From assembly GCA_902563095.1 (NCBI GenBank), contig CACEWA010000004.1:114-64113 (forward strand): DNA of 64,000 bases, in the 5' to 3' direction. Shown one piece after another: positions 1-64,000 of this stretch. The notes beneath the pieces were generated by a model, which searched no databases, was not told the DNA's origin, and was given only the letters and a program-made list of their open reading frames with translations. Positions within the stretch are counted from its first letter, which is position 1. The number at the start of each line of letters is the position of its first letter. The position numbers and the translations under genes were made by a program. The stretch is from an uncultured Candidatus Poseidoniales archaeon. Lineage in GTDB: Archaea > Thermoplasmatota > Poseidoniia > Poseidoniales > Poseidoniaceae.

Positions 1-137
1 GAGGCCAATTCCTCGAGACTAACTACATCACCTTTTTTTAGGTCGTTAGATTTGACCCATTCTTTTGGCAGTGATACGATTATTGTAGAACCACCGGTGA
101 CCTGGAGCTTACGGAACTCGCTATCTTGGCCTACCAT
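1..137 (-). CDS. AbrB/SpoVT-domain PhoU-family phosphate uptake regulator, N-terminal 45 codons only (gene runs off the left edge)
   Basis: Absent from the ORF track because it is truncated. The reverse complement of 1-137 starts at ATG (137-135) and reads [45 protein letters not shown]. The RKxQxTGGSTxxVSLPKxW motif is typical of archaeal AbrB-PhoU regulators. GGGGGAGA lies 3-4 nt upstream of the ATG, and the gene is divergent from pstS. Confidence 0.6.
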
Positions 138-294
138 AAATCTCCCCCGGTTTGTTGCCAGTACATTCCATGATACATACGCCCTCAATATAGACTACAG
201 TGAAATATATATTAATACATATTGTAATGTAAAATCTAATGGTCAACCATATGGGCTTCATGCCCTACGCACAGGACAACAGGAGAGAACCTGA

Positions 295-1395
295 ATGAGT
301 TTGAAAAGAAACGGAATGGCGTGGACACTTGTCCTTACAATGATGGTTGCTGGATTAGCAGGCTGCCTTGGAGGAGACAGTGACACAGACGAAGAAGTAA
401 AGACGATTAACATAGCTGGAAGCAGTACAGTATACCCTGTGGCAAGTGCTTGGGGACAAGCTTACCAAACTGTGAACACTGATGTGACAGTTACAGTTGC
501 TGGTGGAGGATCAGGCGCAGGTGCATCAAAGGTATGCAGCACTGATACTGACTCTGTACACATCGGCGACATGAGTCGCGATTGGAAGGATTCCGAAGCG
601 ACCAGAAACGCTGATGGATATACATTTGATTGCGTAAACTCTGACGTTACTGTCACACAATTAGTGGTAGCAGTAGACGGATTATCCGTTGTTGTGAAGA
701 AAGGTGGAGCGGCAGACCAGTGTCTGAACTCCATGGGTGGCATTTCAATGGCTCAGCTAAGGTGGGTCTTCTCTGACTGGACAGAGTCCGAATTAGAAGC
801 AGATGGAGTAGACTTGAACTCTACAACTCCAAACAACGACGGCGACGACCTAAGAGAGTGGGGGGACCTAGATGCGTCATGCGATGACACAGAGATTACA
901 CTATGGGGCGCAGACTCCGATTCTGGAACCTACGAATATTTTGGAGAGCAGGTATTTTGTAAGAACTGCTTCTCTGGAAAGGAAGGATATGAATACGAAG
1001 GGTTTGACACAGAGAGAGGTTACCAAAACTCTGCTGACGACAACCAGATTGTCAAAGGAATCGATGGGGATGAGAATGCAATCGGTTACTTCGGCTATGC
1101 TTACTATGAAGAGAATGCAAACAAGTTGAACGTTGTAGCCATTGCTAACAACGACACCCACGGCGTCCAAGACGCCGGAGGTGCTGTAGTTCCCAGTGAG
1201 CAGACTGTAGCAGACAACAGTTACGCACCTCTCTCAAGAGCGATTTACATGAATGTAAACAATGCTAACTGGGATTTAGTTCGTGGCTTCTTTGAGTATG
1301 GTTATTCCGAAGAAGGAATGGAGCATGTATCCGATGTAGGATACGTTGCCCTTCCGGATGACATGATCGAAGATATGCTAGCAAGACTAGGTTGA
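295..1395 (+). CDS. pstS: phosphate-binding lipoprotein, PstS family (ABC substrate-binding protein)
   Basis: Signal peptide with lipobox (MMVAGLAGC). PstS/PBP signature INIAGSSTVYPVASAW...VAGGGSGAGASKV...IGDMSRDWKDSE. AGGAGAG Shine-Dalgarno motif upstream of the ATG. Confidence 0.85.
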   Translation: MSLKRNGMAWTLVLTMMVAGLAGCLGGDSDTDEEVKTINIAGSSTVYPVASAWGQAYQTVNTDVTVTVAGGGSGAGASKVCSTDTDSVHIGDMSRDWKDSEATRNADGYTFDCVNSDVTVTQLVVAVDGLSVVVKKGGAADQCLNSMGGISMAQLRWVFSDWTESELEADGVDLNSTTPNNDGDDLREWGDLDASCDDTEITLWGADSDSGTYEYFGEQVFCKNCFSGKEGYEYEGFDTERGYQNSADDNQIVKGIDGDENAIGYFGYAYYEENANKLNVVAIANNDTHGVQDAGGAVVPSEQTVADNSYAPLSRAIYMNVNNANWDLVRGFFEYGYSEEGMEHVSDVGYVALPDDMIEDMLARLG

Positions 1396-1426
1396 AACCA
1401 ACTAAACCGGGATAGCCGGTAAATTT

Positions 1427-1466
1427 GGCCCACAGGGGAAGTCCTCTCCCCTGTGGGCCTTTTTTT
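1427..1466 (+). terminator. intrinsic-terminator-like hairpin plus T7 run after pstS
   Basis: Perfect 13-bp stem, GGCCCACAGGGGA (1427-1439) pairing with TCCCCTGTGGGCC (1447-1459), with a 7-nt loop. It is followed directly by TTTTTTT (1460-1466). A smaller ACCGG/CCGGT hairpin lies at 1406-1420. Confidence 0.6.
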
Positions 1467-1528
1467 ATTTCATTCTGAGATAAGAAACCATCAAGGACAA
1501 TAGAGTATGCCCCATACATGGTGGAAGT

Positions 1529-4500
1529 ATGAAGGGCCGAGCTTTTCTGTTAGTTTTCCTTATGGCAATGGCACCTTATCTGTCAACAATTGATGTGGTT
1601 GAAGCGACTTCCGGCAGAGCAATGGCATGTGCAGGGAATGTTTGCTTGAATGAAGCTCTACCTAATCCCAATGGCTATGACGACGCTGCATGGCCAGGTG
1701 GAGAATGGATGGAAATATACAATTCAGGAACCACTGCAGTTGATGTATTGAACTGGGAATTAGTCAACAAGGCAAACAAAGTACTGACATTTGATTCCTC
1801 CTCTATTGTTGGTTTTGAGGCTGGAAACTCCAGCACTTGGACAATACAGCCGGGTGATTACATGGTTATTGCAAGAAATGCAAACCAAAATTTCTACCTC
1901 ACAAATACCGCTGATTGGATCACTATGAATGATGCTTCAGGAAATACTGTTGACCAAGCATCTTGGAACTCTACAGCATCTGGAGTCAGCCTAGAGGAAG
2001 ACCCAACCAATGCAATGAATGATTGGATTTCGACTAACAGTCCAACACCCGGCTCAGTGAACAGTGCATCTACAGGACCTGTTCCTTCAGACTTGAGAAT
2101 AAGCGAAGTCATGGCTAACCCTTGGCCATCTGCCGACAATGCTTCTTGGCCAGGTGGAGAATGGCTTGAGATTTGGAACTCAGGTCAAAGTGACATCGAC
2201 CTAACTGGTTGGACAGTGGTTGATAATGCTGGAAACATCATTCCTTTCAATGAAAGTCACCTAATCGGTTCGTCCTCAATCATAGGGCCCGATGAATATC
2301 GTGTAGTTGCAGTAAACTCCTCTACTTCTTGGGGAGTATTCAACAACGGAGGAGAAACACTACGTCTGCAATGGCCGAATGGAACAATGGCAGAATCAAT
2401 ATCTTGGAGTGACACTGTGTCTGGCTTCTCTTTAGTCGAACAGGTCGACTTATCTTGGTCGCATTCAGCATATCCTACTCCCGGTTCTGCTAACCCTGCA
2501 TACTGGGAAGTAATCGTTAATGGAACTTCGATGATCAAGATAACCGAGGTCTTGGTCAATTCAACAACAGACGGAGCGCCATTACCTGATGGGGAATGGC
2601 TAGAATTGCACAATACTGCCAATAGCGATTACGACCTAAACGGTTGGAAATTAATGGATGGGATGGGCAATGTCACACACATTGATGCTCTAACCCTAGA
2701 GAACAACATGACTCAACCAGGCACAATGATTGCTGCAGATGGAAGAAGATTGGTTCAATTTTTCATGGGAACTGAACTTTGGGACAACTACAACCATGTC
2801 ATGCTGATTGACCAAGCAGGTGCAATCGTTCACAAATCGTGGTGGAATAGTGACCCTGGACTAAACGTTTCACTGATTGAATCACCAGATCCAATGGGGG
2901 CATGGGTTCCAGCAAGTTGGCCTACACCTGGCCAACCTGAGCCAAGTACTGTCTCAATGGTCGGTGAAATCGCATTCAACGAAATCCTGCCAGATGCTGT
3001 AGGAAATGATACCTCTTCTTGGCCCAACGGGGAATGGATTGAACTGATCAACATCGGAAACCAGACTATTGACATTGCAAACTGGCACTTCAAATCCGGT
3101 TCTAGAAACTTCAACATCAATCCTCACCAAATGCCACTCAAGAGTGACACAATGGTTAATCCTGGTGAGATTGTCTTAGTAGCTATCAATGGAAGTCAAG
3201 GATTCTATCTAAGGAATACAAACCCTGACACCATCGAATTGAGAGACTCTACAAACCAAATCATCTCTACAATCACCTACAACTCCAGCACCGAAGGCGA
3301 ATCAAACTGGTTCTGGAACGGTGATTGGTCACAATCTCCATGGCCTACACCAGGTACTGCAAACCCACAAACTTCACCTTACACTGGTGATGATTCCATT
3401 GAAATCACCGAGATACTTGCACACTGTTCAGATGGAAGCATCACCCCAGCTGATGATTGGATAGAAGTAATGAACAATGGCACACAGATGATTGATTTGT
3501 CTGCTTGGAGAATGATATCTAGCGATGGTGATTTGATGCATCTGCGCTCAGATAGGGTGTGGAATTCTACCAGCATGATTATCGCTCCTGGAGAAAGATT
3601 TGTTTTCACAACTCCGAACTGGTTTATCAGCGGCTTGGGAGATTCCATCTCCCTCCAAGACCCTGATGGTTTGGAAGTTGATTTCGTTGGCTGGAGCATT
3701 ACTACTGACTGTAAAACCATGAATGGTGATGGAGAAGTTCTACCGTGGCCAACACCGGGAGAAGAAGAGCCTGATACTTCGGATTTTGCTGGACCTGAAG
3801 ACTTGATTTTCAGCCGTTTCATGTTTGAAGAAAAGAGCCAAGACACTAATGATGAATTCTTTGAAATTAGCAACACTGGAGACCTAATGGCTGTCCTAAA
3901 TGGTTGGTCTATTAGGAAGATAACCACTGGTGGAACCACCTTCAATGGGACATTTACTGCAGGTGAAATTAATGCGGGTTCATCGGTAATTATCAGCCCA
4001 GATGCGAATTCCGTAAAGGCGATGGGCGCCACAATGATACTGGATGCAGATGAAGTGATGAATTTCCCTGTATGGATGCCTAACAGTGGAGCAACAATCC
4101 AATTGGTTGCACCTAATGGAGTCATTGCTGATACATTCGTTTATGGAAATGGACCTACTTCTGAAGAAGGTTGGTCCGGCCCTTCGATTGGCGAACCAGT
4201 AACGACTGTCGACCGTATTCTGTACCTGAGAGGTGACGGATGCGGAAGCATGCCGGATACCGATTCATCTAGCGATTGGGAGATGCGTTGGTCGGTTGCA
4301 GGTGCAAGTCATTTCTGTGGCATCAATACATTCACAGATGACACTAGCGTAACCCCACTCATTGGTCCTTCAGCAGGTCTTGATGATGTAGTTACAATGA
4401 TGAATAACGCAAACGATTCTATTCATTTGCACGTATACCAATTACACGACACTTACCTTGCAATGTCACTCATTGAAGCAGCAGCAAGAGGTGTAGACAT

Positions 4501-6226
4501 CACCGTAGTTATCCATGAGCCAGAAAGCTGGTGGGGTGACTACAATGTTGGACAGAGTCTGGGAATAGCATGGGAGTTAGAGAATGTAGGAATTGAAGTA
4601 ATGCAATTTTCATCTTCTTCATCTTCTCCTTACCAGTATGTACACTCCAAGGTTGCTGTAGTCGATTCATCTCAAGTTTGGATTAGTTCAGGAAACTGGA
4701 AGTCATCATCTCTGCCAAGTGATGGAGTTGGTAATCGTGACTGGGGAGTCATTGTAGACAGTGAAGACCTTGCTTCGATTGTTCTTGAGAGAATGGCATT
4801 TGATGAAGACCCAAGTGAACTACATGTTGAAGATTCAACATATACACAACCTGAATCTGGTTCCTATTCACCTCCGGTTTCATACCCTGTGGGACAAACA
4901 ACCGCAGCGATTTCCGGACCAATTAGCGGTGAATTATTGACATGCCCTGATGATTGTATGCAGGGATTATCAGATTTCATCGACTCAGCAGATTCCGAAA
5001 TTCTACTATCCTTGCAGTACTTTGAGATGGATTGGTATTGGGGATGGGGAGAGAACCCACTGCTCGACTCACTCGAAGACGCTGCCGCTAGAGGTGTAGC
5101 AATCCGTCTTGTAATCAATCAACACTACGTAAATGAAAACCCAGGAATTAGAGAAGCTGTGAATTCATTCAATGAATGGGAAGGAGATGTTGAAGCCATC
5201 TTAATGAGCGAAAATGAAACTGTCACTAAGTTGCACAACAAGGGTGTAATTATCGACGGAGAGAGTGTTCTAATCTCTAGCATTAATTGGGGAGACAACT
5301 CGATTCTTCGTAACAGAGAGATGGGGTTGATTATCCATTCACAGCAGGTCACTCAGCCTTACATGGATTCATTCTGGGAAGATTGGAATCGCCTAGATCC
5401 TACCACTGATACCGATATCGATGGGATTCCAGACTTCTGGGAAGTTGCTAACAATTTGTCTAGAACAAATCAAGATTCAACTCTAGACCCTGATGGAGAT
5501 GGTCTTACCAACTTAGGAGAATATTCCTATGGTTCTGATCCAAATTCCAATGATACTGACGGAGATTGTATCACCGATGGTGATGAAATCCTGTGGGCGG
5601 CAACCATGGCAAATGTGACTGCAGGAAGCGCTTTGACTCTAACAGATGCTGATGGAGATGGTGTAGACGATTATACAATCATAGGATGCATCCCTGAGCT
5701 AGATGAACAGCCAAATCAGGACAATGATTCAGATAACAACGGTGATAATAACACCGTAGTCGATGATCTTGATTCTGATAACGATGGAATCCTCAATGAA
5801 TTTGATGATTGCCCAGATACAGAAGCAGGCGCTGCCACAGATACCCAAGGATGTTCAAATGAGCAAAACAAGAATCAGGTCTACAAAGACACTGAAGAAG
5901 ATGGACTCTCAAGTGGAATGACATTCATGTGGGTTCTAATTATCGGCGGAATATTCGTTCTATTCGGGGCTGGTTCCCTCCTTCTGAAGCAAAAGAAGGA
6001 GGAAGATTCTGAAGACGAAATATCTCATATCCCTGAATTAGCTGAAACAAAATCTTGGGATATGCCAGTGCTAGATGGCACATCAGCAGAAGAATCTGAT
6101 GGGCCAGATCTAAGTCGATTCCCCGGTTGGAGTTCGGAACAGGTGCAAAAGTACCTTGATTCCGGATGGAGTGAAGACCAACTTGCAGAGTGGTATCAGC
6201 AGCAAGTAGACAATAATAACGCGTAA
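1529..6226 (+). CDS. surface-anchored multi-LTD (lamin tail domain) protein with dual-HKD phospholipase D-family module
   Basis: 1565-aa ORF with N-terminal signal peptide MKGRAFLLVFLMAMAPYL. Six ~145-aa repeats carry the LTD-type signature (ISEVMANP...WPGGEWLEIWNSG..DIDLTGW) and each ends in WPTPG. Two HKD motifs: HSKVAVVDSSQVWISSGNW (His codon at 4643) and HNKGVIIDGESVLISSINWG (His codon at 5234). Acidic DxDxDG repeats, a C-terminal TM helix (about 5918-5990) and a ~80-aa tail follow. There are more than 20 N-x-S/T sequons in the ectodomain. Confidence 0.8.
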   Translation: MKGRAFLLVFLMAMAPYLSTIDVVEATSGRAMACAGNVCLNEALPNPNGYDDAAWPGGEWMEIYNSGTTAVDVLNWELVNKANKVLTFDSSSIVGFEAGNSSTWTIQPGDYMVIARNANQNFYLTNTADWITMNDASGNTVDQASWNSTASGVSLEEDPTNAMNDWISTNSPTPGSVNSASTGPVPSDLRISEVMANPWPSADNASWPGGEWLEIWNSGQSDIDLTGWTVVDNAGNIIPFNESHLIGSSSIIGPDEYRVVAVNSSTSWGVFNNGGETLRLQWPNGTMAESISWSDTVSGFSLVEQVDLSWSHSAYPTPGSANPAYWEVIVNGTSMIKITEVLVNSTTDGAPLPDGEWLELHNTANSDYDLNGWKLMDGMGNVTHIDALTLENNMTQPGTMIAADGRRLVQFFMGTELWDNYNHVMLIDQAGAIVHKSWWNSDPGLNVSLIESPDPMGAWVPASWPTPGQPEPSTVSMVGEIAFNEILPDAVGNDTSSWPNGEWIELINIGNQTIDIANWHFKSGSRNFNINPHQMPLKSDTMVNPGEIVLVAINGSQGFYLRNTNPDTIELRDSTNQIISTITYNSSTEGESNWFWNGDWSQSPWPTPGTANPQTSPYTGDDSIEITEILAHCSDGSITPADDWIEVMNNGTQMIDLSAWRMISSDGDLMHLRSDRVWNSTSMIIAPGERFVFTTPNWFISGLGDSISLQDPDGLEVDFVGWSITTDCKTMNGDGEVLPWPTPGEEEPDTSDFAGPEDLIFSRFMFEEKSQDTNDEFFEISNTGDLMAVLNGWSIRKITTGGTTFNGTFTAGEINAGSSVIISPDANSVKAMGATMILDADEVMNFPVWMPNSGATIQLVAPNGVIADTFVYGNGPTSEEGWSGPSIGEPVTTVDRILYLRGDGCGSMPDTDSSSDWEMRWSVAGASHFCGINTFTDDTSVTPLIGPSAGLDDVVTMMNNANDSIHLHVYQLHDTYLAMSLIEAAARGVDITVVIHEPESWWGDYNVGQSLGIAWELENVGIEVMQFSSSSSSPYQYVHSKVAVVDSSQVWISSGNWKSSSLPSDGVGNRDWGVIVDSEDLASIVLERMAFDEDPSELHVEDSTYTQPESGSYSPPVSYPVGQTTAAISGPISGELLTCPDDCMQGLSDFIDSADSEILLSLQYFEMDWYWGWGENPLLDSLEDAAARGVAIRLVINQHYVNENPGIREAVNSFNEWEGDVEAILMSENETVTKLHNKGVIIDGESVLISSINWGDNSILRNREMGLIIHSQQVTQPYMDSFWEDWNRLDPTTDTDIDGIPDFWEVANNLSRTNQDSTLDPDGDGLTNLGEYSYGSDPNSNDTDGDCITDGDEILWAATMANVTAGSALTLTDADGDGVDDYTIIGCIPELDEQPNQDNDSDNNGDNNTVVDDLDSDNDGILNEFDDCPDTEAGAATDTQGCSNEQNKNQVYKDTEEDGLSSGMTFMWVLIIGGIFVLFGAGSLLLKQKKEEDSEDEISHIPELAETKSWDMPVLDGTSAEESDGPDLSRFPGWSSEQVQKYLDSGWSEDQLAEWYQQQVDNNNA
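1640..4170 (+). repeat. six tandem in-frame lamin-tail-domain (LTD) coding repeats
   Basis: Repeat cores: NEALPNPNGYDDAAWPGGEWMEIYNSG, SEVMANPWPSADNASWPGGEWLEIWNSG, TEVLVNSTTDGAPLPDGEWLELHNTA, NEILPDAVGNDTSSWPNGEWIELINIG, TEILAHCSDGSITPADDWIEVMNNG, and the degenerate SRFMFEEKSQDTNDEFFEISNTG. The period is roughly 145 aa. The repeats have diverged at DNA level. Confidence 0.7.
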
Positions 6227-6264
6227 GATTGACAAGGGAGTGCTATAATCGCTACCTGAGTCAC

Positions 6265-7011
6265 ATGGTGTACCGTAGTAGCAACCCCGCGCTGAACCCT
6301 CAATACTTCCAAGGTGGAATGGCAGCAGAAAGAATGACCTTAGATGGTACAATAAACAAGACACTAACACTGTTGGGTCTAGTATCAATCGCTGCAATGT
6401 TATCTTACTCGATTGTATCACAAAACTCAGGTTTAGGCTTCTTGATGATTATCGGAGCAGGCATAGGCGGTTTTGTTCTAGCATTAGCAATCATGTTCAT
6501 TCGACCTAATAATCCACAGATTTTGATGAGCATGTATGCTTTATTGGAAGGTCTGTTCATAGGTGGATTTTCTTATATGGTCGAGAATTATTACCTAGGT
6601 GGATCTGAAGGAGTTGTTCTCCAAGCATTAGTAGGAACCGTTGCAGTATTCTTGACTATGCTGGCTGTCTACAAATTCGGAATCATCAAGCCTACAGAGA
6701 AATTTGTCTTGGTAGTCACCTCAATGGTTGGTGCAATCATGATCATCTATGTATTCAATTTCGTACTAATGTTGTTTGGAACAGGAGTGCCATTCATGCA
6801 CAGTAGTGGACCAATCGGAATTGGTATCAGCGTAGTTTTCATCACAGTAGCAGCATTAATGCTGATTGTTGACTTCGGAATGATTGAGAATGGCGTCAAG
6901 TTTGGTGCCCCGAAAAATATGGAATGGTATGGAGCATTTGGATTGGTACTCACTCTAGTTTGGCTATACATTGAGATGCTGAAGTTAATCGCAAAGTTAC
7001 GTGATAACTGA
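6265..7011 (+). CDS. Bax inhibitor-1/YccA family membrane protein
   Basis: MVYRSSNPALNP N-terminus and about 7 TM helices, with a charged C-terminal LKLIAKLRDN typical of BI-1/YccA. The ORF track starts at TTG 6229. I prefer ATG 6265. Confidence 0.75.
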   Translation: MVYRSSNPALNPQYFQGGMAAERMTLDGTINKTLTLLGLVSIAAMLSYSIVSQNSGLGFLMIIGAGIGGFVLALAIMFIRPNNPQILMSMYALLEGLFIGGFSYMVENYYLGGSEGVVLQALVGTVAVFLTMLAVYKFGIIKPTEKFVLVVTSMVGAIMIIYVFNFVLMLFGTGVPFMHSSGPIGIGISVVFITVAALMLIVDFGMIENGVKFGAPKNMEWYGAFGLVLTLVWLYIEMLKLIAKLRDN

Positions 7012-7030
7012 TTACAAGAAAGTGATTAAA

Positions 7031-7963
7031 ATGGCTAGAACACTTGCTGTTTGTAATCTCGCTGACTGGCGAGCAGGAGGCGAAAGGAAAGACGCGTTCG
7101 TCCAAGAAATGGGTGCTGCGCTTCAGGACATTGGTTTCTTCGCACTGACAGGGCATGGAATTGATGTTGAAGCCATAAAAAAATCATATTCTGTTGCAGA
7201 GGGTTTCTTTCAATTGCCACAAGAAGAAAAAGGCAGATATGAACAAGCTGAATTGTTCCGCCAAAGAGGTTACACTCCCTATGGAGTTGAACATGCAAAG
7301 GATAACCCTGCACCAGATTTGAAAGAGTTCTGGCAAACAGGACGTACCATTGATGACCCTGATTTTCACAAGAATATCTGGCCTGAACGGCCAGCAGACT
7401 TTGAGAGTTCAATCGATGGTTTGTATATCGCCATGGAATCTATGAGTTCTGAATTACTTGCTGCTGCTTCACTATACTTAGCAAAGCCAGAAACATGGCT
7501 ACCAAATATGTCCCACAATGGCAATACCATTCTACGAGTTATCCACTACCCTGCCCTTGGTGAAAACGCTCCAGAAGGAGCAGTTCGAAGTGCACAACAT
7601 GAGGACATCAACCTGATCACACTTCTTGTAGGCGCAACTGCAGATGGGCTACAAGTGATGGACCATGATGGAACTTGGATAGAGGTTGAAGGAAATCATG
7701 ACCACATCATTGTCGACAGTGGAGATATGCTACAGAACTTGACAAATGGTCTATTCAAATCGACAACTCACCGTGTAGTCAATCCACCTGATGCAACATC
7801 TGATAGGTATTCGATGCCAATGTTCGTCCACCCTAGAGACGATGTTGATTTGACTCCACTACCAGAGTTCGTAGAAATGACTGGAGGCGAGGCCTTGTAT
7901 GATTCAATAACCGCAGGAGATTACCTCCATCAGAGGTTGGTTGAAATTGGCTTAGCATCATGA
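7031..7963 (+). CDS. 2-oxoglutarate/Fe(II)-dependent oxygenase (isopenicillin N synthase-like family)
   Basis: HxD...H facial triad context (AQHEDINLITLL ... STTHRVVNP) and a DIOX_N-like N-terminus. GTGAT Shine-Dalgarno motif 4 nt before ATG 7031. The track start GTG 7001 overlaps the upstream gene. Confidence 0.8.
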   Translation: MARTLAVCNLADWRAGGERKDAFVQEMGAALQDIGFFALTGHGIDVEAIKKSYSVAEGFFQLPQEEKGRYEQAELFRQRGYTPYGVEHAKDNPAPDLKEFWQTGRTIDDPDFHKNIWPERPADFESSIDGLYIAMESMSSELLAAASLYLAKPETWLPNMSHNGNTILRVIHYPALGENAPEGAVRSAQHEDINLITLLVGATADGLQVMDHDGTWIEVEGNHDHIIVDSGDMLQNLTNGLFKSTTHRVVNPPDATSDRYSMPMFVHPRDDVDLTPLPEFVEMTGGEALYDSITAGDYLHQRLVEIGLAS

Positions 7964-7972
7964 GGTGTTCTC

Positions 7973-9229
7973 ATGAGACTCATGCCCGATATTTTGGCTG
8001 CAAAACGAGACAATCACGAACTTTTATCAAGTGATTTCCAATACATTTGCAACAATATTACGCGCATTCCTAGAGAGCAACTTGGAGCGTTTTTGATGGC
8101 CTGCCAAATCAACGGCTTGACATCCCAAGAAACAAGTGACCTAACTCGTGCAATGTTAGATGCTGGTGAAAAAATGCCGGTAGCACCAGGACGAGTTGAC
8201 AAACACTCTACAGGCGGAGTTGGCGATAAGATGAGCATCGTTTTAGCTCCAGCACTACGGGCTGCTGGGGCAATAGTACCCATGCTGGCAGGAAGAGGTT
8301 TGGCGCATACTGGAGGAACTATCGACAAACTCGAAGCGATTCCTGGATTCAATACTGGACTTTCAATGCAAGAAATGATGGACAATCCTTGTTTCATTTC
8401 TCGTCAAACAAATGATATCGCTCCTGCAGACCGAATTCTGTATTCGATTCGTGACATCACTGCTACTGTTCCTCAAATCGGATTGATTACTGCATCGATT
8501 ATCTCAAAGAAAGCAGCTGAGGGTCTTGAGAAATTGGTTCTTGATGTGAAGTGTGGAAATGCGGCATTCATGCAAACTAAAGAAGACGCTGTTGCACTTG
8601 CAAAATCTATGGTTGCTACCGGTAATAGTCTCGGAATGAAGGTTACTGCACAGGTTACTGAAATGGACAACCCAATAGGATCTATGTTTGGAAATAGCCA
8701 TGAAATCGTCGAATGTATTCAATGTCTAAAGGGAGATGGGCCTGAAGATACCATGGAACTAGTATATGCTCAGGCCGATTCTTTAGGATATGATATTCGT
8801 CCACACATCACCGATGGTTCAGCACTTGCTGAATTCCGAAGCATGTGTGTGCGCCAAGGGGTGTCAGAGAGCGATATCGATGACCTCATTGCAGACCCAT
8901 GGAGCAAACTAGAACGTTCGACACATTCAACTGAGGTACCTGCCACAAATTCGGGCTGGATTTCAGATATACACGCACTAACCATCGGTGAAATATTGTG
9001 CAAGTTAGGCGCAGGTAGAACTGGAGAAAATTCTGAAATTAATCATGGTGTTGGAGCGGAGCTTCTCGTTCGACGAGGAGATTTTATCGAAGAGGGAACC
9101 TCTTGGATTCGGTTTGATACCGATGCCAGAATGACCAATGAAACGATGCACCAAATCCAACAAGCCCTCACTCTTTCGGATTCTGAATTCCAGATTCCGA
9201 GCAGGGTTTTGCAAATCATCGAAGAATAA
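7973..9229 (+). CDS. thymidine/pyrimidine-nucleoside phosphorylase family protein
   Basis: VDKHSTGGVGDKMSIVLAP and LAHTGGTIDKLEAIPGF motifs. GAGGTG Shine-Dalgarno motif upstream. At 418 aa it lacks the extra N-terminal domain of archaeal AMP phosphorylases. Confidence 0.8.
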   Translation: MRLMPDILAAKRDNHELLSSDFQYICNNITRIPREQLGAFLMACQINGLTSQETSDLTRAMLDAGEKMPVAPGRVDKHSTGGVGDKMSIVLAPALRAAGAIVPMLAGRGLAHTGGTIDKLEAIPGFNTGLSMQEMMDNPCFISRQTNDIAPADRILYSIRDITATVPQIGLITASIISKKAAEGLEKLVLDVKCGNAAFMQTKEDAVALAKSMVATGNSLGMKVTAQVTEMDNPIGSMFGNSHEIVECIQCLKGDGPEDTMELVYAQADSLGYDIRPHITDGSALAEFRSMCVRQGVSESDIDDLIADPWSKLERSTHSTEVPATNSGWISDIHALTIGEILCKLGAGRTGENSEINHGVGAELLVRRGDFIEEGTSWIRFDTDARMTNETMHQIQQALTLSDSEFQIPSRVLQIIEE

Positions 9230-9282
9230 TTTCGACGATTTTGATGGAAGCCGTCATATAGGGAAGGCATGTCGGCAGGGGT

Positions 9283-9355
9283 GCCGTTTTAGCTTAGCTG
9301 GTGGAGCGTGGGACTGTTAATCCCAAGGTCATGGGTTCGAACCCCATAAACGGCG
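9283..9355 (+). tRNA. tRNA-Asn (anticodon GUU)
   Basis: Hand-folded cloverleaf of 73 nt. Acceptor GCCGTTT (9283-9289) pairs with AAACGGC (9348-9354). D-stem is GCTT/GAGC. Anticodon stem TGGGA/TCCCA carries loop CTGTTAA, with anticodon GTT at 9316-9318. There is a 5-nt variable loop and a T-arm ATGGG-TTCGAAC-CCCAT. The discriminator is G, CCA is not fully encoded, and TTTT follows. Confidence 0.9.
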
Positions 9356-9367
9356 CCTTTTCCGTAA

Positions 9368-10783
9368 TCACTTGAGTTTCATCTTTCCTAGGCAACTTCT
9401 CAAGCAAGATTCTAATTCGGCGTGAGTGAATTCATAACCGGACTCTAGAAGTCGATTTGGTCTTACATCTTGGCCCTCGAGAACTAATTTCTTACCCATT
9501 TGACCGAATAAGATTTTGATTACAAATCCAGGTAATGGTGCGAATGCAGGTCTTCTGAGAACCTTGCCCAGGGTTTTCGCAAATTGCTTTTGTGAAACTG
9601 TATTTGGTGCGGTTAGGTTGTATGCACCTGTGCTATCTTCCTTCATCATCAAGTGGTGAATTGCGTAGATCTCGTCATCTAAAGAAATCCAAGATTGCAT
9701 TTGCTTTCCTCCACCGACCGGGCCGCCCGCCCCCATTTTGGCAGGGAGCAATAATTTAGCAAGAGCGCCGCCAAAAGGAGACATCACAATTCCGGTTCTC
9801 AAGTGAATGACATTGATACCTGCTTCCTTTGCTGCATTCGATGAATTCTCCCAGTCTTTGCACAAGTCTGCCAGCATGTCATTTCCAGCACTCGAATTTT
9901 CATCAAGGACCTCAGTTCCTCTGTTTCCATAGAACCCTATCGCTGATGAGCAGAGAAGTTTCTTTGGAGGAGTTTCAAGTCCTGCTATAATTTTAGCAAG
10001 GTTTTGAGTAGGAATTATTCTACTGTCTCTAATCAATTTCAGACGCTTCTTGGACCAGCGCTTGTCACCGATTCCTGCACCTGCGAGATGAATAATACTG
10101 TCAAAGCTATTCATATCGCCTTCAAGAATCTCTCCGGACAAATCATTCCACCGAACCACCTTAGACGAATCTACATCGGTTGGTAACTTTGTAGTTGGAC
10201 GTAATAATCGGTGAACATCATGACCTGCTGCTTCTAGAAAAGCACACAATTGCAATCCAATCATTCCAGTAGAACCTGAAACTAGTATTCTCTGCCTAGG
10301 TAGTTCTGCAGTCGCTTGTATCTGTTTCAAATCATTGGCAACCCTAACACTACGGAATTCGAACATCTGCTTCATCCTAGGAAGGACAGTTAATCCTGCA
10401 GACCATCCTGTGAATATGTGCAATGGAAGTTTGTATTCGACATTGTCTATAACTGAGGTAATTCCATTAGAATCTGATTCAAACTCATGGTGGTGATTCC
10501 AGGCTCCAAATGGACCCTTGATCATTCGGTCTGCAAAGGACTCTCCAGGTACAACACTGTGGTGCCTTGCAATCCATTTTTGTCGAAGCGGCCCCATTTT
10601 TACTTTGAATATGGTTTCATCGCCATCGACTAGTCTGCCTGCATTGATTGGTTGAATGCCTTCCCATTCAGGCATAATTCGCCTAAATGCTCCATCACTG
10701 TTGTACCAATCCCAAATCTGCTTTTTGCTAGCTTCAAATTTAGCTTCATGTACAAAGAGTGGCACTCTAATCCCTCCTTTCAT
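9368..10783 (-). CDS. SRPBCC (polyketide cyclase/START-like) domain fused to TIGR01777/YfcH-type NAD-dependent epimerase-like SDR
   Basis: N-terminal ~150 aa are SRPBCC-like (FVHEAKFEASKKQIWDWYNSDGAFRRIMPEW). A Rossmann motif ILVSGSTGMIGLQL follows, and the C-terminal DUF1731-like end is RLLESGYEFTHAELE. I chose the start at MKGGIRV (10783). The longer track ORF (to 10861) would run about 95 nt into the photolyase gene. Confidence 0.7.
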   Translation of the reverse strand: MKGGIRVPLFVHEAKFEASKKQIWDWYNSDGAFRRIMPEWEGIQPINAGRLVDGDETIFKVKMGPLRQKWIARHHSVVPGESFADRMIKGPFGAWNHHHEFESDSNGITSVIDNVEYKLPLHIFTGWSAGLTVLPRMKQMFEFRSVRVANDLKQIQATAELPRQRILVSGSTGMIGLQLCAFLEAAGHDVHRLLRPTTKLPTDVDSSKVVRWNDLSGEILEGDMNSFDSIIHLAGAGIGDKRWSKKRLKLIRDSRIIPTQNLAKIIAGLETPPKKLLCSSAIGFYGNRGTEVLDENSSAGNDMLADLCKDWENSSNAAKEAGINVIHLRTGIVMSPFGGALAKLLLPAKMGAGGPVGGGKQMQSWISLDDEIYAIHHLMMKEDSTGAYNLTAPNTVSQKQFAKTLGKVLRRPAFAPLPGFVIKILFGQMGKKLVLEGQDVRPNRLLESGYEFTHAELESCLRSCLGKMKLK

Positions 10784-12326
10784 ACGAAATGGGGCTAGAG
10801 TTGGCAGCCGCATTTGAGAACAAAGTTTGTTGTTTTGATGGAGAAACTGAGTATGTTTCAATATATTTCTTAGTACTGAATTTACGTTTCGTAGATGCGG
10901 TTGTCATGCATCTAATCTTACCGTAAACTGGTCGCTCAGTCCAACCTCTGTCGAATTTACCTAGAACCCAGCCTATTCCTGTGTATGTATTGGGGTCTCT
11001 ACCGTCCAAAGCCCATTTATCGTTCAATGCAACCATGTATTCCATTGCAATTTCAGGAGTCGGAGTCCACTCGAGTATCTTCTTACCCCACAGCATACGG
11101 AGATAATTGTGAATCATTCCTTCTGAGCGAAGTTGCCTTTGAGCCGCATTCCACAACTCGTCGTGAGTTTGAGCATTCTCGAATTCATCAAATGAATAAA
11201 TGTAAGGACGCGGGTCGTTTTCATGTTCTTTCAGTGTCTTTTGTGCCCACTCTGGAATAGATGCAAATTCGTGATGATTTTGAACTCTCACACAGTGGAT
11301 GAAACCTAAATCTCTCCAGACAATTATCTGGTCTAAGAAAGACTCCACATCATTAGGTAAGCCCCACCATCCTGACCTCCTTCCATTATCAGGAGGAACA
11401 ATATCGGAAATATCCCAATCAAATTTTGAGAAAATTTCGGATAGAATTTGATGAGGGCTAATGTGACCAAAGTGAAGATAAGGAGATAGGCCACTTGAAC
11501 CATTGAGTTCAGGTTGATTTCGATTCTCGGAGTAGTCGCTGAGCCTTTCTTCCAAGAACTCATTCCATCGCAATGATGCAGCCATAGAACCACCCTTAGT
11601 TTGCTGTACTGGAGGCACAGAATGGTCGATTGCTAAAATGGAAAGGGCATTAAGACCAATATCTTCGATTTCACAAATTCTCCAAATGAATTCATACGGG
11701 GTAATCGGTGTATCGCTTTCTGAAAAAATACTCTCAACTTTTGTTTGACTGAATCTAGGTAGTCCGGCTGCGCCTGCAATCGGATCAGCTACGGGAAATT
11801 CTGACATGTGCTGAATAATTGTCTTGTGTAAATGTCTGCGCAATGAATATGCAGTGGTAAAATCGCGGTCTTGTCGCATTGCAATGAATCCATTTGAATC
11901 TACACAATGAACTTCACACTTACCAATCGATACCGCGATTTCTGAGATTCTGCGAGGCATGTAAACAGGGAAATCATCAATCACCATCACATCTGCAAAC
12001 TCCATCCATTTCTCGAGCAAACCCCTAGCCTCGTTAGGCTTGGTTTCCACATATGGGATGTAGGTAATAGGAGAATCCTCCAACGACCTTTTGTTATCCA
12101 TCATACCTTGAATCACAAAAGTGTGAGACCTGTCATTAGCCCACTCATGTGCTATGGCAAGTGCTTCTACCACTACCAATGGAAGATTGCGTTCATTAGC
12201 CAAATTAATAGCGTGCTGAAGACCATGATTCCATTTGGTTCTCCTGGCTGATATCATCCAGTACAGAACGCATTCACCAGAGCCTTGCCCTTGGTTGAAT
12301 ACTCTCAAACGGTTTTCTGGAATCAT
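10767..12326 (-). CDS. phr: class II CPD photolyase (deoxyribodipyrimidine photolyase)
   Basis: N-terminus NRLRVFNQGQGSGECVLYWM and C-terminal block HNYLRMLWGKKILEW...LNDKWALDGRDPNTYTGIGW...GKIRCMT...KRKF. This matches the class II photolyase pattern I recall from Methanosarcina-type enzymes. Confidence 0.8.
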   Translation of the reverse strand: MIPENRLRVFNQGQGSGECVLYWMISARRTKWNHGLQHAINLANERNLPLVVVEALAIAHEWANDRSHTFVIQGMMDNKRSLEDSPITYIPYVETKPNEARGLLEKWMEFADVMVIDDFPVYMPRRISEIAVSIGKCEVHCVDSNGFIAMRQDRDFTTAYSLRRHLHKTIIQHMSEFPVADPIAGAAGLPRFSQTKVESIFSESDTPITPYEFIWRICEIEDIGLNALSILAIDHSVPPVQQTKGGSMAASLRWNEFLEERLSDYSENRNQPELNGSSGLSPYLHFGHISPHQILSEIFSKFDWDISDIVPPDNGRRSGWWGLPNDVESFLDQIIVWRDLGFIHCVRVQNHHEFASIPEWAQKTLKEHENDPRPYIYSFDEFENAQTHDELWNAAQRQLRSEGMIHNYLRMLWGKKILEWTPTPEIAMEYMVALNDKWALDGRDPNTYTGIGWVLGKFDRGWTERPVYGKIRCMTTASTKRKFSTKKYIETYSVSPSKQQTLFSNAAANSSPISYERRD

Positions 12327-12333
12327 TTAATCA

Positions 12334-12825
12334 CTAACCTACATTCTTTGATTGTCTATTTACGCTGTATACGTGATATGTATCTGATTTTGTAATTGGT
12401 CTTGAGGACTTTAGAGACATTCGCTTTCCACTCAGTCCATCCAATGCAAGATTGTGCATAGTTTGGGAAACCCAATCTAAATTTTTCAATTCCTCCAGAT
12501 CAACCCATTTGATTTCATCAATTTCATCACTGGATAATCTAGTTTGATTTGACTCGATGCTAACATCGTAGCACAAGAAAACTGCTGGCTTACTTTTGTA
12601 GAGTGTAGACCTTACGGCTGAAAGTCCTATGATTGTCCCATTGACGCCAGTTTCTTCAGAAAGTTCGCGCAAAACTGCCGATTCGGGTGATTCTCCTTCA
12701 TCGACACTTCCCTTCGGAAGACCCCAAAGGTTCTGGTAGTTTCCTCGTGCCTCTTTCACAAGCAATATCTTGCCCTTGTGAATGGCTCTAGCTGCTACAC
12801 CTAAATCGCAAACTACGCCAGACAT
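12334..12825 (-). CDS. NUDIX hydrolase
   Basis: Nudix box GLPKGSVDEGESPESAVLRELSEETG. The gene ends 7 nt upstream of the photolyase start. Confidence 0.85.
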   Translation of the reverse strand: MSGVVCDLGVAARAIHKGKILLVKEARGNYQNLWGLPKGSVDEGESPESAVLRELSEETGVNGTIIGLSAVRSTLYKSKPAVFLCYDVSIESNQTRLSSDEIDEIKWVDLEELKNLDWVSQTMHNLALDGLSGKRMSLKSSRPITKSDTYHVYSVNRQSKNVG

Positions 12826-12919
12826 GTTGTTATTGAATGATACATGGTATATATACCACCGTTTTCGACCGTTAGGCTTCAGAACAGGTTATTATAAACC
12901 GGAGTTGTGAAAACATATC

Positions 12920-13522
12920 ATGCTCAGCAAGAAGCGAGAGACTAGCATTGTAGAAGCCGATGCGATATTGCCTACCAAGTACGGAACGTTTAGAATTAGA
13001 GCGTTTCATGACCATAAAAACAACAAGGAACATGCCTTGCTGTACCTCGAAAACCCGGAAATAACTCCGCTGGTTAGAGTTCATTCTGAATGTCTAACCG
13101 GAGATGCATTCGGAAGTCTAAGGTGCGATTGTGGTCCTCAACTAGAAACCTCGATGAAAGAAATTCAAGCACACGGAAGTGGTGCTATAGTTTACCTAAA
13201 GCAAGAAGGCAGAGGAATCGGCCTATACGCAAAAATGCAAGCATATGCATTACAAGATCAAGGACTCGATACCTTGGATGCAAACTTACAACTTGGTTTG
13301 CCTGCTGATGCTAGAACATATGAGATTGCAGCTGAGATGCTGAAATCTATTGGATATGATGAACTATATCTGCTCACCAACAACCCTGAAAAAAGATTGC
13401 AATTAACTGAAAATGGAATCGATATCAAGAACAGGGTCCCAATTATTGTAGTACCTAGCGAACACAACCTTTCATATCTCAGAACTAAGGCCTCAAGAAT
13501 GGGTCACATCCTAGAAGTCTGA
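12920..13522 (+). CDS. ribA: GTP cyclohydrolase II
   Basis: VRVHSECLTGDAFGSLRCDCGPQL zinc/catalytic motif and YLKQEGRGIGL. At 200 aa it is monofunctional RibA. Confidence 0.9.
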   Translation: MLSKKRETSIVEADAILPTKYGTFRIRAFHDHKNNKEHALLYLENPEITPLVRVHSECLTGDAFGSLRCDCGPQLETSMKEIQAHGSGAIVYLKQEGRGIGLYAKMQAYALQDQGLDTLDANLQLGLPADARTYEIAAEMLKSIGYDELYLLTNNPEKRLQLTENGIDIKNRVPIIVVPSEHNLSYLRTKASRMGHILEV

Positions 13523-13999
13523 GTGGTTAACATGGGAAACAGTATAATCGGCCAGACTGCTCCAGACTTTGTCTTACAAGCAGATGACGGAAGCATGTTT
13601 GATAGTACAACTTTACACGGCCAATGGAGAGTTTTTTTCTTCTATTCACGCAACAACTCTCCGACCTGCAAAAGAGGGTGCCTAACTTTCAAAGAGCAAT
13701 ATGAATTGTTCAAATCGTCAGGTTGTACAATCGTAGGGATTGGCCCTGGAGCTTATGAGAAACTGAAGGATTTCAAATCTACGATTGGTGAACTTCCTTT
13801 CCCACTGCTTGCAGATGTTGACCGTACTGTAGGAGAATCCTACAATATACCGTTACACTTGGGACAGTTCCCCACAAAATCATCATTCGTGATAGGACCT
13901 GACAACAAAGTGCACTATGTTTACGACTGGTTGTTTAGACCTAGAAGGCATGTTGCAAAAATTCTGGCGGATATCTCAAAGGTTTCTGGGGGATATTAG
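13523..13999 (+). CDS. peroxiredoxin-like thioredoxin-fold protein (Bcp/AhpC-TSA family)
   Basis: APDFVLQADDGS...FFFYSRNNSPTCKRGC...FPLLADVDRTV pattern. The start is either GTG 13523, abutting the ribA stop, or ATG 13532. Confidence 0.7.
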   Translation: MVNMGNSIIGQTAPDFVLQADDGSMFDSTTLHGQWRVFFFYSRNNSPTCKRGCLTFKEQYELFKSSGCTIVGIGPGAYEKLKDFKSTIGELPFPLLADVDRTVGESYNIPLHLGQFPTKSSFVIGPDNKVHYVYDWLFRPRRHVAKILADISKVSGGY

Positions 14000-15400
14000 A
14001 TGTGGGAAGAACTCCTTATCGACTCCGGGTTAAACGAACGTGAAGTACGCTCGATTCTAGTCCTAGGTTCTAATCCAAAGATGAAAGCATCAGAACTGGC
14101 CAAGGAACTTAACACCACAAGATTAGATGCCTACAACAGTTTATCTCGTCTTCAGGAAATGGGAATTGTAACCGTAACAGCAGATAGGCCAATGCGCTTC
14201 TCCAGCATGAATGTTCATCAGGCGATTGAACATATTATTGGCATGAGGAAGCAGCAATTAAATCGTTTAGTTGAAGGATATGATGAGATCTCCAAAGATG
14301 TCACAAACGAGGTTAAATCATCACAGGCTACTACTCGAAATACAGACGATCCTCGTTTCGCTGTCTTGAAAGAAAGAGGAAACATCTACAGCCGACTCAA
14401 GAAGATGGCAGAGGAATCGGAAGAAAGGCTGATTCTGTTGCTTGGACAATATGGAATATTACACCTATGTCGTAATCCTGAAGCCCTAGAAGCAGTCAAC
14501 AACGCTGCGGTGAGTGGTGTAGTTTGTCAAATTATTACTCACTTAGATAAAAGAACGATTCGATTCTTTAATGACTTACATGAATCGATTGAAGTAAGGC
14601 ATTCTGATGAACTTGAATCTTTAGGATTTGTCAAAGATGGCGTAGAGGTTATTCAGTATCTTAACATCGAAGACAATCCTGTTGGGAGAGGTAAAGACGA
14701 TGCTGCATTGATTATCGAATCGCCTGCATTTGCTGAATCTCATGTTAATCTAATCGACACAATTTGGGAAAATGCGGTTCTATTCGATACTGCAGTTGCA
14801 AGATATACGGACAACCAAATTAATGACCCGTTGCGCTTAACAATCGGTGAAGGTTCATTCTTGAAGAATATCTCTTCAGTTTTAGGAATCGGAGAACAAT
14901 TGCCAGATGAAGACACTCCATTCGACCCTGAAGCTTTCTTCGCCGCTGGAAATGAAGTCAACCAAGCTAGGAAAAAACTGACAGAAGGCAAATTATCCAA
15001 TCTCAAAGTTTTGGGAATCGATATTGCATTGATGCTTCGACAAATTGGAAATCGAATTGGAAGAGAGATTGCATTCTCACTTCGAGGCTTTGAACATGAC
15101 ATTGAATTCCTGGATGAGATGATGGATTGGTGGGAATACGCAGGATTGGGCAGATTAGAGTATGATGTAGATCCTCATTTCCATGTAAGAGTTGGATTGC
15201 ACCACCCTCCAGTAGATGACCCAGATGCCCTACCTATGTGGGAAATGGATGATGGAATTATTGAGGGCGCACTTTCTAGTAGGTTCTCCAAGGATTCTCA
15301 AATTGCAATCCAGAGAATCGAAGGTTCTGGAGACCCTGAGGATTTGTGGCACTACATAATCCACAAGCATGCTGGCAGTTCAATGGAATTAACCGAATAG
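14000..15400 (+). CDS. TrmB-family HTH transcriptional regulator with long C-terminal (ligand-binding?) region
   Basis: N-terminal winged HTH LNEREVRSILVLGSNPKMKASELAKELNTTRLDAYNSLSRLQEMGIV. The ATG abuts the stop of the peroxiredoxin gene (TAG ATG). I did not recognise the C-terminal ~350 aa. Confidence 0.7.
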   Translation: MWEELLIDSGLNEREVRSILVLGSNPKMKASELAKELNTTRLDAYNSLSRLQEMGIVTVTADRPMRFSSMNVHQAIEHIIGMRKQQLNRLVEGYDEISKDVTNEVKSSQATTRNTDDPRFAVLKERGNIYSRLKKMAEESEERLILLLGQYGILHLCRNPEALEAVNNAAVSGVVCQIITHLDKRTIRFFNDLHESIEVRHSDELESLGFVKDGVEVIQYLNIEDNPVGRGKDDAALIIESPAFAESHVNLIDTIWENAVLFDTAVARYTDNQINDPLRLTIGEGSFLKNISSVLGIGEQLPDEDTPFDPEAFFAAGNEVNQARKKLTEGKLSNLKVLGIDIALMLRQIGNRIGREIAFSLRGFEHDIEFLDEMMDWWEYAGLGRLEYDVDPHFHVRVGLHHPPVDDPDALPMWEMDDGIIEGALSSRFSKDSQIAIQRIEGSGDPEDLWHYIIHKHAGSSMELTE

Positions 15401-15443
15401 AGTGTATACGGTAATTAATATACTGAACCACTAAACCCAATCT

Positions 15444-16739
15444 ATGCGCCTTGGGACCTTGTTACGTTTCACAAGAGAACTTAGGGGCAAAAAGCCCGTT
15501 GATATCGATAAAATACAATCAATGGGACTACTAGCTGTCAAGTTGGGTCAAATTTGCGCATTGCGGCCTGATTTGCTAGAGCCTGATAGATGTATACAAT
15601 TACAGAAACTATACAGCAGAGCTCCTACGATTCCTTCTGAAAACTTCGACAAGTTGCTCGACATGTATACGGAAGAAAACTTCCGTTCTAATTTCAAGCA
15701 TATCGACCCTAATCCATTTGCTGCAGCCAGCATAGGACAGATACATCGTGCCGAATTAAACGATGGTTCTCCAGTCGTCATCAAACTCATCAAAGGTGAT
15801 TTCAAGAAATCATTCAAAAAGGATGTTCGACGCATGAAACGATGGATGAAAATGGGGTTGCTGTTTAACCCCAAATTAAAGAAAGTCGGGAATCCGATTG
15901 GCCTACTTAATCACATTGAAGATTACACTCTTCGCGAATTAAATCTACTCAACGAAATTTCAGGTAAAGAGAGACTGGAAAAACTGGCCGAACAATATAG
16001 CGAAACATTTCCTATGCCAAAATTGCGATTTCCAAAAATTTGGAAAGACCTCTCAAACGAAAATGTATTGGTAATGGAAGAGATTACAGAACCTACATTG
16101 GAATCTCACCTCAATGCAGGTTCAATGGAATGGGACGATCTATTGCAACTATTCAGAATCCATGGCGCCTACATGTTTGGAATGGGAGTTTTTCACGGAG
16201 ATTTGCATCCTGGAAATGCCATGATGGGGAGCGACAAAAATTTCATCTTCATAGATACAGGTGCCATATGTGAAGCACCGGACCATGTAAGAAAAGCACT
16301 GTTTGGATTTTTCTACTTCCTAGCCAAAGGTGAGTTGCAAAATGCATTCGATGCCATGCTAACTATGGCGGAAGTAGAACCTACGGGCAAAGTTCTAGAA
16401 ACATATTACCAATCAATGTATGAACTCTATGACGGATTCGTTGGGACTTCTGTGAGCGAAGTTTCGCTTACACAGCAAATGATGAAGACTGTCAAAGCTG
16501 CGGTTTTAGCGGGTTGTTCATTCGGAGATGAAGCATTTCCAATTATACGTTCATTGATGTACATGGATGGCATGGTTTTGAAAGGCCACCCTGAGGTAGA
16601 TCTGATTTCATCTATGGGTCCATATCTTGACGAATTTTCTACCTTAATCGACACATCAACTCTACTTGACAGAGAGCCTGATAGTGGGTGGAAAACGGTG
16701 GAGAAAAACCGTCCTTTAATAACTAAAACAACGGCGTGA
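15444..16739 (+). CDS. ABC1/UbiB (AarF) atypical protein kinase family
   Basis: AAASIGQIHRA motif, the VVIKLIKGD lysine region and HGDLHPGN catalytic loop. Confidence 0.85.
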   Translation: MRLGTLLRFTRELRGKKPVDIDKIQSMGLLAVKLGQICALRPDLLEPDRCIQLQKLYSRAPTIPSENFDKLLDMYTEENFRSNFKHIDPNPFAAASIGQIHRAELNDGSPVVIKLIKGDFKKSFKKDVRRMKRWMKMGLLFNPKLKKVGNPIGLLNHIEDYTLRELNLLNEISGKERLEKLAEQYSETFPMPKLRFPKIWKDLSNENVLVMEEITEPTLESHLNAGSMEWDDLLQLFRIHGAYMFGMGVFHGDLHPGNAMMGSDKNFIFIDTGAICEAPDHVRKALFGFFYFLAKGELQNAFDAMLTMAEVEPTGKVLETYYQSMYELYDGFVGTSVSEVSLTQQMMKTVKAAVLAGCSFGDEAFPIIRSLMYMDGMVLKGHPEVDLISSMGPYLDEFSTLIDTSTLLDREPDSGWKTVEKNRPLITKTTA

Positions 16740-18358
16740 AAATTATGTCTAGCGTAAAACAACCATCAGTAGCGATTATTGGAGCAGGACCAGGAGGACT
16801 CGCATCTGCATTACTGCTAGCCAAATCAGGAGTGAAAGTAACCGTTTTCGAAAGGTCTGAACGTGTTGGAGGACGAAACAAAGTTTTCGAAAGAGATGGA
16901 TTCAAATTTGACCTAGGCCCAACCTTCTTCCATTACCCAGAAGTAATCGAAGATATTTTTCAGGCGATTGGTCTTGATGCTCATCAAGAACTCAAACTCA
17001 AGAAACTAGACATCAATTACAGATTGATTTTCGGACAAGGAGGAATGCTGGATTGCACCAGCGATGTTGACCAAATGTGTGAGCGTATCGCTGAGTTATC
17101 TGGCGAAAAGAATGCGCAAGGATTCAGGAAGTACCTTGAAGATAATCGATTGAAACTTGACAAATCAAAACAATGTTTGCAAGAGCCTTGGTTTGGAGCA
17201 TCTGACCTTATTTCGAAAAGAGCAATGCGGGTTGCAACAGTTCTACGCCCTCAGCGTTCAGTAGCTAAAGATTTAATGAAAATCTTTGATGATGACCGCT
17301 TGATGCTGGCTATGTCTTTCCAAACCAAGTACCTTGGAATGTCCCCTTTCAATTGTCCAAGTCTATTCACTATGCTTGCATTCCTTGAGTATGAATACGG
17401 AATTTTCCATCCGATGGGTGGCCTTGGTAGTGTATCTGAAAGAATGGGTCAAATAGCCAAAGACCTCGGTGTAGAATTCCGTATGGGTGAGGCTGTAACC
17501 GAAGTAATCATGGACAAGAAAACTATCAAAGGTGTCGTTACCGAAAATGGTGAATTCTATGCGGACAAAGTTGTAATGAATGCTGATTTCGCCCAAGGTA
17601 TGACTTCTCTTTTCCCTGACAAGATTAGAAAGAAATGGTCCAATAAGAAGATTGACAAAAAGAAATATTCTTGCTCTACATTCATGCTTTATCTCGGTGT
17701 TAAAGGAACCTATGACGAACTTCCCCATCACCAAATCTACGCTTCGAAAGATTATGTTTCAAACCTTGAGGATATCGAAAATCATCACCGCTTAACATGG
17801 GACGATCCATCAGTGTATGTTCAAAACGCATGTGTAACCGACCCGCAGATGGCCCCAGAAGGGCACTCTACTGTCTACGCTCTTGTACCTGTTTCGCATA
17901 TTCATGAAAACATCAATTGGGATGATGAAAAAGACCCATTCCGCAATCGAATCGTTGAGCAAATCGAAACCAAATTAGGATTCAAAAACCTTAGCGAAAA
18001 CATCGTCTCTGAATTGGTGATTACTCCTGAAGATTGGGGTGAACATTGCTATCGTGGAGCAGTATTCAACTTGGCCCATGGATTAGACCAAATGCTATGG
18101 CGTAGACCGAAAAATGAATTTGATGAGATAAATAATTTGTACCTTGTAGGTGGAGGGACTCATCCAGGAAGTGGTCTTCCTGTAATTTACGAGTCCGCAC
18201 GGATAAGTTCAAAATTAATTCTTGACAGCCTTGGAATAAGGCCCGATTGGAATGGTGTCGATACTTGGTTTGCAAGTCGAAAGCGAAGAAGTAAATCTAA
18301 CGGCAAAAATATTGTTACTAATGCCGAAATTCCTACAAGTAATCCAACTCAAACATGA
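16736..18358 (+). CDS. crtI: phytoene desaturase family FAD-dependent oxidoreductase
   Basis: VAIIGAGPGGLASALLLAKSGVKVTVFERSERVGGR dinucleotide fold and C-terminal LYLVGGGTHPGSGLP. GTG 16736 overlaps the kinase stop (GTGA). An alternative ATG lies at 16745. Confidence 0.85.
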   Translation: MKIMSSVKQPSVAIIGAGPGGLASALLLAKSGVKVTVFERSERVGGRNKVFERDGFKFDLGPTFFHYPEVIEDIFQAIGLDAHQELKLKKLDINYRLIFGQGGMLDCTSDVDQMCERIAELSGEKNAQGFRKYLEDNRLKLDKSKQCLQEPWFGASDLISKRAMRVATVLRPQRSVAKDLMKIFDDDRLMLAMSFQTKYLGMSPFNCPSLFTMLAFLEYEYGIFHPMGGLGSVSERMGQIAKDLGVEFRMGEAVTEVIMDKKTIKGVVTENGEFYADKVVMNADFAQGMTSLFPDKIRKKWSNKKIDKKKYSCSTFMLYLGVKGTYDELPHHQIYASKDYVSNLEDIENHHRLTWDDPSVYVQNACVTDPQMAPEGHSTVYALVPVSHIHENINWDDEKDPFRNRIVEQIETKLGFKNLSENIVSELVITPEDWGEHCYRGAVFNLAHGLDQMLWRRPKNEFDEINNLYLVGGGTHPGSGLPVIYESARISSKLILDSLGIRPDWNGVDTWFASRKRRSKSNGKNIVTNAEIPTSNPTQT

Positions 18359-18367
18359 GGTGAAAGT

Positions 18368-19363
18368 ATGCGTGATGAAATAATCGAGGATGCATATTTG
18401 GCGTGCCAACAAATTTGCCGAAATGCCTCGACCACATTTTACAGTTCCTTCTCGACTCTTGGTTACGAAAAGAGACGCGCTGTGCATGCTGTTTATGCCC
18501 TCTGCCGCTGGGTAGATGACATCGTTGACGGAGATGAAGAGCCAATAGTTGAATTCACTGAAGAACTATTGGAGCAAACCACACAACGTGATTTGTTCCT
18601 GCGTGAATTACACTCCAATAGTGAACCTTCCAACCCAGAAGAAGTACATATTCAGAGACTGATGGCACTAGTTGCAATTCGAAACAAGTTGCAGAGAGCC
18701 AGCCTAGGGCAAATTAACGAAAATGATGAACCAGTATTCATTGCTCTACAAGATGTTTTCAAGCGTTATACTATCCGATTACAAGACTTCGAAACAATAA
18801 TCGAAGGAATGGAAGATGACCTATTCCCGGTCATGTGTAATACTTGGGATGAATTGCGATCATACTGCTACAAAGTTGCTTCTGCCGTAGGGTTAATTCT
18901 AATCGAAATCTATGGTTATGAAGATAGAGCTGCAAGATTGCATGCAATCGATTTGGGCATCCAGATGCAATTGATTAATGTCCTTAGAGATGTTTCTGAA
19001 GATTACGAACGAGGTAGAATTTACTTGCCGAAGGAAGTATTGGCATCTCATAACATTTCAATACACGATTTGACTAACCCTAATCTTCCTCAAAATCCTT
19101 CATGGAACTCATTCATGCGAGAATACCTAGAGGTTATTCGTCGACACCAGTCATCAGCAATCCACCTATTCGAATATCTAGATTCACGTTCGCGCATCCA
19201 ACCAAGGATTATGTTGGATGCTTATTCCAAGATTTCCAATGAGATTGTCAGACGCTCAGGAGATGTGTTCTCTACTCCTCTAAAATTATCCAAGAGGTCG
19301 AAATTCTCCTTGTGGATGAAAATCAATTACATGAAATTACGAGCAAAATTCTCAGTCGATTAA
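18368..19363 (+). CDS. crtB: phytoene/squalene synthase
   Basis: YALCRWVDDIVDG and NVLRDVSEDYERGRIYLP aspartate-rich/signature motifs. Confidence 0.9.
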   Translation: MRDEIIEDAYLACQQICRNASTTFYSSFSTLGYEKRRAVHAVYALCRWVDDIVDGDEEPIVEFTEELLEQTTQRDLFLRELHSNSEPSNPEEVHIQRLMALVAIRNKLQRASLGQINENDEPVFIALQDVFKRYTIRLQDFETIIEGMEDDLFPVMCNTWDELRSYCYKVASAVGLILIEIYGYEDRAARLHAIDLGIQMQLINVLRDVSEDYERGRIYLPKEVLASHNISIHDLTNPNLPQNPSWNSFMREYLEVIRRHQSSAIHLFEYLDSRSRIQPRIMLDAYSKISNEIVRRSGDVFSTPLKLSKRSKFSLWMKINYMKLRAKFSVD

Positions 19364-19372
19364 GGTGAAATT

Positions 19373-19600
19373 ATGGAGTGCAACATTGGAGCTAAGGGTA
19401 AAGCAGTACGATTGAGATTAGGGCTTATGGCACTAGCTGGTGCTCTTACTCTGGCCATAATCGTCCTAACTGGTTTTCTTGAAGGAACAATATGGTGGTT
19501 AGGCGTTGCTGGTGCAACCTTTGGAGGACTGTTCTCTATCTGGGAAGCAAGAACTGGTTGGTGTATTGTGCGTGCAATGGGATTCAAAACCCCATTATGA
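19373..19600 (+). CDS. DUF2892 (YgaP-like) small membrane protein
   Basis: NIGAKGKAVRLRLG N-terminus, two TM helices and a C-terminal TGWCIVRAMGFKT motif. I prefer it over the antisense ORF 19360-19587. Confidence 0.55.
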   Translation: MECNIGAKGKAVRLRLGLMALAGALTLAIIVLTGFLEGTIWWLGVAGATFGGLFSIWEARTGWCIVRAMGFKTPL

Positions 19601-19602
19601 TT

Positions 19603-20553
19603 TCATTCCCACTCAATAGTACCAGGTGGTTTGTGAGTTATATCGTAAACGACACGGTTTACTGCACCCTTCACAGTATTCGTGATTCTGGTACTAATCT
19701 TCGCAAGAACATCATGTGGAATTGTAGAATATCTTGCAGACATTCCGTCTAAGGATTGTACTGCTCTAACAACTACTGTTTCCCCATATGCTCGAACATC
19801 TCCATGAACACCCACAGACCTTACAGGAAGTAATGCAGCAAAATACTGCCAAGGAATCTCCATCTTACCTTCAGCCGCTGCAGCCTCTAGTTCTTCCTCA
19901 ACTATTGCACATGCTTCTCTAACAACATGTACTCTTTCCTTAGTCAACGGACCAAGGCAACGAACTGCTAAACCAGGGCCGGGGAAAGGTTGTCGGTCAG
20001 CGACACGAATCTTGAGTTCTCTTGCCAAATCTCTAACTTCGTCTTTGTACAAATCACGAAGTGGTTCAACAACTTCCAAAGTCATATCTTCTGGTAATCC
20101 ACCAACATTGTGATGGCTCTTGATAGTATCACGCACTCCACCTCCAGATTCAATCCAGTCTGGTGCGATAGTCCCTTGAACCAGATACTTAGCCCCGACT
20201 TTTTCTTGCTCTTCCTCAAAAATTCGGATGAATAGTTCTCCAATGATTTTGCGTTTCCGTTCTGGTTCAGTAACATCACCAAGTGCTTCGAAATATCGAT
20301 CTTCAGCGAATACGGTTGTCAAATTCAAACCATGTGCAGCCAACATTTCTTGGATTTCTTTTGTCTCATTTTTTCTCATCAGACCAGTGTCGACATATAC
20401 GCAGTGTAAGCGGTCTCCAATTGCTTGGTTTGCAATAACCGCTGCAACTGTAGAATCAACTCCACCACTACAAGCGATGATTGCAATATCGTCAATTTCA
20501 TCTTTCATTTTCTGAGCGGACTCTTCAATGAATGATGCTGAATCGAACATCAA
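19603..20553 (-). CDS. guaA: GMP synthase subunit B (ATP pyrophosphatase domain, archaeal split form)
   Basis: P-loop ACSGGVDSTVAA, and the C-terminus ends KPPGTIEWE. At 316 aa it has no glutaminase domain. Confidence 0.9.
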   Translation of the reverse strand: MMFDSASFIEESAQKMKDEIDDIAIIACSGGVDSTVAAVIANQAIGDRLHCVYVDTGLMRKNETKEIQEMLAAHGLNLTTVFAEDRYFEALGDVTEPERKRKIIGELFIRIFEEEQEKVGAKYLVQGTIAPDWIESGGGVRDTIKSHHNVGGLPEDMTLEVVEPLRDLYKDEVRDLARELKIRVADRQPFPGPGLAVRCLGPLTKERVHVVREACAIVEEELEAAAAEGKMEIPWQYFAALLPVRSVGVHGDVRAYGETVVVRAVQSLDGMSARYSTIPHDVLAKISTRITNTVKGAVNRVVYDITHKPPGTIEWE

Positions 20554-21032
20554 GCATCCCTACCGTTGACCTCAGCATCCATCTGCTTGACTCTCTCGAC
20601 TTGGTCAAGCTTATTTTGCTTCAGAGCAGCGGCATACTTTTCATTTCCAAGCGCAAGAATCTGTGTCGCAAGGTATCCCGCATTATCACCACGGTCGACA
20701 CCCACTGTTGCAGCAGGGACTCCTGGTGGTAATTGTGCAATTGAAAGCAGGCTGTCATAAGGCACTCTTCCGCCGCAAGGAACTCCAATTACAGGCTTTG
20801 TTGTAAGCGCAGCAACTGCGCCAGGAAGTGCTGCAGCAAGTCCTGCCATTGCGATGAACACAGTGCAACCATCTGCTTCAGCATCGTGAACAATTTGCTC
20901 TACGAAGGCAGGTGATCTGTGTGCGCTAGCAACACGTAGTTGATAGGACACATCGAATTGCTCGAGTATCTTTGTACACTTTTCAGCAACAGGCATATCG
21001 GATTTGGAACCAAGTAGTATAGTTACGTCCAT
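20550..21032 (-). CDS. purE: N5-carboxyaminoimidazole ribonucleotide mutase
   Basis: ILLGSKSDMPVAEK and AGLAAALPGAVAALT motifs. Its stop overlaps the guaA(B) start by 4 nt. Confidence 0.85.
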   Translation of the reverse strand: MDVTILLGSKSDMPVAEKCTKILEQFDVSYQLRVASAHRSPAFVEQIVHDAEADGCTVFIAMAGLAAALPGAVAALTTKPVIGVPCGGRVPYDSLLSIAQLPPGVPAATVGVDRGDNAGYLATQILALGNEKYAAALKQNKLDQVERVKQMDAEVNGRDA

Positions 21033-21100
21033 GACAGTTGCGCCATCGACGGTGGTTCATCAACGTACCGCGCTAAATCGAATTTCAAACTCCTCAGAAA

Positions 21101-21673
21101 TTATCCCGAAGATGTGATTTCATGGGCTCTTATTTGTGAAGCAATATGTGATTTGCTTTCAAATTCCCATAACCAATTGCCTTCGGCCAAAAGATGCCCT
21201 CCCGAAATAATGGAGACTGCTCTACTGTTTACCAATGTGCGGAATCTTCTGATGAAAGAAGGGATAATCCAAGCGGGGGTATCTTGTAAATTCCAAACAT
21301 CTTGGGGCCATTCTCGATTACGATTCAACAGCCGCCTAATCTTCCTTTTTTCATCATTTAACAAACTCAAAGCACGGGCTTCCAATTCGGGTTCTGGTTG
21401 TCGACCATAGAGATGTGTTGTCATGAATAAGTTGGCAAGAGTGATTCTTCCTTGTCTTGCGGCTATTCCTGCAGCACGTGGAATAATTCTGCCATGGCCC
21501 AAACAGTCTACTTCGACTAGAATTTCATATCTCCTCGCAAGGCGGTCACATGCAACATGACTTCTAACATCAAGTTGCTCTTGCCAAAGAAATGGTGCAA
21601 TCCAACGGCATTCTAAATCTGGATAAATATGACGAAGTATGAGGCCTCTTATGTCTAAAGGATAATCACGCAT
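21101..21673 (-). CDS. hypothetical protein (190 aa, basic, no motif recognised)
   Basis: Longest ORF in the region, in the same orientation as and between the flanking genes. I recognised no family. Confidence 0.45.
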   Translation of the reverse strand: MRDYPLDIRGLILRHIYPDLECRWIAPFLWQEQLDVRSHVACDRLARRYEILVEVDCLGHGRIIPRAAGIAARQGRITLANLFMTTHLYGRQPEPELEARALSLLNDEKRKIRRLLNRNREWPQDVWNLQDTPAWIIPSFIRRFRTLVNSRAVSIISGGHLLAEGNWLWEFESKSHIASQIRAHEITSSG

Positions 21674-21712
21674 GTCTTTGTATATACTAGATTAAGTAAG
21701 CAATTATTTTGC

Positions 21713-22246
21713 TCACTCTTCACTGAATGTGAAAGTAATAGGTGCATCGGCTTCCAACATGATTTCGTTATTCACTCTAACACCCCTCACTATGTTATTC
21801 CCAATACGGAAAAGTGGCCTTGCAGCCCATTTCTTGTGCATGTAAGTCGCCCCAGATATCTCGGGCAATGGTATTCTTGGGTCCCATGAACAGCGGTAAC
21901 TCTTACCTGAAAGTGCTGACAAGAATGATGCAGTACGGTAATTAATTGTCCACACAGTTAATGCAATTATTGCTTGAACAAATGCAGGAGGCTGAAAGAA
22001 TAAGGAAAATGCGGCAAATGGTGAAACCAGCAATACCAACATATCGACTCTGCCAGGCATAGAGGTTGCACCTCTCCATACCGCAAACAAAGAAAGCATG
22101 ATCCCCGCTGCCAAAAGGGAGGTGGCTAGAAGATTATCCGATTTGATGAAAAGGAGTAAGCCTGCTACAAGTGGAAGGAGTGACCATGCCATAGGAAAGA
22201 GCATCTTAGGCCCAGGGCCGACAATGTCCACTTCCGTCCACTCCAT
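21713..22246 (-). CDS. hypothetical membrane protein (about 4 TM helices plus a C-terminal soluble domain)
   Basis: Hydrophobic N-terminal 110 aa (LLPLVAGLLLFI, LLAAGIMLSLFAV, LVLLVSPFAAFSLFF, IIALTVWTI) followed by a ~65-aa soluble tail. Confidence 0.5.
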   Translation of the reverse strand: MEWTEVDIVGPGPKMLFPMAWSLLPLVAGLLLFIKSDNLLATSLLAAGIMLSLFAVWRGATSMPGRVDMLVLLVSPFAAFSLFFQPPAFVQAIIALTVWTINYRTASFLSALSGKSYRCSWDPRIPLPEISGATYMHKKWAARPLFRIGNNIVRGVRVNNEIMLEADAPITFTFSEE

Positions 22247-22296
22247 GTATTTGGCTGATAGCCATCAGCCTTGAAACATTTCATGAAATAAAGTCT

Positions 22297-23796
22297 TCAC
22301 TCATCAAAAGGGTATGATAGAGTCAGGTTCCGCGCTGCATACACTTCATCAACACGGCGTACTTTTGTCGTGACTGGTGCATTGTGTAGTACGTCTGGAT
22401 CTTCTTGTAGAACCTCAACAAATTTTTTCGCAAATTCATCAAGAGTTTCCTTAGATTCAGTCTCAGTCGGTTCAACCATCATACATTCAGGAACAATGAG
22501 CGGGAAGTAAACCGTTGGGGCCATATATCCCATGTCAAGTAATCCCTTGGCAATATCCATAGCACCTATTCCACATTCTTCCTTCATCGGAGCCATTGAA
22601 ATCGTAAATTCGTGCTTCACAACATCAACGGGTGCACCATCGGCAAACAGGTGTCTAACTCCTATTTTCTCAGCTTCTTCAATGATTTTGTGACGTAGAT
22701 AGTTTGCATTTAGAACAGCGTGTTCGGACATGGTCTTGAGTTCTCGACCATAACGTCTGTAGTACGCCCAACAACGAACCACAGCACCACTATTTCCGTG
22801 CCATTGCTGAACCTTACCGATGCTATTTTCTGGTTGATGCCAATGGTACCACCATTCTTTATTTACAGAAGTAAGTTGATCTCCTGCTAATATTGGCCTC
22901 CTCTTTACCACAGGACCTGGCAAGAATTTTGCCAAATGCGATTTTACACCAATCGGACCAGAACCTGGTCCTCCACCTCCATGTGGTTGACTGAATGTTT
23001 TGTGAAGATTATAATGCACTGCATCAAAGCCCATCAAACCTGGTGAAGTCCTTCCCAGAATTGCGTTGAAGTTGGCTCCGTCGTAATACATCTGTCCTCC
23101 AGCCTCATGAACAATGTCTGCAGCCTGTGCAATTTCTGGTTCAAACACACCTAGTGTACTTGGATTAGTTATCATCATTGCAGCCGTATCATCTCCCACT
23201 ACTGCGCGCAATGCATCTAGGTCTATACGCCCATCTTCCCGACTAGGAATTTCAATGATTTCGAATCCTGCCATCGCTGCACTAGCTGGATTTGTTCCGT
23301 GTGCAGAATCCGGTACGATAACCTTGGTTCTACCCAATTCCCCACGGCCTCTGAAATACTCTTGAATACAACGGATCGCAGTAAATTCTCCTTGAGCACC
23401 CGCTACAGGTTGCAGGGTAACTGCATCCATTCCTGCACATATTCCTAGCATATCTTGCATCTCGTGGAAAATTGCTAATGTCCCTTGAATTTGGTGCTCA
23501 GGTTGTAGTGGATGTATATCTGCAATTCCGGGTAGTTGTGCAATTACTTCATTGATTCTTGGATTATGTTTCATCGTGCAAGAACCGAGTGGATAAAACC
23601 CTGTATCTATACCAAAATTTCTTGTCGATAGCCAAGTGTAATGTCGAACCATTTCCGGCTCCGATAGACGCGGCCATCGTGGCAATTTCGCTCTTACTAG
23701 AGAAGAAGGAATCTGAAGATTATCAACTGGCGCTACCGGGTCTGGTTGCGAGTATCCTTTTCCATCCGCGCCCTCGTGTTCAAACAAATGACTCAT
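22297..23796 (-). CDS. gcvPB: glycine dehydrogenase (decarboxylating) subunit 2
   Basis: YPLGSCTMKHNP and the PLP-lysine region NLHKTFSQPHGGGGPG. I set the start at MSHLFEHEG (23796), which overlaps the gcvPA stop by 4 nt. Confidence 0.9.
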   Translation of the reverse strand: MSHLFEHEGADGKGYSQPDPVAPVDNLQIPSSLVRAKLPRWPRLSEPEMVRHYTWLSTRNFGIDTGFYPLGSCTMKHNPRINEVIAQLPGIADIHPLQPEHQIQGTLAIFHEMQDMLGICAGMDAVTLQPVAGAQGEFTAIRCIQEYFRGRGELGRTKVIVPDSAHGTNPASAAMAGFEIIEIPSREDGRIDLDALRAVVGDDTAAMMITNPSTLGVFEPEIAQAADIVHEAGGQMYYDGANFNAILGRTSPGLMGFDAVHYNLHKTFSQPHGGGGPGSGPIGVKSHLAKFLPGPVVKRRPILAGDQLTSVNKEWWYHWHQPENSIGKVQQWHGNSGAVVRCWAYYRRYGRELKTMSEHAVLNANYLRHKIIEEAEKIGVRHLFADGAPVDVVKHEFTISMAPMKEECGIGAMDIAKGLLDMGYMAPTVYFPLIVPECMMVEPTETESKETLDEFAKKFVEVLQEDPDVLHNAPVTTKVRRVDEVYAARNLTLSYPFDE

Positions 23797-25175
23797 GCAC
23801 TCACCCCCTGAACCAAAGATGCTGACCACACAGCAAGATGTGCTGCTAGTAATTCGATTTCAGTTGCCTTGGTTTGATCGCTGAACGATACCAACAACCA
23901 ATTCTTTCTCTCAGGGTACCATGCAGATAAATCGAAACCTCCAATCAAACCTTGAGTGTCCAAATATGCAATACATTCTGCCGCACTACCGGGTAGTTCT
24001 ACTACAAATTCATTGAAGTGTGAATTATTGCGGTGTGGAATCGCAATCGTCGAAATCTCAGACAATTTTTGCTTAGCTAGTTGACAAGCAGCCATATTCC
24101 TTTGCGCCAATTTTTCTAGTCCTTCTGGCCCGAGTAATGACATGTGCATCGCTCCCATAAGTGCAATCAATGTTTCATTGGTACAAATGTTCGAAGTCGC
24201 TCTATGACGTCTAATGTGCTGTTCTCTTGTAGAGAGTGTCAGGCAAAATGCCTCTTTGTCGTCAACATCGATTGAGCGACCTACGATTCTTCCCGGCATT
24301 TGCCTCAAGTATGTCTTGGTACAGGCGAAGATTCCATACAAAGGCCCTCCATATGTAATTGGAGAACCGAGTGCTTGGCCCTCACCGACCACAATATCTG
24401 CATTGTAATTACCAGGTGCCTCGATGACACCAAGGCTAACCGGTGCAACACCAACAACAAATGCAGTATTTTCACCAATTATTTCCTTAACACGAGTTAG
24501 ACCGCCATCCAATATGCCCAATGGATTAGGCTGTTCAACGTATATTCCACATGAACCTGCAGCCTGTGAGAGTGAGTCGAGATTTAGAGTTCCATCAGAA
24601 TTATGGTGTAGAGTCTTGACCTCAATACCTCCACCTTGAGTATAGTTGTGAATAACAGACCTCCTTGATGGAGGAACCAATTCACTGACATAGACTGTAT
24701 CCTTTTGCTCAGCCTTTCTGTTGTGTACCCTGACCGCACATGTAAGTGCCTCAGCCGCTGCTGTAGAACCATCATAAACCGATAGGTTTGCAACTTCAAG
24801 CCCAACTAATTCGCTAATCAATGTCTGAAACTCCCACATGGCCTGGAGCATACCTTGGCTTACTTCAGGTTGGTAAGGAGTATACGAAGTTAGGAATTCT
24901 CCTCTCGTAACCAACTGGAAAACACTCGCTGGAACATAGTTCCGGTTAAGACCTGCTCCGAGGAAATTTACCCGGTCTCCGAGTGCCACATTAGCGCCTA
25001 ACAATCGACGTGCATCAGAAATTATTTCCTCTTCGGATTGAGGAGGAGGTAAGGGTAGTTCTTCTGTCATTCTGACGGCTTCAGGAATATCTGCAAATAA
25101 GTCGTCAATCGATGACATTCCCATCGCATCTAGCATCTCTTTTTCGCGGCCCAAATTCGGTAATTGGTCGACCAT
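23793..25175 (-). CDS. gcvPA: glycine dehydrogenase (decarboxylating) subunit 1
   Basis: EMLDAMGMSSIDDLFADIP N-terminus and SYTPYQPEVSQG motif. The start is probably MVDQLP (25175), whereas the track ORF extends to 25214. Confidence 0.9.
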   Translation of the reverse strand: MVDQLPNLGREKEMLDAMGMSSIDDLFADIPEAVRMTEELPLPPPQSEEEIISDARRLLGANVALGDRVNFLGAGLNRNYVPASVFQLVTRGEFLTSYTPYQPEVSQGMLQAMWEFQTLISELVGLEVANLSVYDGSTAAAEALTCAVRVHNRKAEQKDTVYVSELVPPSRRSVIHNYTQGGGIEVKTLHHNSDGTLNLDSLSQAAGSCGIYVEQPNPLGILDGGLTRVKEIIGENTAFVVGVAPVSLGVIEAPGNYNADIVVGEGQALGSPITYGGPLYGIFACTKTYLRQMPGRIVGRSIDVDDKEAFCLTLSTREQHIRRHRATSNICTNETLIALMGAMHMSLLGPEGLEKLAQRNMAACQLAKQKLSEISTIAIPHRNNSHFNEFVVELPGSAAECIAYLDTQGLIGGFDLSAWYPERKNWLLVSFSDQTKATEIELLAAHLAVWSASLVQGVSA

Positions 25176-25238
25176 ATGGTAGCCCCCGAGTGTGTCGTAA
25201 CGCGGAACCAACATGAATGTTGGTTTAGTAGCAAAGCA

Positions 25239-28200
25239 CTAATCTTGCCACTTTGTCCATGAACCATCGGCATTTTGGTACCAATTTTCACCGTTGTTAG
25301 CCCTGAACCAAACAGTTCCTTCTTCATCAGGATCAAGGTAATCACCACCGGGTAAATCTTCCCAAGATCCAACGGTGATTTCACCATCTGATTCTACTGT
25401 ATCTTCATCTTGAGGTTCATTGGATTCCTCTGAAGTTTCTTCAGATTCCGCCATTGGGGTAGAGTTCGGGGCACCAGGAGGTGGCAAATCTGTGAGAGAT
25501 TTGGGACCTGCACGCTTCTTCTTCGGCTGAGGTTTCTTTTTGAGCATGACAACAATAACTCCAACCAAAGCTAGAACCACGACACCTCCAATGATTCCGA
25601 CTAACGTCATAGTCCCCATACCTTCATCTTCACCAGATGCTGATGAATCATCACTGGTACTTTGGCCACCATCACTCGGCTCAGTTAGTAAGCACCCAGG
25701 ATAATTTACATCGTCATCGAAACGACCATCCGGTGCGACCAAAGGACACATGTCTGCTGAAGTTGCATCCTGTACAAAGATACCCGGCCATTCATCTTCT
25801 CGAGAATCGTTCCACTCAGGGTCGCCCCAGTTATCTCCAAATCCATCGTTATCTGTGTCAAACCATTGCGTTGGATCGATTGGGAACAAGTCAGGTCCAT
25901 AGCCAAGTGATTCCCACTTGTCGTATGTCCAGAATGCATCTGGGTCTGAATATCCATCCCCATCTATGTCAGGGCAACCGAATCGATCTATTGTCGAAGT
26001 GCCAGCATCATTAGTACAGAAGTCGACATTAACTCCTTCGAAATTATCACCGTATCCATCTCCATCCGCATCAGCCCATTGACTTGGTTCGTCAACGAAT
26101 GCATCAGCACCTTGAGCAACGCTCCAAGCTAGTTCTGGGTCAGAGTATCCATCGCCATCAGAATCAATACAACCAGTTCTATCAGCACTGGAGTTACCAA
26201 AGAAGAATGGGCAATCGTCGGGGTTGTTTCCTGCTGGGTTATCCCCATATCCATCAGCATCACCATCACTCCACTGTGTTTCATCTTGGAAGAATGCATC
26301 AGCAGCATCTGCCCAACCATCATCATCGAAATCAGGGCAACCCTTCATTCCGCCCTGTGTAGCAGTACCTTCTTGCAGAGGGCAGAAATCGATTATGTCT
26401 GAGAAACCATCATTATCGTCATCAGTATCTTCGCGCTGGTCGATACAACCATCACCATCGTTATCATTGGTTGAGTTCTTTCTCCAATTTGTGATTCCGT
26501 TCTTACACAAGTCAACTTCATTGATTACGCTATCATTGTCGTTATCGTTGTCTTCGTTATCATTTCGGCAGCCATCGCCATCACGGTCATTGGATTGTGA
26601 AGAATTCCAGCCTACCTCTCCTCTTGGACAATTATCGTATTCGTCGAAAATTCCATCGTTATCGTCGTCAGGATCTTCATTGGAGTTTTCATCTTCACAT
26701 CCATCGCTGTCTTTGTCTGTCTGTACCGCTGAAGTCCAATTCTTTGCTCCCTGTTGGCAGTCATCGATCAGGTCATCGATTCCATCACCATCGTCATCAC
26801 CATCACAAACGTCACCGATTCCATCGTCTTCGTAATCTTCTTGCAATGGATTTACAATAAACTGACAATTGTCATCCACATCTAATATTGAATCACCATC
26901 GTCGTCAGTATCTTCGTCGATATCTCTGCACCCGTCGCCATCGAGGTCACTGGAATTGTCGACAACCCAATCCAGGACTCCAGATGGACAGTTGTCATCA
27001 CCATCTAGAATACCGTCATTATCGTCATCATTGTCCTCTTCGATATCTTTGCAACCATCTTCATCATGGTCAAGTGAGGTGTTTGATTGATTCCAATTCA
27101 TAAATCCATATTGGCAATCATCAAGCACATCGTGGAGTCCGTCATTGTCATCGTCAGTATCACAAGCATCTCCTTTGATGTCAGAGTCAAAATTACTTTG
27201 ATTTGAATTCGCAGTGTTTAGGCAGTTGTCTGTATAATCAGTAATGCCGTCATCGTCCTTGTCGTGCTGGAAAACCCAAACGAATATATCTTGGTCTGTA
27301 GCACTTCTAGGAGTGTCTCCAAACCATACTGTCCCGCTGAAATCTCCTCCTGAGACTATCGTTCCATCATCCATTGCAAGTAAAGCACCTACAGTATCAT
27401 TACCGGCGCCACCAATACTCATCGACCATTGGTAGTCGGAGTTATTGTCAACCTGTGCCATGAATCCATCGAAGTAAACGGTTGAACTATTCTTCTGAAG
27501 AGTGTTAGAACCAAACTTCATCACATCTCCGTGCCAACCACCAAATTGGACTTGACCCTTAGGGTTTACAGAGAGTGATTGGATTCTGTCATCACCGTTT
27601 CCACCAGCATTGTAGTCCCATATCTGTGTACCATTAGCATCATAGCGCAACAATAGAACATCCCAACTACCCTGGCCTCCAACTGATGCACCACTCTGTT
27701 TTTTGTAATTCATTAGATAGTTGCCACCGACTACCACTCCACCATCAGGATGGATGACGACATTGTTGAAATAAACGCCACAATTAGTTCCGAAGCATTG
27801 TGTCCCTCCAGTATTTTGTCCCCAAATGAAACTTCCTGAATCTGAGTACTTAACCAAGAAACCAGCATAAGTCGATTGTGGGTTTGAAATGAATGTTCCA
27901 CCCCATTCTTCATTGCCAGTATTGTATCCAACGACGTAAGCTGAATTTGTACTTGTTTCTACTACTACTTGATAAGCAACTGAAACTCCATCACCATACG
28001 AGTTTTTAGCCCAATCCCACTGCTCTGCACTAATATTGTAGTATGCAAGGAAGAATCGCGGGTTCTCTGATCCAGCATCATCGTTCAATTGAGTTGCATC
28101 AAATTCTGTAAAGTTCTGGTAGTATCCTGTAACGTACAAGTTGTCATGATTGTCAGCAGCTAAATCCCATCCTACATCCACATCGAATCCGCCGAATTTC

Positions 28201-28772
28201 ATAGCCCAGTCCCATTGACCAGTGGCATTTACTCGTGCAATCCATCCATCGAAACCAGTTGTGTAAACTGTAGTATTTCCAAAGTTAACTTCTCCTTGGA
28301 AGTAACCCGTTCCATACACATTATCATTAGAATCGATTGTCACTCCTCTACATTCGTCATAGTAGAGTGCGGTACCTGCTGAAACTGCCCATTCCCAAAC
28401 ACCATCTTTTGATAACTTGGCGATTAGAATATCTCCTTCACCTTCGGTGTAAACCTGAATTGCTCCGAATTGAGATGCTTGGTAGATTGTACCGCAAATA
28501 ATGATGTCACCCTGTGAATCAAAAATCATTTCATATATCTCATCGTTACTTTGAGAACCGCCCGCTGTAGACCAATTTGTATTTGTTCCACGAGCCATAC
28601 CTGCTGCATTTAGGGCATTGATTTGTTCTAGTGTCATCTCGGAATCATCGATTAATCTAGAGTCTACGATTGACTCGCCATCTCTCTCCACAATTATTGG
28701 GGAATCAGAAATTGCTGGAACTATCGAAAGTAGAAAACAGGCAAGAATTCCGACGGCTAAGGTGCGGCGCAT
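25239..28772 (-). CDS. large surface-anchored protein: beta-propeller-type repeats + thrombospondin type-3-like acidic Ca-binding repeats + C-terminal TM anchor
   Basis: 1177-aa ORF with signal/anchor MRRTLAVGILACFLLSIVPAISD. The N-terminal half has repeated ...D..(D/G)N(V/L)Y(G/V)TGY... strands (SBBP-like). About 6 copies of a ~45-aa Cys-containing acidic repeat follow (DDDNDGxxDxxDxCPxG..W......DxDGDGCxD..ED), then DADGDGYGDN / DSDGDGYSDP repeats. The TM helix LVGIIGGVVVLALVGVIVVML and a ~100-aa acidic tail end in WFRANNGENWYQNADGSWTKWQD. Confidence 0.75.
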   Translation of the reverse strand: MRRTLAVGILACFLLSIVPAISDSPIIVERDGESIVDSRLIDDSEMTLEQINALNAAGMARGTNTNWSTAGGSQSNDEIYEMIFDSQGDIIICGTIYQASQFGAIQVYTEGEGDILIAKLSKDGVWEWAVSAGTALYYDECRGVTIDSNDNVYGTGYFQGEVNFGNTTVYTTGFDGWIARVNATGQWDWAMKFGGFDVDVGWDLAADNHDNLYVTGYYQNFTEFDATQLNDDAGSENPRFFLAYYNISAEQWDWAKNSYGDGVSVAYQVVVETSTNSAYVVGYNTGNEEWGGTFISNPQSTYAGFLVKYSDSGSFIWGQNTGGTQCFGTNCGVYFNNVVIHPDGGVVVGGNYLMNYKKQSGASVGGQGSWDVLLLRYDANGTQIWDYNAGGNGDDRIQSLSVNPKGQVQFGGWHGDVMKFGSNTLQKNSSTVYFDGFMAQVDNNSDYQWSMSIGGAGNDTVGALLAMDDGTIVSGGDFSGTVWFGDTPRSATDQDIFVWVFQHDKDDDGITDYTDNCLNTANSNQSNFDSDIKGDACDTDDDNDGLHDVLDDCQYGFMNWNQSNTSLDHDEDGCKDIEEDNDDDNDGILDGDDNCPSGVLDWVVDNSSDLDGDGCRDIDEDTDDDGDSILDVDDNCQFIVNPLQEDYEDDGIGDVCDGDDDGDGIDDLIDDCQQGAKNWTSAVQTDKDSDGCEDENSNEDPDDDNDGIFDEYDNCPRGEVGWNSSQSNDRDGDGCRNDNEDNDNDNDSVINEVDLCKNGITNWRKNSTNDNDGDGCIDQREDTDDDNDGFSDIIDFCPLQEGTATQGGMKGCPDFDDDGWADAADAFFQDETQWSDGDADGYGDNPAGNNPDDCPFFFGNSSADRTGCIDSDGDGYSDPELAWSVAQGADAFVDEPSQWADADGDGYGDNFEGVNVDFCTNDAGTSTIDRFGCPDIDGDGYSDPDAFWTYDKWESLGYGPDLFPIDPTQWFDTDNDGFGDNWGDPEWNDSREDEWPGIFVQDATSADMCPLVAPDGRFDDDVNYPGCLLTEPSDGGQSTSDDSSASGEDEGMGTMTLVGIIGGVVVLALVGVIVVMLKKKPQPKKKRAGPKSLTDLPPPGAPNSTPMAESEETSEESNEPQDEDTVESDGEITVGSWEDLPGGDYLDPDEEGTVWFRANNGENWYQNADGSWTKWQD
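25890..27260 (-). repeat. in-frame tandem acidic (Asp-rich, Cys-containing) calcium-binding-type repeats
   Basis: GAT/GAC-rich periodic coding sequence. This composition generates the long Ser/His-rich antisense ORFs seen in the track on the + strand (26224-26835, 26597-26860, 26869-27090). Confidence 0.7.
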
Positions 28773-28824
28773 ATCATACCCTAGCGGTAATCCCTCATCA
28801 AAGCAACGCCCCTAAGGGGCGTTA

Positions 28825-29934
28825 TCAGACAAAGGGTGGGCGAACTACTACTGCCCGTACTTTCTTCCGCGGTGAGGCGACAATCATGACCTCGTCACCT
28901 GGTGAAACACCAGCAATGTAACCCATTCCAATTCCGGTTCTATCTAGCGAAGGAGCCGGTGCCCCGCTAGTAAGTGTACCAATTGAATTTCCATTCAAAT
29001 CTTCAACTATCTTGCCGCCACGAGGCAGAGGTCCTCTTTCGAGTTGCTTTATCCCCCACCACTTTGCATTATCTGGTGAATGAGAAATGACTCGATGGCG
29101 CCCGATAAATTCGTGTTCAATATCCAGCCCAAATGGAACATTGGTTTCCCAAGAATCCCTGTGCAAGAGAGTGTTATCATCCAGATTCGGTGATGCAAAA
29201 TCGACACCTGACAAAAGATATCCCTTCTCTAAGCGAAGCGTATCCCTTGCTCCTAAACCAACTGGAGTTGCTCCCGCCCCGATTAGGTTGCGCCAAAGAA
29301 GTGGAGCATCACTATTTGAGATGAATATTTCATAACCTGGCTCCCCAGTGTATCCTGTGCCTTGGATCCATCCATTTACCCCAAGTGAGTTTTCTTGGAT
29401 TTTTGCCCATCTGAATCTACCGACATGATTCTGATTGCCTAGAACCGCCTCACAATATTTCCTTGCATTTGGGCCCTGTAGAGCAATAATACTAGTTTGC
29501 GGAGATAAATCTTCAATTGTTACTGAGCCATCTTCAGGTAATAGTGAGTTGAACCATTTCCACATCATTGGGACCATACTTGCATTGGGAACTCCCAAAA
29601 TCTCTTCTTCTGAAACAACTGCAAAAATCATGTCATCAATGAGATATCCGTCATGGTCTAGGAAATGGGTATATGCACACCTACCCGGTTCTATTGAGGA
29701 GCATTTCTGAGTTGCTATTGATTCAAGCCAATTCCTGACTCCGCTACCGGAAAATCTGAATGAACCCATGTGAGAAACATCGAATAAACCTGCATTAGCC
29801 CTACAAGCAAGATGCTCTTCAGAGATGTTTGTGTACCAAATTGGCAATTCAAAACCATGGAAATCCACAATGTTTGCATCTAAGGCAAGATGCTCTTCGT
29901 AAAGTGCGGTTCGAACTGGGGCCTGTGATGCCAT
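28825..29934 (-). CDS. gcvT: glycine cleavage system aminomethyltransferase (T protein)
   Basis: RTALYEEHLALDANIVDFHGFELPIWY, GLFDVSHMG and GARDTLRLEKGY motifs. Confidence 0.9.
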   Translation of the reverse strand: MASQAPVRTALYEEHLALDANIVDFHGFELPIWYTNISEEHLACRANAGLFDVSHMGSFRFSGSGVRNWLESIATQKCSSIEPGRCAYTHFLDHDGYLIDDMIFAVVSEEEILGVPNASMVPMMWKWFNSLLPEDGSVTIEDLSPQTSIIALQGPNARKYCEAVLGNQNHVGRFRWAKIQENSLGVNGWIQGTGYTGEPGYEIFISNSDAPLLWRNLIGAGATPVGLGARDTLRLEKGYLLSGVDFASPNLDDNTLLHRDSWETNVPFGLDIEHEFIGRHRVISHSPDNAKWWGIKQLERGPLPRGGKIVEDLNGNSIGTLTSGAPAPSLDRTGIGMGYIAGVSPGDEVMIVASPRKKVRAVVVRPPFV

Positions 29935-29983
29935 ATGCAGATGACATCCGATACAGCATTAAATTGTCACTGAAAAGAGGTGG

Positions 29984-30229
29984 CTATTTTTTCCTGAGAA
30001 TTGACCAATTTTTACGGCCTAATCCCTCTAAGGCAATTCCTGTTACTAAACCCCATGCGATTTCAGATTCGAACTTCATCACTAGCATAACTACCATGAT
30101 AATTGCTGCAATTATCCAGTGATGCAACCAAATCGATTCGTTTCGCACATGAAATTTGAAATTCTCAGTTACCCATCTAGTGAACACGAATGCTGCGATT
30201 ATCGATAATGAATAGTAAGCGAACTCCAT
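29984..30229 (-). CDS. small hypothetical membrane protein (81 aa, about 3 TM)
   Basis: Hydrophobic segments YYSLSIIAAFVF, WIIAAIIMVVMLV and IAWGLVTGIAL. It lies between alkA-like and gcvT in the same orientation. Confidence 0.4.
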   Translation of the reverse strand: MEFAYYSLSIIAAFVFTRWVTENFKFHVRNESIWLHHWIIAAIIMVVMLVMKFESEIAWGLVTGIALEGLGRKNWSILRKK

Positions 30230-30268
30230 TATTTTGCAATGCGGGGTGAGTTCTATTCTAGTTTCGCA

Positions 30269-30880
30269 TCAATAAGCTACAGGGACCGGGTCTAGCATGC
30301 GCCACAAATACCAGCAAGCAGCGGTTTTGTAAGGGCTCCATCTCTCTGCGACTTGAAGAACGTCTTCTTTTGTTTCAGCCTCGGGAACCAAAATTTTGAC
30401 TGCTTTTACCAGCCCAATATCTCCAATACTGAATATGTTCGGCCTCAATAAACTGAAGATCATCAGCATTTCCGCAGTCCATGGGCCTATCCCCTTGAAA
30501 CTAACAAAATGTTTGTGAATTTCAGAGTCGGTCAATTTATCCCAGTTTGGAGATAGAAAACCATCTGGATTTTCTGCAACACCAAGTATGTATGTTGCCT
30601 TAGATTTTGTAAGTCCACATGCGGCAATTTCGGCATGTGTGAAACTGCTTACCTGCTTTGGAGTAATTTCCCCTACCATATCTTTCAGGCGATTCCAAAT
30701 CGAATCCGCTGCGATAACAGAAATTTGCTGGCCAACTATTGAGTTGACAAACGTTGCAAATAAGTCTCCTTTGCCAACCAAAGATTCGCCCTGATGCTGC
30801 TTCACAATAGGCCCTAGGAGGTCGTCTTGAAGAAGAAATTTATTGGCTTCATCCCACCAATGAGGCTTACCCTTCTGCAT
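30269..30880 (-). CDS. HhH-GPD DNA glycosylase (DNA-3-methyladenine glycosylase II / AlkA-like)
   Basis: Helix-hairpin-helix FKGIGPWTAEMLMIF followed by the catalytic-Asp region FSIGDIGLVKA. Confidence 0.8.
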   Translation of the reverse strand: MQKGKPHWWDEANKFLLQDDLLGPIVKQHQGESLVGKGDLFATFVNSIVGQQISVIAADSIWNRLKDMVGEITPKQVSSFTHAEIAACGLTKSKATYILGVAENPDGFLSPNWDKLTDSEIHKHFVSFKGIGPWTAEMLMIFSLLRPNIFSIGDIGLVKAVKILVPEAETKEDVLQVAERWSPYKTAACWYLWRMLDPVPVAY

Positions 30881-30897
30881 ATCGCAACCTCAAATGA

Positions 30898-32307
30898 TTA
30901 ACTAGAAAAGGGAATGTTTCGAATAATGTCGTTACCAATGCTGGTGATTTCATCAACTAGATTTTCGATTGTTTCCCGTGTTACAGCAGGGTTAGCAATA
31001 ACTGGACGTAAAATGATATCATCACCAATGTTTGATTGTGAAATCATGAAATTACCTGATTTAACCAATCGCTCTCTCAATTGCTTATTTACCGAATTAT
31101 GGTCTATTCCTTTTGCTGTAAATCTGATGCAAACATTGGACCAAACTCTCGATGACATCATCTCTAAATTCTGATTTGTTTCTACTAGCGACTGTAAGTA
31201 ATCAGCCAGATCAACATAATTTTCCACGAGTCGTGCCCAACCTGCATCTCCTTTCTCTCTCCAAGCAAGGAATAGTTTCAACGCATCATTACGTCGCCCG
31301 CATTGGAGACTAATTCTTCCAAGATCTACATCTTCTGCATCTCCCAAGAAAAGATAGTGAGCGACATTTCCGTGCGAACATATTTTTCGTAAAATTTCTG
31401 GACGCTTAATCAAGAAAGCTGAACAAACGAGTGGAATACCCATCATTTTGTGAGAATCCCAACAAACCGAATCCGCAAGATCGATGCCATCAATCAATTG
31501 ACGATGTTTGGCACTGAAAAGGCACGACCCACCCCAAGCAGCATCTACATGAAGCCACAATTCTTGGTCTGCGCAAATCTGTGCAATTTCTTTCACAGGA
31601 TCAAAAGCGCCTCTAACCGTAGTACCTGAAGTTGCAACCACACAGAATGGAATCTGATTGTTCAATCTTGAACGTTCAATCTCTTCTATCAACTTGTCAC
31701 ATCGCATTCTACCATCTGAATCACATGGAACTTTAATCACATTATCGAATCCAAGTCCCAGGACATTTGCTGCCATCAATACTGAGTAATGAGATTCCTC
31801 TGATACGAAACAGACTAGGCTATCTCCTCTGAAGCCCCTTTGCTGTCCCAGTGGGTCAACTTGATGTCTTGCACACATCATTCCAATCATATTTCCATTA
31901 GAACCACCGGTAGTCAAAGTCCCATTACCATCAGTGAATCCTACAATGTCACACATTCTTCGTATCAAAGCTTGCTCAATCAATGTTGCAAGAGGTGATA
32001 ACTCGTAAGTGTACATTGAATTATTTGTTAAAGTTGCAATCACTTCTCCAGCGAAAGCAGATAGATTGAAACCCCCCCAAAGGGGATTCATGAATCCAGG
32101 TGAATCTGTTCTCACGCTATACTTTAGGAACTGATCAATATCTTGGAGTGCATTTTCCAAACCCATTCCCTCCAAAGGAATGTTCAAGTCTGCTATTTTG
32201 CGAAGACTCGATTGTGGTATGTGTTCAATTATTTTTTGAGAGCCATCCAAGTGATTACGTATCCTTCTTAGAACTTCATCTAAGAATTCACTTGTCTCTG
32301 AATCCAT
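30898..32307 (-). CDS. group II pyridoxal-dependent decarboxylase (GAD/CSAD/DABA decarboxylase-like)
   Basis: PLP-lysine motif DSHKMMGIPLVCSAFL plus TTGGSNGNMIGM and HVDAAWGG. I chose ATG 32307, preceded by AGGAGAT, over the GTG 32328 track start. Confidence 0.8.
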   Translation of the reverse strand: MDSETSEFLDEVLRRIRNHLDGSQKIIEHIPQSSLRKIADLNIPLEGMGLENALQDIDQFLKYSVRTDSPGFMNPLWGGFNLSAFAGEVIATLTNNSMYTYELSPLATLIEQALIRRMCDIVGFTDGNGTLTTGGSNGNMIGMMCARHQVDPLGQQRGFRGDSLVCFVSEESHYSVLMAANVLGLGFDNVIKVPCDSDGRMRCDKLIEEIERSRLNNQIPFCVVATSGTTVRGAFDPVKEIAQICADQELWLHVDAAWGGSCLFSAKHRQLIDGIDLADSVCWDSHKMMGIPLVCSAFLIKRPEILRKICSHGNVAHYLFLGDAEDVDLGRISLQCGRRNDALKLFLAWREKGDAGWARLVENYVDLADYLQSLVETNQNLEMMSSRVWSNVCIRFTAKGIDHNSVNKQLRERLVKSGNFMISQSNIGDDIILRPVIANPAVTRETIENLVDEITSIGNDIIRNIPFSS

Positions 32308-32712
32308 GGTTATCTCCTTTAGGCCCACTAGAAGGCGGGTTTAGAACCCTGCGCTATAAAGTTCAGAGTAAATGAGTAAATGCAATAGATTTTCTACCAA
32401 AATTACTACTTAGTGCCATTTTCTTACAATGTGCATAATATGATATGCGGATTGAATAACATTGCATCAAAATAACAAAAATAAGGAAAATGAAGACGGA
32501 AAAATCAGTTTAATCTAAATTGCTAATGCGAACTAAACTGGGGAAAATGAGCTAATGGAGATCGCTCTCTTTTATGATTCAATGCAGTGCTTTGTTTAGA
32601 CAAAATATCGATATTTGTCCGCATGCTGACTCAAATTAAATGATGGCAAAACGATATGCACTATGCATTTTTACCTAGTAACATTGAATAGCAAGAGGTT
32701 AGACGAGGATGT

Positions 32713-33558
32713 ATGTTAGGCAATGATGGCTCTGCATGGCTCGAAAGGATGCATATGCAAATTGCTAGAAATTTGAAAGCATCCGATTGGTCTCAGGCTG
32801 AAATCGCAGAAATTTTGGGCTCAACACAGTCAACGATATCTCGTATGGCACACCGCGATTTACCACAAATGGCTGGGACATCTGATGAATCTACAATTGA
32901 TGACTGGGCTCATGAAATTTCTCTAGCACTCAGGCAGTTGGGCCCAGGTGCAAGGCCTAGTAGAACACGTTTTGTAATGGAAATCGCTTTTGCCCCAGGC
33001 CAAGTCCTGAGATTTGACAAATCGCTAACAGGTACAGATTTAGATTCAGATCAAGAGCAAACGGCGCTGCTAAAGAGGCTTGAGTGGGCTGTGTCTAGAA
33101 TAGATGTAAATCGTCTGAAGCCGTTTATGCCTACTGTGGGAATGAACATCGCTTGTTGCCTAGATAATTCACGTTCAATTGCAGAAGTTGCCGCATTTCC
33201 AGGTAAACTATCAATCGTGGGAAATAAATTACGCCACCACGAAACTCCTGCTTTCGGTGCATCTAATTATCTTGCAAACATGTTGATAGATGCAAGGGTG
33301 CATGATAGTTCTAAAACCGCAATTCTAAATATCCACCCTGGAGATAAATTAGAAAATATTGAAATTATTTGTGAAGAGTTAGACTTGAACTTAACTTTTG
33401 CAACAAAGGGTGAATTGACTCCCCACCAAGGCATAGATATTATTCTGGATGAAGGAGCATTTGGATGGGTTCCTTCACTATACATACTCGCTCACAACCC
33501 ACTCGAATTAGTTGATAGAATGCACCAAATCGTTTCACTTATTCATTCTAGAGCATGA
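32713..33558 (+). CDS. HTH domain fused to a ThiN-type (thiamine-phosphate synthase-like) domain; ThiR-like regulator candidate
   Basis: N-terminal HTH WSQAEIAEILGSTQSTISRMA. The C-terminal region has blocks I recognise from the ThiN family: FMPTVGMNIA, IAEVAAFPGKL, FGASNYLANMLI, AILNIHP, DEGAFGWVPSLYILAHNP. Confidence 0.6.
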   Translation: MLGNDGSAWLERMHMQIARNLKASDWSQAEIAEILGSTQSTISRMAHRDLPQMAGTSDESTIDDWAHEISLALRQLGPGARPSRTRFVMEIAFAPGQVLRFDKSLTGTDLDSDQEQTALLKRLEWAVSRIDVNRLKPFMPTVGMNIACCLDNSRSIAEVAAFPGKLSIVGNKLRHHETPAFGASNYLANMLIDARVHDSSKTAILNIHPGDKLENIEIICEELDLNLTFATKGELTPHQGIDIILDEGAFGWVPSLYILAHNPLELVDRMHQIVSLIHSRA

Positions 33559-33585
33559 TATATTCAATAACTAGGTACTCGACGA

Positions 33586-33670
33586 CGATTTGGGGAGCTT
33601 ATTGCTGAGAGGTCGTCTTCGGACGACGACCCACTGACCTGATTCGGGTAATGCCGGCGGAGGGAGAAAT
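33586..33670 (+). promoter_or_regulatory. TPP (THI-box) riboswitch
   Basis: All conserved aptamer blocks appear in the right order: GGGGAGC (33592-33598), uuauu, GCUGAGA, the P3 hairpin GGUCGUC-uucg-GACGAC, ACCC, ACCUGAU, GGGUAAUGCCGGCG and GAGGGA (to 33666). P1 is AUUU (33588-33591) pairing with AAAU (33667-33670), directly abutting the AUG at 33671. A TATA-like ATATATT lies at 33557-33563. Confidence 0.9.
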
Positions 33671-35170
33671 ATGGACACAAATATTGCATATGGATTGATG
33701 CTTGTAACGCTTGGTTTCTTTGGCTACATTGGATACCAAGCAGCGACCGAAAGAAAACTGGAAGCCGATGAATATCTCTCGGCCAGAGGTTCACAAGATT
33801 GGTTGAGAATTGGACTTAGCCTATTTGCTTCAGGTATGGGTATTTGGATTCTCTTTGGCCCCAGTGAAGTTGGATATTATGGTGGATTTTGGGATGTTGT
33901 CGGATACGCCGTATCAGCAGCAACCCCCTTCCTGTTACTCGCTTACGTGGGCCCTATGGTTCGTGATAAATTACCCGATGGTGTGACATTGGCAGACTAT
34001 GTTAGGATGAGAATCGGCAGACCTATGCAAATCTATGTCGGTGTGATTTCTGTAATCTACATGTTTACTTTCTTGTTTGCCGAATTTACTGCAATTGGAA
34101 AGGCTATGAGTGTGCTATCGGACATGGACCCATTGATTCCGATGATTGCAGTTGGTGCAGTCACCGTGGGTTATACTGCATATGGAGGGTTGCCTGCTTC
34201 ATTGCGAACCGATAGAATCCAGGCATGGGTTGTACTGTGGCTTGTCATTGCGCTATTGCTTTTCGTGTTCGCTGGAGACCTCAGCAATTTGATTTCAGAT
34301 GCAAAGGCATACAACCCAGAAGACGATTGGAGTATTGGGAGTATGTCTTATATGGATTCATTCAAATCTGGATTGGCCCTTGTAATTGCGATTACTGCAG
34401 CAGAAATGTTTTCTCAAGGTAATTGGCAGAGAGCTTGGGCATCTGAGAATAATGAAGCGCTCAAGAAAGGAGCTCTTCTTGCAGCCGGCCTTGTCCTACC
34501 TCTAGTCTTCATCATGGGTGTATTGGGAACTGTTGCCGCTGGTCAAGGCGCAGTCGATGACCCTTCAGCAGCATTCTTTACTCTACTGGAAGATGCACAC
34601 ATTTTGATTATCGCTGGATTTGTAGTCCTAGGAATAGCCTTAGTTTGTTCAAGTGTTGATACACTGCAAAACGCTGTTTCTGCTTCTATTACAAGAGACC
34701 TTTCAGACAATAAAATGAATCTGGATCAGGCAAGAATTGCAACCGTGGCGATGATTCCATTGGCCATTTACTTGGCGACAGGGCCTACAATTGGAAACTT
34801 TACTTTCGATGCTGCGAGCGTATTTGGCATATTCCTATTCGCTGATTTATTGGCTGCGGCCACGGTACTACCTGTTCTGCTCACACTCTCTGATCGAATC
34901 AAATCTAGGGCGGCTCTAGCGGGTGCAGTTTGTGGATTGCTTTCTGTTGTAATTTATGGAATGTATACTGCAGATTTGAGTACAGGTATTGGATACCTAA
35001 CCTCTCCAACCAATGAATTTGGCATGGCTAATCTAGAGGTTTTCGTATCTGCACTGTGCGGTTCAGGTTTAGTCACAATCATTGGTTCTGAATTAATTGG
35101 AATGCAAGAATTACCAAATATTCCAAATGAAGAAGTGGCAAATCAAGAAGGCAGTTCTGAATCTGAATAG
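33671..35170 (+). CDS. sodium:solute symporter (SSS)-like transporter, TPP-riboswitch controlled (candidate thiamine/thiazole-precursor importer)
   Basis: 499 aa and about 13 TM helices. The N-terminus YLSARGSQDWLRIGLSLFASGMGIWILFG resembles the SSS family start. It sits immediately downstream of the riboswitch. Confidence 0.55.
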   Translation: MDTNIAYGLMLVTLGFFGYIGYQAATERKLEADEYLSARGSQDWLRIGLSLFASGMGIWILFGPSEVGYYGGFWDVVGYAVSAATPFLLLAYVGPMVRDKLPDGVTLADYVRMRIGRPMQIYVGVISVIYMFTFLFAEFTAIGKAMSVLSDMDPLIPMIAVGAVTVGYTAYGGLPASLRTDRIQAWVVLWLVIALLLFVFAGDLSNLISDAKAYNPEDDWSIGSMSYMDSFKSGLALVIAITAAEMFSQGNWQRAWASENNEALKKGALLAAGLVLPLVFIMGVLGTVAAGQGAVDDPSAAFFTLLEDAHILIIAGFVVLGIALVCSSVDTLQNAVSASITRDLSDNKMNLDQARIATVAMIPLAIYLATGPTIGNFTFDAASVFGIFLFADLLAAATVLPVLLTLSDRIKSRAALAGAVCGLLSVVIYGMYTADLSTGIGYLTSPTNEFGMANLEVFVSALCGSGLVTIIGSELIGMQELPNIPNEEVANQEGSSESE

Positions 35171-35217
35171 CGGCACTATCATATGTGAGTCTGTTCATAG
35201 TATAGTTAGGGAAACCT

Positions 35218-35754
35218 ATGGTCGGAACTCCACTTGATGTTGTACCATACATTCGCGGGGTGCAATTAGTTCTCATAGGATACAATGGTTACACAAAGGG
35301 TTCTCGATTCGAAAACGACAAAATGGTGCGAGATGAAATTGTCCGTGCCGTTGGTAGAGTTCGAAGTCATATGCAGAATATTTTCGATAGTCAATTTAAG
35401 GATGAAAACCTGGAAATTGCACGTGCTGCGAAACAGTGTATGGAAGAATGCGATTACTTGATTGAAGATGTTCAAAAATCTGCATCAGGAATGGAACATG
35501 CATTCCTTTCAGGACAGAGGTCTCCTTCTAATCGTGATTTGAAAAAACTAATCAAACACGACCACGATGTCATTGACATGGTTACTAAAGCCGTCAATAT
35601 TGCAAACAGTGCAGAACTATCTACATCTACATCAGATGGCAATGCCAAGCAACTTACTATGCAAACAACACAGGTTCTTACCAGTTGCAAAGGATTTTTT
35701 GGTGCGAGAAAAAATATTCTCGCAGGATTGAAACAAAAGAAAGTGAAGAAGTGA
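35218..35754 (+). CDS. hypothetical helical protein
   Basis: 178-aa ORF, with an alternative start MVRDEIV at 35323. It looks predominantly helical and charged, and I recognised no motif. Its stop lies 4 nt before the next gene. Confidence 0.45.
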   Translation: MVGTPLDVVPYIRGVQLVLIGYNGYTKGSRFENDKMVRDEIVRAVGRVRSHMQNIFDSQFKDENLEIARAAKQCMEECDYLIEDVQKSASGMEHAFLSGQRSPSNRDLKKLIKHDHDVIDMVTKAVNIANSAELSTSTSDGNAKQLTMQTTQVLTSCKGFFGARKNILAGLKQKKVKK

Positions 35755-35758
35755 TTAA

Positions 35759-36877
35759 ATGACGAACTACAAATGGAGAGATAGCCCCGATATTGTCGCT
35801 AGATTGGTTAATGCAGACAAGATACAAAGCTTTGCCACTCAGCAAGTTTTGCTCAAGCCAAACGAAGCCTGCGCCCTTATTGTCGACGGTAGAATTGGAG
35901 ATGTAATTACTGAAACTCTGCTGAAAAGCATGGCAGGCGGATTTACAAGATGGATAGGAGACAAACTTGGAGTCACCGCTAATGATAGACGTTTACTCTT
36001 TGCAATGACTGGACCGATGGATTATTGGATCCCATTCGAAGGTCAAATCGCAGATGGGGAAAAGGTCACTGGGTTTGCTAACTTAAGGATGCGTTTGGAT
36101 TTGGAAGATGTACCAAAACTTCTGAACTATTTTGCAAATAATGACCCGGTTTTAACCAGAGATGGTGTAATCAAAATCATTGCTGATGAAGTAAAAGCGA
36201 GAGTAGTCACTCCAGCACTATCCTCGTGTGAAAGTGCCGCAGGGCTAAGAAGTGCCTCATTCCTTGAGATGTTCGATATGTCTGCTGAAAGTGGAATGAG
36301 AAATCTATTGTCTAATCTTGGCTTCACCCTATTGAAGGCATTCCCGATTACCAACCCTACGGATATGGAGTTGGTTCAAAGACATCGAGCCGCTGTTCAG
36401 GCAAAAATGTCTGGTGATGAAGCAGATGTTGAAGCACAACTTGCACAATATGCTCAAACTGAAGCATTGACATTGGCAAGAATCGAACTCGAGAATAAAG
36501 TTGCAAGAGCAAATGCTCGAGGTAAAGTAACTGTAGAACTAGAAAGTGAATTGAAAGAACTACGTGCTCAAGAGGCAAAATGGTCTGCAGAACTAGATTT
36601 TGAACGCGGGAAAATGCAAATTAGAATTGATGAATCCGATGCCAAAAACAAGCGAGCAATGGATATGTTTGCCGAGGTTCAGGCAAGAAAGGCGGAAAGG
36701 ATTGCAAACCAGCAAGAATTCCAAAAACAGAGAATGGATTCGCAAAACCAATTGCAAAAAGAGATCATGGAATTGGCAGCAGAACACGGAGCGCTAACAC
36801 CTGAAGTCATTCAAGAAATGCTTCGCCAGCAAACTGCACAGAAAGCAATCGACGGAAACGACGAAGATTCTGCATAA
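35759..36877 (+). CDS. SPFH/Band-7-like domain protein with long C-terminal coiled coil, no TM segment
   Basis: The N-terminal pattern QQVLLKPNEACALIVDGRIGDVITE resembles YdjI-type SPFH proteins. The C-terminal ~150 aa is E/A/Q/K-rich heptad-like sequence (ELESELKELRAQEAKWSAELDFERGKMQIRIDES...). Confidence 0.45.
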   Translation: MTNYKWRDSPDIVARLVNADKIQSFATQQVLLKPNEACALIVDGRIGDVITETLLKSMAGGFTRWIGDKLGVTANDRRLLFAMTGPMDYWIPFEGQIADGEKVTGFANLRMRLDLEDVPKLLNYFANNDPVLTRDGVIKIIADEVKARVVTPALSSCESAAGLRSASFLEMFDMSAESGMRNLLSNLGFTLLKAFPITNPTDMELVQRHRAAVQAKMSGDEADVEAQLAQYAQTEALTLARIELENKVARANARGKVTVELESELKELRAQEAKWSAELDFERGKMQIRIDESDAKNKRAMDMFAEVQARKAERIANQQEFQKQRMDSQNQLQKEIMELAAEHGALTPEVIQEMLRQQTAQKAIDGNDEDSA

Positions 36878-36953
36878 TTTGTTTGAAAATTAATTCGGCT
36901 CTAGGCCGTTATTGTTACCGATTGCATGAAAAGATACAACTTGTCGCCGGTGC

Positions 36954-37697
36954 ATGTTCAAACGTCCGTGGAAGCTTTGGCAACCACACTGGCGTCAAAA
37001 GGAAAATCCTAGATTATTTTGGTACACAATTCTAACTCTAATTTTAGCGATGGCTCTGCCATATTCTGTAATCAATCAGATTATGGGATATTTTGACAGA
37101 TCTGTGTTAGACCCAATAATGCCAATCGATTCAATGGTGCCATACATTGGATGGTCGTTCGTGATTTATTTGAGCCTGTACTTGTATTACCCTGCAGCAG
37201 CATGGTTCGGCAGAGATAGTGATGAGAGAATTCGAGAAATGTTTGCTTTCTATCAAGCATTATTTGTAATGACTTGGGCGGTTAACCTAATTTTCATTTT
37301 ATTTCCTACAGAGGTATACATCCGTGACCAAATTCCTGCGGATGTTAGAGCAGGAGAAGGGTTCTGGGGATTCTGGTTTGGAGATTTGATGCATAAGACC
37401 GACATGCCATACAACGCATGGCCGAGTTTGCATGTTGTTCAATCTCTAATGATTGTAATGCTGCTAAGACATTGGAAAATCGTCACCGGTTGGAAAGAGG
37501 TCTTTTTGTGGATTGCATGGGTTGCACTCTGTATTTCTGTAATGACTACTAAGCAGCATTTTTTCTTCGATTTAGCAACTGGAATAGTCACTGGAATAGC
37601 ATGTTGGTACTGGATGTGCATACCGGCAATGAAAGAATCCTCGAACCAAGAATGGAGTGAAGCGTTCTCATCTAATGACTCTCATTCCGAATCGTAA
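36954..37697 (+). CDS. PAP2-superfamily membrane protein (Aur1/sphingomyelin-synthase-like subgroup)
   Basis: Six TM helices. C2/C3-type motifs AWPSLHVVQS and KQHFFFDLATGIV (PSxH ... HxxxD). Confidence 0.55.
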   Translation: MFKRPWKLWQPHWRQKENPRLFWYTILTLILAMALPYSVINQIMGYFDRSVLDPIMPIDSMVPYIGWSFVIYLSLYLYYPAAAWFGRDSDERIREMFAFYQALFVMTWAVNLIFILFPTEVYIRDQIPADVRAGEGFWGFWFGDLMHKTDMPYNAWPSLHVVQSLMIVMLLRHWKIVTGWKEVFLWIAWVALCISVMTTKQHFFFDLATGIVTGIACWYWMCIPAMKESSNQEWSEAFSSNDSHSES

Positions 37698-38434
37698 ATT
37701 ATCGATACAGTATGAGATACTGAAATGTAATCCTGACCTTCATCATATTCAATACTCAAATCATGAAGAAGATATGTGTTGAAATGAATTGTGTTCCAAG
37801 TGACTGACTCTCCATCGCCTACCTGTTCGCTGTAACTTTGACATGTGTCACCAAGTTCATCAGTAATTTTCCAAGTAAAATCAACTGACCGACCTCCACC
37901 AAAATCTTCTATGATACTTGGATTCTCTACTGTCGATACGATTTCTATGTAAATTGGATGCTCACCACTATTGCTTGGAATAGGATTGAAGGGCATTTTT
38001 TCTGGCTCATTAGTATCGTCTTCAATCCAATTAATGCGTAAATCTACACGGATTTTTTCGGTAGTTGATGCTCGATTATTTTGCTCATTGATTGCGTAAG
38101 CCGTTAAATTGTACATTCCATGTTCACTAAAAGATACAATTATTGATGTCTCATCTTGAAATTCGACTTCAATTGGTTCTCTATCATCATCAAATTCTAT
38201 TCCGATCTTTTTCAGCTTAGTTTCAGATTTGGTTTCTGAGAAATCAACTATGAATTCAAATGACTCAAGAGAAGTCAATTCACCATCCAAGTAAGATTCA
38301 ATCACTGTTCCGTTAAGGGTGTTATAATTGACTTGTAATTCTATTGTATTGGAATCTTCACCAAAAGAAAGGCATCCAGGTAAGCATAAACCTGAGCAAA
38401 AAATCAGAACCACTACGGCCCTAATACCTCTCAT
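37682..38434 (-). CDS. secreted lipoprotein, beta-rich (two Ig/PKD-like modules?)
   Basis: Signal peptide with lipobox MRGIRAVVVLIFCSGLCLPGC, then acidic beta-strand-pattern sequence. Its 3' end overlaps the convergent PAP2 gene by 16 nt. Confidence 0.55.
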   Translation of the reverse strand: MRGIRAVVVLIFCSGLCLPGCLSFGEDSNTIELQVNYNTLNGTVIESYLDGELTSLESFEFIVDFSETKSETKLKKIGIEFDDDREPIEVEFQDETSIIVSFSEHGMYNLTAYAINEQNNRASTTEKIRVDLRINWIEDDTNEPEKMPFNPIPSNSGEHPIYIEIVSTVENPSIIEDFGGGRSVDFTWKITDELGDTCQSYSEQVGDGESVTWNTIHFNTYLLHDLSIEYDEGQDYISVSHTVSIIYDSE

Positions 38435-38553
38435 AAACTAAACGTGTACTTCAAGATATAAAATTGCAATTCCCAAATGTACAATAACAAACATACTCGA
38501 AAAAAAGTAGTCATTCTCTCGATAGATTAAATTGCGTCGGATTTCTAGTAACT

Positions 38554-39123
38554 GTGAGGAAGATGCGTAGGTCTATGGATTCGGATGATGCCAGCCAAGG
38601 CATCAGCGCGATGATCGTATTCATTTCAATCATCCTAGTGAGTTCAATAATATCAGGCGTAGTTATTGGATTCGCTGAAAAAGTATTCACCGAAACCAAG
38701 ACTGATGCAAAAGAAAATGTCCCTAGCGTGAAAGGTATTGTCAACATTGTTGTCTTGGAAATCTTCTCACTTGGAGCAAATGATGAAATCCATATTGTCT
38801 TTGAATTACCCTACATCGAAAGTGCTGTTGCCGACGATGATTTAGCATGGGTCGTGATGTGTAATCCATCTGGTTCCAACAATGTGAATTTCGATGAAGG
38901 AGACTTCGTACTTGCTACCGACCTTGACGGTGATGGTAGAACTGACCTACCATTAGAACAATTTGAACCAGCCGTTACTTACAGAATGATTATTCCCCTT
39001 GAAGACTGCGATTTGAATGATATCGATGAAGCAACATTAATCCTAATGGTCGACAGAGGTAGAACTCAAGAGTGGCAAATGCATATCGGAAGCGCTCCAT
39101 ATCAAGGACAAGATTTGAATTAG
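38554..39123 (+). CDS. archaellin / archaeal type IV pilin-like protein (class III signal peptide)
   Basis: N-terminus MRKMRRSMDSDDASQGISAMIVFISIILVSSIISGVVI closely follows the archaellin pre-protein pattern (basic leader, G/A-S/Q, GI(G/S)xxIVFIxxxLV). GAGGAAG Shine-Dalgarno motif. 189 aa. Confidence 0.7.
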   Translation: MRKMRRSMDSDDASQGISAMIVFISIILVSSIISGVVIGFAEKVFTETKTDAKENVPSVKGIVNIVVLEIFSLGANDEIHIVFELPYIESAVADDDLAWVVMCNPSGSNNVNFDEGDFVLATDLDGDGRTDLPLEQFEPAVTYRMIIPLEDCDLNDIDEATLILMVDRGRTQEWQMHIGSAPYQGQDLN

Positions 39124-39131
39124 GTGATATT

Positions 39132-39755
39132 TTGCGAAGAAATCGAATTATTTCCGATGAAGAGTGCGCTATGGGAATAGGTGCAATGATTATTTTCGTC
39201 GGGATTATTTTATTCACTTCAATAGTCTCATTTACTATCATACATATTACTGAAGAACTTACCCAAAACAGTCAGAACACTGCAGAAGATGTCAGAAGAG
39301 ATGTTGCCAATTCGGTAATTATTACTGGCGCTTGGGTCTATGACAACTATGACGATATGCTATTCATGATGGAATTCGGTGCAACCGGTGACCCATTAAC
39401 TCGTCAAGACGTACATTATGTTCTAACCTGTACTGAAGATGATGGGGATTTCTTTTACCGTTCAGCAATGTTAGGATTCTCCAACGGCGGCTCTGCAATT
39501 TTCGTTTGGGAAGTGGGAACTGAAAGGCCTACAACTGAGGCTGATAATGTCGACAATTTCGAACCTGGTGGAAGATATTTCTTCACCTTAGATGGGGGTA
39601 CACAAGCTGCACCGGGAGGCGATCAATGCGGACCAGTACATCTTGATAGAGAGGGGATTTCTGCAAACCTTTGGCTGCACATTCCGAATGGACCTTCAAC
39701 ACATCAAATATTGACATTATCAAACGGCCGAGAAATAGGTTCTCAGATTATCTGA
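39132..39755 (+). CDS. archaellin / archaeal type IV pilin-like protein, paralogue of the previous gene
   Basis: (L)RRNRIISDEECAMGIGAMIIFVGIILFTSIVSFTII parallels the N-terminus of the upstream paralogue. I propose TTG 39132 as the start because GGTGAT sits exactly 3 nt upstream, the same spacing as at sufB and sufS in this window. The ORF track starts at ATG 39072, which would overlap the upstream gene by 52 nt. Confidence 0.6.
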   Translation: MRRNRIISDEECAMGIGAMIIFVGIILFTSIVSFTIIHITEELTQNSQNTAEDVRRDVANSVIITGAWVYDNYDDMLFMMEFGATGDPLTRQDVHYVLTCTEDDGDFFYRSAMLGFSNGGSAIFVWEVGTERPTTEADNVDNFEPGGRYFFTLDGGTQAAPGGDQCGPVHLDREGISANLWLHIPNGPSTHQILTLSNGREIGSQII

Positions 39756-39759
39756 GAAC

Positions 39760-41463
39760 TTACATCCAACTTGCAATTAGTTCCGGCTGAGTCAAGTAAA
39801 ATGTTAGGGCAATTCCTGCCATCATCATCATCCAAGCACCTATCGCCTTGATTAGTCCTGTAGACCTTCTTAGAATGTTGATGAAGCGTTGTTGTCCTAG
39901 ACCGACAACTGTCGTCACCGTAATCATCAGTAAACTCACAGATAACATTAGTCCTGCTAATCCAGTCCAAGTTGCAGTCCCACCAATCAATGCAAGATAT
40001 GCAATGAAAGGTATTACCGCTGCTGCTGTACAGTCAATGGATGCTGCGGAGTATCCAATTCCCCACAGATACATATTGCGCCTTGGAGTGAATTTTTCAT
40101 CCATTTCAGTTGTGGAATATTTGTCAACTAATTTTTGGACGAAGCCAAGTAAATGCGCAGTACCTCCTGTTAGCATGAATGCTCCAAGAACGATTAGAAG
40201 AATTGCTACTGCAAGAGCGAAATAATGCAGCACACCTGACAAATTGATTATACTACCAAGCCCAAGTATAACAATTCCAATTATGGCGAAGAAAGTTAGT
40301 TGTCCTAGAGCAGCTAATCCACCCAATATCCAATGCGCAGGCATTTTTTTCTCAAGTTTCCCTGCTTCCATTAGTTCATCTTCACGCTGACCAAGGCCAA
40401 CATAATATGAGATATAACCTGGTAAAATTGGGAACGCACAGGGTGAGAAGTAGACCAGAACACCGAGTAGTAACCCCATAGTGAAAATTGCACCTGCTGA
40501 GCGATCGACTTCTGCTAAAGAGAATCTCATGTTTTCTGCATCACCATCTGCAGCCGAAAATACCGCTGAGTCGAATTCATCCCAACCACCAGTGGGTGTC
40601 CCCGAACTCTCTTTAGCAACAATATATCCTTCATGGTCAATTACTAAAACAACTGGAATTGCCTGTGCTTGATATTCTTCCACCATATCGCCACGAGTGA
40701 ATTCGATAATTTCCCAAGTGACATTTCCTTCTAGAGTGGTCTCGATTGTGAAATTGATCGATGTGTTTTCATGAATAGTGACTTCGATTCCTTCAACATC
40801 AACATCCAAATCGTCGTTATCGGTTAGGCCTTGGCCAACATCAAAGCATGAGACTTCTTTTTGCGATTCATTCACTTGTGCTTCAAGACAATAAGTGCCG
40901 TCATCCAAGTCTACTTCTGATGAATTAAAACCTGAATGTATAACTTCTGATTTCAGTACTGAATCTGTGTCTCCAGTCGCTACAATCCAAGGCATGTGCG
41001 AGTCTGAATCAGGGTCGCCAAATGTGTTGTTCAACATATTCAATGATTCGACTGAGTACCACATTCCTACTGAAATAATGACTATCTCATAATCGCCATC
41101 ATATTCACGCCAATCATCAAATTGTTTCTCCAAATGTGCTTGTACTAAATGACAATTAGCGCAATCGATTGCCATGAAATCTAGGATGACAACCTTTCCT
41201 CTATGTTCGGATAATTGGAACCATCCAGTTTCATTAACATAGCCACTTTCTTCAATTGAACGATTTACGGATTCTACCTCAAAATCTGGTGCGAGGCGAA
41301 TGTTATCTCTGTCGACTCCATAACCGGATGATGCTAAATCAAACATCGACAGACCAGCATATCCGATTATTGAAAATAGAACAATACCGATTCCCAATGC
41401 TTTCCAGGTAGTTGAATCTTTGAAAACTCCGAGGTCAATTCCGAACTTTTCCTTTAGACCCAT
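39760..41463 (-). CDS. fusion of TlpA/redoxin-like thioredoxin domain (CxxC) with CcdA/DsbD-type transmembrane electron-transfer domain
   Basis: N-terminal TM segment, then VVILDFMAIDCANCHLV (Cys codons at 41163-41152). The later part of the thioredoxin fold is IPVVLVIDHEGYIV. A multi-TM domain follows with FSPCAFPILPGY and AASIDCTAAAVIPF, the two conserved Cys/Pro motifs of CcdA/DsbD. The start is ATG 41463 or TTG 41502. Confidence 0.75.
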   Translation of the reverse strand: MGLKEKFGIDLGVFKDSTTWKALGIGIVLFSIIGYAGLSMFDLASSGYGVDRDNIRLAPDFEVESVNRSIEESGYVNETGWFQLSEHRGKVVILDFMAIDCANCHLVQAHLEKQFDDWREYDGDYEIVIISVGMWYSVESLNMLNNTFGDPDSDSHMPWIVATGDTDSVLKSEVIHSGFNSSEVDLDDGTYCLEAQVNESQKEVSCFDVGQGLTDNDDLDVDVEGIEVTIHENTSINFTIETTLEGNVTWEIIEFTRGDMVEEYQAQAIPVVLVIDHEGYIVAKESSGTPTGGWDEFDSAVFSAADGDAENMRFSLAEVDRSAGAIFTMGLLLGVLVYFSPCAFPILPGYISYYVGLGQREDELMEAGKLEKKMPAHWILGGLAALGQLTFFAIIGIVILGLGSIINLSGVLHYFALAVAILLIVLGAFMLTGGTAHLLGFVQKLVDKYSTTEMDEKFTPRRNMYLWGIGYSAASIDCTAAAVIPFIAYLALIGGTATWTGLAGLMLSVSLLMITVTTVVGLGQQRFINILRRSTGLIKAIGAWMMMMAGIALTFYLTQPELIASWM

Positions 41464-41517
41464 ACAAAGCGCTAGAGAATGCGAGTTAAGAAACTCTCGC
41501 AAGGTTTGTGTTCAGGG

Positions 41518-41745
41518 TTATCGCAAAACCTTCTTGCCTTTTCCTGCCCAAAGAACAATTCTGAAACAAATCCCGCCAATAATAACCCCAATTGCGCCGG
41601 ACAAATACATCCAAATCACTTCATCTGCTCCAGCAATGGCTGCATCTATCAAGACATAAAGAAGGAGAACGGCGGAAATAGCGCCAATTGCACCACTTAT
41701 GCCTAGACCGGCAGCGATGACCCCCATTTTCTTGAGCAAGTTCAC
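41518..41745 (-). CDS. small hypothetical membrane protein (75 aa, 2 TM, Gly/Ala/Ile-rich)
   Basis: GVIAAGLGISGAIGAISAVLLLYVL and LSGAIGVIIGGICFRIVLWAG. Its orientation matches the flanking genes, and the overlapping + strand ORFs look like antisense artefacts. Confidence 0.4.
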   Translation of the reverse strand: MNLLKKMGVIAAGLGISGAIGAISAVLLLYVLIDAAIAGADEVIWMYLSGAIGVIIGGICFRIVLWAGKGKKVLR

Positions 41746-41789
41746 AACCCTACGTATACTAAGTCAGTGATAAGTCTTGAGGGGAAATT

Positions 41790-42320
41790 TTAACCTACGT
41801 GTTCTAAGTCTCTGGACATAGAATACAATCGATATAATGCATCATTTTCAATTAACCAATCTACTACACAAGATGGTATTGAGGCCAACATCACTGTTTT
41901 CTGTGCATCGGTTTCGTAAACTGTAGAGAGCATTTTCAAAGTGGCTCTGACTCTCCATCCTTCAAATGATTCTCTATTTGAGAGATCTACCCAGTCAACT
42001 GTAAATCCACTTTCCTCGTACAATTCCTTAGTAGATTCATCACTAGTTACCAAGACCCCTTCTCCATGAAACTTGGTGGCGTGCTCGACCCAGTTTGGAG
42101 GGTCATTAATGTCAGGGATTTGAACGATTTTTGCTTCACGGCCATCTAACCAAGCTCGAATCATTGCTTCGCGCTCATCGGCATTCCAAGGATTGCTCAT
42201 ACTCAGTTCTGCTTCACTTGAGCCAATTGCGATTATTGTTGGACCTTTACCCAGTGCAACTTCGACCAAGTGTTCATGGCCTCTATGAAATGGTTGAAAT
42301 CTACCTAAAACAATGTTCAT
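41790..42320 (-). CDS. nicotinamide-nucleotide adenylyltransferase (archaeal NMNAT type)
   Basis: GRFQPFHRGHEHLV nucleotidyltransferase motif at the N-terminus. ATG 42320 is preceded by GAGTGAT. Confidence 0.8.
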   Translation of the reverse strand: MNIVLGRFQPFHRGHEHLVEVALGKGPTIIAIGSSEAELSMSNPWNADEREAMIRAWLDGREAKIVQIPDINDPPNWVEHATKFHGEGVLVTSDESTKELYEESGFTVDWVDLSNRESFEGWRVRATLKMLSTVYETDAQKTVMLASIPSCVVDWLIENDALYRLYSMSRDLEHVG

Positions 42321-42325
42321 GCATA

Positions 42326-43510
42326 TCACTCAAAATACGATTCAACATCAAGTTCTGGTAATCCTAAGCCAAAGTCATTGAAACAAGCAATCATTCGCTT
42401 GCATCCCTCTACCATTTCAGAAACCGGTGTTTCTCCCATACTGCCAATTCTAAACATCTTACCTTTGAGATGGTCCTGCGCACCAATAACTTGAGTTTCA
42501 TATTCATTCTTTAGTCTAGTGCGCCATTCGTCATTTATTCCCTCAGGGTACATTATTGCAGTAACTGTAGCAGAACGGAAAAATTCGTCCGCTAATAACT
42601 CAAAGCCTAAATCTGTGAATAAGGCTCTAACACCTTTAGCCATCAAAGCACATCTTGACCATCTTTCTTGCAACCCTTCCGACTTGAGAGTTTCCAGAGC
42701 AGCTGCCCAACCCATTGCAGGATTTATTGCAGGAGTCCAAGGAGTTTGATCATCATCTCCTTTTTTCATTGCTGACAAAATATCTAGGTAATATGTAGGA
42801 TTAGAATCGTCTTGATTTCTTATTGCATTACACCTATCGATGAAATGTTGGTTGACTGCGATTGCAGCGATGCCGCTTGGACCCGCAGTACATTTTTGTG
42901 CACCAACTACTACTGCTTCTGCACCCCATTCTTCGGGATGGACGGGCAGGCCTCCAACACTGGTTATGCCATCGATGATGAAAGCAACTCCGTGCCTTTG
43001 GCACATCTCAGCCAACTCTAAAGCGTCCTGGGTAATTCCAGATGATGTTTCGTTGTGACAAACCGCTAAAGCTTCCCAGTTTCCTCTAGCCAATTGTTCT
43101 TCTATTTCACCCAAATCAAAAGAACGGCCCCATTCATATTTCAAATGCTTAACATTACAAAATCTTGAACCCATTTCAGCTACGCGTTCTCCGAACTTTC
43201 CATTTGTAGGAACTAAGACACGGTCATTCGGTCTGAAACGATTAGCCATCACCATCTCCATAGCAGCTGTGCCCGAACCTGAAACAACAATTACTCTGTA
43301 TCCATCTTCACCAATCCAAGACTGGTTTTTCCTTTCATCAGATGAAGGTGATAAATTGAAAGCATAGCGCAATCCACTGTTTAATCGTGCCATTACGTCT
43401 CGAAACTCAGTGCCTCTGGCCGTAATTGTTGGGCTGGCTAAAGCATCTAAACATGCTTGACTCATTCGAACTGGACCCGGGACCAAAAAACAGTCACCAT
43501 CATGAGCCAT
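42326..43510 (-). CDS. class V aminotransferase (serine-glyoxylate/alanine-glyoxylate/phosphoserine aminotransferase-like)
   Basis: LVPGPVRMS N-terminus, VSGSGTAAME and PLP-lysine region VVGAQKCTAGPSG. I set the start at MAHDGDC (43510). The longer track ORF overlaps pdxT. Confidence 0.8.
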   Translation of the reverse strand: MAHDGDCFLVPGPVRMSQACLDALASPTITARGTEFRDVMARLNSGLRYAFNLSPSSDERKNQSWIGEDGYRVIVVSGSGTAAMEMVMANRFRPNDRVLVPTNGKFGERVAEMGSRFCNVKHLKYEWGRSFDLGEIEEQLARGNWEALAVCHNETSSGITQDALELAEMCQRHGVAFIIDGITSVGGLPVHPEEWGAEAVVVGAQKCTAGPSGIAAIAVNQHFIDRCNAIRNQDDSNPTYYLDILSAMKKGDDDQTPWTPAINPAMGWAAALETLKSEGLQERWSRCALMAKGVRALFTDLGFELLADEFFRSATVTAIMYPEGINDEWRTRLKNEYETQVIGAQDHLKGKMFRIGSMGETPVSEMVEGCKRMIACFNDFGLGLPELDVESYFE

Positions 43511-43589
43511 GGTACTGCGAAGCGCGCTCGGTTCAATAAGTGAACTACAAACCGTCGCTGTGAAGAACCCTATGCCCTTAGGACAACAC

Positions 43590-44156
43590 ATGCTGACAGT
43601 GGGCGTTGCAATGTTGCAAGGTGCTCGCCATGAGCATATGCATTCAATACTGAAAGCCGCTGAAAATATTGGCACAGATATTGAGATTCGTGAGTTACGT
43701 AAAGCAAGCGACGTCGAAGGTGTCGATGCTATAATTCTCCCAGGGGGAGAATCTACCGCTATGAAAATCGCTAGTCGGTCTGAAAACCTCTATTCGAAAA
43801 TTTGGGAAATGATCAAAGTAAACGGCACACCTGTTTTGGGGACATGTGCGGGAGCCATACTCTTGTCCCAACAAGGATTAATTGAAACATCGATTGAAAG
43901 AAATGCCTTTGGAAGACAGAAAGAAAGTTTTCAGGCTGAAATAAAAATCGACATGGATGGTGAAAGTAATTTCCCAGGTGTGTTCATCAGAGCACCACGG
44001 TTTTTGCAGGGTAGCAATCACCCCGTTGCTTGGCTTGATGAAGAGGTCGTTGGAGTTCTTGAAGGAAACATAATGGCATTGACATTTCATCCAGAATTGA
44101 CTGAAGATTACAGATTCCACATTTGGTTACTAAACCGTGTAAAGCAACTTGATTGA
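43590..44156 (+). CDS. pdxT: pyridoxal 5'-phosphate synthase glutaminase subunit
   Basis: VGVAMLQGARHEH, LPGGESTAM, GTCAGAILL and FHPELT motifs. I set the start at MLTVGV (43590). Confidence 0.85.
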   Translation: MLTVGVAMLQGARHEHMHSILKAAENIGTDIEIRELRKASDVEGVDAIILPGGESTAMKIASRSENLYSKIWEMIKVNGTPVLGTCAGAILLSQQGLIETSIERNAFGRQKESFQAEIKIDMDGESNFPGVFIRAPRFLQGSNHPVAWLDEEVVGVLEGNIMALTFHPELTEDYRFHIWLLNRVKQLD

Positions 44157-44204
44157 ATGAATCGCACCGTTGAATTGAAACCATAGATGTAAGACCGAAT
44201 TCAT

Positions 44205-45284
44205 GTGCAACTGCAAATGGCTAGCGAGATTGCCCCCCCGGAAGAGGGTGAGGCCGAAGGTTGCATACAATGCCAACGAGGTAGCAAATTAGTGTTATTC
44301 GTCACAGGAAAATGTCATTGGGGTTGCGACTATTGCCCGCTTTCAGATAATCGCAGAGAGTCTCCCGACATGTTTGCAAATGAAAGACGTTGTACAAATT
44401 TCGATGAAGTGATAGAGGAAGGTAAGGCGATGAGAGCTACTGGTACTGGCATCACTGGCGGCGACCCAATGCTAGATTTCGAAAAAACTGTTGAGGCGGT
44501 AAAGGCACTCAAAGCAGCATTCGGAAGTGAACACCACATACACTGCTACACCTCAATTCCAATAAAACCAGAACAAGCCCAAGCCCTTGGAAATGCTGGA
44601 CTTGATGAACTGAGATTCCATTTACTTGACCTTAGTTTGGATAGATATCAAGAATCTGTTATGGCTGCACACCAAGCAGGAATATGCGTTGGAGTTGAAT
44701 TGCCTGCTGAACCAGACAAAGAAGAAAAATTGCTTGCATTATTAGATGAATTAAACGATTCGCCTGTACAATTCTTGAATCTTAATGAGTTAGAAATAAC
44801 TGTTGGAAATCAAGAAAATATGGACGTCAGAGGATTCAATCTTGCAGGGGGAATAACCGCTGCTGCTGCAGGTTCAGCAGAATTGGCGATTAGATTGAAG
44901 CAAGTTGCCAAGAACATGGATTTCCATGTTAAATTCTGCACAGCCACATTCAAGGATGCCGGGCAATTAAGAAACAGATTTAGACGCCGAGCAAAAGCAA
45001 CTTTACGACCATATGAGATTTTGTCTAATGATGATACCATTCTGTTCGGAGCAATTCCTTGCTCTCTCGAAGATGCTGCAGACGATGTGAAGGAGTTGTC
45101 TGAAAACTTGGGGTTGATTGATGCATGGATAAGGTATGATGCCTCAACACAGAGAATCGAAATCCCCCTATCTGCCGCCGAAGAGATTGCGGAACAACTC
45201 AATGTCCCAGTGCTGATGATTGAAGTCCATCCCACACATGAAAGACTCGAAGTGGGTTCGGTTTATTTGAACGAGGTTCGTTGA
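44205..45284 (+). CDS. radical SAM protein (archaeal COG2108-like, PFL-activase-related)
   Basis: CxxxCxxC cluster motif GKCHWGCDYCP followed by GTGITGGDPM. The start is GTG 44205 or ATG 44217. Confidence 0.7.
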   Translation: MQLQMASEIAPPEEGEAEGCIQCQRGSKLVLFVTGKCHWGCDYCPLSDNRRESPDMFANERRCTNFDEVIEEGKAMRATGTGITGGDPMLDFEKTVEAVKALKAAFGSEHHIHCYTSIPIKPEQAQALGNAGLDELRFHLLDLSLDRYQESVMAAHQAGICVGVELPAEPDKEEKLLALLDELNDSPVQFLNLNELEITVGNQENMDVRGFNLAGGITAAAAGSAELAIRLKQVAKNMDFHVKFCTATFKDAGQLRNRFRRRAKATLRPYEILSNDDTILFGAIPCSLEDAADDVKELSENLGLIDAWIRYDASTQRIEIPLSAAEEIAEQLNVPVLMIEVHPTHERLEVGSVYLNEVR

Positions 45285-45295
45285 TTAGTAAGCAA

Positions 45296-45829
45296 TTACT
45301 GGTCTGACGCCACAACAACTCTTGCAGGAGTTAAAACTCTATCTTTGTACATATAACCGGCCTCTAGCTCGTCGATTACTGTGTTTGCAGGATAATCATC
45401 TGAAGGCGGAAGTGTGGTAATCGCTTCCATTTTTGTAGGATCGAATTTACCGCCTTTAGTCTCGATCTTTGACACTCCATCACTGGTTAATTCAGACCAC
45501 ATCTTTGTGCGAATAAGTGTCAATCCTTCATCCTCATTTACCGCTAATGCGCGGTCAATATCTCCCAAAACTGTGAGCATCTTTCTGGCTATTCCCATTC
45601 CACCATACTGGATTGCTACAGCCTTTTCACTCATCAGCCTCTTTCGTACATTTTGGATTTCAGCATCCCGATATGAAATTTCTTTTTCTGCGGCTTCTGC
45701 GCGTTGGAGTGCTTCGACTAAGGGGTCGACTTCCTCGACAACTTCCGGTAGTGCTTCCTCTTCAACCGGAACATCAGTACTTGTTTCCTCTACAACTACC
45801 TCTTCCTCGTCCATGTTATCTCCAACCAT
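45296..45829 (-). CDS. grpE: nucleotide exchange factor GrpE
   Basis: Acidic N-terminus, the coiled-coil segment EISYRDAEIQNVRKRL and a C-terminal beta domain YMYKDRVLTPARVVV. Confidence 0.85.
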   Translation of the reverse strand: MVGDNMDEEEVVVEETSTDVPVEEEALPEVVEEVDPLVEALQRAEAAEKEISYRDAEIQNVRKRLMSEKAVAIQYGGMGIARKMLTVLGDIDRALAVNEDEGLTLIRTKMWSELTSDGVSKIETKGGKFDPTKMEAITTLPPSDDYPANTVIDELEAGYMYKDRVLTPARVVVASDQ

Positions 45830-45845
45830 CGGTCATTTTTCAATT

Positions 45846-46493
45846 TCACGAATCTAGGAGCCGCCCTAGATTCCAATCTCCGTGTCCCCATAGTTTTGCA
45901 TCCAAGTGTTCTCGGCCCAAAATTTGGACAAACCCATTTTGATTAACTGCATGATGAAGTGTTCTTGAATTCCTATCATGTGCTTCAAAGGTTGGAATAA
46001 TTCTTGGATCTTTAGATTCATCTAAAGTTTCTCCCATATCCTTTCTACGTTGCATCCAATCAGCACATACTCTCTCTGAATATTCAGATTCACCCAATTG
46101 GGACAAAGATTCTCTAACCTCGTCCCACACATCATGCGAATACATGTCATCTACATGTTCTAACTCTCTTCCAATCGCATTCTCAATGTAAATGAAGCAT
46201 CGACCTTCCCAGGCTTCCCAATGGCCGATGCTTGCCCATTCAACAAGCTTCAACAAAGCCTCATATGCACCATTTGTGGATAACACGTGACGAACGGTGC
46301 CCTGTCCTGAAATTTCATCTGCAAGGTCTAGGAATTCCGCTTCACAATCAATATCGAAATCTCTGCTCAACTTTGAATCTGGAGAAGGACGTAAAGAGCG
46401 AAGAGAACTCTTCTCCATCTGCGAAATGAATTGCTCCCAATCCATTTCGAGGATTTCATTCAGGCATTCTCCATCGACCAGATGGAGGCGCAT
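45846..46493 (-). CDS. hypothetical acidic cytoplasmic protein
   Basis: The ORF runs to 46640, but that start would overlap the divergent DRG gene. ATG 46493 (MRLHLVDGE) is preceded by GGGGAT. I recognised no family. Confidence 0.4.
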   Translation of the reverse strand: MRLHLVDGECLNEILEMDWEQFISQMEKSSLRSLRPSPDSKLSRDFDIDCEAEFLDLADEISGQGTVRHVLSTNGAYEALLKLVEWASIGHWEAWEGRCFIYIENAIGRELEHVDDMYSHDVWDEVRESLSQLGESEYSERVCADWMQRRKDMGETLDESKDPRIIPTFEAHDRNSRTLHHAVNQNGFVQILGREHLDAKLWGHGDWNLGRLLDS

Positions 46494-46626
46494 CTCAATC
46501 CCCATGGATGTGGCGTGCAAGGCAATGCACATCATTCCATCGGGACTAAGTTTGCATAGATTTGTACTAAGGAATAGATAGCATTCAAGAATGCCCATCC
46601 GTCCGTTGTGACTAGGAGGGTGTGAT

Positions 46627-47742
46627 ATGGCTACAATCAAAGAGCAAATCCAAGCCCTCTATGATGAGATTAACAAGACTCAAAAGAATAAAGCAACAAA
46701 TGCACATATTGGTAAATTAAAAGCAAAAATTGCGCAACTCAAACTCAAGGAAGAAAAAGCAGCCGCATCTGCCAAAGCCGCAGGACCTGCAAAGGGTTTC
46801 GAAGTCAAGAAATCCGGTGATGCATCGGTTGCATTGGTCGGCTTTCCGTCTGTAGGAAAGTCTACTCTTATCACACAGGTAACTGATGCAAAGTCTGAAG
46901 CGGGAAATTTCGCATTCACAACTCTAACATGTATCCCGGGTCTGATGGAACATCGTGGTGCTAAAATCCAAATTTTAGATTTACCCGGTCTAATCAAAGG
47001 TGCTGCTGAAGGAAAGGGACGCGGTAAGGAAATCCTTGGAGTTATTCGTTCATGCGACATGGTTCTTTACATCGTGGATCCCTTCCAAGATTCTCATTTC
47101 AGAGTACTCCATAGAGAGTTGGAAAATGCAGGAATTAGACTTAACCAAACTAAACCTCCTGTTTTCGTCAAAAGGGTTGACAAGGGCGGAATAGATGTGC
47201 GTACAACTGTAGAACAGACGCACTTAACACCTGACGAAATGGGGGATATTATCCGCTCATTCGGATACACTTCAGCCATCGTTACACTTAGAGTTGATAC
47301 CACGGCTGAAATGTTAGTAGATACAATGGTGGGGAGTCGAGTCTACTCTAAGTCTGTAATTGCAGTTAACAAGATAGATATCGCAACAGAAAAAGAAATA
47401 GTTGCTGCTGAAAAGGCTCTACCTCAAGATTGGCCTATCATGAGAATCTCAGCATTCAAGGGAACTGGGTTAGATGAACTGAAAGATTTCATTTACGACA
47501 ACCTTGGTTTCATGCGTGTATTCTTGAAGCCCCAGGGACAAGAAGCCGACCTTGAAGAACCGTTGATTGTAAAGGACGATTCAACCGTGGAAAATGTATG
47601 TAACAACCTTCACCGAGATTTCGTTAGGAAATTTAGATTCGCACGTGTAAAAGGGCCATCAGCGAAATTCGATTGGCAGCGAGTTGGCCTAGATCACCAA
47701 CTGAAAGATGGCGATTTACTTTCCATTATTATCAAGAGATAA
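46627..47742 (+). CDS. OBG-family GTPase, DRG type, with C-terminal TGS domain
   Basis: N-terminal KNKATNAHIGKLKAKIAQLK, G1 motif GFPSVGKST and DLPGLI. The C-terminal TGS-like region is FARVKG...GLDHQLKDGDLLSI. Confidence 0.85.
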   Translation: MATIKEQIQALYDEINKTQKNKATNAHIGKLKAKIAQLKLKEEKAAASAKAAGPAKGFEVKKSGDASVALVGFPSVGKSTLITQVTDAKSEAGNFAFTTLTCIPGLMEHRGAKIQILDLPGLIKGAAEGKGRGKEILGVIRSCDMVLYIVDPFQDSHFRVLHRELENAGIRLNQTKPPVFVKRVDKGGIDVRTTVEQTHLTPDEMGDIIRSFGYTSAIVTLRVDTTAEMLVDTMVGSRVYSKSVIAVNKIDIATEKEIVAAEKALPQDWPIMRISAFKGTGLDELKDFIYDNLGFMRVFLKPQGQEADLEEPLIVKDDSTVENVCNNLHRDFVRKFRFARVKGPSAKFDWQRVGLDHQLKDGDLLSIIIKR

Positions 47743-47752
47743 ATTCTACAAA

Positions 47753-48064
47753 TCAATCCCAAATACCCATATCCATCCTAGCATCCTCGGATGCGTGGAC
47801 TTTGGGATCCCATCTTGGAGACCAAACAAGATTGATGTGCACACTCTCGACAGCGTTTAATGCAGCACGATGAGCTGCAGCCATAATTTCAGCAGCAGCA
47901 GGGCAGCCAGGACTGGTTAAAGTCATGTCCACTTCGGCATGCTGAACCCCGTCCTTATCTTCAAAACGAACATCATAAACTAAACCTAACTCAACTATTG
48001 ACAGACTTAATTCTGGGTCTTCAACCTCGTCCAGTGCAGTCATTACCTCTTCTTTAGTACTCAC
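47753..48064 (-). CDS. DUF59/MIP18-family Fe-S assembly protein (SufT-like)
   Basis: VEDPELSLSIVELGLVYDV and MTLTSPGCPAA motifs. Confidence 0.8.
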   Translation of the reverse strand: MSTKEEVMTALDEVEDPELSLSIVELGLVYDVRFEDKDGVQHAEVDMTLTSPGCPAAAEIMAAAHRAALNAVESVHINLVWSPRWDPKVHASEDARMDMGIWD

Positions 48065-48474
48065 AATATTGCCTCCTTTACTCTATTTTGAACCATATCA
48101 AACATAGTTCTGAATCCATTCGAACGTGATGGAGTTAGACTTACCAAAATACCTGCTTCTTCAGCAAAATCCGGGGTTAGTTGCAGCACAATTTCAGGCG
48201 ATGCGCCGTTGACAGCAATCGAAAGAATACCCTGTAGTCCTTGGACCATTTTTGCATCTGCTGCAGCGCGCAACCATACCAATTCGTCACGGATACTTAC
48301 TTCGAGATGGGCTACAGATTGACATCCTCTTACCAAATTAGAATCATTCCATTCTTCAACAGGTAGTTCATCCACTTCTTCGGCGAAATCCATCAGGACT
48401 TCCAATCTTTCAAATTGGTCTTCGATTTCTTGGAATTCTTCGATTATCTCTTGTATTGAATCCGGCCAATTCAT
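48061..48474 (-). CDS. sufE: cysteine desulfuration protein SufE
   Basis: NLVRGCQSVAHLEV active-site cysteine context. The gene overlaps its neighbours by 4 nt. Confidence 0.8.
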   Translation of the reverse strand: MNWPDSIQEIIEEFQEIEDQFERLEVLMDFAEEVDELPVEEWNDSNLVRGCQSVAHLEVSIRDELVWLRAAADAKMVQGLQGILSIAVNGASPEIVLQLTPDFAEEAGILVSLTPSRSNGFRTMFDMVQNRVKEAIL

Positions 48475-49655
48475 GCCATTGCCTCCAAGACTCGATCGAT
48501 TCCAGTTAAGAAAATCTCTGCATCTGAATCATCATTGTAGATGTAGAAAGATGCCCTAATTGTGCCGTTGACTCCCAACTTTTCCATCAAAGGTTGAGCA
48601 CAATGATGTCCTGTTCTAACCGCTATACCTTGAGCGTCGAGAAGTCTAGCAAAATCTTCTGGGTGAATTGTAGGGTGGGTGAATGACACTACTGCTGCAT
48701 CACCGGGATTGAGCGTAGAATAAACCTTCATTCCTTTTTCCTCAAGTTGGCCTGCAACATTCTTAGCTATCTTGAGAAGGCGTTTGTGATGACTTTCTAA
48801 ATCGATTTGTGACATCCATTCTAAAGCGGCAGCCCAACCAACTCCTTCAGCAATTCTAGGAGTTCCAGCCTCAAATTTGTGTTCATTTGTCTGATATGTT
48901 GAACCTTCAAGAGTTACTGTTTGAATCATGTCACCGCCACCCATGAAAGGGTGCATTTCACTGAATGCAGAATCACTAATCAACAAAGCACCAATGCCTG
49001 TTGGCCCACACATCTTGTGAGCACTGAACGCCATGAAATCGGCTCCAGTCTCTTTGAAGTCAATCAATTCATGTGGCACTGCTTGGGCCGCATCGATCAG
49101 TACTCTAGCACCGGCTGATTTCGACATTGAGATAATCTGTTCTACAGGGTTCCTTACCCCTAGAACATTCGAGGTGTGAACTACGCAAACTAATTTTGCA
49201 CCATCTAAAGCAACTTCTAGAGCATCTAAATCAAGTTCTCCATCTTCAACAGGTACGAATCTCAATTCAATTGCGATTCTTTCTGCAAGCATTTGCCATG
49301 GCACAATATCGCTGTGATGTTCCATTTCAGTTAATACAACAACATCTCCTGGTTGTAAATTGTGTTCTCCCCAAGCATGGGCAGCGAGATTGATCGCCTC
49401 AGTAGTACCACTAGTAATAACAACATAATCTGAGTTATACCTCTGCTTTAGCAACTTCCTGCATGCTTCATATCCCTCAGTTGCTTCTCCTGCTAGAGTA
49501 TGAACTGCACGATGGACATTCGCATTTGATAAGGAATAGTACTGAGTCATTGCATCGATAACACATGCTGGCTTTTGTGTTGTAGCTGCGTTGTCAAGAT
49601 AGACCAAAGGACGGCCATTTACTTGTCTAGAAAATATTGGGAAATCCTGCTTCAT
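48471..49655 (-). CDS. sufS: cysteine desulfurase SufS (class V, group II)
   Basis: DFPIFSRQVNGRPLVYLDNAATTQKP, the PLP lysine in FSAHKMCGPTGIG and RTGHHCAQP. ATG 49655 has GGGTGAT 3 nt upstream. The alternative ATG 49667 overlaps the sufD end. Confidence 0.9.
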   Translation of the reverse strand: MKQDFPIFSRQVNGRPLVYLDNAATTQKPACVIDAMTQYYSLSNANVHRAVHTLAGEATEGYEACRKLLKQRYNSDYVVITSGTTEAINLAAHAWGEHNLQPGDVVVLTEMEHHSDIVPWQMLAERIAIELRFVPVEDGELDLDALEVALDGAKLVCVVHTSNVLGVRNPVEQIISMSKSAGARVLIDAAQAVPHELIDFKETGADFMAFSAHKMCGPTGIGALLISDSAFSEMHPFMGGGDMIQTVTLEGSTYQTNEHKFEAGTPRIAEGVGWAAALEWMSQIDLESHHKRLLKIAKNVAGQLEEKGMKVYSTLNPGDAAVVSFTHPTIHPEDFARLLDAQGIAVRTGHHCAQPLMEKLGVNGTIRASFYIYNDDSDAEIFLTGIDRVLEAMA

Positions 49656-49659
49656 AGAA

Positions 49660-50670
49660 TCACCCATTCATCAAACATTCTAGATGTACTAGCAGCCTAG
49701 TCCTCATCACAGATACAACTTCTTCACTCTTAATATCTCTAAACGCATCCATCAAAAACCCTTCAACGATTAATGCAGATGATTCATCAGGAGAAAGTCC
49801 TCTAGATGACAAATAGTGAATTTGGTCAGCATCAATTGGTGCGCTAGCAGCGCCATGTGCTGCTTTTACATCATCTGCTAGAACCTCTAATTCAGGAATT
49901 GCTTCCGCACGTGACTTCTCGGAAAGCAATAAATTGCGGAAAACTTGTCCAGCATCGCTTCCATCCGCCCCCTCGCAGATAGTCAGCAGTCCTGTACCAA
50001 CGGAATGTGATGAGTCACCGCAAGATGCATGCATGACTAATGAGGAATCTGTATGCCCTATACTATGCCTAATTTCGATATGGTGGTCATCATGTCTTGA
50101 AGCATAACCATTCGATGCAATACCTGCGCGGATTTGCGCCCCTTTGTTGGTAAGATCTACTCGAATATCGGATTTGTTGAGGAATCCTCCTGCGGATAAT
50201 GTAGCAAATTCAAGTTCTGAATCTCTACCAACATCCCAATCCTCGCAGCGCAAAAAATGTCCATCTTTCGACAAATCATTTATTGTAGCCACGGAAAGTT
50301 GCCCCTCTACAGCCCCATGTATGCGCAATCCGGTCCAACCGGCATCACCTGAAAGTCTAATGATTAGCGTGGACTTGCCCGATGATTCAATGTTCAATTC
50401 CCCTGAACAAATGTGGCCTGAGCAGCGTAGGTCTAGTTCCAATGTTTCGTCTTTGAGTATAATTTTCTTGCAACTTTTAGAAATTGAGTGAATGAATGAA
50501 CGGGCAATCTCATCGCTGTCATCCATCTTTGAATCTTGGCCAGATGAAAATTTAATCGGATCTGAGGCTGGCATTTCAGTGACATTGGTAGGATGTATTC
50601 TCTTCCAAGGGGTGTAACGCCAGAGATGTTGTGAACGAGGAGGGATACTAATTTGCGGATACTGCATCAT
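49660..50670 (-). CDS. sufD: Fe-S cluster assembly protein SufD
   Basis: C-terminal [45 protein letters not shown], typical of the SufB/SufD family, and its position between sufB and sufS. Confidence 0.8.
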
Positions 50671-52076
50671 CCAATTGCACCCTCCATCTCCAATTCAAGA
50701 AGACGATTGAGTTCAACTGCATATTCCATAGGCAATTCTCGTGTAAACGGCTCAAAGAAACCATTCACAATCATACCCATCGCTTCTTCTTCACTGTGTC
50801 CTCTAGACATCAGGTAGAATAGCTGGTCATTGCTAACTTTCGAGACACTTGCTTCATGTTCTAAATCAGCACTCGAATTTCCTACTTCCATTGTAGGATA
50901 TGTATCAGATTGACTATCTGCATCGAGCATCAAAGCATCACAAATAACCTTTGAACGGCATCCCTTTGCTTTCGGTGTTACCTGTAACATACCGCGATAA
51001 GATGAACGTCCTCCATTTTTGGAAATCGACTTGGATAAAATATTGGAAGTAGTATTCGGAGCAAGATGGTGTACCTTTGCACCTGCATCTTGGTGTTGAC
51101 CTTTACCAGCATAAGCAACTGAGATTACCTCAGCATGAGCGCCTTCACCTTTGAGAATTACTGCTGGATATTTCATAGTCAACTTGGAACCAATGTTGCC
51201 GTCTACCCATTCGATGGTAGCATTGGAATGTGCGATCCCTCTCTTGGTTACCAAGTTATACACATTTGCGGACCAGTTTTGAACTGTAGAATAGCGGATT
51301 TTTGCTCCCTCCATGGCAATCAATTCTACTACTGCAGAATGCAGAGATTCGGTAGAATAAGTAGGTGCTGTGCAGCCTTCAACATAGTGGATTGAAGAAC
51401 CTTCATCAGCGATGATTAGTGTTCGTTCAAACTGACCCATGTTTTTTGCATTGATTCTGAAATACGCCTGAACTGGCATTTCTACATGAACACCTTTTGG
51501 TACATAGATGAATGAACCACCTGACCAAACTGCTGTATTAAGTGCAGAGAACTTGTTGTCGCTTGCAGGGACTACTGAACAGAAATATTTCTTCACGATA
51601 TCCGGATGCTCCTTCAATCCAGAATCCATGTCAAAGAACAAAACTCCTTGTTCCTCTAGATCTTCTCTAATGGAATGGTAAACAGCCTCGGATTCATACT
51701 GAGCAGTTACTCCACCAAGCCATTTTTGCTCTGCTTCGGGAATTCCAAGTCTGTCAAATGTATTCTTGATATCATCGGGAACATCGTCCCAATCTTTCTC
51801 TGTACCTTCGGAAGAGCGCAAAAAGTATGTCACCGCATCGAAGTCGATTTGGTTTAGCATGTCACAGTTACCCCATGATGGCATTGGCATTTCCATGAAA
51901 CGGTGGTAAGCCTTTACACGAATCTCAGTCATCCATTCAGGTTCGTTCTTCAATTCCGAAATATCTCTGACTACTTGTTCGGAAAGACCCTTATCGAAAC
52001 GAATCGTTGCATTCTCAGGATCATGGAATCCATAGCGATAGTCCCCTACCGCATCCCTTGCTATATCTCCAGACAT
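50667..52076 (-). CDS. sufB: Fe-S cluster assembly protein SufB
   Basis: [44 protein letters not shown] 52076 is preceded by AGGTGAT at 3 nt. The track start TTG 52097 overlaps sufC. Confidence 0.9.
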
Positions 52077-52086
52077 ATCATCACCT

Positions 52087-52815
52087 CTATGCTTCAATCC
52101 AATCGTAACCTTGCGCTTCGAGTTTTACTGCCAAATCAGCGCCACCTGTTTTAACGATTTTTCCATCGATCATAACATGCACATAATCTGGTTTCACATG
52201 GTCCAGTAATCTCTGGTAATGAGTAATCAAAAGGCAACCTGCTCTTGGAGTGATACTGTTGATACCTTCTGCAACTACTCGCAAAGCATCGATATCAAGT
52301 CCCGAATCAGTTTCATCTAACAGGGCAAGAGTAGGGTTTAGCAACAGCATCTGAAGTATTTCCAGACGCTTCTTTTCTCCTCCGCTAAATCCATCATTGA
52401 CATAGCGTGCTAGGAATGATTTGTCCATCTCTAACGCATCCATGTGCGATTTCAATTCCTTTCTGAATTCTCTAGCAGTAGGTGCTTCATCGCCTCTAAC
52501 CGCTGAAACAGACTTTCTCAAAAAGGTTCCAACTTGAACGCCTGGAATCGATGAAGGGTATTGGAATGAGAGGAACATTCCGGCTCTTGCTCTTTCGAAA
52601 ACTTCCATTTCTTTCAGAGGTGTACCTTTAAATTTGATATCGCCAGATGTGATTTCATAGGCAGGGTGCCCCATTATGACATTAGCTAATGTTGATTTCC
52701 CTGAACCATTTCGTCCCATGACAGCATGTACTTCGCCCAGATTAATTCTCAAGGAAACGCCCCTGAGAATCTCGGTGTCATCCACGCTAACATGGAGGTT
52801 CTCGATGCTCAACAT
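52087..52815 (-). CDS. sufC: Fe-S cluster assembly ATPase SufC
   Basis: [11 protein letters not shown] start, Walker [10 protein letters not shown], the signature FSGGEKKR and Walker [13 protein letters not shown]. Confidence 0.9.
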
Positions 52816-52920
52816 CTCGTCTCCCATGTCTAACCCTAGAGTCACCCCTTTATCAATGACTGTACGGACTTTAGGGTATTCAAAGCGAGGGTTCTTGAAC
52901 GGAAAACTGGACGCGTTACC

Positions 52921-53358
52921 ATGGATGACGACATTCTAGAACAGTATCGCCTTGAAGCGGCGGCTGCAATGGAAGTCGAAGCCAAACGAAGAATTGCAGA
53001 GTCGACAGACGTTGAAAACGATGAAATTCTACGAAATACATCCCTATCAGATGTTGAGGATTTAGTGCCTGCATTGCTGGCACGACTTGGTCAAGTTAGG
53101 GCCGCTCTCGACGGCCATGGAGGCGGGATTAAGGTCACATCATCTGAAGTTGAAGATGATGGATTCAATCTAGTTCTTGATTTGACCGGTGCGTGCCTAT
53201 CTTGTGGTGCTGCTCCAGGAACACTGCAAGGAGTCAAGACTGATTTAGAAAATGATGATGAAATCGCAAAAGTCAGTTTCTGTTCCAGTTTGTTAGACAC
53301 TTTTGATGACTTGGGCCGAGAGTTTATTCTAGCCCATGGACAAGTAGATTTTGTATGA
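52921..53358 (+). CDS. NifU C-terminal (Nfu-type) Fe-S scaffold/carrier domain protein
   Basis: GGGIKVTS...[20 protein letters not shown] carries the CxxC motif. It is divergent from the suf operon. Confidence 0.7.
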
Positions 53359-53371
53359 GTAGGGTGAGAAT

Positions 53372-55543
53372 ATGAAATGGCAAAATAGCACCCGAGAGAA
53401 CCCCGTCTCCTGTCGGGAAAAAGATAGGGGGAAATTTGAGATCACTGCCCGTGATGGCCAGGCTAGACTTGGCCGATTACATACAACACACGGAATCGTA
53501 GATACGCCTTGCTTACTACCTGTGATCAATCCCAATATTCGAACAATAGAACCACGAGAAATGTGGGATAAATATGGCATTCAAGCTCTAATTACCAACT
53601 CATATGTAATTTGGAAACATGACAAATTGAAAGATGAAGCCATCAAAAATGGCGTGCACTCATTATTGGATTACCCCGGCATGATTATGACGGACTCCGG
53701 CACATTCCAATCATATGTATATGGTGATGTAGAAGTCGGTGTTGAAGAAATTGTACAATTTCAAAAAGACATAGGCGTTGATGTTGCCACCATGCTCGAT
53801 GTATTCACAAGACCCGATATGAAATTCTCTGAAGTAGAAAGTGCTGTTATGGAAACGCTAGACAGAGGGCGGATTTCAGTTGATACATCAAAGGATGTAA
53901 TGCTTAACGGTCCGATTCAAGGTGGATTGTTTTCCGATTTGAGAGCACTAAGTGCTAAAGAAATGAGTAAACTTGATTTCAGTGTCCACCCTATTGGAGG
54001 AATTGTTCCAATAATGGAGCAACAAAAATACAAAGATTTGGCAAAAATCATGCTAGCATGTAAATCTAATCTAGCACCAAATCGACCAGTACACATGTTT
54101 GGATGCGGCCATCCGATGCTATTTCCTATGCTAATCGCCATGGGCGCCGACTTGTTTGACTCAGCAGCATATGTTCTATTTGCTAGAGATGGGAGATTAT
54201 TGACACCATGGGGAACAGAAAAGATAGCCGATATCGAAGAATGGCCAATTCTTATGCCTTCAATTACCCATTTTTCTCCGTCTGATGTTCGTAAAATGAA
54301 CAAAGAAGAAAGAACGATTTTATTGTCAAAATACAACTTAGAAGTAACACTCCAAGAAATGTCGAGATGTCGACAAGCTGTCCGGGATGGAACAATCTGG
54401 AGGTTGGCGGAAAGGAGAAGTCACGAACATCCCGCACTTCGTGAAGCGTTTCTTTGGCTGACAACTAATCCCTCGAAGATGAAAATGCAACCATTAATTC
54501 TAGACGAAATTTCAGCATCCAAAGAAACCGGAAAAGAGAAAGGACGCTGGGAAGAGAATTGGGACTGGCTAGTTAATTCGCAACTTACACCTAGAGGAGG
54601 AGGGGAATCATGGGGAGGGAACGATACTCTAAACAGACCGCACATAGACATGGCAAAGAGAAAAATACTCTCAAGATGGTTATCAAGAAAATCAGGTGAT
54701 GTGATTCTGTTTCACGGAACAAGTGCCCCTTGGCGAGACAAAATTGGAGATTTAGTTGAACGGATTTGTTGGCTTGATTACGAGTTATTTATCCAGACAC
54801 CGATTGGAATTGTCCCTTGGGGTCTTGAAGATCTCAATCCATGGGCACATATCGAAGGCCCAAGCTGGTTGTGGAATAGTAAGCCAGATTTCAACAAGGT
54901 ACAAAACGAACTGGAACAATATGGCATTCATAATAGGAAAGTCATCCCTGTAGATATCTCAGACACAGAAGATTTGCACAAGCGAGTTTTCGAATTATTG
55001 GAAATCGAACCTACTGAGCGTAACCCAGATGATAAGAAGCGTTCCCAAATTGTTGACAAGTTATGCGTGTTGTGTAATGTCAAACAAAGTGAAGCGATTT
55101 CGATGTGTAAAGATGCTACATTTGTTATGAGCAGAACTGGAAGAATTAGAAATATGTTTGATTCAGAAGGCGAGCATTTGTTTTCCCCTAGATTAGCAGA
55201 AGGTGGGATTTCACTTACAGTAAATGGCGCTCGGAAATTACACCAATTACGAAATGAGAAAATACCTCAAGGATTCTCATCTGGTAAATTGATTAATCAT
55301 GTAGGCAAGGGGCCTGCGTGGATTGTTGTCGATGATGATGCGGCGCCTTTCGTCAAAGATGGTAGGAATGTAATGCATGGTTTCGTCATTGCATGTGACG
55401 AATGGACAAGACCGGGTGAAACTGTACTAGTGGTAAATTCATCTGGAGAACTTCTAGCAATTGGACGCTCCCAATCTACTCCGCAAGAATTTGCGACCTT
55501 TACAAAAGGAATTGCAGTAAAGGTCAGAGAAGGTTGCCCCTGA
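53372..55543 (+). CDS. tgtA: archaeosine tRNA-guanine transglycosylase homologue with C-terminal PUA-like domain (atypical, see findings)
   Basis: FEITARDGQARLGRLHTTHGIVDTPCLLPVINPN, MTDSGTFQ, HPIGGIVP, VHMFGCGHPMLFPMLIAMGADLFDSAAY. The C-terminal PUA-like end is GETVLVVNSSGELLAIGRSQ...GIAVKVREG. Confidence 0.8.
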   Translation: MKWQNSTRENPVSCREKDRGKFEITARDGQARLGRLHTTHGIVDTPCLLPVINPNIRTIEPREMWDKYGIQALITNSYVIWKHDKLKDEAIKNGVHSLLDYPGMIMTDSGTFQSYVYGDVEVGVEEIVQFQKDIGVDVATMLDVFTRPDMKFSEVESAVMETLDRGRISVDTSKDVMLNGPIQGGLFSDLRALSAKEMSKLDFSVHPIGGIVPIMEQQKYKDLAKIMLACKSNLAPNRPVHMFGCGHPMLFPMLIAMGADLFDSAAYVLFARDGRLLTPWGTEKIADIEEWPILMPSITHFSPSDVRKMNKEERTILLSKYNLEVTLQEMSRCRQAVRDGTIWRLAERRSHEHPALREAFLWLTTNPSKMKMQPLILDEISASKETGKEKGRWEENWDWLVNSQLTPRGGGESWGGNDTLNRPHIDMAKRKILSRWLSRKSGDVILFHGTSAPWRDKIGDLVERICWLDYELFIQTPIGIVPWGLEDLNPWAHIEGPSWLWNSKPDFNKVQNELEQYGIHNRKVIPVDISDTEDLHKRVFELLEIEPTERNPDDKKRSQIVDKLCVLCNVKQSEAISMCKDATFVMSRTGRIRNMFDSEGEHLFSPRLAEGGISLTVNGARKLHQLRNEKIPQGFSSGKLINHVGKGPAWIVVDDDAAPFVKDGRNVMHGFVIACDEWTRPGETVLVVNSSGELLAIGRSQSTPQEFATFTKGIAVKVREGCP

Positions 55544-55550
55544 AAGGGGC

Positions 55551-56543
55551 ATGTTCAAAGGCCCACCTTCATCTGTCTGTTTCATGGTAGAGGAGTTGAT
55601 TATCGAATCAACTGCTCTTACCAAATCTTACGGACCACATGTCGCACTTGATTCTCTGGACATCAGAATCGAAAGAGGCTCAACCGGTTTGCTTGGCCCA
55701 AATGGTGCCGGAAAATCCACATTCCTGAAAACAATGCTAGGATTAATCCAACTTACTTCAGGAGAAGGAAAGGTACTCGGGTTCGACATCCGAACCCAAG
55801 GCGATCAAATTAGACAGCGTATTGGTTACATGCCAGAATATGATGCATTGAATCCGAATATGGATGCGATTCATCAAGTGAGGTATAGCGGAGAATTGAT
55901 TGGAATGAACCCCAATATCGCGCTACAAAGAGCGCATCAAGCACTGGAGTATGTGGGATTGGGCGAACAGAGATATCGCGAAGTTTCTTCTTTCTCGACC
56001 GGTATGAAGCAAGCCACAAAATTGGCCTGTGCATTAATCCACGACCCTGCTCTGATTATTGCCGATGAGCCAAGTAACGGATTAGATGCACAAGCAAGAG
56101 AATTCATGCTGAATACTCTTGAAACCACCGTAAACCAAGGACAGAGGTCTGTTTTGATGGCATCTCACTTGATGGATGATGTAGAAAGGGTTTGTGAAAA
56201 TATTGTCTTGCTACACAAAGGCAAACTTGCTGCTCAAGGAAAAATTGACGACCTCAAAGCGATTGACAAAGAAATCGAAATTCACGTTTGGGGCTCTCCT
56301 GGAAAAATGGAAGAAACACTTACTGACAGAGGAATGAAGGTCAGGCGTGAAGGCCGAGTAATGAGAGTAGGGCATAATGGAGAAGGCAGCTATAATGAGA
56401 TCCTACAAGCAGCTGCGGACATAGGAACTCAAGTTCGCAGAATGCACGACCACGAGGCTAGTCTAGAAGATTTATTCTTGGTCATAATGGAACGACTTGG
56501 ACATGACGTCAAGACCAGTGATGACTTGTTAGGGGGTGCGTGA
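55551..56543 (+). CDS. ABC transporter ATP-binding protein (pair 1)
   Basis: Walker A GPNGAGKST, signature FSTGMKQ and Walker B LIIADEPSNGLD. The alternative start is ATG 55584. Confidence 0.85.
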   Translation: MFKGPPSSVCFMVEELIIESTALTKSYGPHVALDSLDIRIERGSTGLLGPNGAGKSTFLKTMLGLIQLTSGEGKVLGFDIRTQGDQIRQRIGYMPEYDALNPNMDAIHQVRYSGELIGMNPNIALQRAHQALEYVGLGEQRYREVSSFSTGMKQATKLACALIHDPALIIADEPSNGLDAQAREFMLNTLETTVNQGQRSVLMASHLMDDVERVCENIVLLHKGKLAAQGKIDDLKAIDKEIEIHVWGSPGKMEETLTDRGMKVRREGRVMRVGHNGEGSYNEILQAAADIGTQVRRMHDHEASLEDLFLVIMERLGHDVKTSDDLLGGA

Positions 56544-57593
56544 ATGTCTGAATCGGATACCGATGCAAATACGCCTTTCGAGCCTGTTGAATCTAAGGAA
56601 GAAACATTCGGAGCAGAAACACCAGTAACTGGACAAACCAAGATGCAGGCAGCTTGGTCTGCAAGTGATGACGACGCTAACTCGGCTCAAGTTGCTTCTG
56701 TGCCACAAGGACAAATTTTTGAGCAGATATACAAGCCATGGGAAGGCACTTTGAACCCGCGCTGGATGCGAAATTGGGCAATTTTGCGCCATCACATTTT
56801 AGGAATTTTCGCCAAAGGTCACCGGCCTTGGAATTTACCAACCAAACTTTTCATTTTCTTCGTAATTATTGCATCGATGACCGATGTGGCACTTGCCTTA
56901 TTGTTTGGCATGATTGGGGAACCTACCCTGTATGATATTTGGGGGGTCAATCGAGATAACTTGTACGGACATGTCATGGGATTTTTCCCACGAAATATTC
57001 TGTATTATCCAATCGTAGCTGCGTTATTAGTTGGAGGTATGATTTCTGAAGATAGATCGCATGGCACCAGCGCACTATACTTTTCTAGACCAATAAATAG
57101 GTTCGACTATGCCGCCATGAAATTCCTCTCTGTAGCATTGATTCTACTGTTTATTATCAATGGAACTTTGATGATATACTATTTCGTTGATATCTTGGTA
57201 ATGGGCAAAGGTTGGGCATGGATTATCGACACATTTCCAATGTTCATGGCTACATTTGTTTGCGGGATGATTCTGGCTTTTACCTACACATCGATTGGGC
57301 TTGCACTATCCAGTATTTCTCGAGGTAGATTCTTCCCCGCAATAGGCCTAATCGCGATTCTGATGGGTACACGTTCCATGGCAGCAATTATCGATGCACT
57401 ATTCGATAAATCATTGTTGTACATCATATCACCTTACGATGCAGTTGCGCATGTTTGCCAAGCACTAATCGGCACAGAAATGACATATGAGCACCCATGG
57501 GTTTGGAGTTTAATTTCAGTTGTCATCATGAATGGTTTGGCACTATACTTACTTGCAAATCGAGTTTCTTCGCTGGAGGTGACTAGGGAATGA
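56544..57593 (+). CDS. ABC-2-type permease-like membrane protein (pair 1), with ~75-aa acidic N-terminal extension
   Basis: The ATG abuts the upstream stop (TGAATG). There are six predicted TM helices after a hydrophilic N-terminus. Confidence 0.6.
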   Translation: MSESDTDANTPFEPVESKEETFGAETPVTGQTKMQAAWSASDDDANSAQVASVPQGQIFEQIYKPWEGTLNPRWMRNWAILRHHILGIFAKGHRPWNLPTKLFIFFVIIASMTDVALALLFGMIGEPTLYDIWGVNRDNLYGHVMGFFPRNILYYPIVAALLVGGMISEDRSHGTSALYFSRPINRFDYAAMKFLSVALILLFIINGTLMIYYFVDILVMGKGWAWIIDTFPMFMATFVCGMILAFTYTSIGLALSSISRGRFFPAIGLIAILMGTRSMAAIIDALFDKSLLYIISPYDAVAHVCQALIGTEMTYEHPWVWSLISVVIMNGLALYLLANRVSSLEVTRE

Positions 57594-58579
57594 TGCCCGA
57601 TGTAACACAGCATGGAACTGCAGAAACTACAGAATGGAAGCCTGTAGAGAACACTCCCGTAGTCATGTTCGACCGTGTTTCAAAATCATATGGTAGAATC
57701 AATGCAATGAATAGTGTTTCACTTGGAATTTCAGGTGGAGTAACAGGGATTTTGGGAATGAATGGTGCAGGTAAATCTACTCTTTTCAAATTAATGATGG
57801 GTAAAATCAAACCAAGTTCAGGAGCAATTAGGTTATTCGGCACGGACCCGTGGAAAAATCCTGCACCTTACTCACGCGTAGGATTTGTTCCTGAGCACGA
57901 AAAAATGTATGATTGGATGACTGCATTCGACTTCATTGTAACTTTCGCTAGACTTCACGGAATGACAAGAGAAGAGGCGAGTAAAGAAGCAACAAGAGTA
58001 CTGTCATTCGTTTCATTAGCAGATGTTATGCACAAAAGAATCGGTCAGTTTTCCAAAGGTATGAGGCAGAGGGTGAAAATTGCGCATGCATTGGTAAATG
58101 ACCCTGAATTGATTATTCTTGATGAACCATTACAAGGTTGTGACCCACTTGCACGAACCACTATCATGAACGTGATTAAGGAACTCGGGGCGATGGGTAG
58201 AACGGTTTTGGTTTCTAGCCATATTCTTCATGAGATTGAGAGAATCACAGAACAAATTGTAATTCTTCATCGGGGACGAATCCTTGCTCTAGGTAACTCT
58301 CATGCAATTAGAGAAATGCTGGACCAGCACCCACACAAGATTGAATTGGAATGTGACAATCCTCGAGAACTAGCCAAGAGTATGATCAATATCGGTGAAG
58401 TGACAGGAATGTCATTCGCAAGCTCTGACAAATTGCTAATCGAGACTCGACACTTGGGTGAAGTTCACAAAAAACTGCCACAAACAATCATTGATAGCGG
58501 CAGTAATGTCACAGCAATAGACAACCCTGATGATGACCTTCAATCGATCTTGATGTACCTTACAGGGGGTTCATTATGA
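57590..58579 (+). CDS. ABC transporter ATP-binding protein (pair 2)
   Basis: Walker A GMNGAGKST, signature FSKGMRQR and Walker B LIILDEPLQGCD. It overlaps the upstream gene by 4 nt. Confidence 0.85.
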   Translation: MMPDVTQHGTAETTEWKPVENTPVVMFDRVSKSYGRINAMNSVSLGISGGVTGILGMNGAGKSTLFKLMMGKIKPSSGAIRLFGTDPWKNPAPYSRVGFVPEHEKMYDWMTAFDFIVTFARLHGMTREEASKEATRVLSFVSLADVMHKRIGQFSKGMRQRVKIAHALVNDPELIILDEPLQGCDPLARTTIMNVIKELGAMGRTVLVSSHILHEIERITEQIVILHRGRILALGNSHAIREMLDQHPHKIELECDNPRELAKSMINIGEVTGMSFASSDKLLIETRHLGEVHKKLPQTIIDSGSNVTAIDNPDDDLQSILMYLTGGSL

Positions 58580-59895
58580 GCAATAGAATGGATACTATCT
58601 GGTCTAAACTTGACCGTAAATCCACTGCCATAGCAGAATTCACTATGCGGCAATACCGCACTCGGATTTCTACATGGGTTGTAATGATTGCATCCACTCT
58701 CGCATTATTCTTGATGCTATTATTCTACATCGAAGCCATGAACACTGAAATCGAAGCGATTGATAATGACGGTGATTCATTCGATTCTGATGGCGATGGT
58801 TACCCGGATGGCCAAGAGAGATTAGAAGGTACTAATCCGGATTCAGACGCTTCATTCCCTGATTGGGTCGAACCCGATCCTCCTGAAAAATGGATAAATG
58901 AAGATGACATTAATTGGGATGTATTAGGCGAAGGGGAGAATTATGTTGGAGAGGATGATGATGGCGATTGCACAAATCTCGATACTTCTAGTCAAAGGGA
59001 CAGTAATGACAACGACATGGAATGCGACATTATAGTGACTGTAGATTCACTCAATTCATCAATAACAGTAGATGCTGATTCGAATGTTGATGAGGACCCA
59101 GATGAAGAAAAATACGGCAAAGAAGCAGGACACAGGTCGTTCATTTTAGGCATCGGTAAATTTGGAATTGTATACCTCCTGGGTATTTTCCTCCCCCTTT
59201 TCTTAGCTACCGGATTGATTAGAGAAGAGATGTCTGAAGGTACAATTCACTATATGCTTGCTAAACCAATAGCAAGGGGTGAACTGTTGCTCTACAGAAT
59301 GCTAGGATACATCGGAATCACTTGGCCATTCATAATTTCAATCTGCGTCATTTTATGTTTAATCACAGGTTTCACTGGCCCAGGCGATGGATTCTTCCGT
59401 TGGTCTGACATTGGAGTTTGGATGTCGATAGCATGGGCTACGATGTTGGTTTCCTTAGTTTACGGTACCATATTTTGCGGGTTTGGAATAATTTGGAAAA
59501 ATGGCGTTATACTTGCGATAATTTTTGCTGCATGGGAGTTAGGTATGGCATTCGTTGCAATCTTTTCTGGAGGAGATTCGTCAATACGGTACATGTCGGT
59601 AATTGGGTGGGGAATGATCATTGTAGACGCAGGTGTAGCGATTAGTTGGCCCGATAATTGGCAATTAATCGAGATCGGTTTATGGGGCGGAGGACACGGA
59701 GAAGAAAACTGGCTAGGAGAAATTGCATATGTCGCACTTCCTGCAGCAGAGCCATTGGCTGGATTCAGTGGAAGTCCAAATCTCGGAGTTAGCAATTGGC
59801 TATCCTTCCTTATCTCAACATTAGTATTGGTGTTCCAAGGTGCCATGTCTTGGTTTATTGGACAGTCCATTTTCAAAGGCAAGGAAGTGGATTAA
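58576..59895 (+). CDS. ABC-2-type permease-like membrane protein (pair 2) with ~130-aa acidic extracytoplasmic insert
   Basis: It overlaps the upstream gene by 4 nt. TM1 (VVMIASTLALFLMLLFYI) is followed by DNDGDSFDSDGDGYPDGQE and further Asp-rich sequence, then about 6 TM helices. Confidence 0.6.
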   Translation: MSNRMDTIWSKLDRKSTAIAEFTMRQYRTRISTWVVMIASTLALFLMLLFYIEAMNTEIEAIDNDGDSFDSDGDGYPDGQERLEGTNPDSDASFPDWVEPDPPEKWINEDDINWDVLGEGENYVGEDDDGDCTNLDTSSQRDSNDNDMECDIIVTVDSLNSSITVDADSNVDEDPDEEKYGKEAGHRSFILGIGKFGIVYLLGIFLPLFLATGLIREEMSEGTIHYMLAKPIARGELLLYRMLGYIGITWPFIISICVILCLITGFTGPGDGFFRWSDIGVWMSIAWATMLVSLVYGTIFCGFGIIWKNGVILAIIFAAWELGMAFVAIFSGGDSSIRYMSVIGWGMIIVDAGVAISWPDNWQLIEIGLWGGGHGEENWLGEIAYVALPAAEPLAGFSGSPNLGVSNWLSFLISTLVLVFQGAMSWFIGQSIFKGKEVD

Positions 59896-61022
59896 TGTCA
59901 GAATCGCAGAAATTCACAGGCGATTTGTCAAGCCTGTGGAAACTGCAAAACCTACCACCTATCCATCATTTGACTTGGGATTGGTGGTGGTGGCTCGTTA
60001 TGTTGGACGATGAGGGAGGGAATCCTGCTGGGAAGCAATTGATGGTGCTATGGTCTACCAAGGATAACCCATTGGTTGAAGTCAATGGCCATCCATGGAA
60101 ACCGGTTGGAAGACCAGGTTTTGATGAGGATGGAGGCATAGCAATGGATGGTATGGTTGCAGCATGGTGGTATGATGGACACAAGTTGATTGAGCCATTA
60201 ATTTTGGAAGAAAGTAGGATTATTGTCGTCTCTGAAGAGCATTCTGATTGGCCGTATCAAAAAGGCGGAATCGTAGCATCGCACACCGAAAATGAATATT
60301 CGATGGGGCTTAATCCTGAAGAAAATGAATTTTGGCTCAAATTGGAAACTGAACACGGCGACTTTAATTTGAAAATGCAACCTTGGAATGACGCAATGTC
60401 TAGCATGAAGGTCGCACAAGCTGAATATGGACTTGGAATGGGATATGGGATCTCAAGATTACATGGAGCATTATGTACCGGAGAAATCGATGGGAAAGAG
60501 GTTGAAGGTTCAGCATATTTTCAGAAAGTGTGCGTTCAAGCACCTTCACCTCCATGGTTTTGGGGCATGTTGCATTTGGACGATGGCTCATATATCGACT
60601 GGTTTTTGCCACATCTTTCTCCAACACTTACAGCCAAAGATTCGCGCCATTGGAAAAAAAGGGACATTACGCATTATCCATTGTCTATGGGCGGATTGTT
60701 CCATGATGTAAATCGTCAAAGAAGTGAAAGATTTAGTGAAGTAAGAGTTGAAAGAACTTGCAATGAACATGGGCTTCCAACTTTTCATGTGCACATGTGG
60801 AATGGCGTAACTGAAATCCGGATTGAAGCCAAAGCAGTAACTAGAGCTCATTGGACATTTGACCAACCAACAAGGGGTGGAATGAAATCACACCTAACTT
60901 ACAACGAATATCCATTGGAGGTCACTAAATTAGAAATTGATGACGAACAAGGGATACGTACTCGCAAGGATTGGGGTACTATCCGAGGGAATGCAGAACA
61001 CTCTTGGGGCCTACTACATTGA
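59895..61022 (+). CDS. Trp-rich soluble protein, AttH/CrtC/tocopherol-cyclase-like (lipocalin-type fold) candidate
   Basis: ATG 59895 overlaps the upstream stop (TAATG). The motifs HHLTWDWWWWLVMLDDEGG and EGSAYFQKVCVQAPSPPWFWGMLHLDDGSYIDWF resemble the G.aY.EK.W....P..WFW / WdWf..hLdDG blocks of these families. This is recognition from memory only. Confidence 0.45.
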   Translation: MSESQKFTGDLSSLWKLQNLPPIHHLTWDWWWWLVMLDDEGGNPAGKQLMVLWSTKDNPLVEVNGHPWKPVGRPGFDEDGGIAMDGMVAAWWYDGHKLIEPLILEESRIIVVSEEHSDWPYQKGGIVASHTENEYSMGLNPEENEFWLKLETEHGDFNLKMQPWNDAMSSMKVAQAEYGLGMGYGISRLHGALCTGEIDGKEVEGSAYFQKVCVQAPSPPWFWGMLHLDDGSYIDWFLPHLSPTLTAKDSRHWKKRDITHYPLSMGGLFHDVNRQRSERFSEVRVERTCNEHGLPTFHVHMWNGVTEIRIEAKAVTRAHWTFDQPTRGGMKSHLTYNEYPLEVTKLEIDDEQGIRTRKDWGTIRGNAEHSWGLLH

Positions 61023-61078
61023 GAAAATCGCCGTAAGGTTCATCATCGACTAGGTTCCGTTACTATTTAGGAGAGGTA

Positions 61079-62098
61079 TTGATGTCCGACGAGGAACTAT
61101 CATCTGAGACCGCTGAAGAAAGTAATTCAACACTAGAAACCGAAGAACCTACAGAACCTGTTTCAAACAGTAATTCACTGATTGAGAAGTTCCGACTTAC
61201 TGGTGACGAAGAGATTTTGAAAGATGTTAAACCATCAATTTTCGCCTTTGTACCAATGTATATTGTTTCACTAATTATTCTCGGAGCGCATATGTTGTTT
61301 GCAATAGATTGGGATGCCAGCAGTGATGATAATTTCCTTGTCAAAACTATGGTTTTCTTGATTGAGTTATCGGATATTGGCGAGATCGGCTTCGTTCTAG
61401 TAATGTTGGGTGTTGCTTGGTTTAACAGAATGTTGAATGGAACTACTAGCGGCAAGTGGACCACTATTTTCTTGTTGATAGTTGCTTTAACTCCACCTGT
61501 GTTGAGGCTGGATGATTTCATCGCATGGATCATGAATAAAGATTCTGGATTTATTCCACTAGATGAATTCAGTTACTCATTATTCGGAATATTCTGGGCT
61601 GCACTCTTCACTTTGTTCACGGTGTTCTACCAAAGAAGTTTCCACTATGCAATCACAAACCACAGAGTGATTTTTACTCAGCACTTAATCATCCCAGGAG
61701 ATGGAAGAAGGATTCTTTTCGATAATATCAACGAGATTAGAACTCAAAGAACCATGCTAGGTGCGATGTTTGGATACAACACAATCATTTGCGATACTGG
61801 AAGCCAATTGGGAATTGGCGAAGACGCAATGTCTGTCTCAGTAGGTACTGCCGGAGGTAATTCAGGGGAGAGCACTAATGCTGAAGGTCAAGTCACTAAG
61901 AGTTTGTTCAAGAAAATGTTCGCATTCATAACTTATCAGAGGTCCAGAAAGATCGATCTTCCCGACCCAAGATTCTCTTTCTTCTGCATCACAAACTGGA
62001 AGTCTATCGAGCAACTTTTGAATGAAATGCATCAAAGACATAGCCAATCTGGAATTCTAAACGATTTGAAAGACCAAATCGCAGAATCTCAAGATTGA
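61079..62098 (+). CDS. hypothetical membrane protein with bacterial-PH (YdbS/DUF304-like) segment
   Basis: Acidic N-terminus and about 5 TM helices. The segment QRSFHYAITNHRVIFTQ...ILFDNINEIRTQR is typical of bPH_2-type domains. Confidence 0.45.
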   Translation: MMSDEELSSETAEESNSTLETEEPTEPVSNSNSLIEKFRLTGDEEILKDVKPSIFAFVPMYIVSLIILGAHMLFAIDWDASSDDNFLVKTMVFLIELSDIGEIGFVLVMLGVAWFNRMLNGTTSGKWTTIFLLIVALTPPVLRLDDFIAWIMNKDSGFIPLDEFSYSLFGIFWAALFTLFTVFYQRSFHYAITNHRVIFTQHLIIPGDGRRILFDNINEIRTQRTMLGAMFGYNTIICDTGSQLGIGEDAMSVSVGTAGGNSGESTNAEGQVTKSLFKKMFAFITYQRSRKIDLPDPRFSFFCITNWKSIEQLLNEMHQRHSQSGILNDLKDQIAESQD

Positions 62099-62136
62099 CA
62101 CATAGGTTTCAAAAACCTGTTCTCTAAGGCGCTGTC

Positions 62137-62652
62137 ATGAGCGACCTAATCCAGCAGGCTGGCATGGCCCTTTCAAGTGGACAATTTACTGATGCTATGG
62201 AATTATTTGACAAAGCTAGAGAAGCAGAACCTGACAATGCAGTAGCGCATTATGGTTGGGCTGAATCGGCATTCATGCGCCTTTCAATGGACATGGAAGA
62301 AGATGTTCCAGCGGGTAAAATCATGCAGGTTTACAAGAAAGCTATGCAACTTGATGAAGAGAATCTAGAATATGTTGCTTCTTTCGCTAATTTTTGTCTA
62401 GACTGCGGCAGAATTCCAATGGCTATCAAAGAATATCAACGCCTTGAAAAAATGGCAGACCTAAACGAGATTCCTGTTGAGGATACTCTTTTTGATGCTA
62501 GTAGACTGATTGTAGATGCTATCGAGCGAGTTGGGCAACCTATGGACAATCCAATGATTCAGCCTTGGCTAAGACAGGCATTGGTCTGGGCAGTTGGTGG
62601 CCTAGGATATTCTGCTGAAGATGCAGTAAAGATGCTTTCTTCTGATGAGTGA
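62137..62652 (+). CDS. TPR-like helical repeat protein
   Basis: GQFTDAMELFDKAREAEPDNAVAHYGWAES fits a TPR consensus (A..lf.kAle.dP.na.a.yglg). 171 aa. Confidence 0.5.
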   Translation: MSDLIQQAGMALSSGQFTDAMELFDKAREAEPDNAVAHYGWAESAFMRLSMDMEEDVPAGKIMQVYKKAMQLDEENLEYVASFANFCLDCGRIPMAIKEYQRLEKMADLNEIPVEDTLFDASRLIVDAIERVGQPMDNPMIQPWLRQALVWAVGGLGYSAEDAVKMLSSDE

Positions 62653-62662
62653 GGTGCATCAA

Positions 62663-63523
62663 ATGCGGAAGGCGCGTATCGCCTTCCGTTTCGGACATTA
62701 TGGCGATTGCTTTCACGGCAGTCAAGTCCAACCAGATGTTCCTACAGTGCAGGGGACATTCATGCACATTTTCAAGAAGAAATTGAAGTGGACTCAAGAA
62801 AGGATGCCTGTAGCATTCTCAAGCCGTACAGACTCAGGAGTCCATGTGAGACTGAATGGAGGATTCATTGATCTCGACCAAGACCGTTGGGAGGCGATGG
62901 GTGAAGCAGGATTCATCAAGGCTGTAGGCCATCAAATTCCGGAAAGTATCTCATTGGTAGATGCTAGACAGGTCGCTGATGATTGGAGCCCCCGAAGAGC
63001 ATTATATCGAACTTACAGATACAGAATGGAATGTATGGAAGGTTGGGTTGAGCCTGAATTGGAAGACTTTACTCAGCTGTGTTCATTGTTCAAAGGGGAG
63101 CACGATTGGTCCAATTTCTGTAGAAGAGAGCCTGGCCGAACAACTACTCGAGTGGTAGAAGATTGCAAACCATGGGTAAACGATGGTCGCATCATTGGAT
63201 TCGAAATTGTAGGTGAAGCATTTGTCTGGAACCAGGTTAGAAGAATTGCAAATGCCATGCTGGCCGTGATTACTGATTCTCGAACCATAGAGAGAGTTAT
63301 CGAAGCCAGAGATAATCCGCAGACTGAAATCGATTTAGGATTGGCTGACCCTGATTGGCTAATCTTGTGGTCTGTCACATGGGAAGGAATACCAGATATT
63401 GAAACACCAGACCCAGCAATACCTGCGCCAGATCATTCTAGTTCAAGATGGCAAGACCTTTGCAGGCAGCAACAAAAAGAGATTCTAATTCGTCAATTCG
63501 ACTTCATTCAAGGACGATACTGA
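62663..63523 (+). CDS. truA: tRNA pseudouridine synthase A family
   Basis: IAFRFGHYGDCFHGSQVQPDVPTVQG and the catalytic-Asp motif SSRTDSGVHV. ATG 62663 is preceded by GAGGTG at 6 nt. The track start 62645 overlaps the upstream gene. Confidence 0.8.
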   Translation: MRKARIAFRFGHYGDCFHGSQVQPDVPTVQGTFMHIFKKKLKWTQERMPVAFSSRTDSGVHVRLNGGFIDLDQDRWEAMGEAGFIKAVGHQIPESISLVDARQVADDWSPRRALYRTYRYRMECMEGWVEPELEDFTQLCSLFKGEHDWSNFCRREPGRTTTRVVEDCKPWVNDGRIIGFEIVGEAFVWNQVRRIANAMLAVITDSRTIERVIEARDNPQTEIDLGLADPDWLILWSVTWEGIPDIETPDPAIPAPDHSSSRWQDLCRQQQKEILIRQFDFIQGRY

Positions 63524-63971
63524 CCATATCTCCATCGACTAGAGAACATGATTCTCGCAGGAAAACGTCTGCGATGACCTCAACCACATCTTCGTGTCTG
63601 GTTAGATCTGGAATTAGGACTGCACAATCATGAATTGATTCTTTATATTCAATTGTAGCAAGAAATGCTGTCGCTCCTCCGAATGAAACTCCATCCCTGT
63701 CGAATCCTTTGACACGGTGCAACTCGATATCGCTCCCTTCGCCTTCTTCCAATCCTGCACTTACTCTCAACTTCTTGTACTGAATCAAAGATTCACCTTC
63801 GACCTTAATGTTCAGAGTACCTGGCCATGCTCCTTTACCAATGATGGTTTTGAATTGGTTTTGGTAATGTTCCTGGGACATGAAAATATGAGCTCGTCCG
63901 AGACCAGATGATACAATTCCATGGATTCGCATTGACCGGCCGAGAAGCCTCTCACTCATGACTGTTTGCAA
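63504..63971 (-). CDS. ribK: archaeal CTP-dependent riboflavin kinase
   Basis: GIVSSGLGRAHIFMSQEHYQNQFKTIIGKGAWPGTLNIKV matches the archaeal RibK pattern (G.V.sGlG.g..f.....Y..qf...lG...yPGTLN). It lacks an N-terminal HTH. Confidence 0.75.
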   Translation of the reverse strand: MQTVMSERLLGRSMRIHGIVSSGLGRAHIFMSQEHYQNQFKTIIGKGAWPGTLNIKVEGESLIQYKKLRVSAGLEEGEGSDIELHRVKGFDRDGVSFGGATAFLATIEYKESIHDCAVLIPDLTRHEDVVEVIADVFLRESCSLVDGDMVSIVLE

Positions 63972-64000
63972 CGGAGCAAAACAACATGTAGAACAACCAC

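Follow-up and report, generated by a model that had tools for sequence, protein, structure and literature searches.

The locus lies in a 64,000-nucleotide stretch of DNA from an uncultured Candidatus Poseidoniales archaeon (contig CACEWA010000004.1), here called the window. The locus is built around a gene for a large protein that joins six lamin tail domains (LTDs) to a two-HKD phospholipase D (PLD) module, hereafter LTD-PLD. It is preceded by genes related to phosphate uptake and followed on the same strand by three further genes.

1–137, minus strand: AbrB/MazE-PhoU-type regulator, N-terminal stub of about 45 codons, truncated at the edge of the window, divergent from pstS
295–1395, plus strand: pstS-family phosphate-binding protein, an orphan with no pstCAB after it (PBP_like_2, E 1e-21)
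1427–1469, plus strand: G+C-rich hairpin (stem 1427–1459, 10 G-C pairs among 13), then a T-run, TTTTTTTATT (seven T)
1529–6226, plus strand: LTD-PLD gene, whole open reading frame, 1565 aa
1529–1606, plus strand: signal-peptide-like N-terminus, aa 1–26, with a hydrophobic segment (aa 5–25) after MKGR
1634–4204, plus strand: six tandem LTDs (Pfam LTD, six stretches, E 1.4e-75); units at 1634–2056 (aa 36–176), 2090–2488 (aa 188–320), 2531–2935 (aa 335–469), 2963–3358 (aa 479–610), 3392–3763 (aa 622–745) and 3794–4204 (aa 756–892)
4343–4813, plus strand: PLD N-lobe, aa 939–1095 (PLDc_2 and AF2 model)
4643–4696, plus strand: HKD motif 1, aa 1039–1056, in the N-lobe
4940–5398, plus strand: PLD C-lobe, aa 1138–1290 (PLDc_2 at aa 1148–1286)
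5234–5287, plus strand: HKD motif 2, aa 1236–1253, in the C-lobe
5399–5863, plus strand: Asp-rich Ca-binding-type repeats, aa 1291–1445 (net charge -40, two conserved Cys pairs)
5903–5992, plus strand: single C-terminal TM helix, aa 1459–1488, by hydropathy, followed by KQKK
5993–6223, plus strand: conserved cytoplasmic tail, aa 1489–1565 (77 residues)
6229–7011, plus strand: BaxI_1-family membrane protein (PF12811, E 1.1e-70), 2 nt after LTD-PLD, a conserved neighbour in MGIIa
7001–7963, plus strand: 2OG-Fe(II) oxygenase (DIOX_N and 2OG-FeII_Oxy), overlapping the BaxI gene at its 3' end, a conserved neighbour
7973–9229, plus strand: thymidine phosphorylase (NF004490, 379 bits against a cutoff of 269), the downstream partner order-wide

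Architecture and distribution of LTD-PLD

The open reading frame, a signal peptide, the six LTDs, the complete two-HKD module, the single C-terminal TM helix and a duplicated GWS(S/E)(E/D)Q motif in the tail had all been described in an earlier sequence-only reading, and each is present, the signal peptide as a predicted N-terminal sequence of cleavable type. The LTD array scores 251 bits in Pfam against a gathering threshold of 34.3, and its units share 17–35% identity pairwise in a self-alignment. The WPGGEW core and WPTPG end that had been assigned to every unit are exact in some units and vary in others: the cores are, in order, WPGGEW, WPGGEW, LPDGEW, WPNGEW, TPADDW and NDEFFE, and the units close with SPTPG, YPTPG, WPTPG (in three units) and IGEPV. 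The Asp-rich region carries the motif DxDxDG four times; scanned alone, it barely clears the threshold of the Binary_toxB Ca-binding model (26.5 bits, cutoff 25) and matches TSP3_bac below cutoff (E 0.0067). The cytoplasmic tail follows the pattern FPGWxxEQVQxYLDxGW(S/T)E(E/D)QLAEWYQQQ, with GWSSEQ (aa 1533) and GWSEDQ (aa 1546), and G1533, W1534, Y1542, L1543, G1546, W1547, Q1551, L1552 and Y1556 are invariant in the alignment. No significant Pfam match to the tail is found, the best being GH-E (E 0.049) and Ish1 (E 0.2). The protein contains 25 N-x-S/T sequons and twelve invariant cysteines, the latter compatible with a disulfide-bonded extracellular protein. LTD-PLD is a predicted type-I membrane protein of the Poseidoniaceae (Marine Group II; MGII), in which the N-terminal ~1430 residues would be extracellular.

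LTD-PLD is a core gene of the Poseidoniales, present in essentially all genomes of the order (MGIIa and MGIIb) and near-constant in length throughout. The full motif pair HxKx4Dx6[GS][ST]xN is found in 68 of 70 full-length orthologues, including those of MGIIb at ~35% identity, and the C-terminal TM helix likewise in 68 of the 70. The protein is so far known from automatic annotation only. Literature searches turn up no paper on lamin tail domains together with phospholipase D in archaea, and none on lamin tails in Marine Group II. The two main MGII comparative-genomics papers mention neither lamin nor cardiolipin nor nuclease, and an MGII metatranscriptome paper is silent on lamin, phospholipase, nuclease, thrombospondin, thymidine and cardiolipin. 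The earlier remark that no characterised archaeal enzyme of six-LTD plus PLD architecture is known agrees with this search, in which none was found. The architecture is, however, commoner than that remark implied: LTD and two-HKD fusions occur in 42 of 65 more distant relatives scanned and are widespread in archaeal metagenomes, so that LTD-PLD is a fresh variant of an established kind. The PLD clade is also joined to other extracellular domains (PKD, CARDB, Ig), or stands alone, in unrelated archaea. The gene contexts of the distant relatives of the PLD module have no consistent theme; one LTD-PLD gene lies among a helicase, a Y-family polymerase and a primase, and others lie among unrelated housekeeping genes.

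The catalytic module and its relatives

PLDc_2 covers two stretches (E 1.9e-37, 128.5 bits against a gathering threshold of 27). HxKxxxxD occurs as HSKVAVVD (aa 1039) and as HNKGVIID (aa 1236); S-S-x-N-W follows in both cases, and the full motifs read HSKVAVVDSSQVWISSGN and HNKGVIIDGESVLISSIN, respectively. H1039, K1041, D1046 and N1056, and likewise H1236, K1238, D1243 and N1253, are invariant in an alignment of 14 sequences with identity down to 45%. The AF2 model of the module is a confident two-lobed PLD fold (pLDDT 87.4, pTM 0.90), which Foldseek matches to two-HKD enzymes across ~420 columns, with probability 1.00 to PLD3/4, SpPLD and PLD1/2. By its motifs, its PLDc_2 score and its predicted bilobal alpha/beta fold, the module can be assigned to the PLD (HKD) superfamily. 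The domains, the motif conservation and the model together bear out the earlier picture of a multi-LTD protein outside the cell, anchored at its C-terminus and carrying a complete, conserved two-HKD module, and extracellular phosphodiester hydrolysis is a reasonable proposal. Both lobes of the module are highly acidic (net -17 and -20, with just 13 K/R), which would be unfavourable for binding polyanionic DNA if the enzyme were a nuclease; as a caveat, acidity is general among the secreted proteins of the same genome, and Mg/Ca from seawater could act as a bridge.

Sequence profiles lean towards the HKD nucleases Nuc, NucT, Zucchini and DrmC as the nearest relatives, rather than cardiolipin synthases or classical PLDs. 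Against PDB sequences, the family profile matches best Nuc (1byr, 2.7e-11), NucT (1.5e-10) and Zucchini/MitoPLD (1.4e-8), then SpPLD; no classical PLD is matched at E <= 1e-3, in a comparison biased by the paucity of cardiolipin-synthase-type structures in PDB. In NCBIfam, the best matches are DrmC (2.7e-21) and NucT (1.3e-15), versus 8e-7 for cardiolipin synthase. Foldseek places the 5'-exonucleases PLD3/PLD4 and the compact SpPLD at the top (target-normalised TM 0.60–0.67), while lipid PLDs with interfacial inserts reach 0.43–0.51. However, nuclease- and lipid-type PLDs both have a Foldseek probability of 1.00, and the E-values of the lipid PLDs are only about two to three orders weaker, so that the fold does not decide between substrates.

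Nuc (Salmonella pKM101, 1BYR) and NucT (Helicobacter pylori, 6EHI), the best profile matches among solved structures, resemble LTD-PLD in their minimal lobes of ~155–165 residues, metal-free HKD phospho-histidine chemistry and export. They are single-HKD proteins of ~160–180 aa that dimerise, without LTDs or a membrane anchor, whereas in LTD-PLD two lobes are fused within 1565 aa. Membership in NucT itself is rejected, as the best NCBIfam score of 57.4 bits against a cutoff of 297 indicates resemblance only. The mammalian lysosomal 5'-exonucleases PLD3/PLD4, the top structural matches (E ~3e-20, TM ~0.6–0.65), are likewise single-chain two-HKD proteins, membrane-anchored with a non-cytoplasmic catalytic domain, and act on ssDNA/RNA. 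They are eukaryotic, with 15–17% identity, an N-terminal (type II) anchor and neither an LTD array nor Ca repeats. SpPLD (Serratia, 7E0M), which is the best single-sequence PDB match (E 2e-6) as well as a top structural match, and Streptomyces PMF PLD (1F0I) are secreted two-HKD enzymes lacking LTDs or an anchor. The gate and interfacial loops that are extra in Streptomyces-type PLDs are missing from the LTD-PLD module, and nuclease-like loops in SpPLD have been remarked on by its own authors (PMC8004604). ClsA/ClsB, after which some sources name the protein, share the superfamily and the two HKD motifs. Assignment as a cardiolipin synthase is rejected by score (TIGR04265 28.3 bits versus 290; ClsB 18.5 versus 281) and by topology: those enzymes have TM helices at the N-terminus and catalyse on the cytoplasmic side, whereas LTD-PLD is predicted to be extracellular with a C-terminal anchor. 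DISARM DrmC is rejected as well (76.2 bits against a cutoff of 133), the neighbours being pstS, BaxI, oxygenase and thymidine phosphorylase instead of DISARM genes.

The gene neighbourhood

An order-wide block is arranged on one strand with short gaps: c0 (a membrane-anchored protein), c1 (a TctA-like membrane protein), LTD-PLD, in some loci BaxI and the 2OG-oxygenase, and thymidine phosphorylase. Its outer flanks in MGIIa are unlike those in MGIIb. The upstream neighbours are c0 and c1 in ~55 loci without pho genes, and in MGIIb thymidine phosphorylase directly adjoins LTD-PLD (gaps -59 to 89 nt, mostly 9–33). Thymidine phosphorylase matches human TP with E 6e-85. Its synteny with LTD-PLD could represent co-transcription without a common pathway, a point against a nuclease. 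The model of c0 is unusable (pLDDT 38; its alignment held only close homologues, at least 75% identical), so its hints of an OB-fold or DUF4131 (E ~0.02) are still insignificant. Thymine dioxygenase ranks fourth among the PDB matches of the 2OG-oxygenase; several unrelated oxygenases score about equally, and this assignment is not adopted other than as a lead.

The pho genes (AbrB-PhoU regulator, PHO4/PiT-PhoU_div transporter and pstS) adjoin LTD-PLD in 7 genomes only, namely the window, L002, L004, L006, L009, L038 and L039, which form one sub-clade. They are absent beside LTD-PLD from ~55 other species-representative loci of both families, including the close relatives L005, L007 and L051 (67–74% identity). 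The island has three different internal arrangements, and thus it has stayed at the LTD-PLD junction. In the window, the regulator was identified by minus-strand translation matching the start of cluster c10 (Pfam MazE_antitoxin and PhoU) in related loci; its designation as PhoU-type agrees with this match, although merely a 45-codon stub is present at the window edge. The pstS-family protein matches TIGR02136 with E 2.9e-52 but at 177.7 bits, below the cutoff of 206.6. The strong terminator noted after pstS corresponds to the hairpin and T-run listed above, where the pstS transcript probably ends; the hairpin also occurs in L006. No motif of at least 9 nt is common to the pho promoter region and the region upstream of LTD-PLD, and the one shared 8-mer compares with ~0.6 expected by chance. 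As a general rule, the pstS/PhoU link is not supported: lack of conserved pho linkage in relatives had been named beforehand as grounds for refuting it, and that lack is what most of the family presents. The adjacency of pstS is a lineage-specific addition and is not what defines the function of LTD-PLD.

Possible substrates and roles

The likeliest substrate is extracellular nucleic acid, which would make LTD-PLD a cell-surface HKD ecto-nuclease, a tentative assignment made with somewhat less than even confidence. Besides the profiles and structural matches, the order-wide co-directional block with its short gaps and differing outer flanks speaks for it, as does the pho island beside the gene in the 7 genomes; the acidic lobes, the lack of a theme around the distant relatives and the insignificant OB-fold hints of c0 count against it. 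The HKD pair would cleave phosphodiesters via a covalent phospho-histidine intermediate without a metal cofactor, the distal LTD array extending outward to hold substrate that is polymeric or bound to particles, and the catalytic module, nearer the membrane, freeing products near the cell. The products would enter nucleoside catabolism, represented by thymidine phosphorylase in the same co-directional block, and in the lineage of the window the phosphate-uptake island inserted directly upstream (PhoU-type regulator with pstS or PiT) might take up freed phosphate. There are precedents for LTDs on such enzymes. ExeM is a characterised surface nuclease with an LTD (PMC6085458), the LTD nuclease Hvo_1477 of Haloferax is required for growth on eDNA as phosphorus source (PMC3929857), and LTDs also occur in Izemoplasma DNA-degradation loci (PMC8289736). 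Shewanella ExeM, Vibrio Xds and Haloferax volcanii Hvo_1477 resemble LTD-PLD in combining an LTD with a phosphodiester-cleaving domain and attachment to the cell surface; they differ in having an EEP or staphylococcal-nuclease catalytic domain instead of HKD, one LTD instead of six, and anchoring through a lipobox or a C-terminal hydrophobic region.

The main rival, a real but minority possibility, is an ecto-phospholipase D that removes the head groups of phospholipids from bacteria or eukaryotes (in vesicles, detritus or prey membranes) and would provide a heterotroph known to carry fatty-acid degradation genes with phosphatidic acid or head groups. The PLD fold itself, with SpPLD (7e0m), PLD1/2 and Streptomyces PLD all strong structural matches, is consistent with it, as are the source annotations ('cardiolipin synthase-like/phospholipase D-like'), the position of the catalytic module close to the membrane and an acidic surface that suits zwitterionic lipids; two papers also infer that Poseidoniales break down lipids and fatty acids (PMC6461757; PMC9723583). 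On the other hand, the profiles place the module nearer HKD nucleases than lipid PLDs or Cls, its compact lobes have none of the additional loops seen in Streptomyces and eukaryotic PLDs (low target-normalised TM), and the conserved block holds thymidine phosphorylase as partner and no lipase, esterase or beta-oxidation genes.

That LTD-PLD is a Pho-regulon scavenger, induced with pstS under phosphate limitation and mainly freeing phosphate from dissolved organic phosphodiesters, as the sequence-only reading had proposed, seems quite improbable. It draws on the regulator and pstS or PiT directly upstream in the 7 genomes and on the persistence of the island at the junction; it has against it the ~55 loci without this linkage, the hairpin and T-run between pstS and LTD-PLD and the lack of a common motif of at least 9 nt upstream. 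Moreover, a diesterase alone yields no orthophosphate, and the monoesterase or nucleotidase needed is not found in the block. Equally doubtful is a role in the cell's own envelope, either as a PLD in head-group exchange or in the attachment or turnover of phosphodiester-linked surface polymers, or chiefly as a structural canopy or adhesin. A core gene of near-constant length, an Ig-like array with Ca-type repeats, sequons, anchor and conserved cytoplasmic tail, a catalytic module that is the membrane-proximal globular part, and the membrane proteins c0 and c1 as conserved neighbours would all suit such a role, but both HKD motifs are strictly conserved, which points to catalysis over a scaffold role, and the occurrence of the PLD clade with many other extracellular domain sets, or alone, suggests a portable hydrolase.

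The ecto-nuclease reading can be extended to the whole block, doubtfully, as a dedicated extracellular-DNA harvesting module of the most abundant planktonic archaea in the ocean, made up of c0 (possibly an OB-fold protein), the TctA-like permease, the six-LTD HKD enzyme, the 2OG-oxygenase (possibly thymine-dioxygenase-like) and thymidine phosphorylase. In such a module the LTD array would be an arm that captures the polymer, and phosphate transporters would be later additions to the locus in some lineages. No ecto-nuclease of HKD type would have been described in Archaea before this one.

Marine Group II archaea have not been brought into culture, and genomes are still the basis on which their diet is inferred. 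LTD-PLD, present order-wide with intact catalytic residues, offers a concrete and expressible handle on that diet. Dissolved DNA is a large pool of marine organic phosphorus and nitrogen, and if LTD-PLD is a nuclease, it would link Marine Group II archaea to the turnover of dissolved DNA; if it is a phospholipase, it would link them to the turnover of membrane lipids. Either way, it would provide a function for a widespread, mainly archaeal and uncharacterised clade of LTD/PKD-fused two-HKD enzymes.

Architecture and topology of LTD-PLD

LTD-PLD, a protein with lamin tail domains (LTDs) and a PLD-superfamily catalytic module, is encoded by an uninterrupted ORF of 1565 aa among the following features of the window.

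295-1395 (+): pstS
1427-1469: hairpin and T-run
1529-6226 (+): LTD-PLD
6229-7011 (+): BaxI_1
7001-7963 (+): 2OG-Fe(II) oxygenase
7973-9229 (+): thymidine phosphorylase
9368-10861 (-): DUF1731/epimerase-family ORF
10767-12326 (-): photolyase-like ORF
25239-28772 (-): very acidic 1177-aa protein

The sequence-only description of the protein is accurate apart from small corrections. Its six LTDs and two-HKD module are recovered by Pfam, as six LTD segments (E 1.4e-75, 251 bits; gathering score 34) and two PLDc_2 segments (E 1.9e-37). The LTD units are 17-35% identical among themselves by self-alignment, and the WPGGEW...WPTPG signature ascribed to them is exact in some but degenerate in units 5 and 6. 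The HxKxxxxD (HKD) motifs lie at aa 1039 and 1236, each continued by S-S-x-N-W, and four DxDxDG motifs are found between aa 1294 and 1420. The signal-peptide-like N-terminus, C-terminal transmembrane (TM) helix and duplicated tail motif noticed earlier are likewise present: direct inspection finds MKGR followed by a hydrophobic stretch (aa 5-25), a single hydrophobic helix (aa 1459-1488) followed by KQKK, and GWSSEQ and GWSEDQ in the tail. Read in this order, the signal sequence, the long hydrophilic stretch, the one TM helix and the basic residues after it imply type-I membrane topology, with ~1430 residues being extracellular. In an alignment that extends down to 45% identity, none of the 12 cysteines varies, and the ectodomain is very acidic overall (pI about 4), as is the neighbouring PstS; both features fit an extracellular protein. 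For the 25239-28772 product (pI 4.05), Pfam gives thrombospondin type-3 repeats (E 2.5e-9) and nothing else; it too is probably a large surface protein.

AlphaFold2 models aa 890-1300 with confidence (mean pLDDT 87.4, pTM 0.90), and the model resembles two-HKD enzymes across about 420 columns. Both complete HKD motifs are kept in 68 of 70 full-length orthologues taken from species representatives, and the C-terminal helix is also kept in 68. Overall, the notion that LTD-PLD is a surface phosphodiesterase is supported. In the cytoplasmic tail (window 5993-6223, aa 1489-1565), FPGWxxEQVQxYLDxGW(S/T)E(E/D)QLAEWYQQQ is kept across the family. No family matches the tail significantly; weak matches include GH-E (E 0.049) and the Ish1 HeH-like motif (E 0.2). 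That a surface enzyme keeps such a tail points to signalling or to a partner in the cytoplasm.

Gene neighbourhood in Marine Group II

A protein search yields 280 relatives at E <= 1e-5, of which the best 120 all carry LTD and PLDc_2 and are nearly all full-length; where names are given, they read 'lamin tail domain-containing protein [Candidatus Poseidoniaceae archaeon]' or 'cardiolipin synthase-like'. The 80 loci among GTDB species representatives span Poseidoniaceae (MGIIa) and Thalassarchaeaceae (MGIIb), with near-constant protein length although identity drops to about 34%; the nearest is from Euryarchaeota archaeon UBA10 (95% identity). Two loci in records titled Salinimicrobium sp. and Rhodobiaceae bacterium (L041 and L079) contain the complete Poseidoniales block (c0, c1, LTD-PLD, BaxI, oxygenase and phosphorylase), and are probably archaeal contigs mis-binned into bacterial MAGs.

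The sole block common to MGIIa and MGIIb consists of c0, c1, LTD-PLD, an oxygenase part and a pyrimidine-nucleoside phosphorylase, all on the same strand (+) and with gaps mostly <100 nt. Outside this block, MGIIa and MGIIb have different flanks. The oxygenase part comprises BaxI_1 and the 2OG-Fe(II) oxygenase in MGIIa, whereas some MGIIb loci have just the oxygenase; many others in MGIIb have the phosphorylase directly after LTD-PLD, mostly at a distance of 9-33 nt. The phosphorylase passes the NCBIfam thymidine phosphorylase cutoff (379 bits against 269) and is nearest to the human enzyme (E 6e-85; archaeal AMP-phosphorylase-type proteins about 1e-26). The c0 protein, conserved order-wide, is about 585 aa long, has a TM helix at its N-terminus and is TSP3-like at the C-terminal end; c1 is a TctA/DUF112 membrane protein. 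In loci L010-L079, c0 lies directly upstream of the TctA-like gene (e.g. L014 6631-8382). It has sub-threshold matches to the ComEC N-terminal DUF4131 and an OB fold (E about 0.02), and one homologue has a precomputed PF01336 match.

In the window the oxygenase directly precedes the phosphorylase, and thymine dioxygenase (5c3p, E 1.4e-28) is its fourth-best PDB match, other oxygenases scoring about equally; the two may form a salvage pair from thymidine to thymine to oxidised thymine. Further downstream, the epimerase-family and photolyase-like ORFs, syntenic in several related loci, overlap by 95 nt as listed, and translation of the downstream one probably begins beyond its first TTG.

The sequence-only reading had linked LTD-PLD to phosphate through pstS and a PhoU-type regulator. 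When window genes were compared with all 80 loci by tblastn and every flanking ORF was clustered, linkage to pho genes proved to be confined to the window's own sub-clade (59-85% identity). pstS occurs <=10 kb upstream in L004, L006 and L009 only, and adjoins LTD-PLD itself in the window and L006; in L002, L004, L009, L038 and L039 a PHO4/PiT-PhoU_div phosphate transporter is directly upstream, preceded by an AbrB-PhoU regulator. Roughly 55 other loci, including L005, L007 and L051 (67-74% identity), instead have c0 and c1 immediately upstream, so that the phosphate story holds for one lineage only, and the pho genes are thus a lineage-specific island inserted at the c1/LTD-PLD junction. The island shows three arrangements (L004 3492-9896; L009; L002, L038 and L039; window), namely regulator and PiT; regulator, pstS, a second regulator copy and PiT; and, in the window, regulator and pstS. 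Its junction between the TctA-like and LTD-PLD genes is constant, and its pstS is without adjoining pstCAB. The regulator in the window is merely a 45-codon minus-strand stub at the left edge, recognisable by its match to the start of the AbrB/MazE-PhoU gene in related loci. The terminator placed between pstS and LTD-PLD is found as a hairpin and T-run. The pho promoter region and the LTD-PLD upstream region have no common sequence motif beyond chance. A phosphate substrate-binding subunit has been listed independently as a subclade-specific trait (Tully, 2019; PMC6336850).

Relatives and candidate substrates of the PLD module

Searched exhaustively on its own, the PLD module matches 3529 representatives at E <= 1e-3, of which 145 reach E <= 1e-30. 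Among 65 more distant representatives scanned, PLDc_2 is present in all and LTD in 42, others carrying PKD, CARDB or Ig-type domains. Named relatives, with generic protein names throughout, come from Thermoplasmata, Asgard lineages, Korarchaeota, Nanoarchaeota and Methanomicrobiales; the LTD and two-HKD fusion is thus an uncharacterised architecture, widespread and mostly archaeal. In Poseidoniales the fusion has six LTDs and a C-terminal anchor, and both its tail and its operon partners are conserved. Prokaryotic LTD partners named in a summary of earlier work include metallo-beta-lactamase, synaptojanin/EEP and calcineurin-like phosphoesterases (Mans et al., 2004, as summarised in PMC6085458), and the HKD partner is a variant on this LTD-phosphoesterase theme. 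Curated NCBIfam cutoffs rule out assignment as cardiolipin synthase, NucT or DrmC. In one archaeal genome, a 690-aa LTD and PLDc_2 relative (L081 6001-8073) is flanked by an XPD-type helicase gene on one side and, on the other, by genes encoding a Y-family polymerase and the two subunits of primase, on one strand throughout.

As to substrate, an ecto-nuclease is a serious candidate whose chance we put a little short of even. The family profile, compared with PDB sequences, places HKD nucleases on top (Nuc 2.7e-11, NucT 1.5e-10, Zucchini/MitoPLD 1.4e-8), SpPLD next and classical PLDs nowhere among the matches; NCBIfam scores DrmC and NucT far over cardiolipin synthases, all under cutoff. Structurally, the PLD3/PLD4 5'-exonucleases and compact SpPLD match best, at a target-normalised TM of 0.60-0.67, compared with 0.43-0.51 for PLD1/2 and Streptomyces PLD, which have extra lipid-interface elements; nuclease-like loops in SpPLD are remarked on in its own paper (PMC8004604). 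Lipid PLDs are also strong structural matches, which counts against a nuclease. An ecto-phospholipase D is on balance unlikely.

LTD fusions are found in characterised surface nucleases: the in-vitro activity of ExeM falls when its LTD is removed (PMC6085458), Haloferax Hvo_1477, a lipoprotein that combines an LTD with a thermonuclease domain, is implicated in growth on eDNA as phosphorus source (PMC3929857), and Izemoplasma DNA-degradation loci contain a large LTD-nuclease (PMC8289736). The thymidine phosphorylase kept in the block is in keeping with a deoxynucleoside theme. On the other hand, the catalytic lobes have net charges of -17 and -20, the OB-fold hints for c0 are insignificant and its structure model unusable, and the gene contexts of distant relatives lack a common theme. 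An envelope-directed or structural role seems improbable, and a dedicated Pho-regulated scavenger, which the pho genes beside LTD-PLD would favour in a single sub-clade, is equally hard to credit. These readings overlap. The parts of LTD-PLD are unsurprising, but the protein as a whole is a conserved, testable clue to the surface activity of Marine Group II archaea.

Follow-up and report, generated by a model that had tools for sequence, protein, structure and literature searches.

A ThiR-type regulator beside a P1-less TPP riboswitch: a hybrid thiamine locus of Marine Group II archaea, probably formed by cassette replacement

Introduction

How an HTH-ThiN protein and a TPP riboswitch came to stand back to back in a marine archaeon is the question raised by a locus in the window, by which is meant the whole 64,000-nt stretch of DNA analysed here, from a Marine Group II archaeon (Poseidoniales, Thermoplasmatota). 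In the published picture, ThiR and TPP riboswitches are treated as alternative systems in Archaea. ThiR is reportedly the archaeal thiamine repressor of Haloferax volcanii and has reportedly also been described in Metallosphaera yellowstonensis, along with predicted regulons, and the ThiN and ThiDN proteins are thiamine-phosphate synthases. To our knowledge, the Poseidoniales are not among the lineages for which ThiR has been described. TPP riboswitches (THI elements) acting on translation initiation have been described in the Thermoplasmatales and before thiV in SAR11 (PMC11452348; PMC10881298), where ThiV is an SSS-family HMP/thiamine symporter encoded behind such a riboswitch (PMC11452348).

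Architecture and Rarity of the Locus

The features of the locus are collected in Table 1. The Rfam riboswitch match begins 22 nt after the thiR stop codon, and the conserved GGGGAGC core of the riboswitch starts at 33592, 33 nt past the end of that codon (33558), which agrees with the spacing of about 30 nt that a first-pass annotation of this DNA had given. No oligo-T terminator was found in the 22-nt gap, so that co-transcription of thiR and the riboswitch unit is plausible. The same arrangement recurs in independent assemblies (G100, G405, G157 and the ENA/JGI/TARA/NCBI contigs L091-L097) and is therefore not an assembly artefact.

Table 1. Features of the thiR-riboswitch-transporter locus, in positions of the window
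Feature	Position	Strand	Description
Candidate ThiR operator, palindrome ATGCACTATGCAT (ATGCA-N3-TGCAT)	32656..32668	.	-57..-45 from the thiR ATG
TATA-like box ATTGAATAG of thiR	32683..32691	+	29 nt before the ATG; conserved in all thiR loci
thiR	32713..33558	+	281 aa; HTH at about residues 26-47, ThiN-like sensor domain at residues 123-270
TATA-like box ATATTCAATAAC of the riboswitch-transporter unit	33560..33571	+	Predicted transcription start near 33590, at the aptamer
TPP riboswitch RF00059	33581..33683	+	53.9 bits, E 5.7e-10; aptamer core from about 33592 to 33665
SSS-family (ThiV-like) transporter	33671..35170	+	499 aa; PF00474 E 8e-19, TIGR00813 E 3e-25

The first-pass annotation had also placed ThiR and TPP riboswitches in separate lineages of Archaea, and the counts bear this out. 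Among 301 Thermoplasmatota genomes, the riboswitch was detected in 34 and the ThiN domain in 229, with both present in one, that of the window (Fisher p 9e-23), and among 151 Poseidoniales genomes both elements were detected in 2, only the window's genome and its sister species; surveys of more than 40 genomes, such as these, used stricter Infernal filters, which can lose weak riboswitch matches. The riboswitch is present in 4 of the 38 genomes of the genus. Since only 1/301 genomes of the phylum and 2/151 of the order have both elements, their co-residence is unusual. Full-text literature searches found no paper that links ThiR, TPP riboswitches and the Poseidoniales.

The ThiR Protein and Its Host

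The sequence blocks that had been read in the open reading frame (WSQAEIAEILGSTQSTISR, FMPTVGMNIA, FPGKL, FGASNY and DEGAFGWVP) are all in the 281-aa translation, and the proposal of an HTH-ThiN fusion was borne out when the ThiN model search was run, with Pfam ThiN (PF10120) matching residues 123-270 (E 3.5e-23; 82.6 bits, cut-off 25). The HTH_37 and HTH_3 models match residues 15-50, both below their cut-offs. In the AlphaFold2 model (pLDDT 81.7), an N-terminal helical HTH region includes helices 28-35 and 39-47, and the C-terminal half superposes on the ThiN/ThiDN structures 2php (MJ0236 of M. jannaschii; Foldseek E 1e-12, TM 0.75 target-normalised) and 2pb9 (Pyrococcus furiosus; 7e-11). 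The protein has the motifs PG[RK], FGAS and G.[FG].[WK].P in common with ThiN/ThiDN, with FGASNY in place of the FGAS[DE]H of 2pb9 and MJ0236 and PGK in place of their G-R. It aligns end to end, its HTH segment included, with ThiR-like proteins from other archaea. As in known ThiR proteins, it is a single chain of about 280 aa (within the 270-300 aa or so of the class) with an N-terminal HTH, a C-terminal ThiN-like domain and no ThiD kinase domain, encoded next to thiamine transport genes and with a palindromic site in its own promoter; the linkage takes the form thiR-thiBPQ in relatives, thiR-SSF in G064 and thiR-riboswitch-SSF in the window.

The protein differs from ThiN/ThiDN enzymes at conserved ThiN positions, where the catalytic Arg, the catalytic His and a conserved Glu are replaced by Lys165, Tyr186 (codon 33268-33270) and Val253 (codon 33469-33471). 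At each of the three positions, ThiR, ThiDN and ThiN show at least 90% invariance in alignment A2, which consists of ThiR-like, ThiDN and short ThiN-only representatives, nearly all of the distant ThiR-like ones being without informative names. The catalytic His and Arg positions are those that we take to be His341 and Arg320 of the Pyrobaculum enzyme, whose Arg-His spacing of 21 residues agrees with 2pb9. The scoring of catalytic against regulatory residues that the first-pass annotation had suggested thus ends with the catalytic residues not retained, and the thiamine-phosphate-binding residues of ThiN, whose conservation is characteristic of ThiR without defining it, are not conserved either. 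This Lys/Tyr/Val pocket of the window's clade, and the TPP riboswitch that follows the gene, set the protein apart from known ThiR; ThiR proteins of the same genus outside the clade keep the His and the Glu. The window protein also lacks, in contrast to the enzymes, a ThiD fusion and a segment that is common to ThiDN and to P0237, which is one of two short representatives with ThiN only.

Judged by gene inventories, the host cannot make thiamine. ThiE (PF02581) was above cut-off in none of 31 relatives, and ThiD (PF08543) was matched in one of the 31, only at the cut-off (27.2 vs 27 bits), as against 14 of 14 control genomes in the same search. Thiamine pyrophosphokinase (TPK, PF04263) was matched in 30 of the 31, in 27 of them over the cut-off; it was not found in the window's genome, the assembly of which is 63% complete. 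An order without ThiD and ThiE and with this kinase therefore salvages intact thiamine, and the lifestyle proposed is one in which the intact vitamin would be imported and then pyrophosphorylated by TPK. The absence of ThiD and ThiE from the order also leaves the ThiN domain without substrate: a ThiN enzyme would require HMP-PP (from ThiD) and HET-P, and the ThiD search in the 31 relatives points to no such supply.

These observations bear on whether the ThiN domain could be a working thiamine-phosphate synthase, an enzyme or a bifunctional enzyme-regulator that would be the cell's only TMP synthase, which the first-pass annotation had kept as its alternative. A check for thiE or thiDN elsewhere, suggested at the same time, returned no ThiE in the relatives and one ThiN copy per genome, thiR being the sole ThiN-domain gene of the window's genome, and this much would suit a synthase. 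Against it stand the altered Arg, His and Glu, the missing ThiDN/P0237 segment and the near-absence of the HMP-PP maker ThiD, and the TPK route from thiamine to TPP needs no TMP synthase, so that catalytic activity is rejected here as extremely improbable. Because Lys/Tyr/Val replace Arg/His/Glu and there is no substrate, the 281-aa protein is classed, from its sequence and predicted fold, as a ThiR-type transcription factor in which an XRE-like HTH is fused to a non-catalytic ThiN sensor domain.

The thiR Promoter and Its Candidate Operator

A conserved palindrome, ATGCA-N3-TGCAT, is present in the thiR promoter, and its distance from the thiR start is constant at essentially every family-f1 locus examined (about 40). 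It is the sole exact copy in the window's genome, where no copy with up to two mismatches has promoter context, and it is likely the operator to which ThiR would bind. The DNA that the first-pass annotation had put forward for ThiR binding (32590-32670 and 33556-33590) was not supported as such, the conserved palindrome being confined to 32656-32668. Within the first of these regions, another palindrome (32599-32619) is absent from the closest relatives and strain-specific, and the second region is the promoter box region of the riboswitch unit. Exact palindromes elsewhere in 12 genomes, considered as extra members of a ThiR regulon, are without promoter context and look like chance occurrences. 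The word TTGAATA was set aside as a ThiR half-site, since, together with related words, it is over-represented at -32..-27 of start codons throughout the window's genome and is a genome-wide promoter box.

The position of the TATA-like box of thiR implies a leaderless mRNA. Both the palindrome and the box are perfect in the five cassette-bearing loci of the clade that reach the thiR promoter, namely those of the window, G100 (with the near-identical contig L091), G405, the P0021 contig and the P0002 contig; the G157 contig ends before its thiR promoter and lies outside this count. Simple repressor sites more often overlap or lie downstream of BRE/TATA. The palindrome is upstream of the BRE/TATA position, and the sign of ThiR regulation is uncertain for this reason. 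The apparent regulon in the window's lineage is a single uptake operon in an auxotroph, unlike that of known ThiR, and no ThiB or ThiP homologue was found elsewhere in the assembled genome, which at 63% completeness could miss further ThiR targets or a relocated thiBPQ.

The TPP Riboswitch and the Transporter Behind It

The window riboswitch falls marginally short of the Rfam gathering score (53.9 vs 54.3, a miss of 0.4 bit), which 33 of 45 orthologues within the order exceed. All core motifs are present, and for helices P2-P5 a comparison of 20 orthologues predicts 20 pairs, 8 of them with compensatory changes. A closing P1 helix is not part of the consensus predicted from these 20 orthologues, and the Rfam P1 positions are non-canonical; on this comparison, the window riboswitch is a P1-less variant. 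It resembles known TPP riboswitches in its core (CUGAGA, ACCUGAU...GGUAAUGCC...GCGGAGGGA), in the covariation of P2-P5 and in its place in the leader of an SSS-family thiamine/HMP transporter gene, and it differs from them in the lack of a consensus P1, in the predicted transcript start at the aptamer, in its position directly behind thiR and in its score just under the threshold. A Shine-Dalgarno-like GGAGG (33659-33663), 7 nt ahead of the start codon at 33671, lies within the P4 3' arm, and because the RBS is inside this arm the riboswitch has no separate expression platform; TPP binding would stabilise the aptamer, hide the RBS and turn translation off. A minimum-free-energy fold of the single RNA was set aside, as it scored like shuffled controls (z-score 0.09) and paired upstream promoter DNA with the P3 arm.

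The riboswitch directly precedes the start of the SSS transporter gene, as it does before the orthologues in 28 sister-family loci. A box similar to that of the riboswitch-transporter unit precedes the aptamer by an equal distance in G100 and at most of the sister-family loci (30 in all, none with a thiR), and this conserved box leads one to expect a ThiR-independent transcript. The suggestion that the locus is an unusual dual-layer arrangement therefore held in part: the co-residence is unusual, whereas the second layer is called into question by the riboswitch unit's own TATA-like box.

The transporter is a sodium:solute symporter family protein with a TPP riboswitch immediately upstream, and in this it is of the ThiV type; its likeness to SAR11 ThiV, whose gene likewise follows a TPP riboswitch in a planktonic marine auxotroph, is one of family and context. 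HMP would be useless to the window's host, since ThiD and ThiE are lacking, and intact thiamine is a likelier substrate than HMP; the protein is probably a thiamine importer of this ThiD-less host. Metatranscriptomes yielded three short contigs, in three marine sets, all of them inside the transporter gene.

Origin of the Arrangement

The locus occupies a slot with conserved flanks (PLP-decarboxylase / thiR / slot / o178-o372-PAP2). The slot holds thiBPQ in G010, G108, G066, G038, G112, G116, G132, G072 and the P0087 contig, is empty in G104, and holds the riboswitch and SSF gene in G000, G100, G405, G157 and the P0021 and P0002 contigs. In G064, the same SSF transporter follows thiR after 12 nt with no riboswitch between them, and the sister of this thiR-SSF is a copy that does bear a riboswitch. 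In relatives, the frames of thiR and the downstream transporter overlap (G010) or are separated by gaps of 10-35 nt.

In a midpoint-rooted tree, the window transporter nests inside the sister-family clade and groups with that of G129, to which it is 86.6% identical, while the genes flanking it in G129 are only 25-63% identical to those of the window's genome. Base composition gave no transfer signal, the GC and GC3 of the transporter being like those of its neighbours. The riboswitch-transporter module was most likely acquired from the sister family, the direction of transfer being read from the distribution of the module and from the nesting on the midpoint-rooted tree.

The explanation that we favour, and hold to be probably correct, is that a non-catalytic ThiR persists in a thiamine auxotroph and that the riboswitch-importer beside it arrived as a sister-family cassette that replaced thiBPQ. 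In almost all relatives of the family, thiR heads a thiR-thiBPQ uptake operon with a leaderless promoter behind the palindrome, where ThiR would exert feedback repression of uptake together with autoregulation. In the window's lineage, a self-contained module of the sister family, with its own TATA-like promoter box, the P1-less TPP riboswitch and the SSS-family (ThiV-like) importer, would have taken the place of the ABC importer. ThiR would then at minimum autoregulate, and transcripts that run on from thiR into the riboswitch-transporter unit may bring in some dependence on ThiR as well. On this explanation, ThiR and the riboswitch owe their back-to-back position to the displacement of one thiamine-uptake cassette by another, and they would not have been built as one circuit. 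The binding of ThiR to the palindrome, the identity of its effector, the transcript boundaries and the substrate of the transporter are the parts of this explanation that we infer. The analysis itself establishes what the domains are, how the genes are distributed, the synteny, the tree of the transporter, how far palindrome and promoter boxes are conserved, the RNA covariation and the selection acting on thiR.

Integrated Control, Pocket Re-tuning or Relic

A possible, though less probable, account is that thiR, riboswitch and transporter form one transcription unit, in which ThiR would repress the importer at transcription and the riboswitch at translation. The short gap without a T-run terminator fits with this, as do the relatives in which thiR is directly followed by, or overlaps, a transporter gene, and G064, in which ThiR-driven transcription of this very transporter is indicated by the thiR-SSF pair without a riboswitch. 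Against a single unit, the TATA-like box has been kept at the distance seen in the ThiR-less sister-family loci, there is no ThiR palindrome near that box, and the metatranscriptome contigs are confined to parts of the transporter, with no RNA linking both genes. Integrated control is compatible with cassette replacement as a partial, additive effect. In an alignment of 159 MGII ThiR sequences (27 of the window's clade and 132 others), H186Y and E253V are the only columns at least 90% conserved in the 132 and fixed differently in the 27. The clade is monophyletic, with the riboswitch cassette in every member of known context, and further changes are seen in G100, in which the otherwise invariant Pro254 is altered, and in P0020, which has Ile253. 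The dN/dS of thiR is 0.03-0.06 in both domains, equal to that of neighbouring genes, in lineages that have diverged to about 85% identity, and purifying selection together with the intact candidate operator indicates that ThiR is still maintained.

From this, it could be proposed that, once TPP feedback on uptake had passed to the riboswitch, the ThiN pocket was re-tuned by His186Tyr and Glu253Val, with Lys165 as the background, so that ThiR would read a different vitamer or be ligand-blind. The fixation of both changes at positions so widely invariant, the monophyly of the cassette-bearing clade, the further pocket changes and the continued purifying selection on the ThiN domain all speak for this idea. 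It is nevertheless doubtful, as G157 has the cassette and yet an unchanged His/Glu ThiR, a Glu-to-Val variant (P0123) occurs without a riboswitch, and the Lys/Tyr variant P0160 stands at the head of a bona fide thiF-thiO-thiS-thiG-thiE operon, which suggests that Tyr variants can still serve thiamine regulation; the association of pocket change and riboswitch may be a coincidence, given that it amounts to a single evolutionary event. A single origin of all riboswitch-linked ThiR genes was not recovered, G157 falling elsewhere in the tree, though the penalty of 18.5 log-likelihood units for a tree constrained to one clade (AU p 0.083) is not decisive. That ThiR is a functionless relic, left after its target operon thiBPQ was replaced, would accord with its own promoter being the only detectable ThiR target in the assembled genome and with the altered pocket residues. 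Such a relic is highly improbable in the face of a thiR frame intact in 27 of 27 clade sequences, the low dN/dS in both domains and the palindrome and promoter box kept perfectly in the five cassette-bearing loci.

A broader reading treats the locus as a turnover intermediate, where riboswitch-thiV cassettes of the sister family would repeatedly land behind thiR, some would lose the riboswitch and fall under ThiR, as in G064, and in the window's clade the pocket would have been re-tuned (Lys165/Tyr186/Val253). This is put forward tentatively and is, on present evidence, rather unlikely. If it were true, protein and RNA would read different vitamers, or ThiR would be ligand-independent, with two-input control of B1 uptake as the outcome.

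Significance

The thiR-riboswitch-SSF arrangement combines known parts in a hybrid locus, and the ligand pocket of its ThiR is remodelled. In about 450 Thermoplasmatota genomes, ThiR and the TPP riboswitch exclude each other almost perfectly. The window's small clade is the exception and therefore offers a natural setting in which to ask how, within one pathway, a protein regulator and a riboswitch replace or coexist with each other. The natural His-to-Tyr and Glu-to-Val double variant, under purifying selection, bears on which ThiN residues let ThiR sense thiamine phosphates. The locus also bears on how B1 uptake is wired in very abundant marine planktonic archaea that, according to their gene inventories, are obligate thiamine scavengers.

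Co-residence of ThiR and the TPP riboswitch

According to the first-pass annotation, HTH-ThiN (ThiR) regulators and TPP riboswitches occupy separate archaeal lineages, and this separation is borne out across the genomes surveyed. Among 151 species genomes of the order, a riboswitch was found in 45 (43 in the sister family, f3) and a ThiN domain in 80 (74 in f1, the window's family), with both systems in two, the window's genome and its relative G100 (Fisher p 3e-16); for 301 genomes of the phylum the counts were 34, 229 and one, the window (Fisher p 9e-23). A riboswitch survey of 38 genomes of the genus with sensitive filters found it in four, and a ThiN-domain ORF was present in 0/22 riboswitch genomes outside Poseidoniales. 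The clade that carries both systems is an exception to this separation.

At the locus itself (see table), translation of thiR contains all of the peptide blocks first quoted for it, and the HTH-ThiN reading is confirmed by a significant match to the Pfam ThiN model (PF10120, residues 123-270, E 3.5e-23) and by an AlphaFold2 model (31 input sequences, pLDDT 81.7). In this model the N-terminal region is helical, including helices at 28-35 and 39-47, and the C-terminal half superposes on both solved ThiN domains, 2php (MJ0236) and 2pb9 (P. furiosus); hits of several HTH models to residues 15-50 all stay under their cut-offs, and NCBIfam gives only a partial match to ThiDN. Close homologues are from 'Candidatus Poseidoniales' / Marine Group II (MGII) archaea. 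The riboswitch directly behind thiR is likewise confirmed by its score and by covariation, where P2-P5 are supported by eight compensatory pairs in an alignment of 20 orthologous RNAs, in which no consensus P1 helix was found. Its score falls below the Rfam gathering threshold of 54.3 bits, so that it is missed at that threshold, and orthologous RNAs of relatives reach up to 66.7 bits.

Features of the thiR locus in the window
Feature	Position	Strand	Remarks
Near-palindrome GACAAAATATCGATATTTGTC	32599-32619		in the long decarboxylase-thiR spacer
Candidate ThiR palindrome	32656-32668		sole exact copy in the window's genome
TTGAATA-like word	32683-32691
thiR ORF	32713..33558	+	281 aa
TATA-like box of riboswitch unit	33560-33571		TTGAATA-like; similar box in G100 and most f3 loci
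TPP riboswitch	33581-33683	+	53.9 bits, E 5.7e-10
GGAGG	33659-33663		within P4 3' arm, 7 nt ahead of AUG
Sodium:solute symporter family (SSS) gene	33671..35170	+	next after riboswitch; profile matches
Two genes after the transporter	35218-36877		178 aa and 372 aa, 4 nt apart; no Pfam match

Enzyme or regulator

It was also proposed at first that the ThiN domain might still be catalytic. ThiE (PF02581) was above cut-off in none of 31 relatives searched, and no genome has more than one ThiN-domain ORF (~280-295 aa). The protein is not read as an enzyme. In an alignment of 38 diverse ThiN-domain proteins, comprising ThiR-like proteins, ThiDN (~440-480 aa) and two short ThiN-only proteins (~180-190 aa), Arg165, His186 and Glu253 (window numbering) are at least 90% invariant, and the window's protein has Lys, Tyr and Val in their place. 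The Arg-His spacing of 21 residues is the same in 2pb9, and these two positions match Arg320 and His341 of the Pyrobaculum enzyme, which are reported to be essential for catalysis (Hayashi et al. 2014). In the same alignment a segment E-G-S-x-[LM]-x-[WF]-G followed by a helix is common to the ThiDN sequences and to one of the two short proteins (P0237), and is missing from every ThiR-like sequence, the window's included. This fits the description of ThiR by Hwang et al. (2017), in which the helix is reportedly shorter and a Met required for catalysis is missing.

The supply of substrate points the same way. ThiD (PF08543) gave one borderline match in 31 relatives (27.2 against a cut-off of 27 bits), where the identical search was positive in 14/14 control genomes, and with ThiD and ThiE missing these archaea are unable to make HMP-PP or TMP, and a ThiN synthase would be left without substrate. 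Thiamine pyrophosphokinase (PF04263) was matched in 30/31 relatives, over cut-off in 27, and the only genome without a match is the window's own incomplete assembly (1.38 Mb, 63% complete); these archaea must therefore take up intact thiamine and turn it directly into TPP. On the altered residues, the missing segment and the lack of substrate, we reject the reading as a working ThiN synthase.

Purifying selection on both domains of thiR is strong, with dN/dS of 0.03-0.06 at saturated dS, equal to neighbouring genes. Of 159 MGII ThiR sequences, 27 form a monophyletic clade, and just two columns that are at least 90% conserved in the remaining 132 carry a different fixed residue there, Tyr for His186 and Val for Glu253. 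The cassette (riboswitch plus SSS gene) is present in all clade members of known context, and palindrome and promoter box are intact in those cassette-bearing loci whose contigs reach the thiR promoter. The pocket change is real and specific to the clade; in addition, G100 has the invariant Pro254 altered and P0020 has Ile253. A first caveat is G157, whose cassette accompanies a ThiR that keeps His/Glu and falls elsewhere in the ThiR tree; the AU test does not reject one clade for all cassette-linked ThiR genes (p 0.083). The sequence behind this key exception is imperfect: in G157 (L121, contig C22) the thiR translation contains X (N in the DNA) at ~193-200, soon after FGASNH, and the end of the contig lies 5 codons into the gene.

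Two further caveats come from related substitutions in other contexts. In the MGII clade of P0123 (L117:4501-6145) Glu253 is Val and His186 is kept, with PAP2 and no transporter downstream of thiR; here thiR lies behind an aspartate decarboxylase gene in place of the PLP-decarboxylase. An HTH-ThiN protein with Lys and Tyr at the Arg and His positions (P0160; Logan contig, L119:243-5582) heads an operon of thiF, thiO-like, thiS, thiG, thiE and an SSS transporter, so the Tyr variant also occurs before a full thiazole/TMP-synthase operon.

Slot content and origin of the cassette

Gene order is conserved across the genus: a divergent PLP-decarboxylase, thiR, a variable slot, o178, o372 and PAP2. 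The 178-aa and 372-aa genes are syntenic in most genus genomes examined and bound the slot on its right-hand side. In G010, G108, G066, G038, G112, G116, G132, G072 and the P0087 contig the slot holds a ThiBPQ-type ABC importer (SBP of 364-377 aa, fused double permease of ~555 aa, ATPase of ~195 aa), spaced from thiR by anything from a 4-nt overlap to a gap of ~35 nt; in G104 it is empty; and in the window, G100, G405, G157 and the P0021 and P0002 contigs it holds the riboswitch and SSS gene. In G064, from another genus of f1, an SSS gene 68% identical to the window's lies 12 nt behind thiR without a riboswitch (L073:773-1646).

In 28/30 riboswitch loci fetched from f3, the riboswitch is followed by an SSS gene with 60-87% identity to that of the window, and the unit there lies behind an unrelated aldehyde-dehydrogenase gene. 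The transporter tree places the window and G100 with G129 of f3 (SH-aLRT 97), in a group nested within an f3 clade (SH-aLRT 99), and the riboswitch-less G064 copy is sister to the riboswitch-bearing f3 copy of G049, not to G129. The SSS proteins of the window and G129 share 86.6% identity; the genes next to it in G129 have matches of only 25-63% identity in the window's genome. Neither ThiB nor ThiP has a homologue elsewhere in the window's assembled genome (63% complete), and base composition gives no transfer signal for the transporter. We infer that the cassette was acquired horizontally from f3 at least twice, replacing thiBPQ in the window's lineage; in this genus thiR followed by thiBPQ is the usual arrangement and the riboswitch cassette a newcomer. 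The G064 locus looks like a riboswitch-type cassette that has come under ThiR control. The cassette may often be mobile within Poseidoniales. The transporter tree also disagrees with f3 genus labels, with g12, g14 and g21 interleaved (loci L003-L032).

Promoters and proposed regulation

A palindrome, ATGCA-N3-TGCAT, lies at a fixed distance from the thiR start codon in ~40 family loci, followed by TTGAATA ~29 nt ahead of the ATG. Across the window's genome, words resembling TTGAATA are enriched at positions -32..-27 relative to start codons, so the box of thiR is of the general TATA-like kind and its mRNA probably lacks a leader. The enrichment suggests that Poseidoniales have a TATA-like element of this type and mostly leaderless mRNAs. 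The candidate operator lies just upstream of the expected BRE. No degenerate copy in the window's genome has promoter context, and exact palindromes elsewhere in 12 relatives, considered as further ThiR sites, look like chance. We conclude that ThiR in f1 acts locally, regulating the uptake operon to which it belongs, with palindrome binding and the sign of regulation putative. A separate near-palindrome in the decarboxylase-thiR spacer is missing from the closest relatives (G100, G405 and the P0021 and P0002 contigs) and is strain-specific.

TATA-like boxes (ATGTTGAATA, ATATTCAATAAC and similar) stand ~20-30 nt ahead of the aptamer core in most f3 riboswitch loci. Because the window and G100 share such a box, the riboswitch unit is taken to carry its own promoter; its transcript should begin at the aptamer, which agrees with the absent consensus P1. 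Public metatranscriptome contigs contain parts of the transporter gene only, and the few found give no thiR coverage. Among these very few, two from different studies start at 33666 and 33674, that is, at the transporter start codon.

All components of the locus are members of known families. The papers that could be searched describe neither the hybrid locus and the near-perfect mutual exclusivity that it breaks, nor the replacement by a cassette and the remodelling of the ThiR pocket. In the most likely picture, ThiR would bind the palindrome and autoregulate from a leaderless promoter, the importer would be transcribed mainly from its own promoter, and a P1-less aptamer with GGAGG within the P4 3' arm would gate its translation. 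As the interval between thiR and the aptamer contains no T-run, read-through could add a ThiR-dependent share of transporter mRNA, and it is in this sense only, of predicted read-through from thiR, that the dual-layer control first proposed for the locus may operate.

Follow-up and report, generated by a model that had tools for sequence, protein, structure and literature searches.

In TPP aptamers, CUGAGA forms the pyrimidine pocket and ACCUGAU together with GCG-AGGGA the pyrophosphate pocket, and the L5 loop is UAAUG. The P3 hairpin has about 5 bp in the Rfam consensus, and L5 docks on P3 in the solved structures. To our knowledge, all TPP aptamers studied so far possess P1. Direct translation attenuation has been described before as a class of TPP riboswitches (Barrick & Breaker 2007, PMC2258182). 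The element described here shares with the direct-attenuation class of RF00059 (PMC2258182) the core of GGGG..GC, CUGAGA, ACCC, ACCUGAU, UAAUG, and GCGGAGGGA, the optional P3a, the purine-rich 3' region that is the ribosome-binding site (RBS), and the absence of a separate platform. It differs by having no conserved P1, a P3 of only 2-3 bp, and a predicted 5'-terminal start. Outside the TPP riboswitches, SAM-II, preQ1-II, and SAM-III (SMK box) also carry the Shine-Dalgarno (SD) sequence within the ligand-binding fold so that the ligand hides the RBS, but their folds and ligands are unrelated to the TPP riboswitch. In SAR11 (Pelagibacter), thiV encodes an SSS-family HMP symporter behind a TPP riboswitch, which has been proposed to act on transcription (PMC11452348). 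Both there and here a TPP riboswitch precedes an SSS transporter gene, and both hosts are abundant microbes of the marine plankton. However, the host is bacterial there and archaeal here, and the likeness to ThiV (SAR11_0811) refers to family and riboswitch. The TPP riboswitches of the Thermoplasmatales are reportedly the only archaeal ones, as Rodionov et al. are said to have found in 2002 and 2017. Like the element described here, they are archaeal, belong to the Thermoplasmatota, and are located upstream of transporter genes, but here the order is Poseidoniales and a ThiR-like regulator co-occurs, the two being compared by description. The uncultured Marine Group II (MGII) archaea rank with the most abundant archaea of the plankton. 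In the surface ocean, vitamin B1 and its precursors are resources that are in short supply and traded.

The window, by which we mean the whole stretch of 64,000 nt of Poseidoniales archaeon DNA that was analysed, comes from a Marine Group II / Poseidoniales host and contains the element upstream of the transporter AUG at 33671. It is probable that this element is a P1-less TPP riboswitch that fills the 5' UTR and directly attenuates the translation of a ThiV-like transporter, and that the sequence repeat found upstream of it is private to the strain. The features of the locus, in window coordinates, are:

32681..32692, + strand: motif ACATTGAATAGC, TATA-like and a possible ThiR operator, ending 21 nt before the ATG of the ThiR-like gene
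32713..33558, + strand: ThiR-like gene of 281 aa with N-terminal HTH and C-terminal ThiN (Pfam domains, source annotation)
33560..33571, + strand: conserved promoter motif ATATTCAATAAC, kept in the riboswitch loci
33563-33570, + strand: TATA-like core TTCAATAA of the riboswitch promoter motif, which also has a palindromic core ATTSAAT
33581..33588, + strand: upstream copy of GACGACGA, unconserved, downstream of the TATA-like motif and ahead of the predicted transcription start site (TSS)
33592..33666, + strand: TPP aptamer (cmscan alignment, MFE fold, pair counts on 51 sequences, RNAalifold consensus)
33592-94 with 33630-32, + strand: P2 of the aptamer
33596/7-98 with 33604-05/6, + strand: P3 of the aptamer, 2-3 bp
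33606-10, + strand: J3-2 of the aptamer, UGAGA
33612-17 with 33622-27, + strand: P3a of the aptamer, with UUCG loop
33638-40 with 33661-63, + strand: P4 of the aptamer
33644-47 with 33654-57, + strand: P5 of the aptamer
33659..33663, + strand: GGAGG Shine-Dalgarno, of which 33661-63 is also the 3' strand of P4 (SD register, 51 loci)
33664..33670, + strand: purine- and A-rich spacer from aptamer to start codon, taken earlier as the 3' strand of P1; no register pairs with the 5' flank in over 25% of the sequences
33671..35170, + strand: sodium:solute symporter (SSS) family transporter of 499 aa, ThiV-like (PF00474, 8e-19; TIGR00813)

The THI-box blocks can be read directly from the window: GGGGAGC at 33592-98, CUGAGA at 33605-10, ACCC at 33629-32, ACCUGAU at 33637-43, GGGUAAUGCCGGCG at 33646-59, and GAGGGA at 33660-65, after which the AUG follows at 33671. 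CUGAGA, ACCUGAU, GCG-AGGGA, and the L5 loop UAAUG are all present in the window copy, and the ligand-contacting core blocks are invariant or nearly so in the 51 sequences, which represent species-level lineages. RF00059 matches at 33581-33683 in cmscan with 53.9 bits (E = 5.7e-10 in the local scan and 9e-8 for the whole window). A cmsearch score above the curated gathering score of 54.3 bits had been part of the original prediction; the window copy formally falls short of it by 0.4 bits and is absent from the gathering-threshold scan, whereas 18 of the 20 orthologous elements tested exceed it (54.9-66.7 bits). Of the 81 orthologous Poseidoniales loci with the SSS-family (ThiV-like) transporter, 51 have the aptamer upstream of it and 30 lack it altogether. 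It is located directly 5' of the SSS transporter and beside the gene combining HTH and ThiN (ThiR-like), and this linkage is conserved: the TPP riboswitch accompanies the transporter in 51 loci, and the ThiR-like gene does so in 10. Neither a second TPP aptamer nor any other RNA family was found in the window at E values up to 0.05, where one tRNA was the only other hit. With the blocks, the Marine Group II host, and the orthologues above the threshold, the archaeal TPP riboswitch originally proposed is upheld: judged by its sequence, the element is a genuine RF00059-type TPP riboswitch in front of an archaeal transporter gene, and would be expected to bind TPP. Two features of the ThiV class, the SSS fold and an upstream TPP riboswitch, are found for the window transporter, which presumably imports thiamine or a precursor. 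The conserved riboswitch marks this ThiV-like importer as part of the B1 acquisition of MGII and provides a sequence marker for metagenomes.

In the 51 sequences, P2 and P4 do not vary and their pairing is 100%. For P5 the pairing is 99.5%, with two compensatory pairs, and for P3a it is 95.4%, five of its six pairs showing compensatory changes. The permutation controls of the helices gave 0/2000. The RNAalifold consensus of the region from -30 to +60 comprises P2, P3, P3a, P4, and P5 and nothing else. The stem that was earlier named P3 is real in its pairing of 33612-17 with 33622-27, but it is actually the optional P3a. The true P3 is formed by 2-3 invariant base pairs with a loop of 4-6 nt, and six positions of the model are deleted here by cmscan. 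For RNAs starting at 33588 or 33592 the MFE structure is the aptamer fold. The P4/P5 hairpin alone has a folding energy of -8.6 kcal/mol and is able to form without ligand.

The GGAGG of the aptamer occupies the normal SD register of this genome. Of 52 window genes, 13 have an SD-like 5-mer at -18 to -4, compared to 1 of 52 in the control interval, and in 50 of the 51 riboswitch loci the first base of GGAGG is at -12 or -13. The aptamer 3' end is always 7-9 nt before the start codon, and the 51 loci have 76-80 nt from GGGG to the start codon (the 83-84 nt obtained for L048, L053, and L060 are measured against a provisional start coordinate). Where orthologues lack the riboswitch, GAGGTGAT or GAGGGA takes the place of the aptamer SD. 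Sequence reading, the MFE fold, and RNAalifold revealed neither an oligo-T terminator tract nor an extra hairpin between aptamer and AUG, which rules out a transcription terminator as expression platform. Two earlier proposals, an SD-like element inside the aptamer and the lack of a separate expression platform, therefore hold, because GGAGG overlaps the 3' strand of P4, the AUG follows too closely to leave space for a platform, and this layout is kept in 51 loci. The locus has the layout of direct translation attenuation, with the RBS within the aptamer core, the start codon right after it, and no terminator or sequestor hairpin. Most likely, the riboswitch blocks its own ribosome-binding site directly, and this occlusion would depend on the ligand.

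According to this mechanism, transcription would be driven by the TATA-like motif at 33560-71 and start at about 33592, and the aptamer would fill the whole 5' UTR of about 79 nt. The RNA would fold into P2, a minimal P3, P3a, P4, and P5 with no closing P1, and the SD GGAGG (33659-63) would provide the 3' strand of P4 with the AUG following 7 nt later. By bridging the two sensor arms TPP would lock P4/P5, so that the SD would be occluded and translation of the transporter would fall, and without TPP the 3-bp P4 could open for the 30S subunit. If true, about 79 nt would suffice for this natural riboswitch, a minimal design that does without an expression platform. We know of no riboswitch mechanism that has been demonstrated in this archaeal lineage, and of almost no experimental knowledge on the mechanisms of archaeal riboswitches in general. 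A literature search (searchable library) found no description of TPP riboswitches in MGII/Poseidoniales or of the mechanism in Thermoplasma. With archaeal mechanisms largely uncharacterised and the aptamer predicted to form the very 5' terminus of the mRNA, the riboswitch might instead act mainly on transcription or RNA stability and not on translation initiation, for example through a ligand-dependent access of 5'-to-3' exonucleases to the 5' end. However, this is unlikely, because there is no oligo-T terminator-like tract between aptamer and AUG, and because the strict GGAGG register and the strict distance from aptamer to AUG are what direct control of the RBS predicts. In addition, a ligand-stabilised 5' structure is expected to protect the mRNA, which would be the wrong sign for the feedback on an importer.

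The direct attenuation model places the start of transcription at the aptamer, and this prediction comes from the promoter motif. In the riboswitch loci, the last base of the motif is located 21-25 nt before GGGG. The same motif is found at exactly -21 in all ten loci with a ThiR-like gene (50-99% identity), and ACATTGAATAGC, the copy in front of this gene in the window, is the second-best intergenic PWM match there. Because of the fixed spacing from motif to ATG and the lack of a conserved SD, the ThiR-like gene appears to be leaderless. The other leaderless genes of the window rely on ordinary TATA boxes, for example TTTAATAA and TTTTATAT, and in these generic cases the TATA-like 8-mer ends at -23 or -24. 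In the data examined, promoter-like occurrences of the motif are limited to the riboswitch and thiR promoters, and it is missing from the other roughly 63 gene starts of the window. The motif was also considered as a generic MGII promoter element, which was rejected because, of about 65 window gene starts, only those of thiR and of the riboswitch gene have it. Based on the spacing of the motif, the TSS of the riboswitch is most likely at about 33592 (predicted range 33589-33594), no more than about 3 nt away from the G that opens GGGG. The stop codon of thiR (33558) abuts the promoter motif and there is no obvious terminator. Thus, read-through may additionally yield transcripts that include the leader.

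The original prediction included a 4-bp P1 (AUUU/AAAU) next to the start codon. This candidate helix of AUUU 33588-91 with AAAU 33667-70 can be drawn in this strain but is not conserved, being only 44% paired in the 51 sequences, and no other register does better: within 14 by 22 positions of 5' flank against 3' tail, no 3-bp P1 helix is present in more than 25% of the sequences in any register. The mean duplex energy of leader with tail is +0.15 kcal/mol, and 914 of 2000 cross-species permutations are equal or better. P1 is also absent from the RNAalifold consensus, and pairing with distal coding sequence is likewise unsupported. The helix closing the three-way junction is therefore not conserved in any register, and the Poseidoniales element appears to be a P1-less variant whose aptamer starts with the transcript itself, at its 5' end. 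It could be imagined that the element is nevertheless a canonical TPP riboswitch with the short P1 (AUUU 33588-91/AAAU 33667-70) and a TSS a few bases further upstream, in which case the ligand-stabilised P1 would occlude the start codon region. The predicted TSS is indeed uncertain by a few bases, and in addition to the 4-bp A-U helix of this strain a shifted UAUU/AAUA pairing is possible in conspecific strains; the Rfam model aligns P1 with three of five standard pairs. We consider this quite improbable, because it would rely on a helix that is unpaired in more than half of the cases and that RNAalifold does not predict, because mismatched partners do equally well at duplex energies of about 0, and because the promoter spacing sets the TSS at or after the AUUU bases. 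If true, a P1-less, 5'-terminal aptamer would challenge the ligand-stabilised P1 as the communication link in TPP riboswitches.

The operator of ThiR is palindromic, is located upstream of thiamine genes, and is bound in the presence of thiamine phosphates. ThiR itself is said to be an archaeal thiamine regulator composed of an HTH and a ThiN-like domain (reportedly described by Rodionov et al. in J Bacteriol in 2017), and their 2002/2017 work reportedly assigned ThiR regulators to lineages other than the Thermoplasmatales. The neighbour gene in the window has this HTH and ThiN architecture, with HTH_37/HTH_3 at residues 15-50 and ThiN (PF10120, 3.5e-23) at residues 123-270 according to Pfam. 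The PDB relatives of the ThiN domain are 2pb9 and 2php, and one source annotates homologues as 'XRE family transcriptional regulator, thiamine biosynthesis regulator'. We know of no ThiR that has been described in the Thermoplasmatota or Poseidoniales. Similar to ThiR, a partly palindromic motif is common to the gene's own promoter and to that of the riboswitch. However, the motif here also resembles a TATA box itself, and DNA binding is putative. The ATTSAAT motif and a TATA box are indistinguishable by sequence alone, which leaves the role as ThiR operator a putative one. The common motif at the riboswitch and at the leaderless thiR hints at a dual control by protein and riboswitch. In this case, an autoregulated ThiR-like protein sensing thiamine phosphates would act at the level of transcription and the TPP-sensing RNA at the level of translation. 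It is a tentative suggestion that the Poseidoniales have a variant combining all of this, which is P1-less and 5'-terminal with a vestigial P3, a P4 strand that is the SD, and a promoter motif shared with ThiR, and whose transporter is controlled twice, transcriptionally by the protein and translationally by the RNA. If true, the ThiR-like regulator at the same promoter would mean layered protein and RNA control in an archaeon.

Direct reading confirms that GACGACGA is duplicated, at 33581-33588 and 33622-33629, with GUCGUC at 33612-33617. It had been proposed that the upstream copy is transcribed, pairs with GUCGUC 33612-17 (the 5' arm of P3a), and competes with the folding of the aptamer as a 5' anti-aptamer. 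In this strain the pairing is strong, the duplex of leader and arm having -9.4 kcal/mol compared to a family mean of -3.4, and for an RNA starting at 33578 the alternative fold has the minimum free energy (-26.5 versus about -24.7 kcal/mol). Also, the GACGAC/GUCGUC complementarity is kept in three conspecific contigs, and read-through from thiR could bring the leader into the RNA. The comparative data speak against this. The upstream copy is missing in 49 of 51 lineages as judged by the longest common substring, including the nearest other lineages (83-89% protein identity), of which L005 and L006 have the same thiR-riboswitch arrangement as the window; a comparison of close relatives showed the exact 8-mer to be private to this strain. 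By column pair counts, the helix of leader and P3a 5' arm is 34.3% paired, which is below the shuffle mean of 36.4%, and the duplex energies compared to cross-species partners (659/2000 permutations) do not reveal any co-variation. Neither conservation nor co-variation of the repeat was thus found in the relatives. In addition, the copy is located between the TATA-like motif and the predicted TSS at about 33592, downstream of 33588, and is therefore most likely promoter DNA and not RNA as had been assumed. The alternative fold is not obviously coupled to an exposure of the SD. An anti-aptamer is thus very improbable. An 8-nt repeat of the P3a arm alone was obtained in 3 of 20000 shuffles, but a repeat of any aptamer part in either orientation has a p of about 0.02 per lineage and of about 0.7 for at least one among the 51. 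Having no conserved role, the upstream GACGACGA is a repeat that arose by chance and is private to this strain.

Finally, it is hardly credible that the element is a decayed, non-functional relic, as could be supposed from the score of the window copy below the threshold, the truncated P3, the missing P1, and the 30 orthologous loci without it, because the core blocks that contact the ligand do not vary among the 51 species-level lineages, most of the orthologues tested exceed the gathering score, and the compensatory substitutions in P3a and P5 indicate that purifying selection on the structure continues.

Direct reading of positions 33300-33900 bore out all sequence statements of the original prediction: the THI-box blocks are complete, the transporter ATG lies at 33671, GACGACGA occurs twice (33581-88 and 33622-29), and GUCGUC is found at 33612-17. 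The intergenic space comprises only 112 nt, the same-strand upstream ORF ending at 33558. At Rfam gathering thresholds the whole window gave only a tRNA, and RF00059 (TPP) was not reported. A permissive Rfam scan matched RF00059 at 33581-33683 with E = 5.7e-10 locally and 9e-8 over the entire window. The window copy scores 53.9 bits, just under the gathering score of 54.3, because the first hairpin of the model has a deletion and P1 contains non-standard pairs, but 18 of the 20 orthologues tested exceed the threshold (54.9-66.7 bits). Together with the presence of the aptamer in 51 sequences, window included, these scores argue that the element is a real TPP riboswitch under selection, with the window copy as a marginal-scoring member. 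The identification as a riboswitch holds, and the literature searched contained no account of a TPP riboswitch from Marine Group II (MGII). The tRNA gene (9283-9355, 70.9 bits) is the sole other Rfam match in the 64-kb window.

The 499-aa ORF downstream belongs to the sodium:solute symporter (SSS) family (PF00474 and TIGR00813), and its homologues come from Marine Group II/Poseidoniales archaea, including Thalassarchaeaceae and Poseidoniaceae. In SAR11, SSS-family ThiV transporters are likewise controlled by a TPP riboswitch (PMC11452348; PMC2211319). The upstream 281-aa ORF (thiR, 32713-33558) joins an HTH to a ThiN domain, and its homologues are named 'XRE family transcriptional regulator, thiamine biosynthesis regulator' in one source. 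This architecture is reportedly that of the archaeal thiamine regulator ThiR. ThiR-like homologues are common across MGII, and the window copy lies directly 5' of the TPP riboswitch. ThiR is reported from Crenarchaeota, Halobacteria, and Thermococci, while archaeal TPP riboswitches are not known outside Thermoplasmatales; the two together at one locus would be new. The transporter is followed by two genes, 35218-35754 (178 aa, weak LIMLP_15305-family match) and 35759-36877 (372 aa, no Pfam match), whose order is kept in close relatives (loci L081-L086) and which could belong to the same operon.

The comparative set consisted of 80 orthologous transporter loci (L numbers) from species-representative genomes with 66-88% protein identity, plus closer relatives. 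GGGG, the start of the aptamer, and the start codon are 76-80 nt apart, or 83-84 nt in L048, L053, and L060 when measured to a provisional start coordinate. In some orthologues a TTG or unclear non-ATG start is apparent right after the aptamer (L005 3001, L058 3001, L066 ~2994-3001). The riboswitch is absent from about 30 orthologous transporter genes, which form two groups by upstream neighbour. In five loci (L004, L008, L054, L055, L059) the ThiR-like gene abuts the transporter, which has a strong Shine-Dalgarno sequence (SD), GAGGTGAT or GAGGGA. In about 20 others (including L012, L014, L015, L018, L020, L022, L035, and L037) an aldehyde dehydrogenase gene abuts the transporter, and no thiamine-related signal was found at these loci. 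The two kinds of riboswitch-less loci indicate repeated gain or loss of the regulatory element in this order.

The original proposal, control of translation with no expression platform of its own, is well supported by these sequences because SD usage in the genome, the position of the aptamer's GGAGG, and its overlap with P4 agree. SD-like 5-mers related to GGAGGUGA are found at -18 to -4 of 13 of 52 confidently started genes, compared with one of 52 in a control interval. In 50 of the 51 loci the first G of GGAGG lies at -12 or -13, the AGG of the SD (33661-63) is the 3' strand of P4, and the riboswitch-less orthologues have their SD at the same place. The reading of the SD as part of the aptamer is correct, yet already known: direct translation attenuation is common for TPP riboswitches, the purine-rich 3' conserved region replacing the ribosome-binding site (PMC2258182). 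The window contains two kinds of genes, apparently leaderless ones, in which a TATA-like 8-mer ends 23-24 nt 5' of the ATG, and SD-led ones, in which GGAGGUGA-like words lie between -15 and -9 (13 of 52 genes); gene starts exemplifying this mix are 15444(+), 16745(+), 12920(+), 38434(-), 29934(-), 41463(-), and 62137(+).

Helices of the aptamer in the 51-sequence alignment A2
P2: 100% paired, invariant
P4: 100% paired, invariant
P5: 99.5% paired, 2 compensatory pairs
P3a (originally called P3): 95.4% paired, compensatory changes in 5 of 6 pairs

Because it lies after UGAGA and before the 3' strand of P2, the stem originally called P3 is instead the optional P3a of TPP riboswitches described by Barrick & Breaker (PMC2258182). 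The canonical P3 has only 2-3 invariant base pairs. In all 51 sequences P3 (33596-33606) is reduced to these 2-3 bp with a loop of 4-6 nt, while L5 (GUAAUG) is still conserved. Solved structures of TPP riboswitches show L5 docked on P3. This combination suggests that the tertiary contact of L5 must either be different here or have been taken over by P3a. The proposed P1 is only 44% paired across the 51 sequences. The 8 nt that precede GGGG pair with the 3' tail at a mean duplex energy of +0.15 kcal/mol, partners from other species being as good (914 of 2000 permutations), and in all 14 by 22 registers no 3-bp P1-like helix was found in more than 25% of the sequences. RNAalifold over -30 to +60 gave P2, P3, P3a, P4, P5, and nothing more. 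This pairing, the energies, the register scan, and RNAalifold give no support for a P1 helix; its absence appears to be conserved and P3 seems vestigial, and both remain of interest.

The upstream copy of the 8-mer (33581-88) had been proposed to act as an anti-aptamer by pairing with GUCGUC. However, a string of at least 6 nt shared by leader and P3a 3' arm occurs only twice, with 8 nt in the window and 6 nt in L075, and 49 of 51 sequences are at chance level. The leader-to-arm duplex has -9.4 kcal/mol in the window and a family mean of -3.4, the same as mismatched partners (659 of 2000 permutations), and the proposed helix is 34.3% paired, under its shuffle mean. In conspecific contigs (99% protein identity) the upstream sequence is AGACGACGT and the arm has GGCGACGA, so that the exact 8-mer is confined to the window strain. 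Lineages at 83-89% identity, including L005 and L006 with the same thiR-riboswitch arrangement, have nothing comparable to the upstream copy. An 8-nt match to any aptamer part in either orientation arises in about 2% of shuffles, corresponding to a chance of about 0.7 of at least one among 51 lineages. Conservation, duplex energies, pairing, relatives, and the chance estimate all speak against the anti-aptamer, and like the P1 proposal it is not supported. In L075 (~2891-2920) the leader repeats 6 nt (GGGCGA) of the P3a 3' arm of that lineage (duplex -5.8 kcal/mol); this only other case among the 51 is consistent with chance. In the window strain the alternative fold is the MFE structure provided that the leader is transcribed, and the question therefore turns on the transcription start site.

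In the riboswitch loci a conserved 12-nt motif, ATRTTSAATAAY (window 33560-71), ends 21-25 nt 5' of GGGG. All ten loci with a ThiR-like gene (50-99% identity) also have this motif upstream of it, with its end exactly 21 nt from the ATG, and no conserved SD lies between the two in these loci, which is, judged from sequence, the signature of a leaderless gene. In other SD-less genes of the window ordinary TATA-like 8-mers end at -23 or -24. Taking these spacings as calibration, we infer a start of the riboswitch transcript near 33592 (range 33589-33594), at P2. The predicted position of the aptamer at the very 5' terminus of its transcript remains of interest. The thiR stop codon lies immediately next to the motif, and transcripts may also read through from thiR.

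Occurrences of the motif A[CT][AG]TT[GC]AATA[AG]N (palindromic core ATTSAAT) in the window
32681-32692, 5' of thiR (plus strand)
33560-33571, 5' of the riboswitch (plus strand)

Among the roughly 65 gene starts of the window only the thiR and riboswitch promoters have the motif. It also precedes the ThiR-like genes of L004, L005, L006, L008, L054, L055, L059, L084, and L086. Across 1.2 Mb of MGII sequence, a cut-off of 12 bits gave 31 riboswitch promoters (used for training), 10 thiR promoters (independent of the training), and no other promoter-like sites. As a hypothesis, the motif may be a ThiR operator overlapping the TATA box, in which case thiR would be autoregulated and the transporter doubly controlled; the promoter motif common to riboswitch and ThiR-like gene remains of interest.
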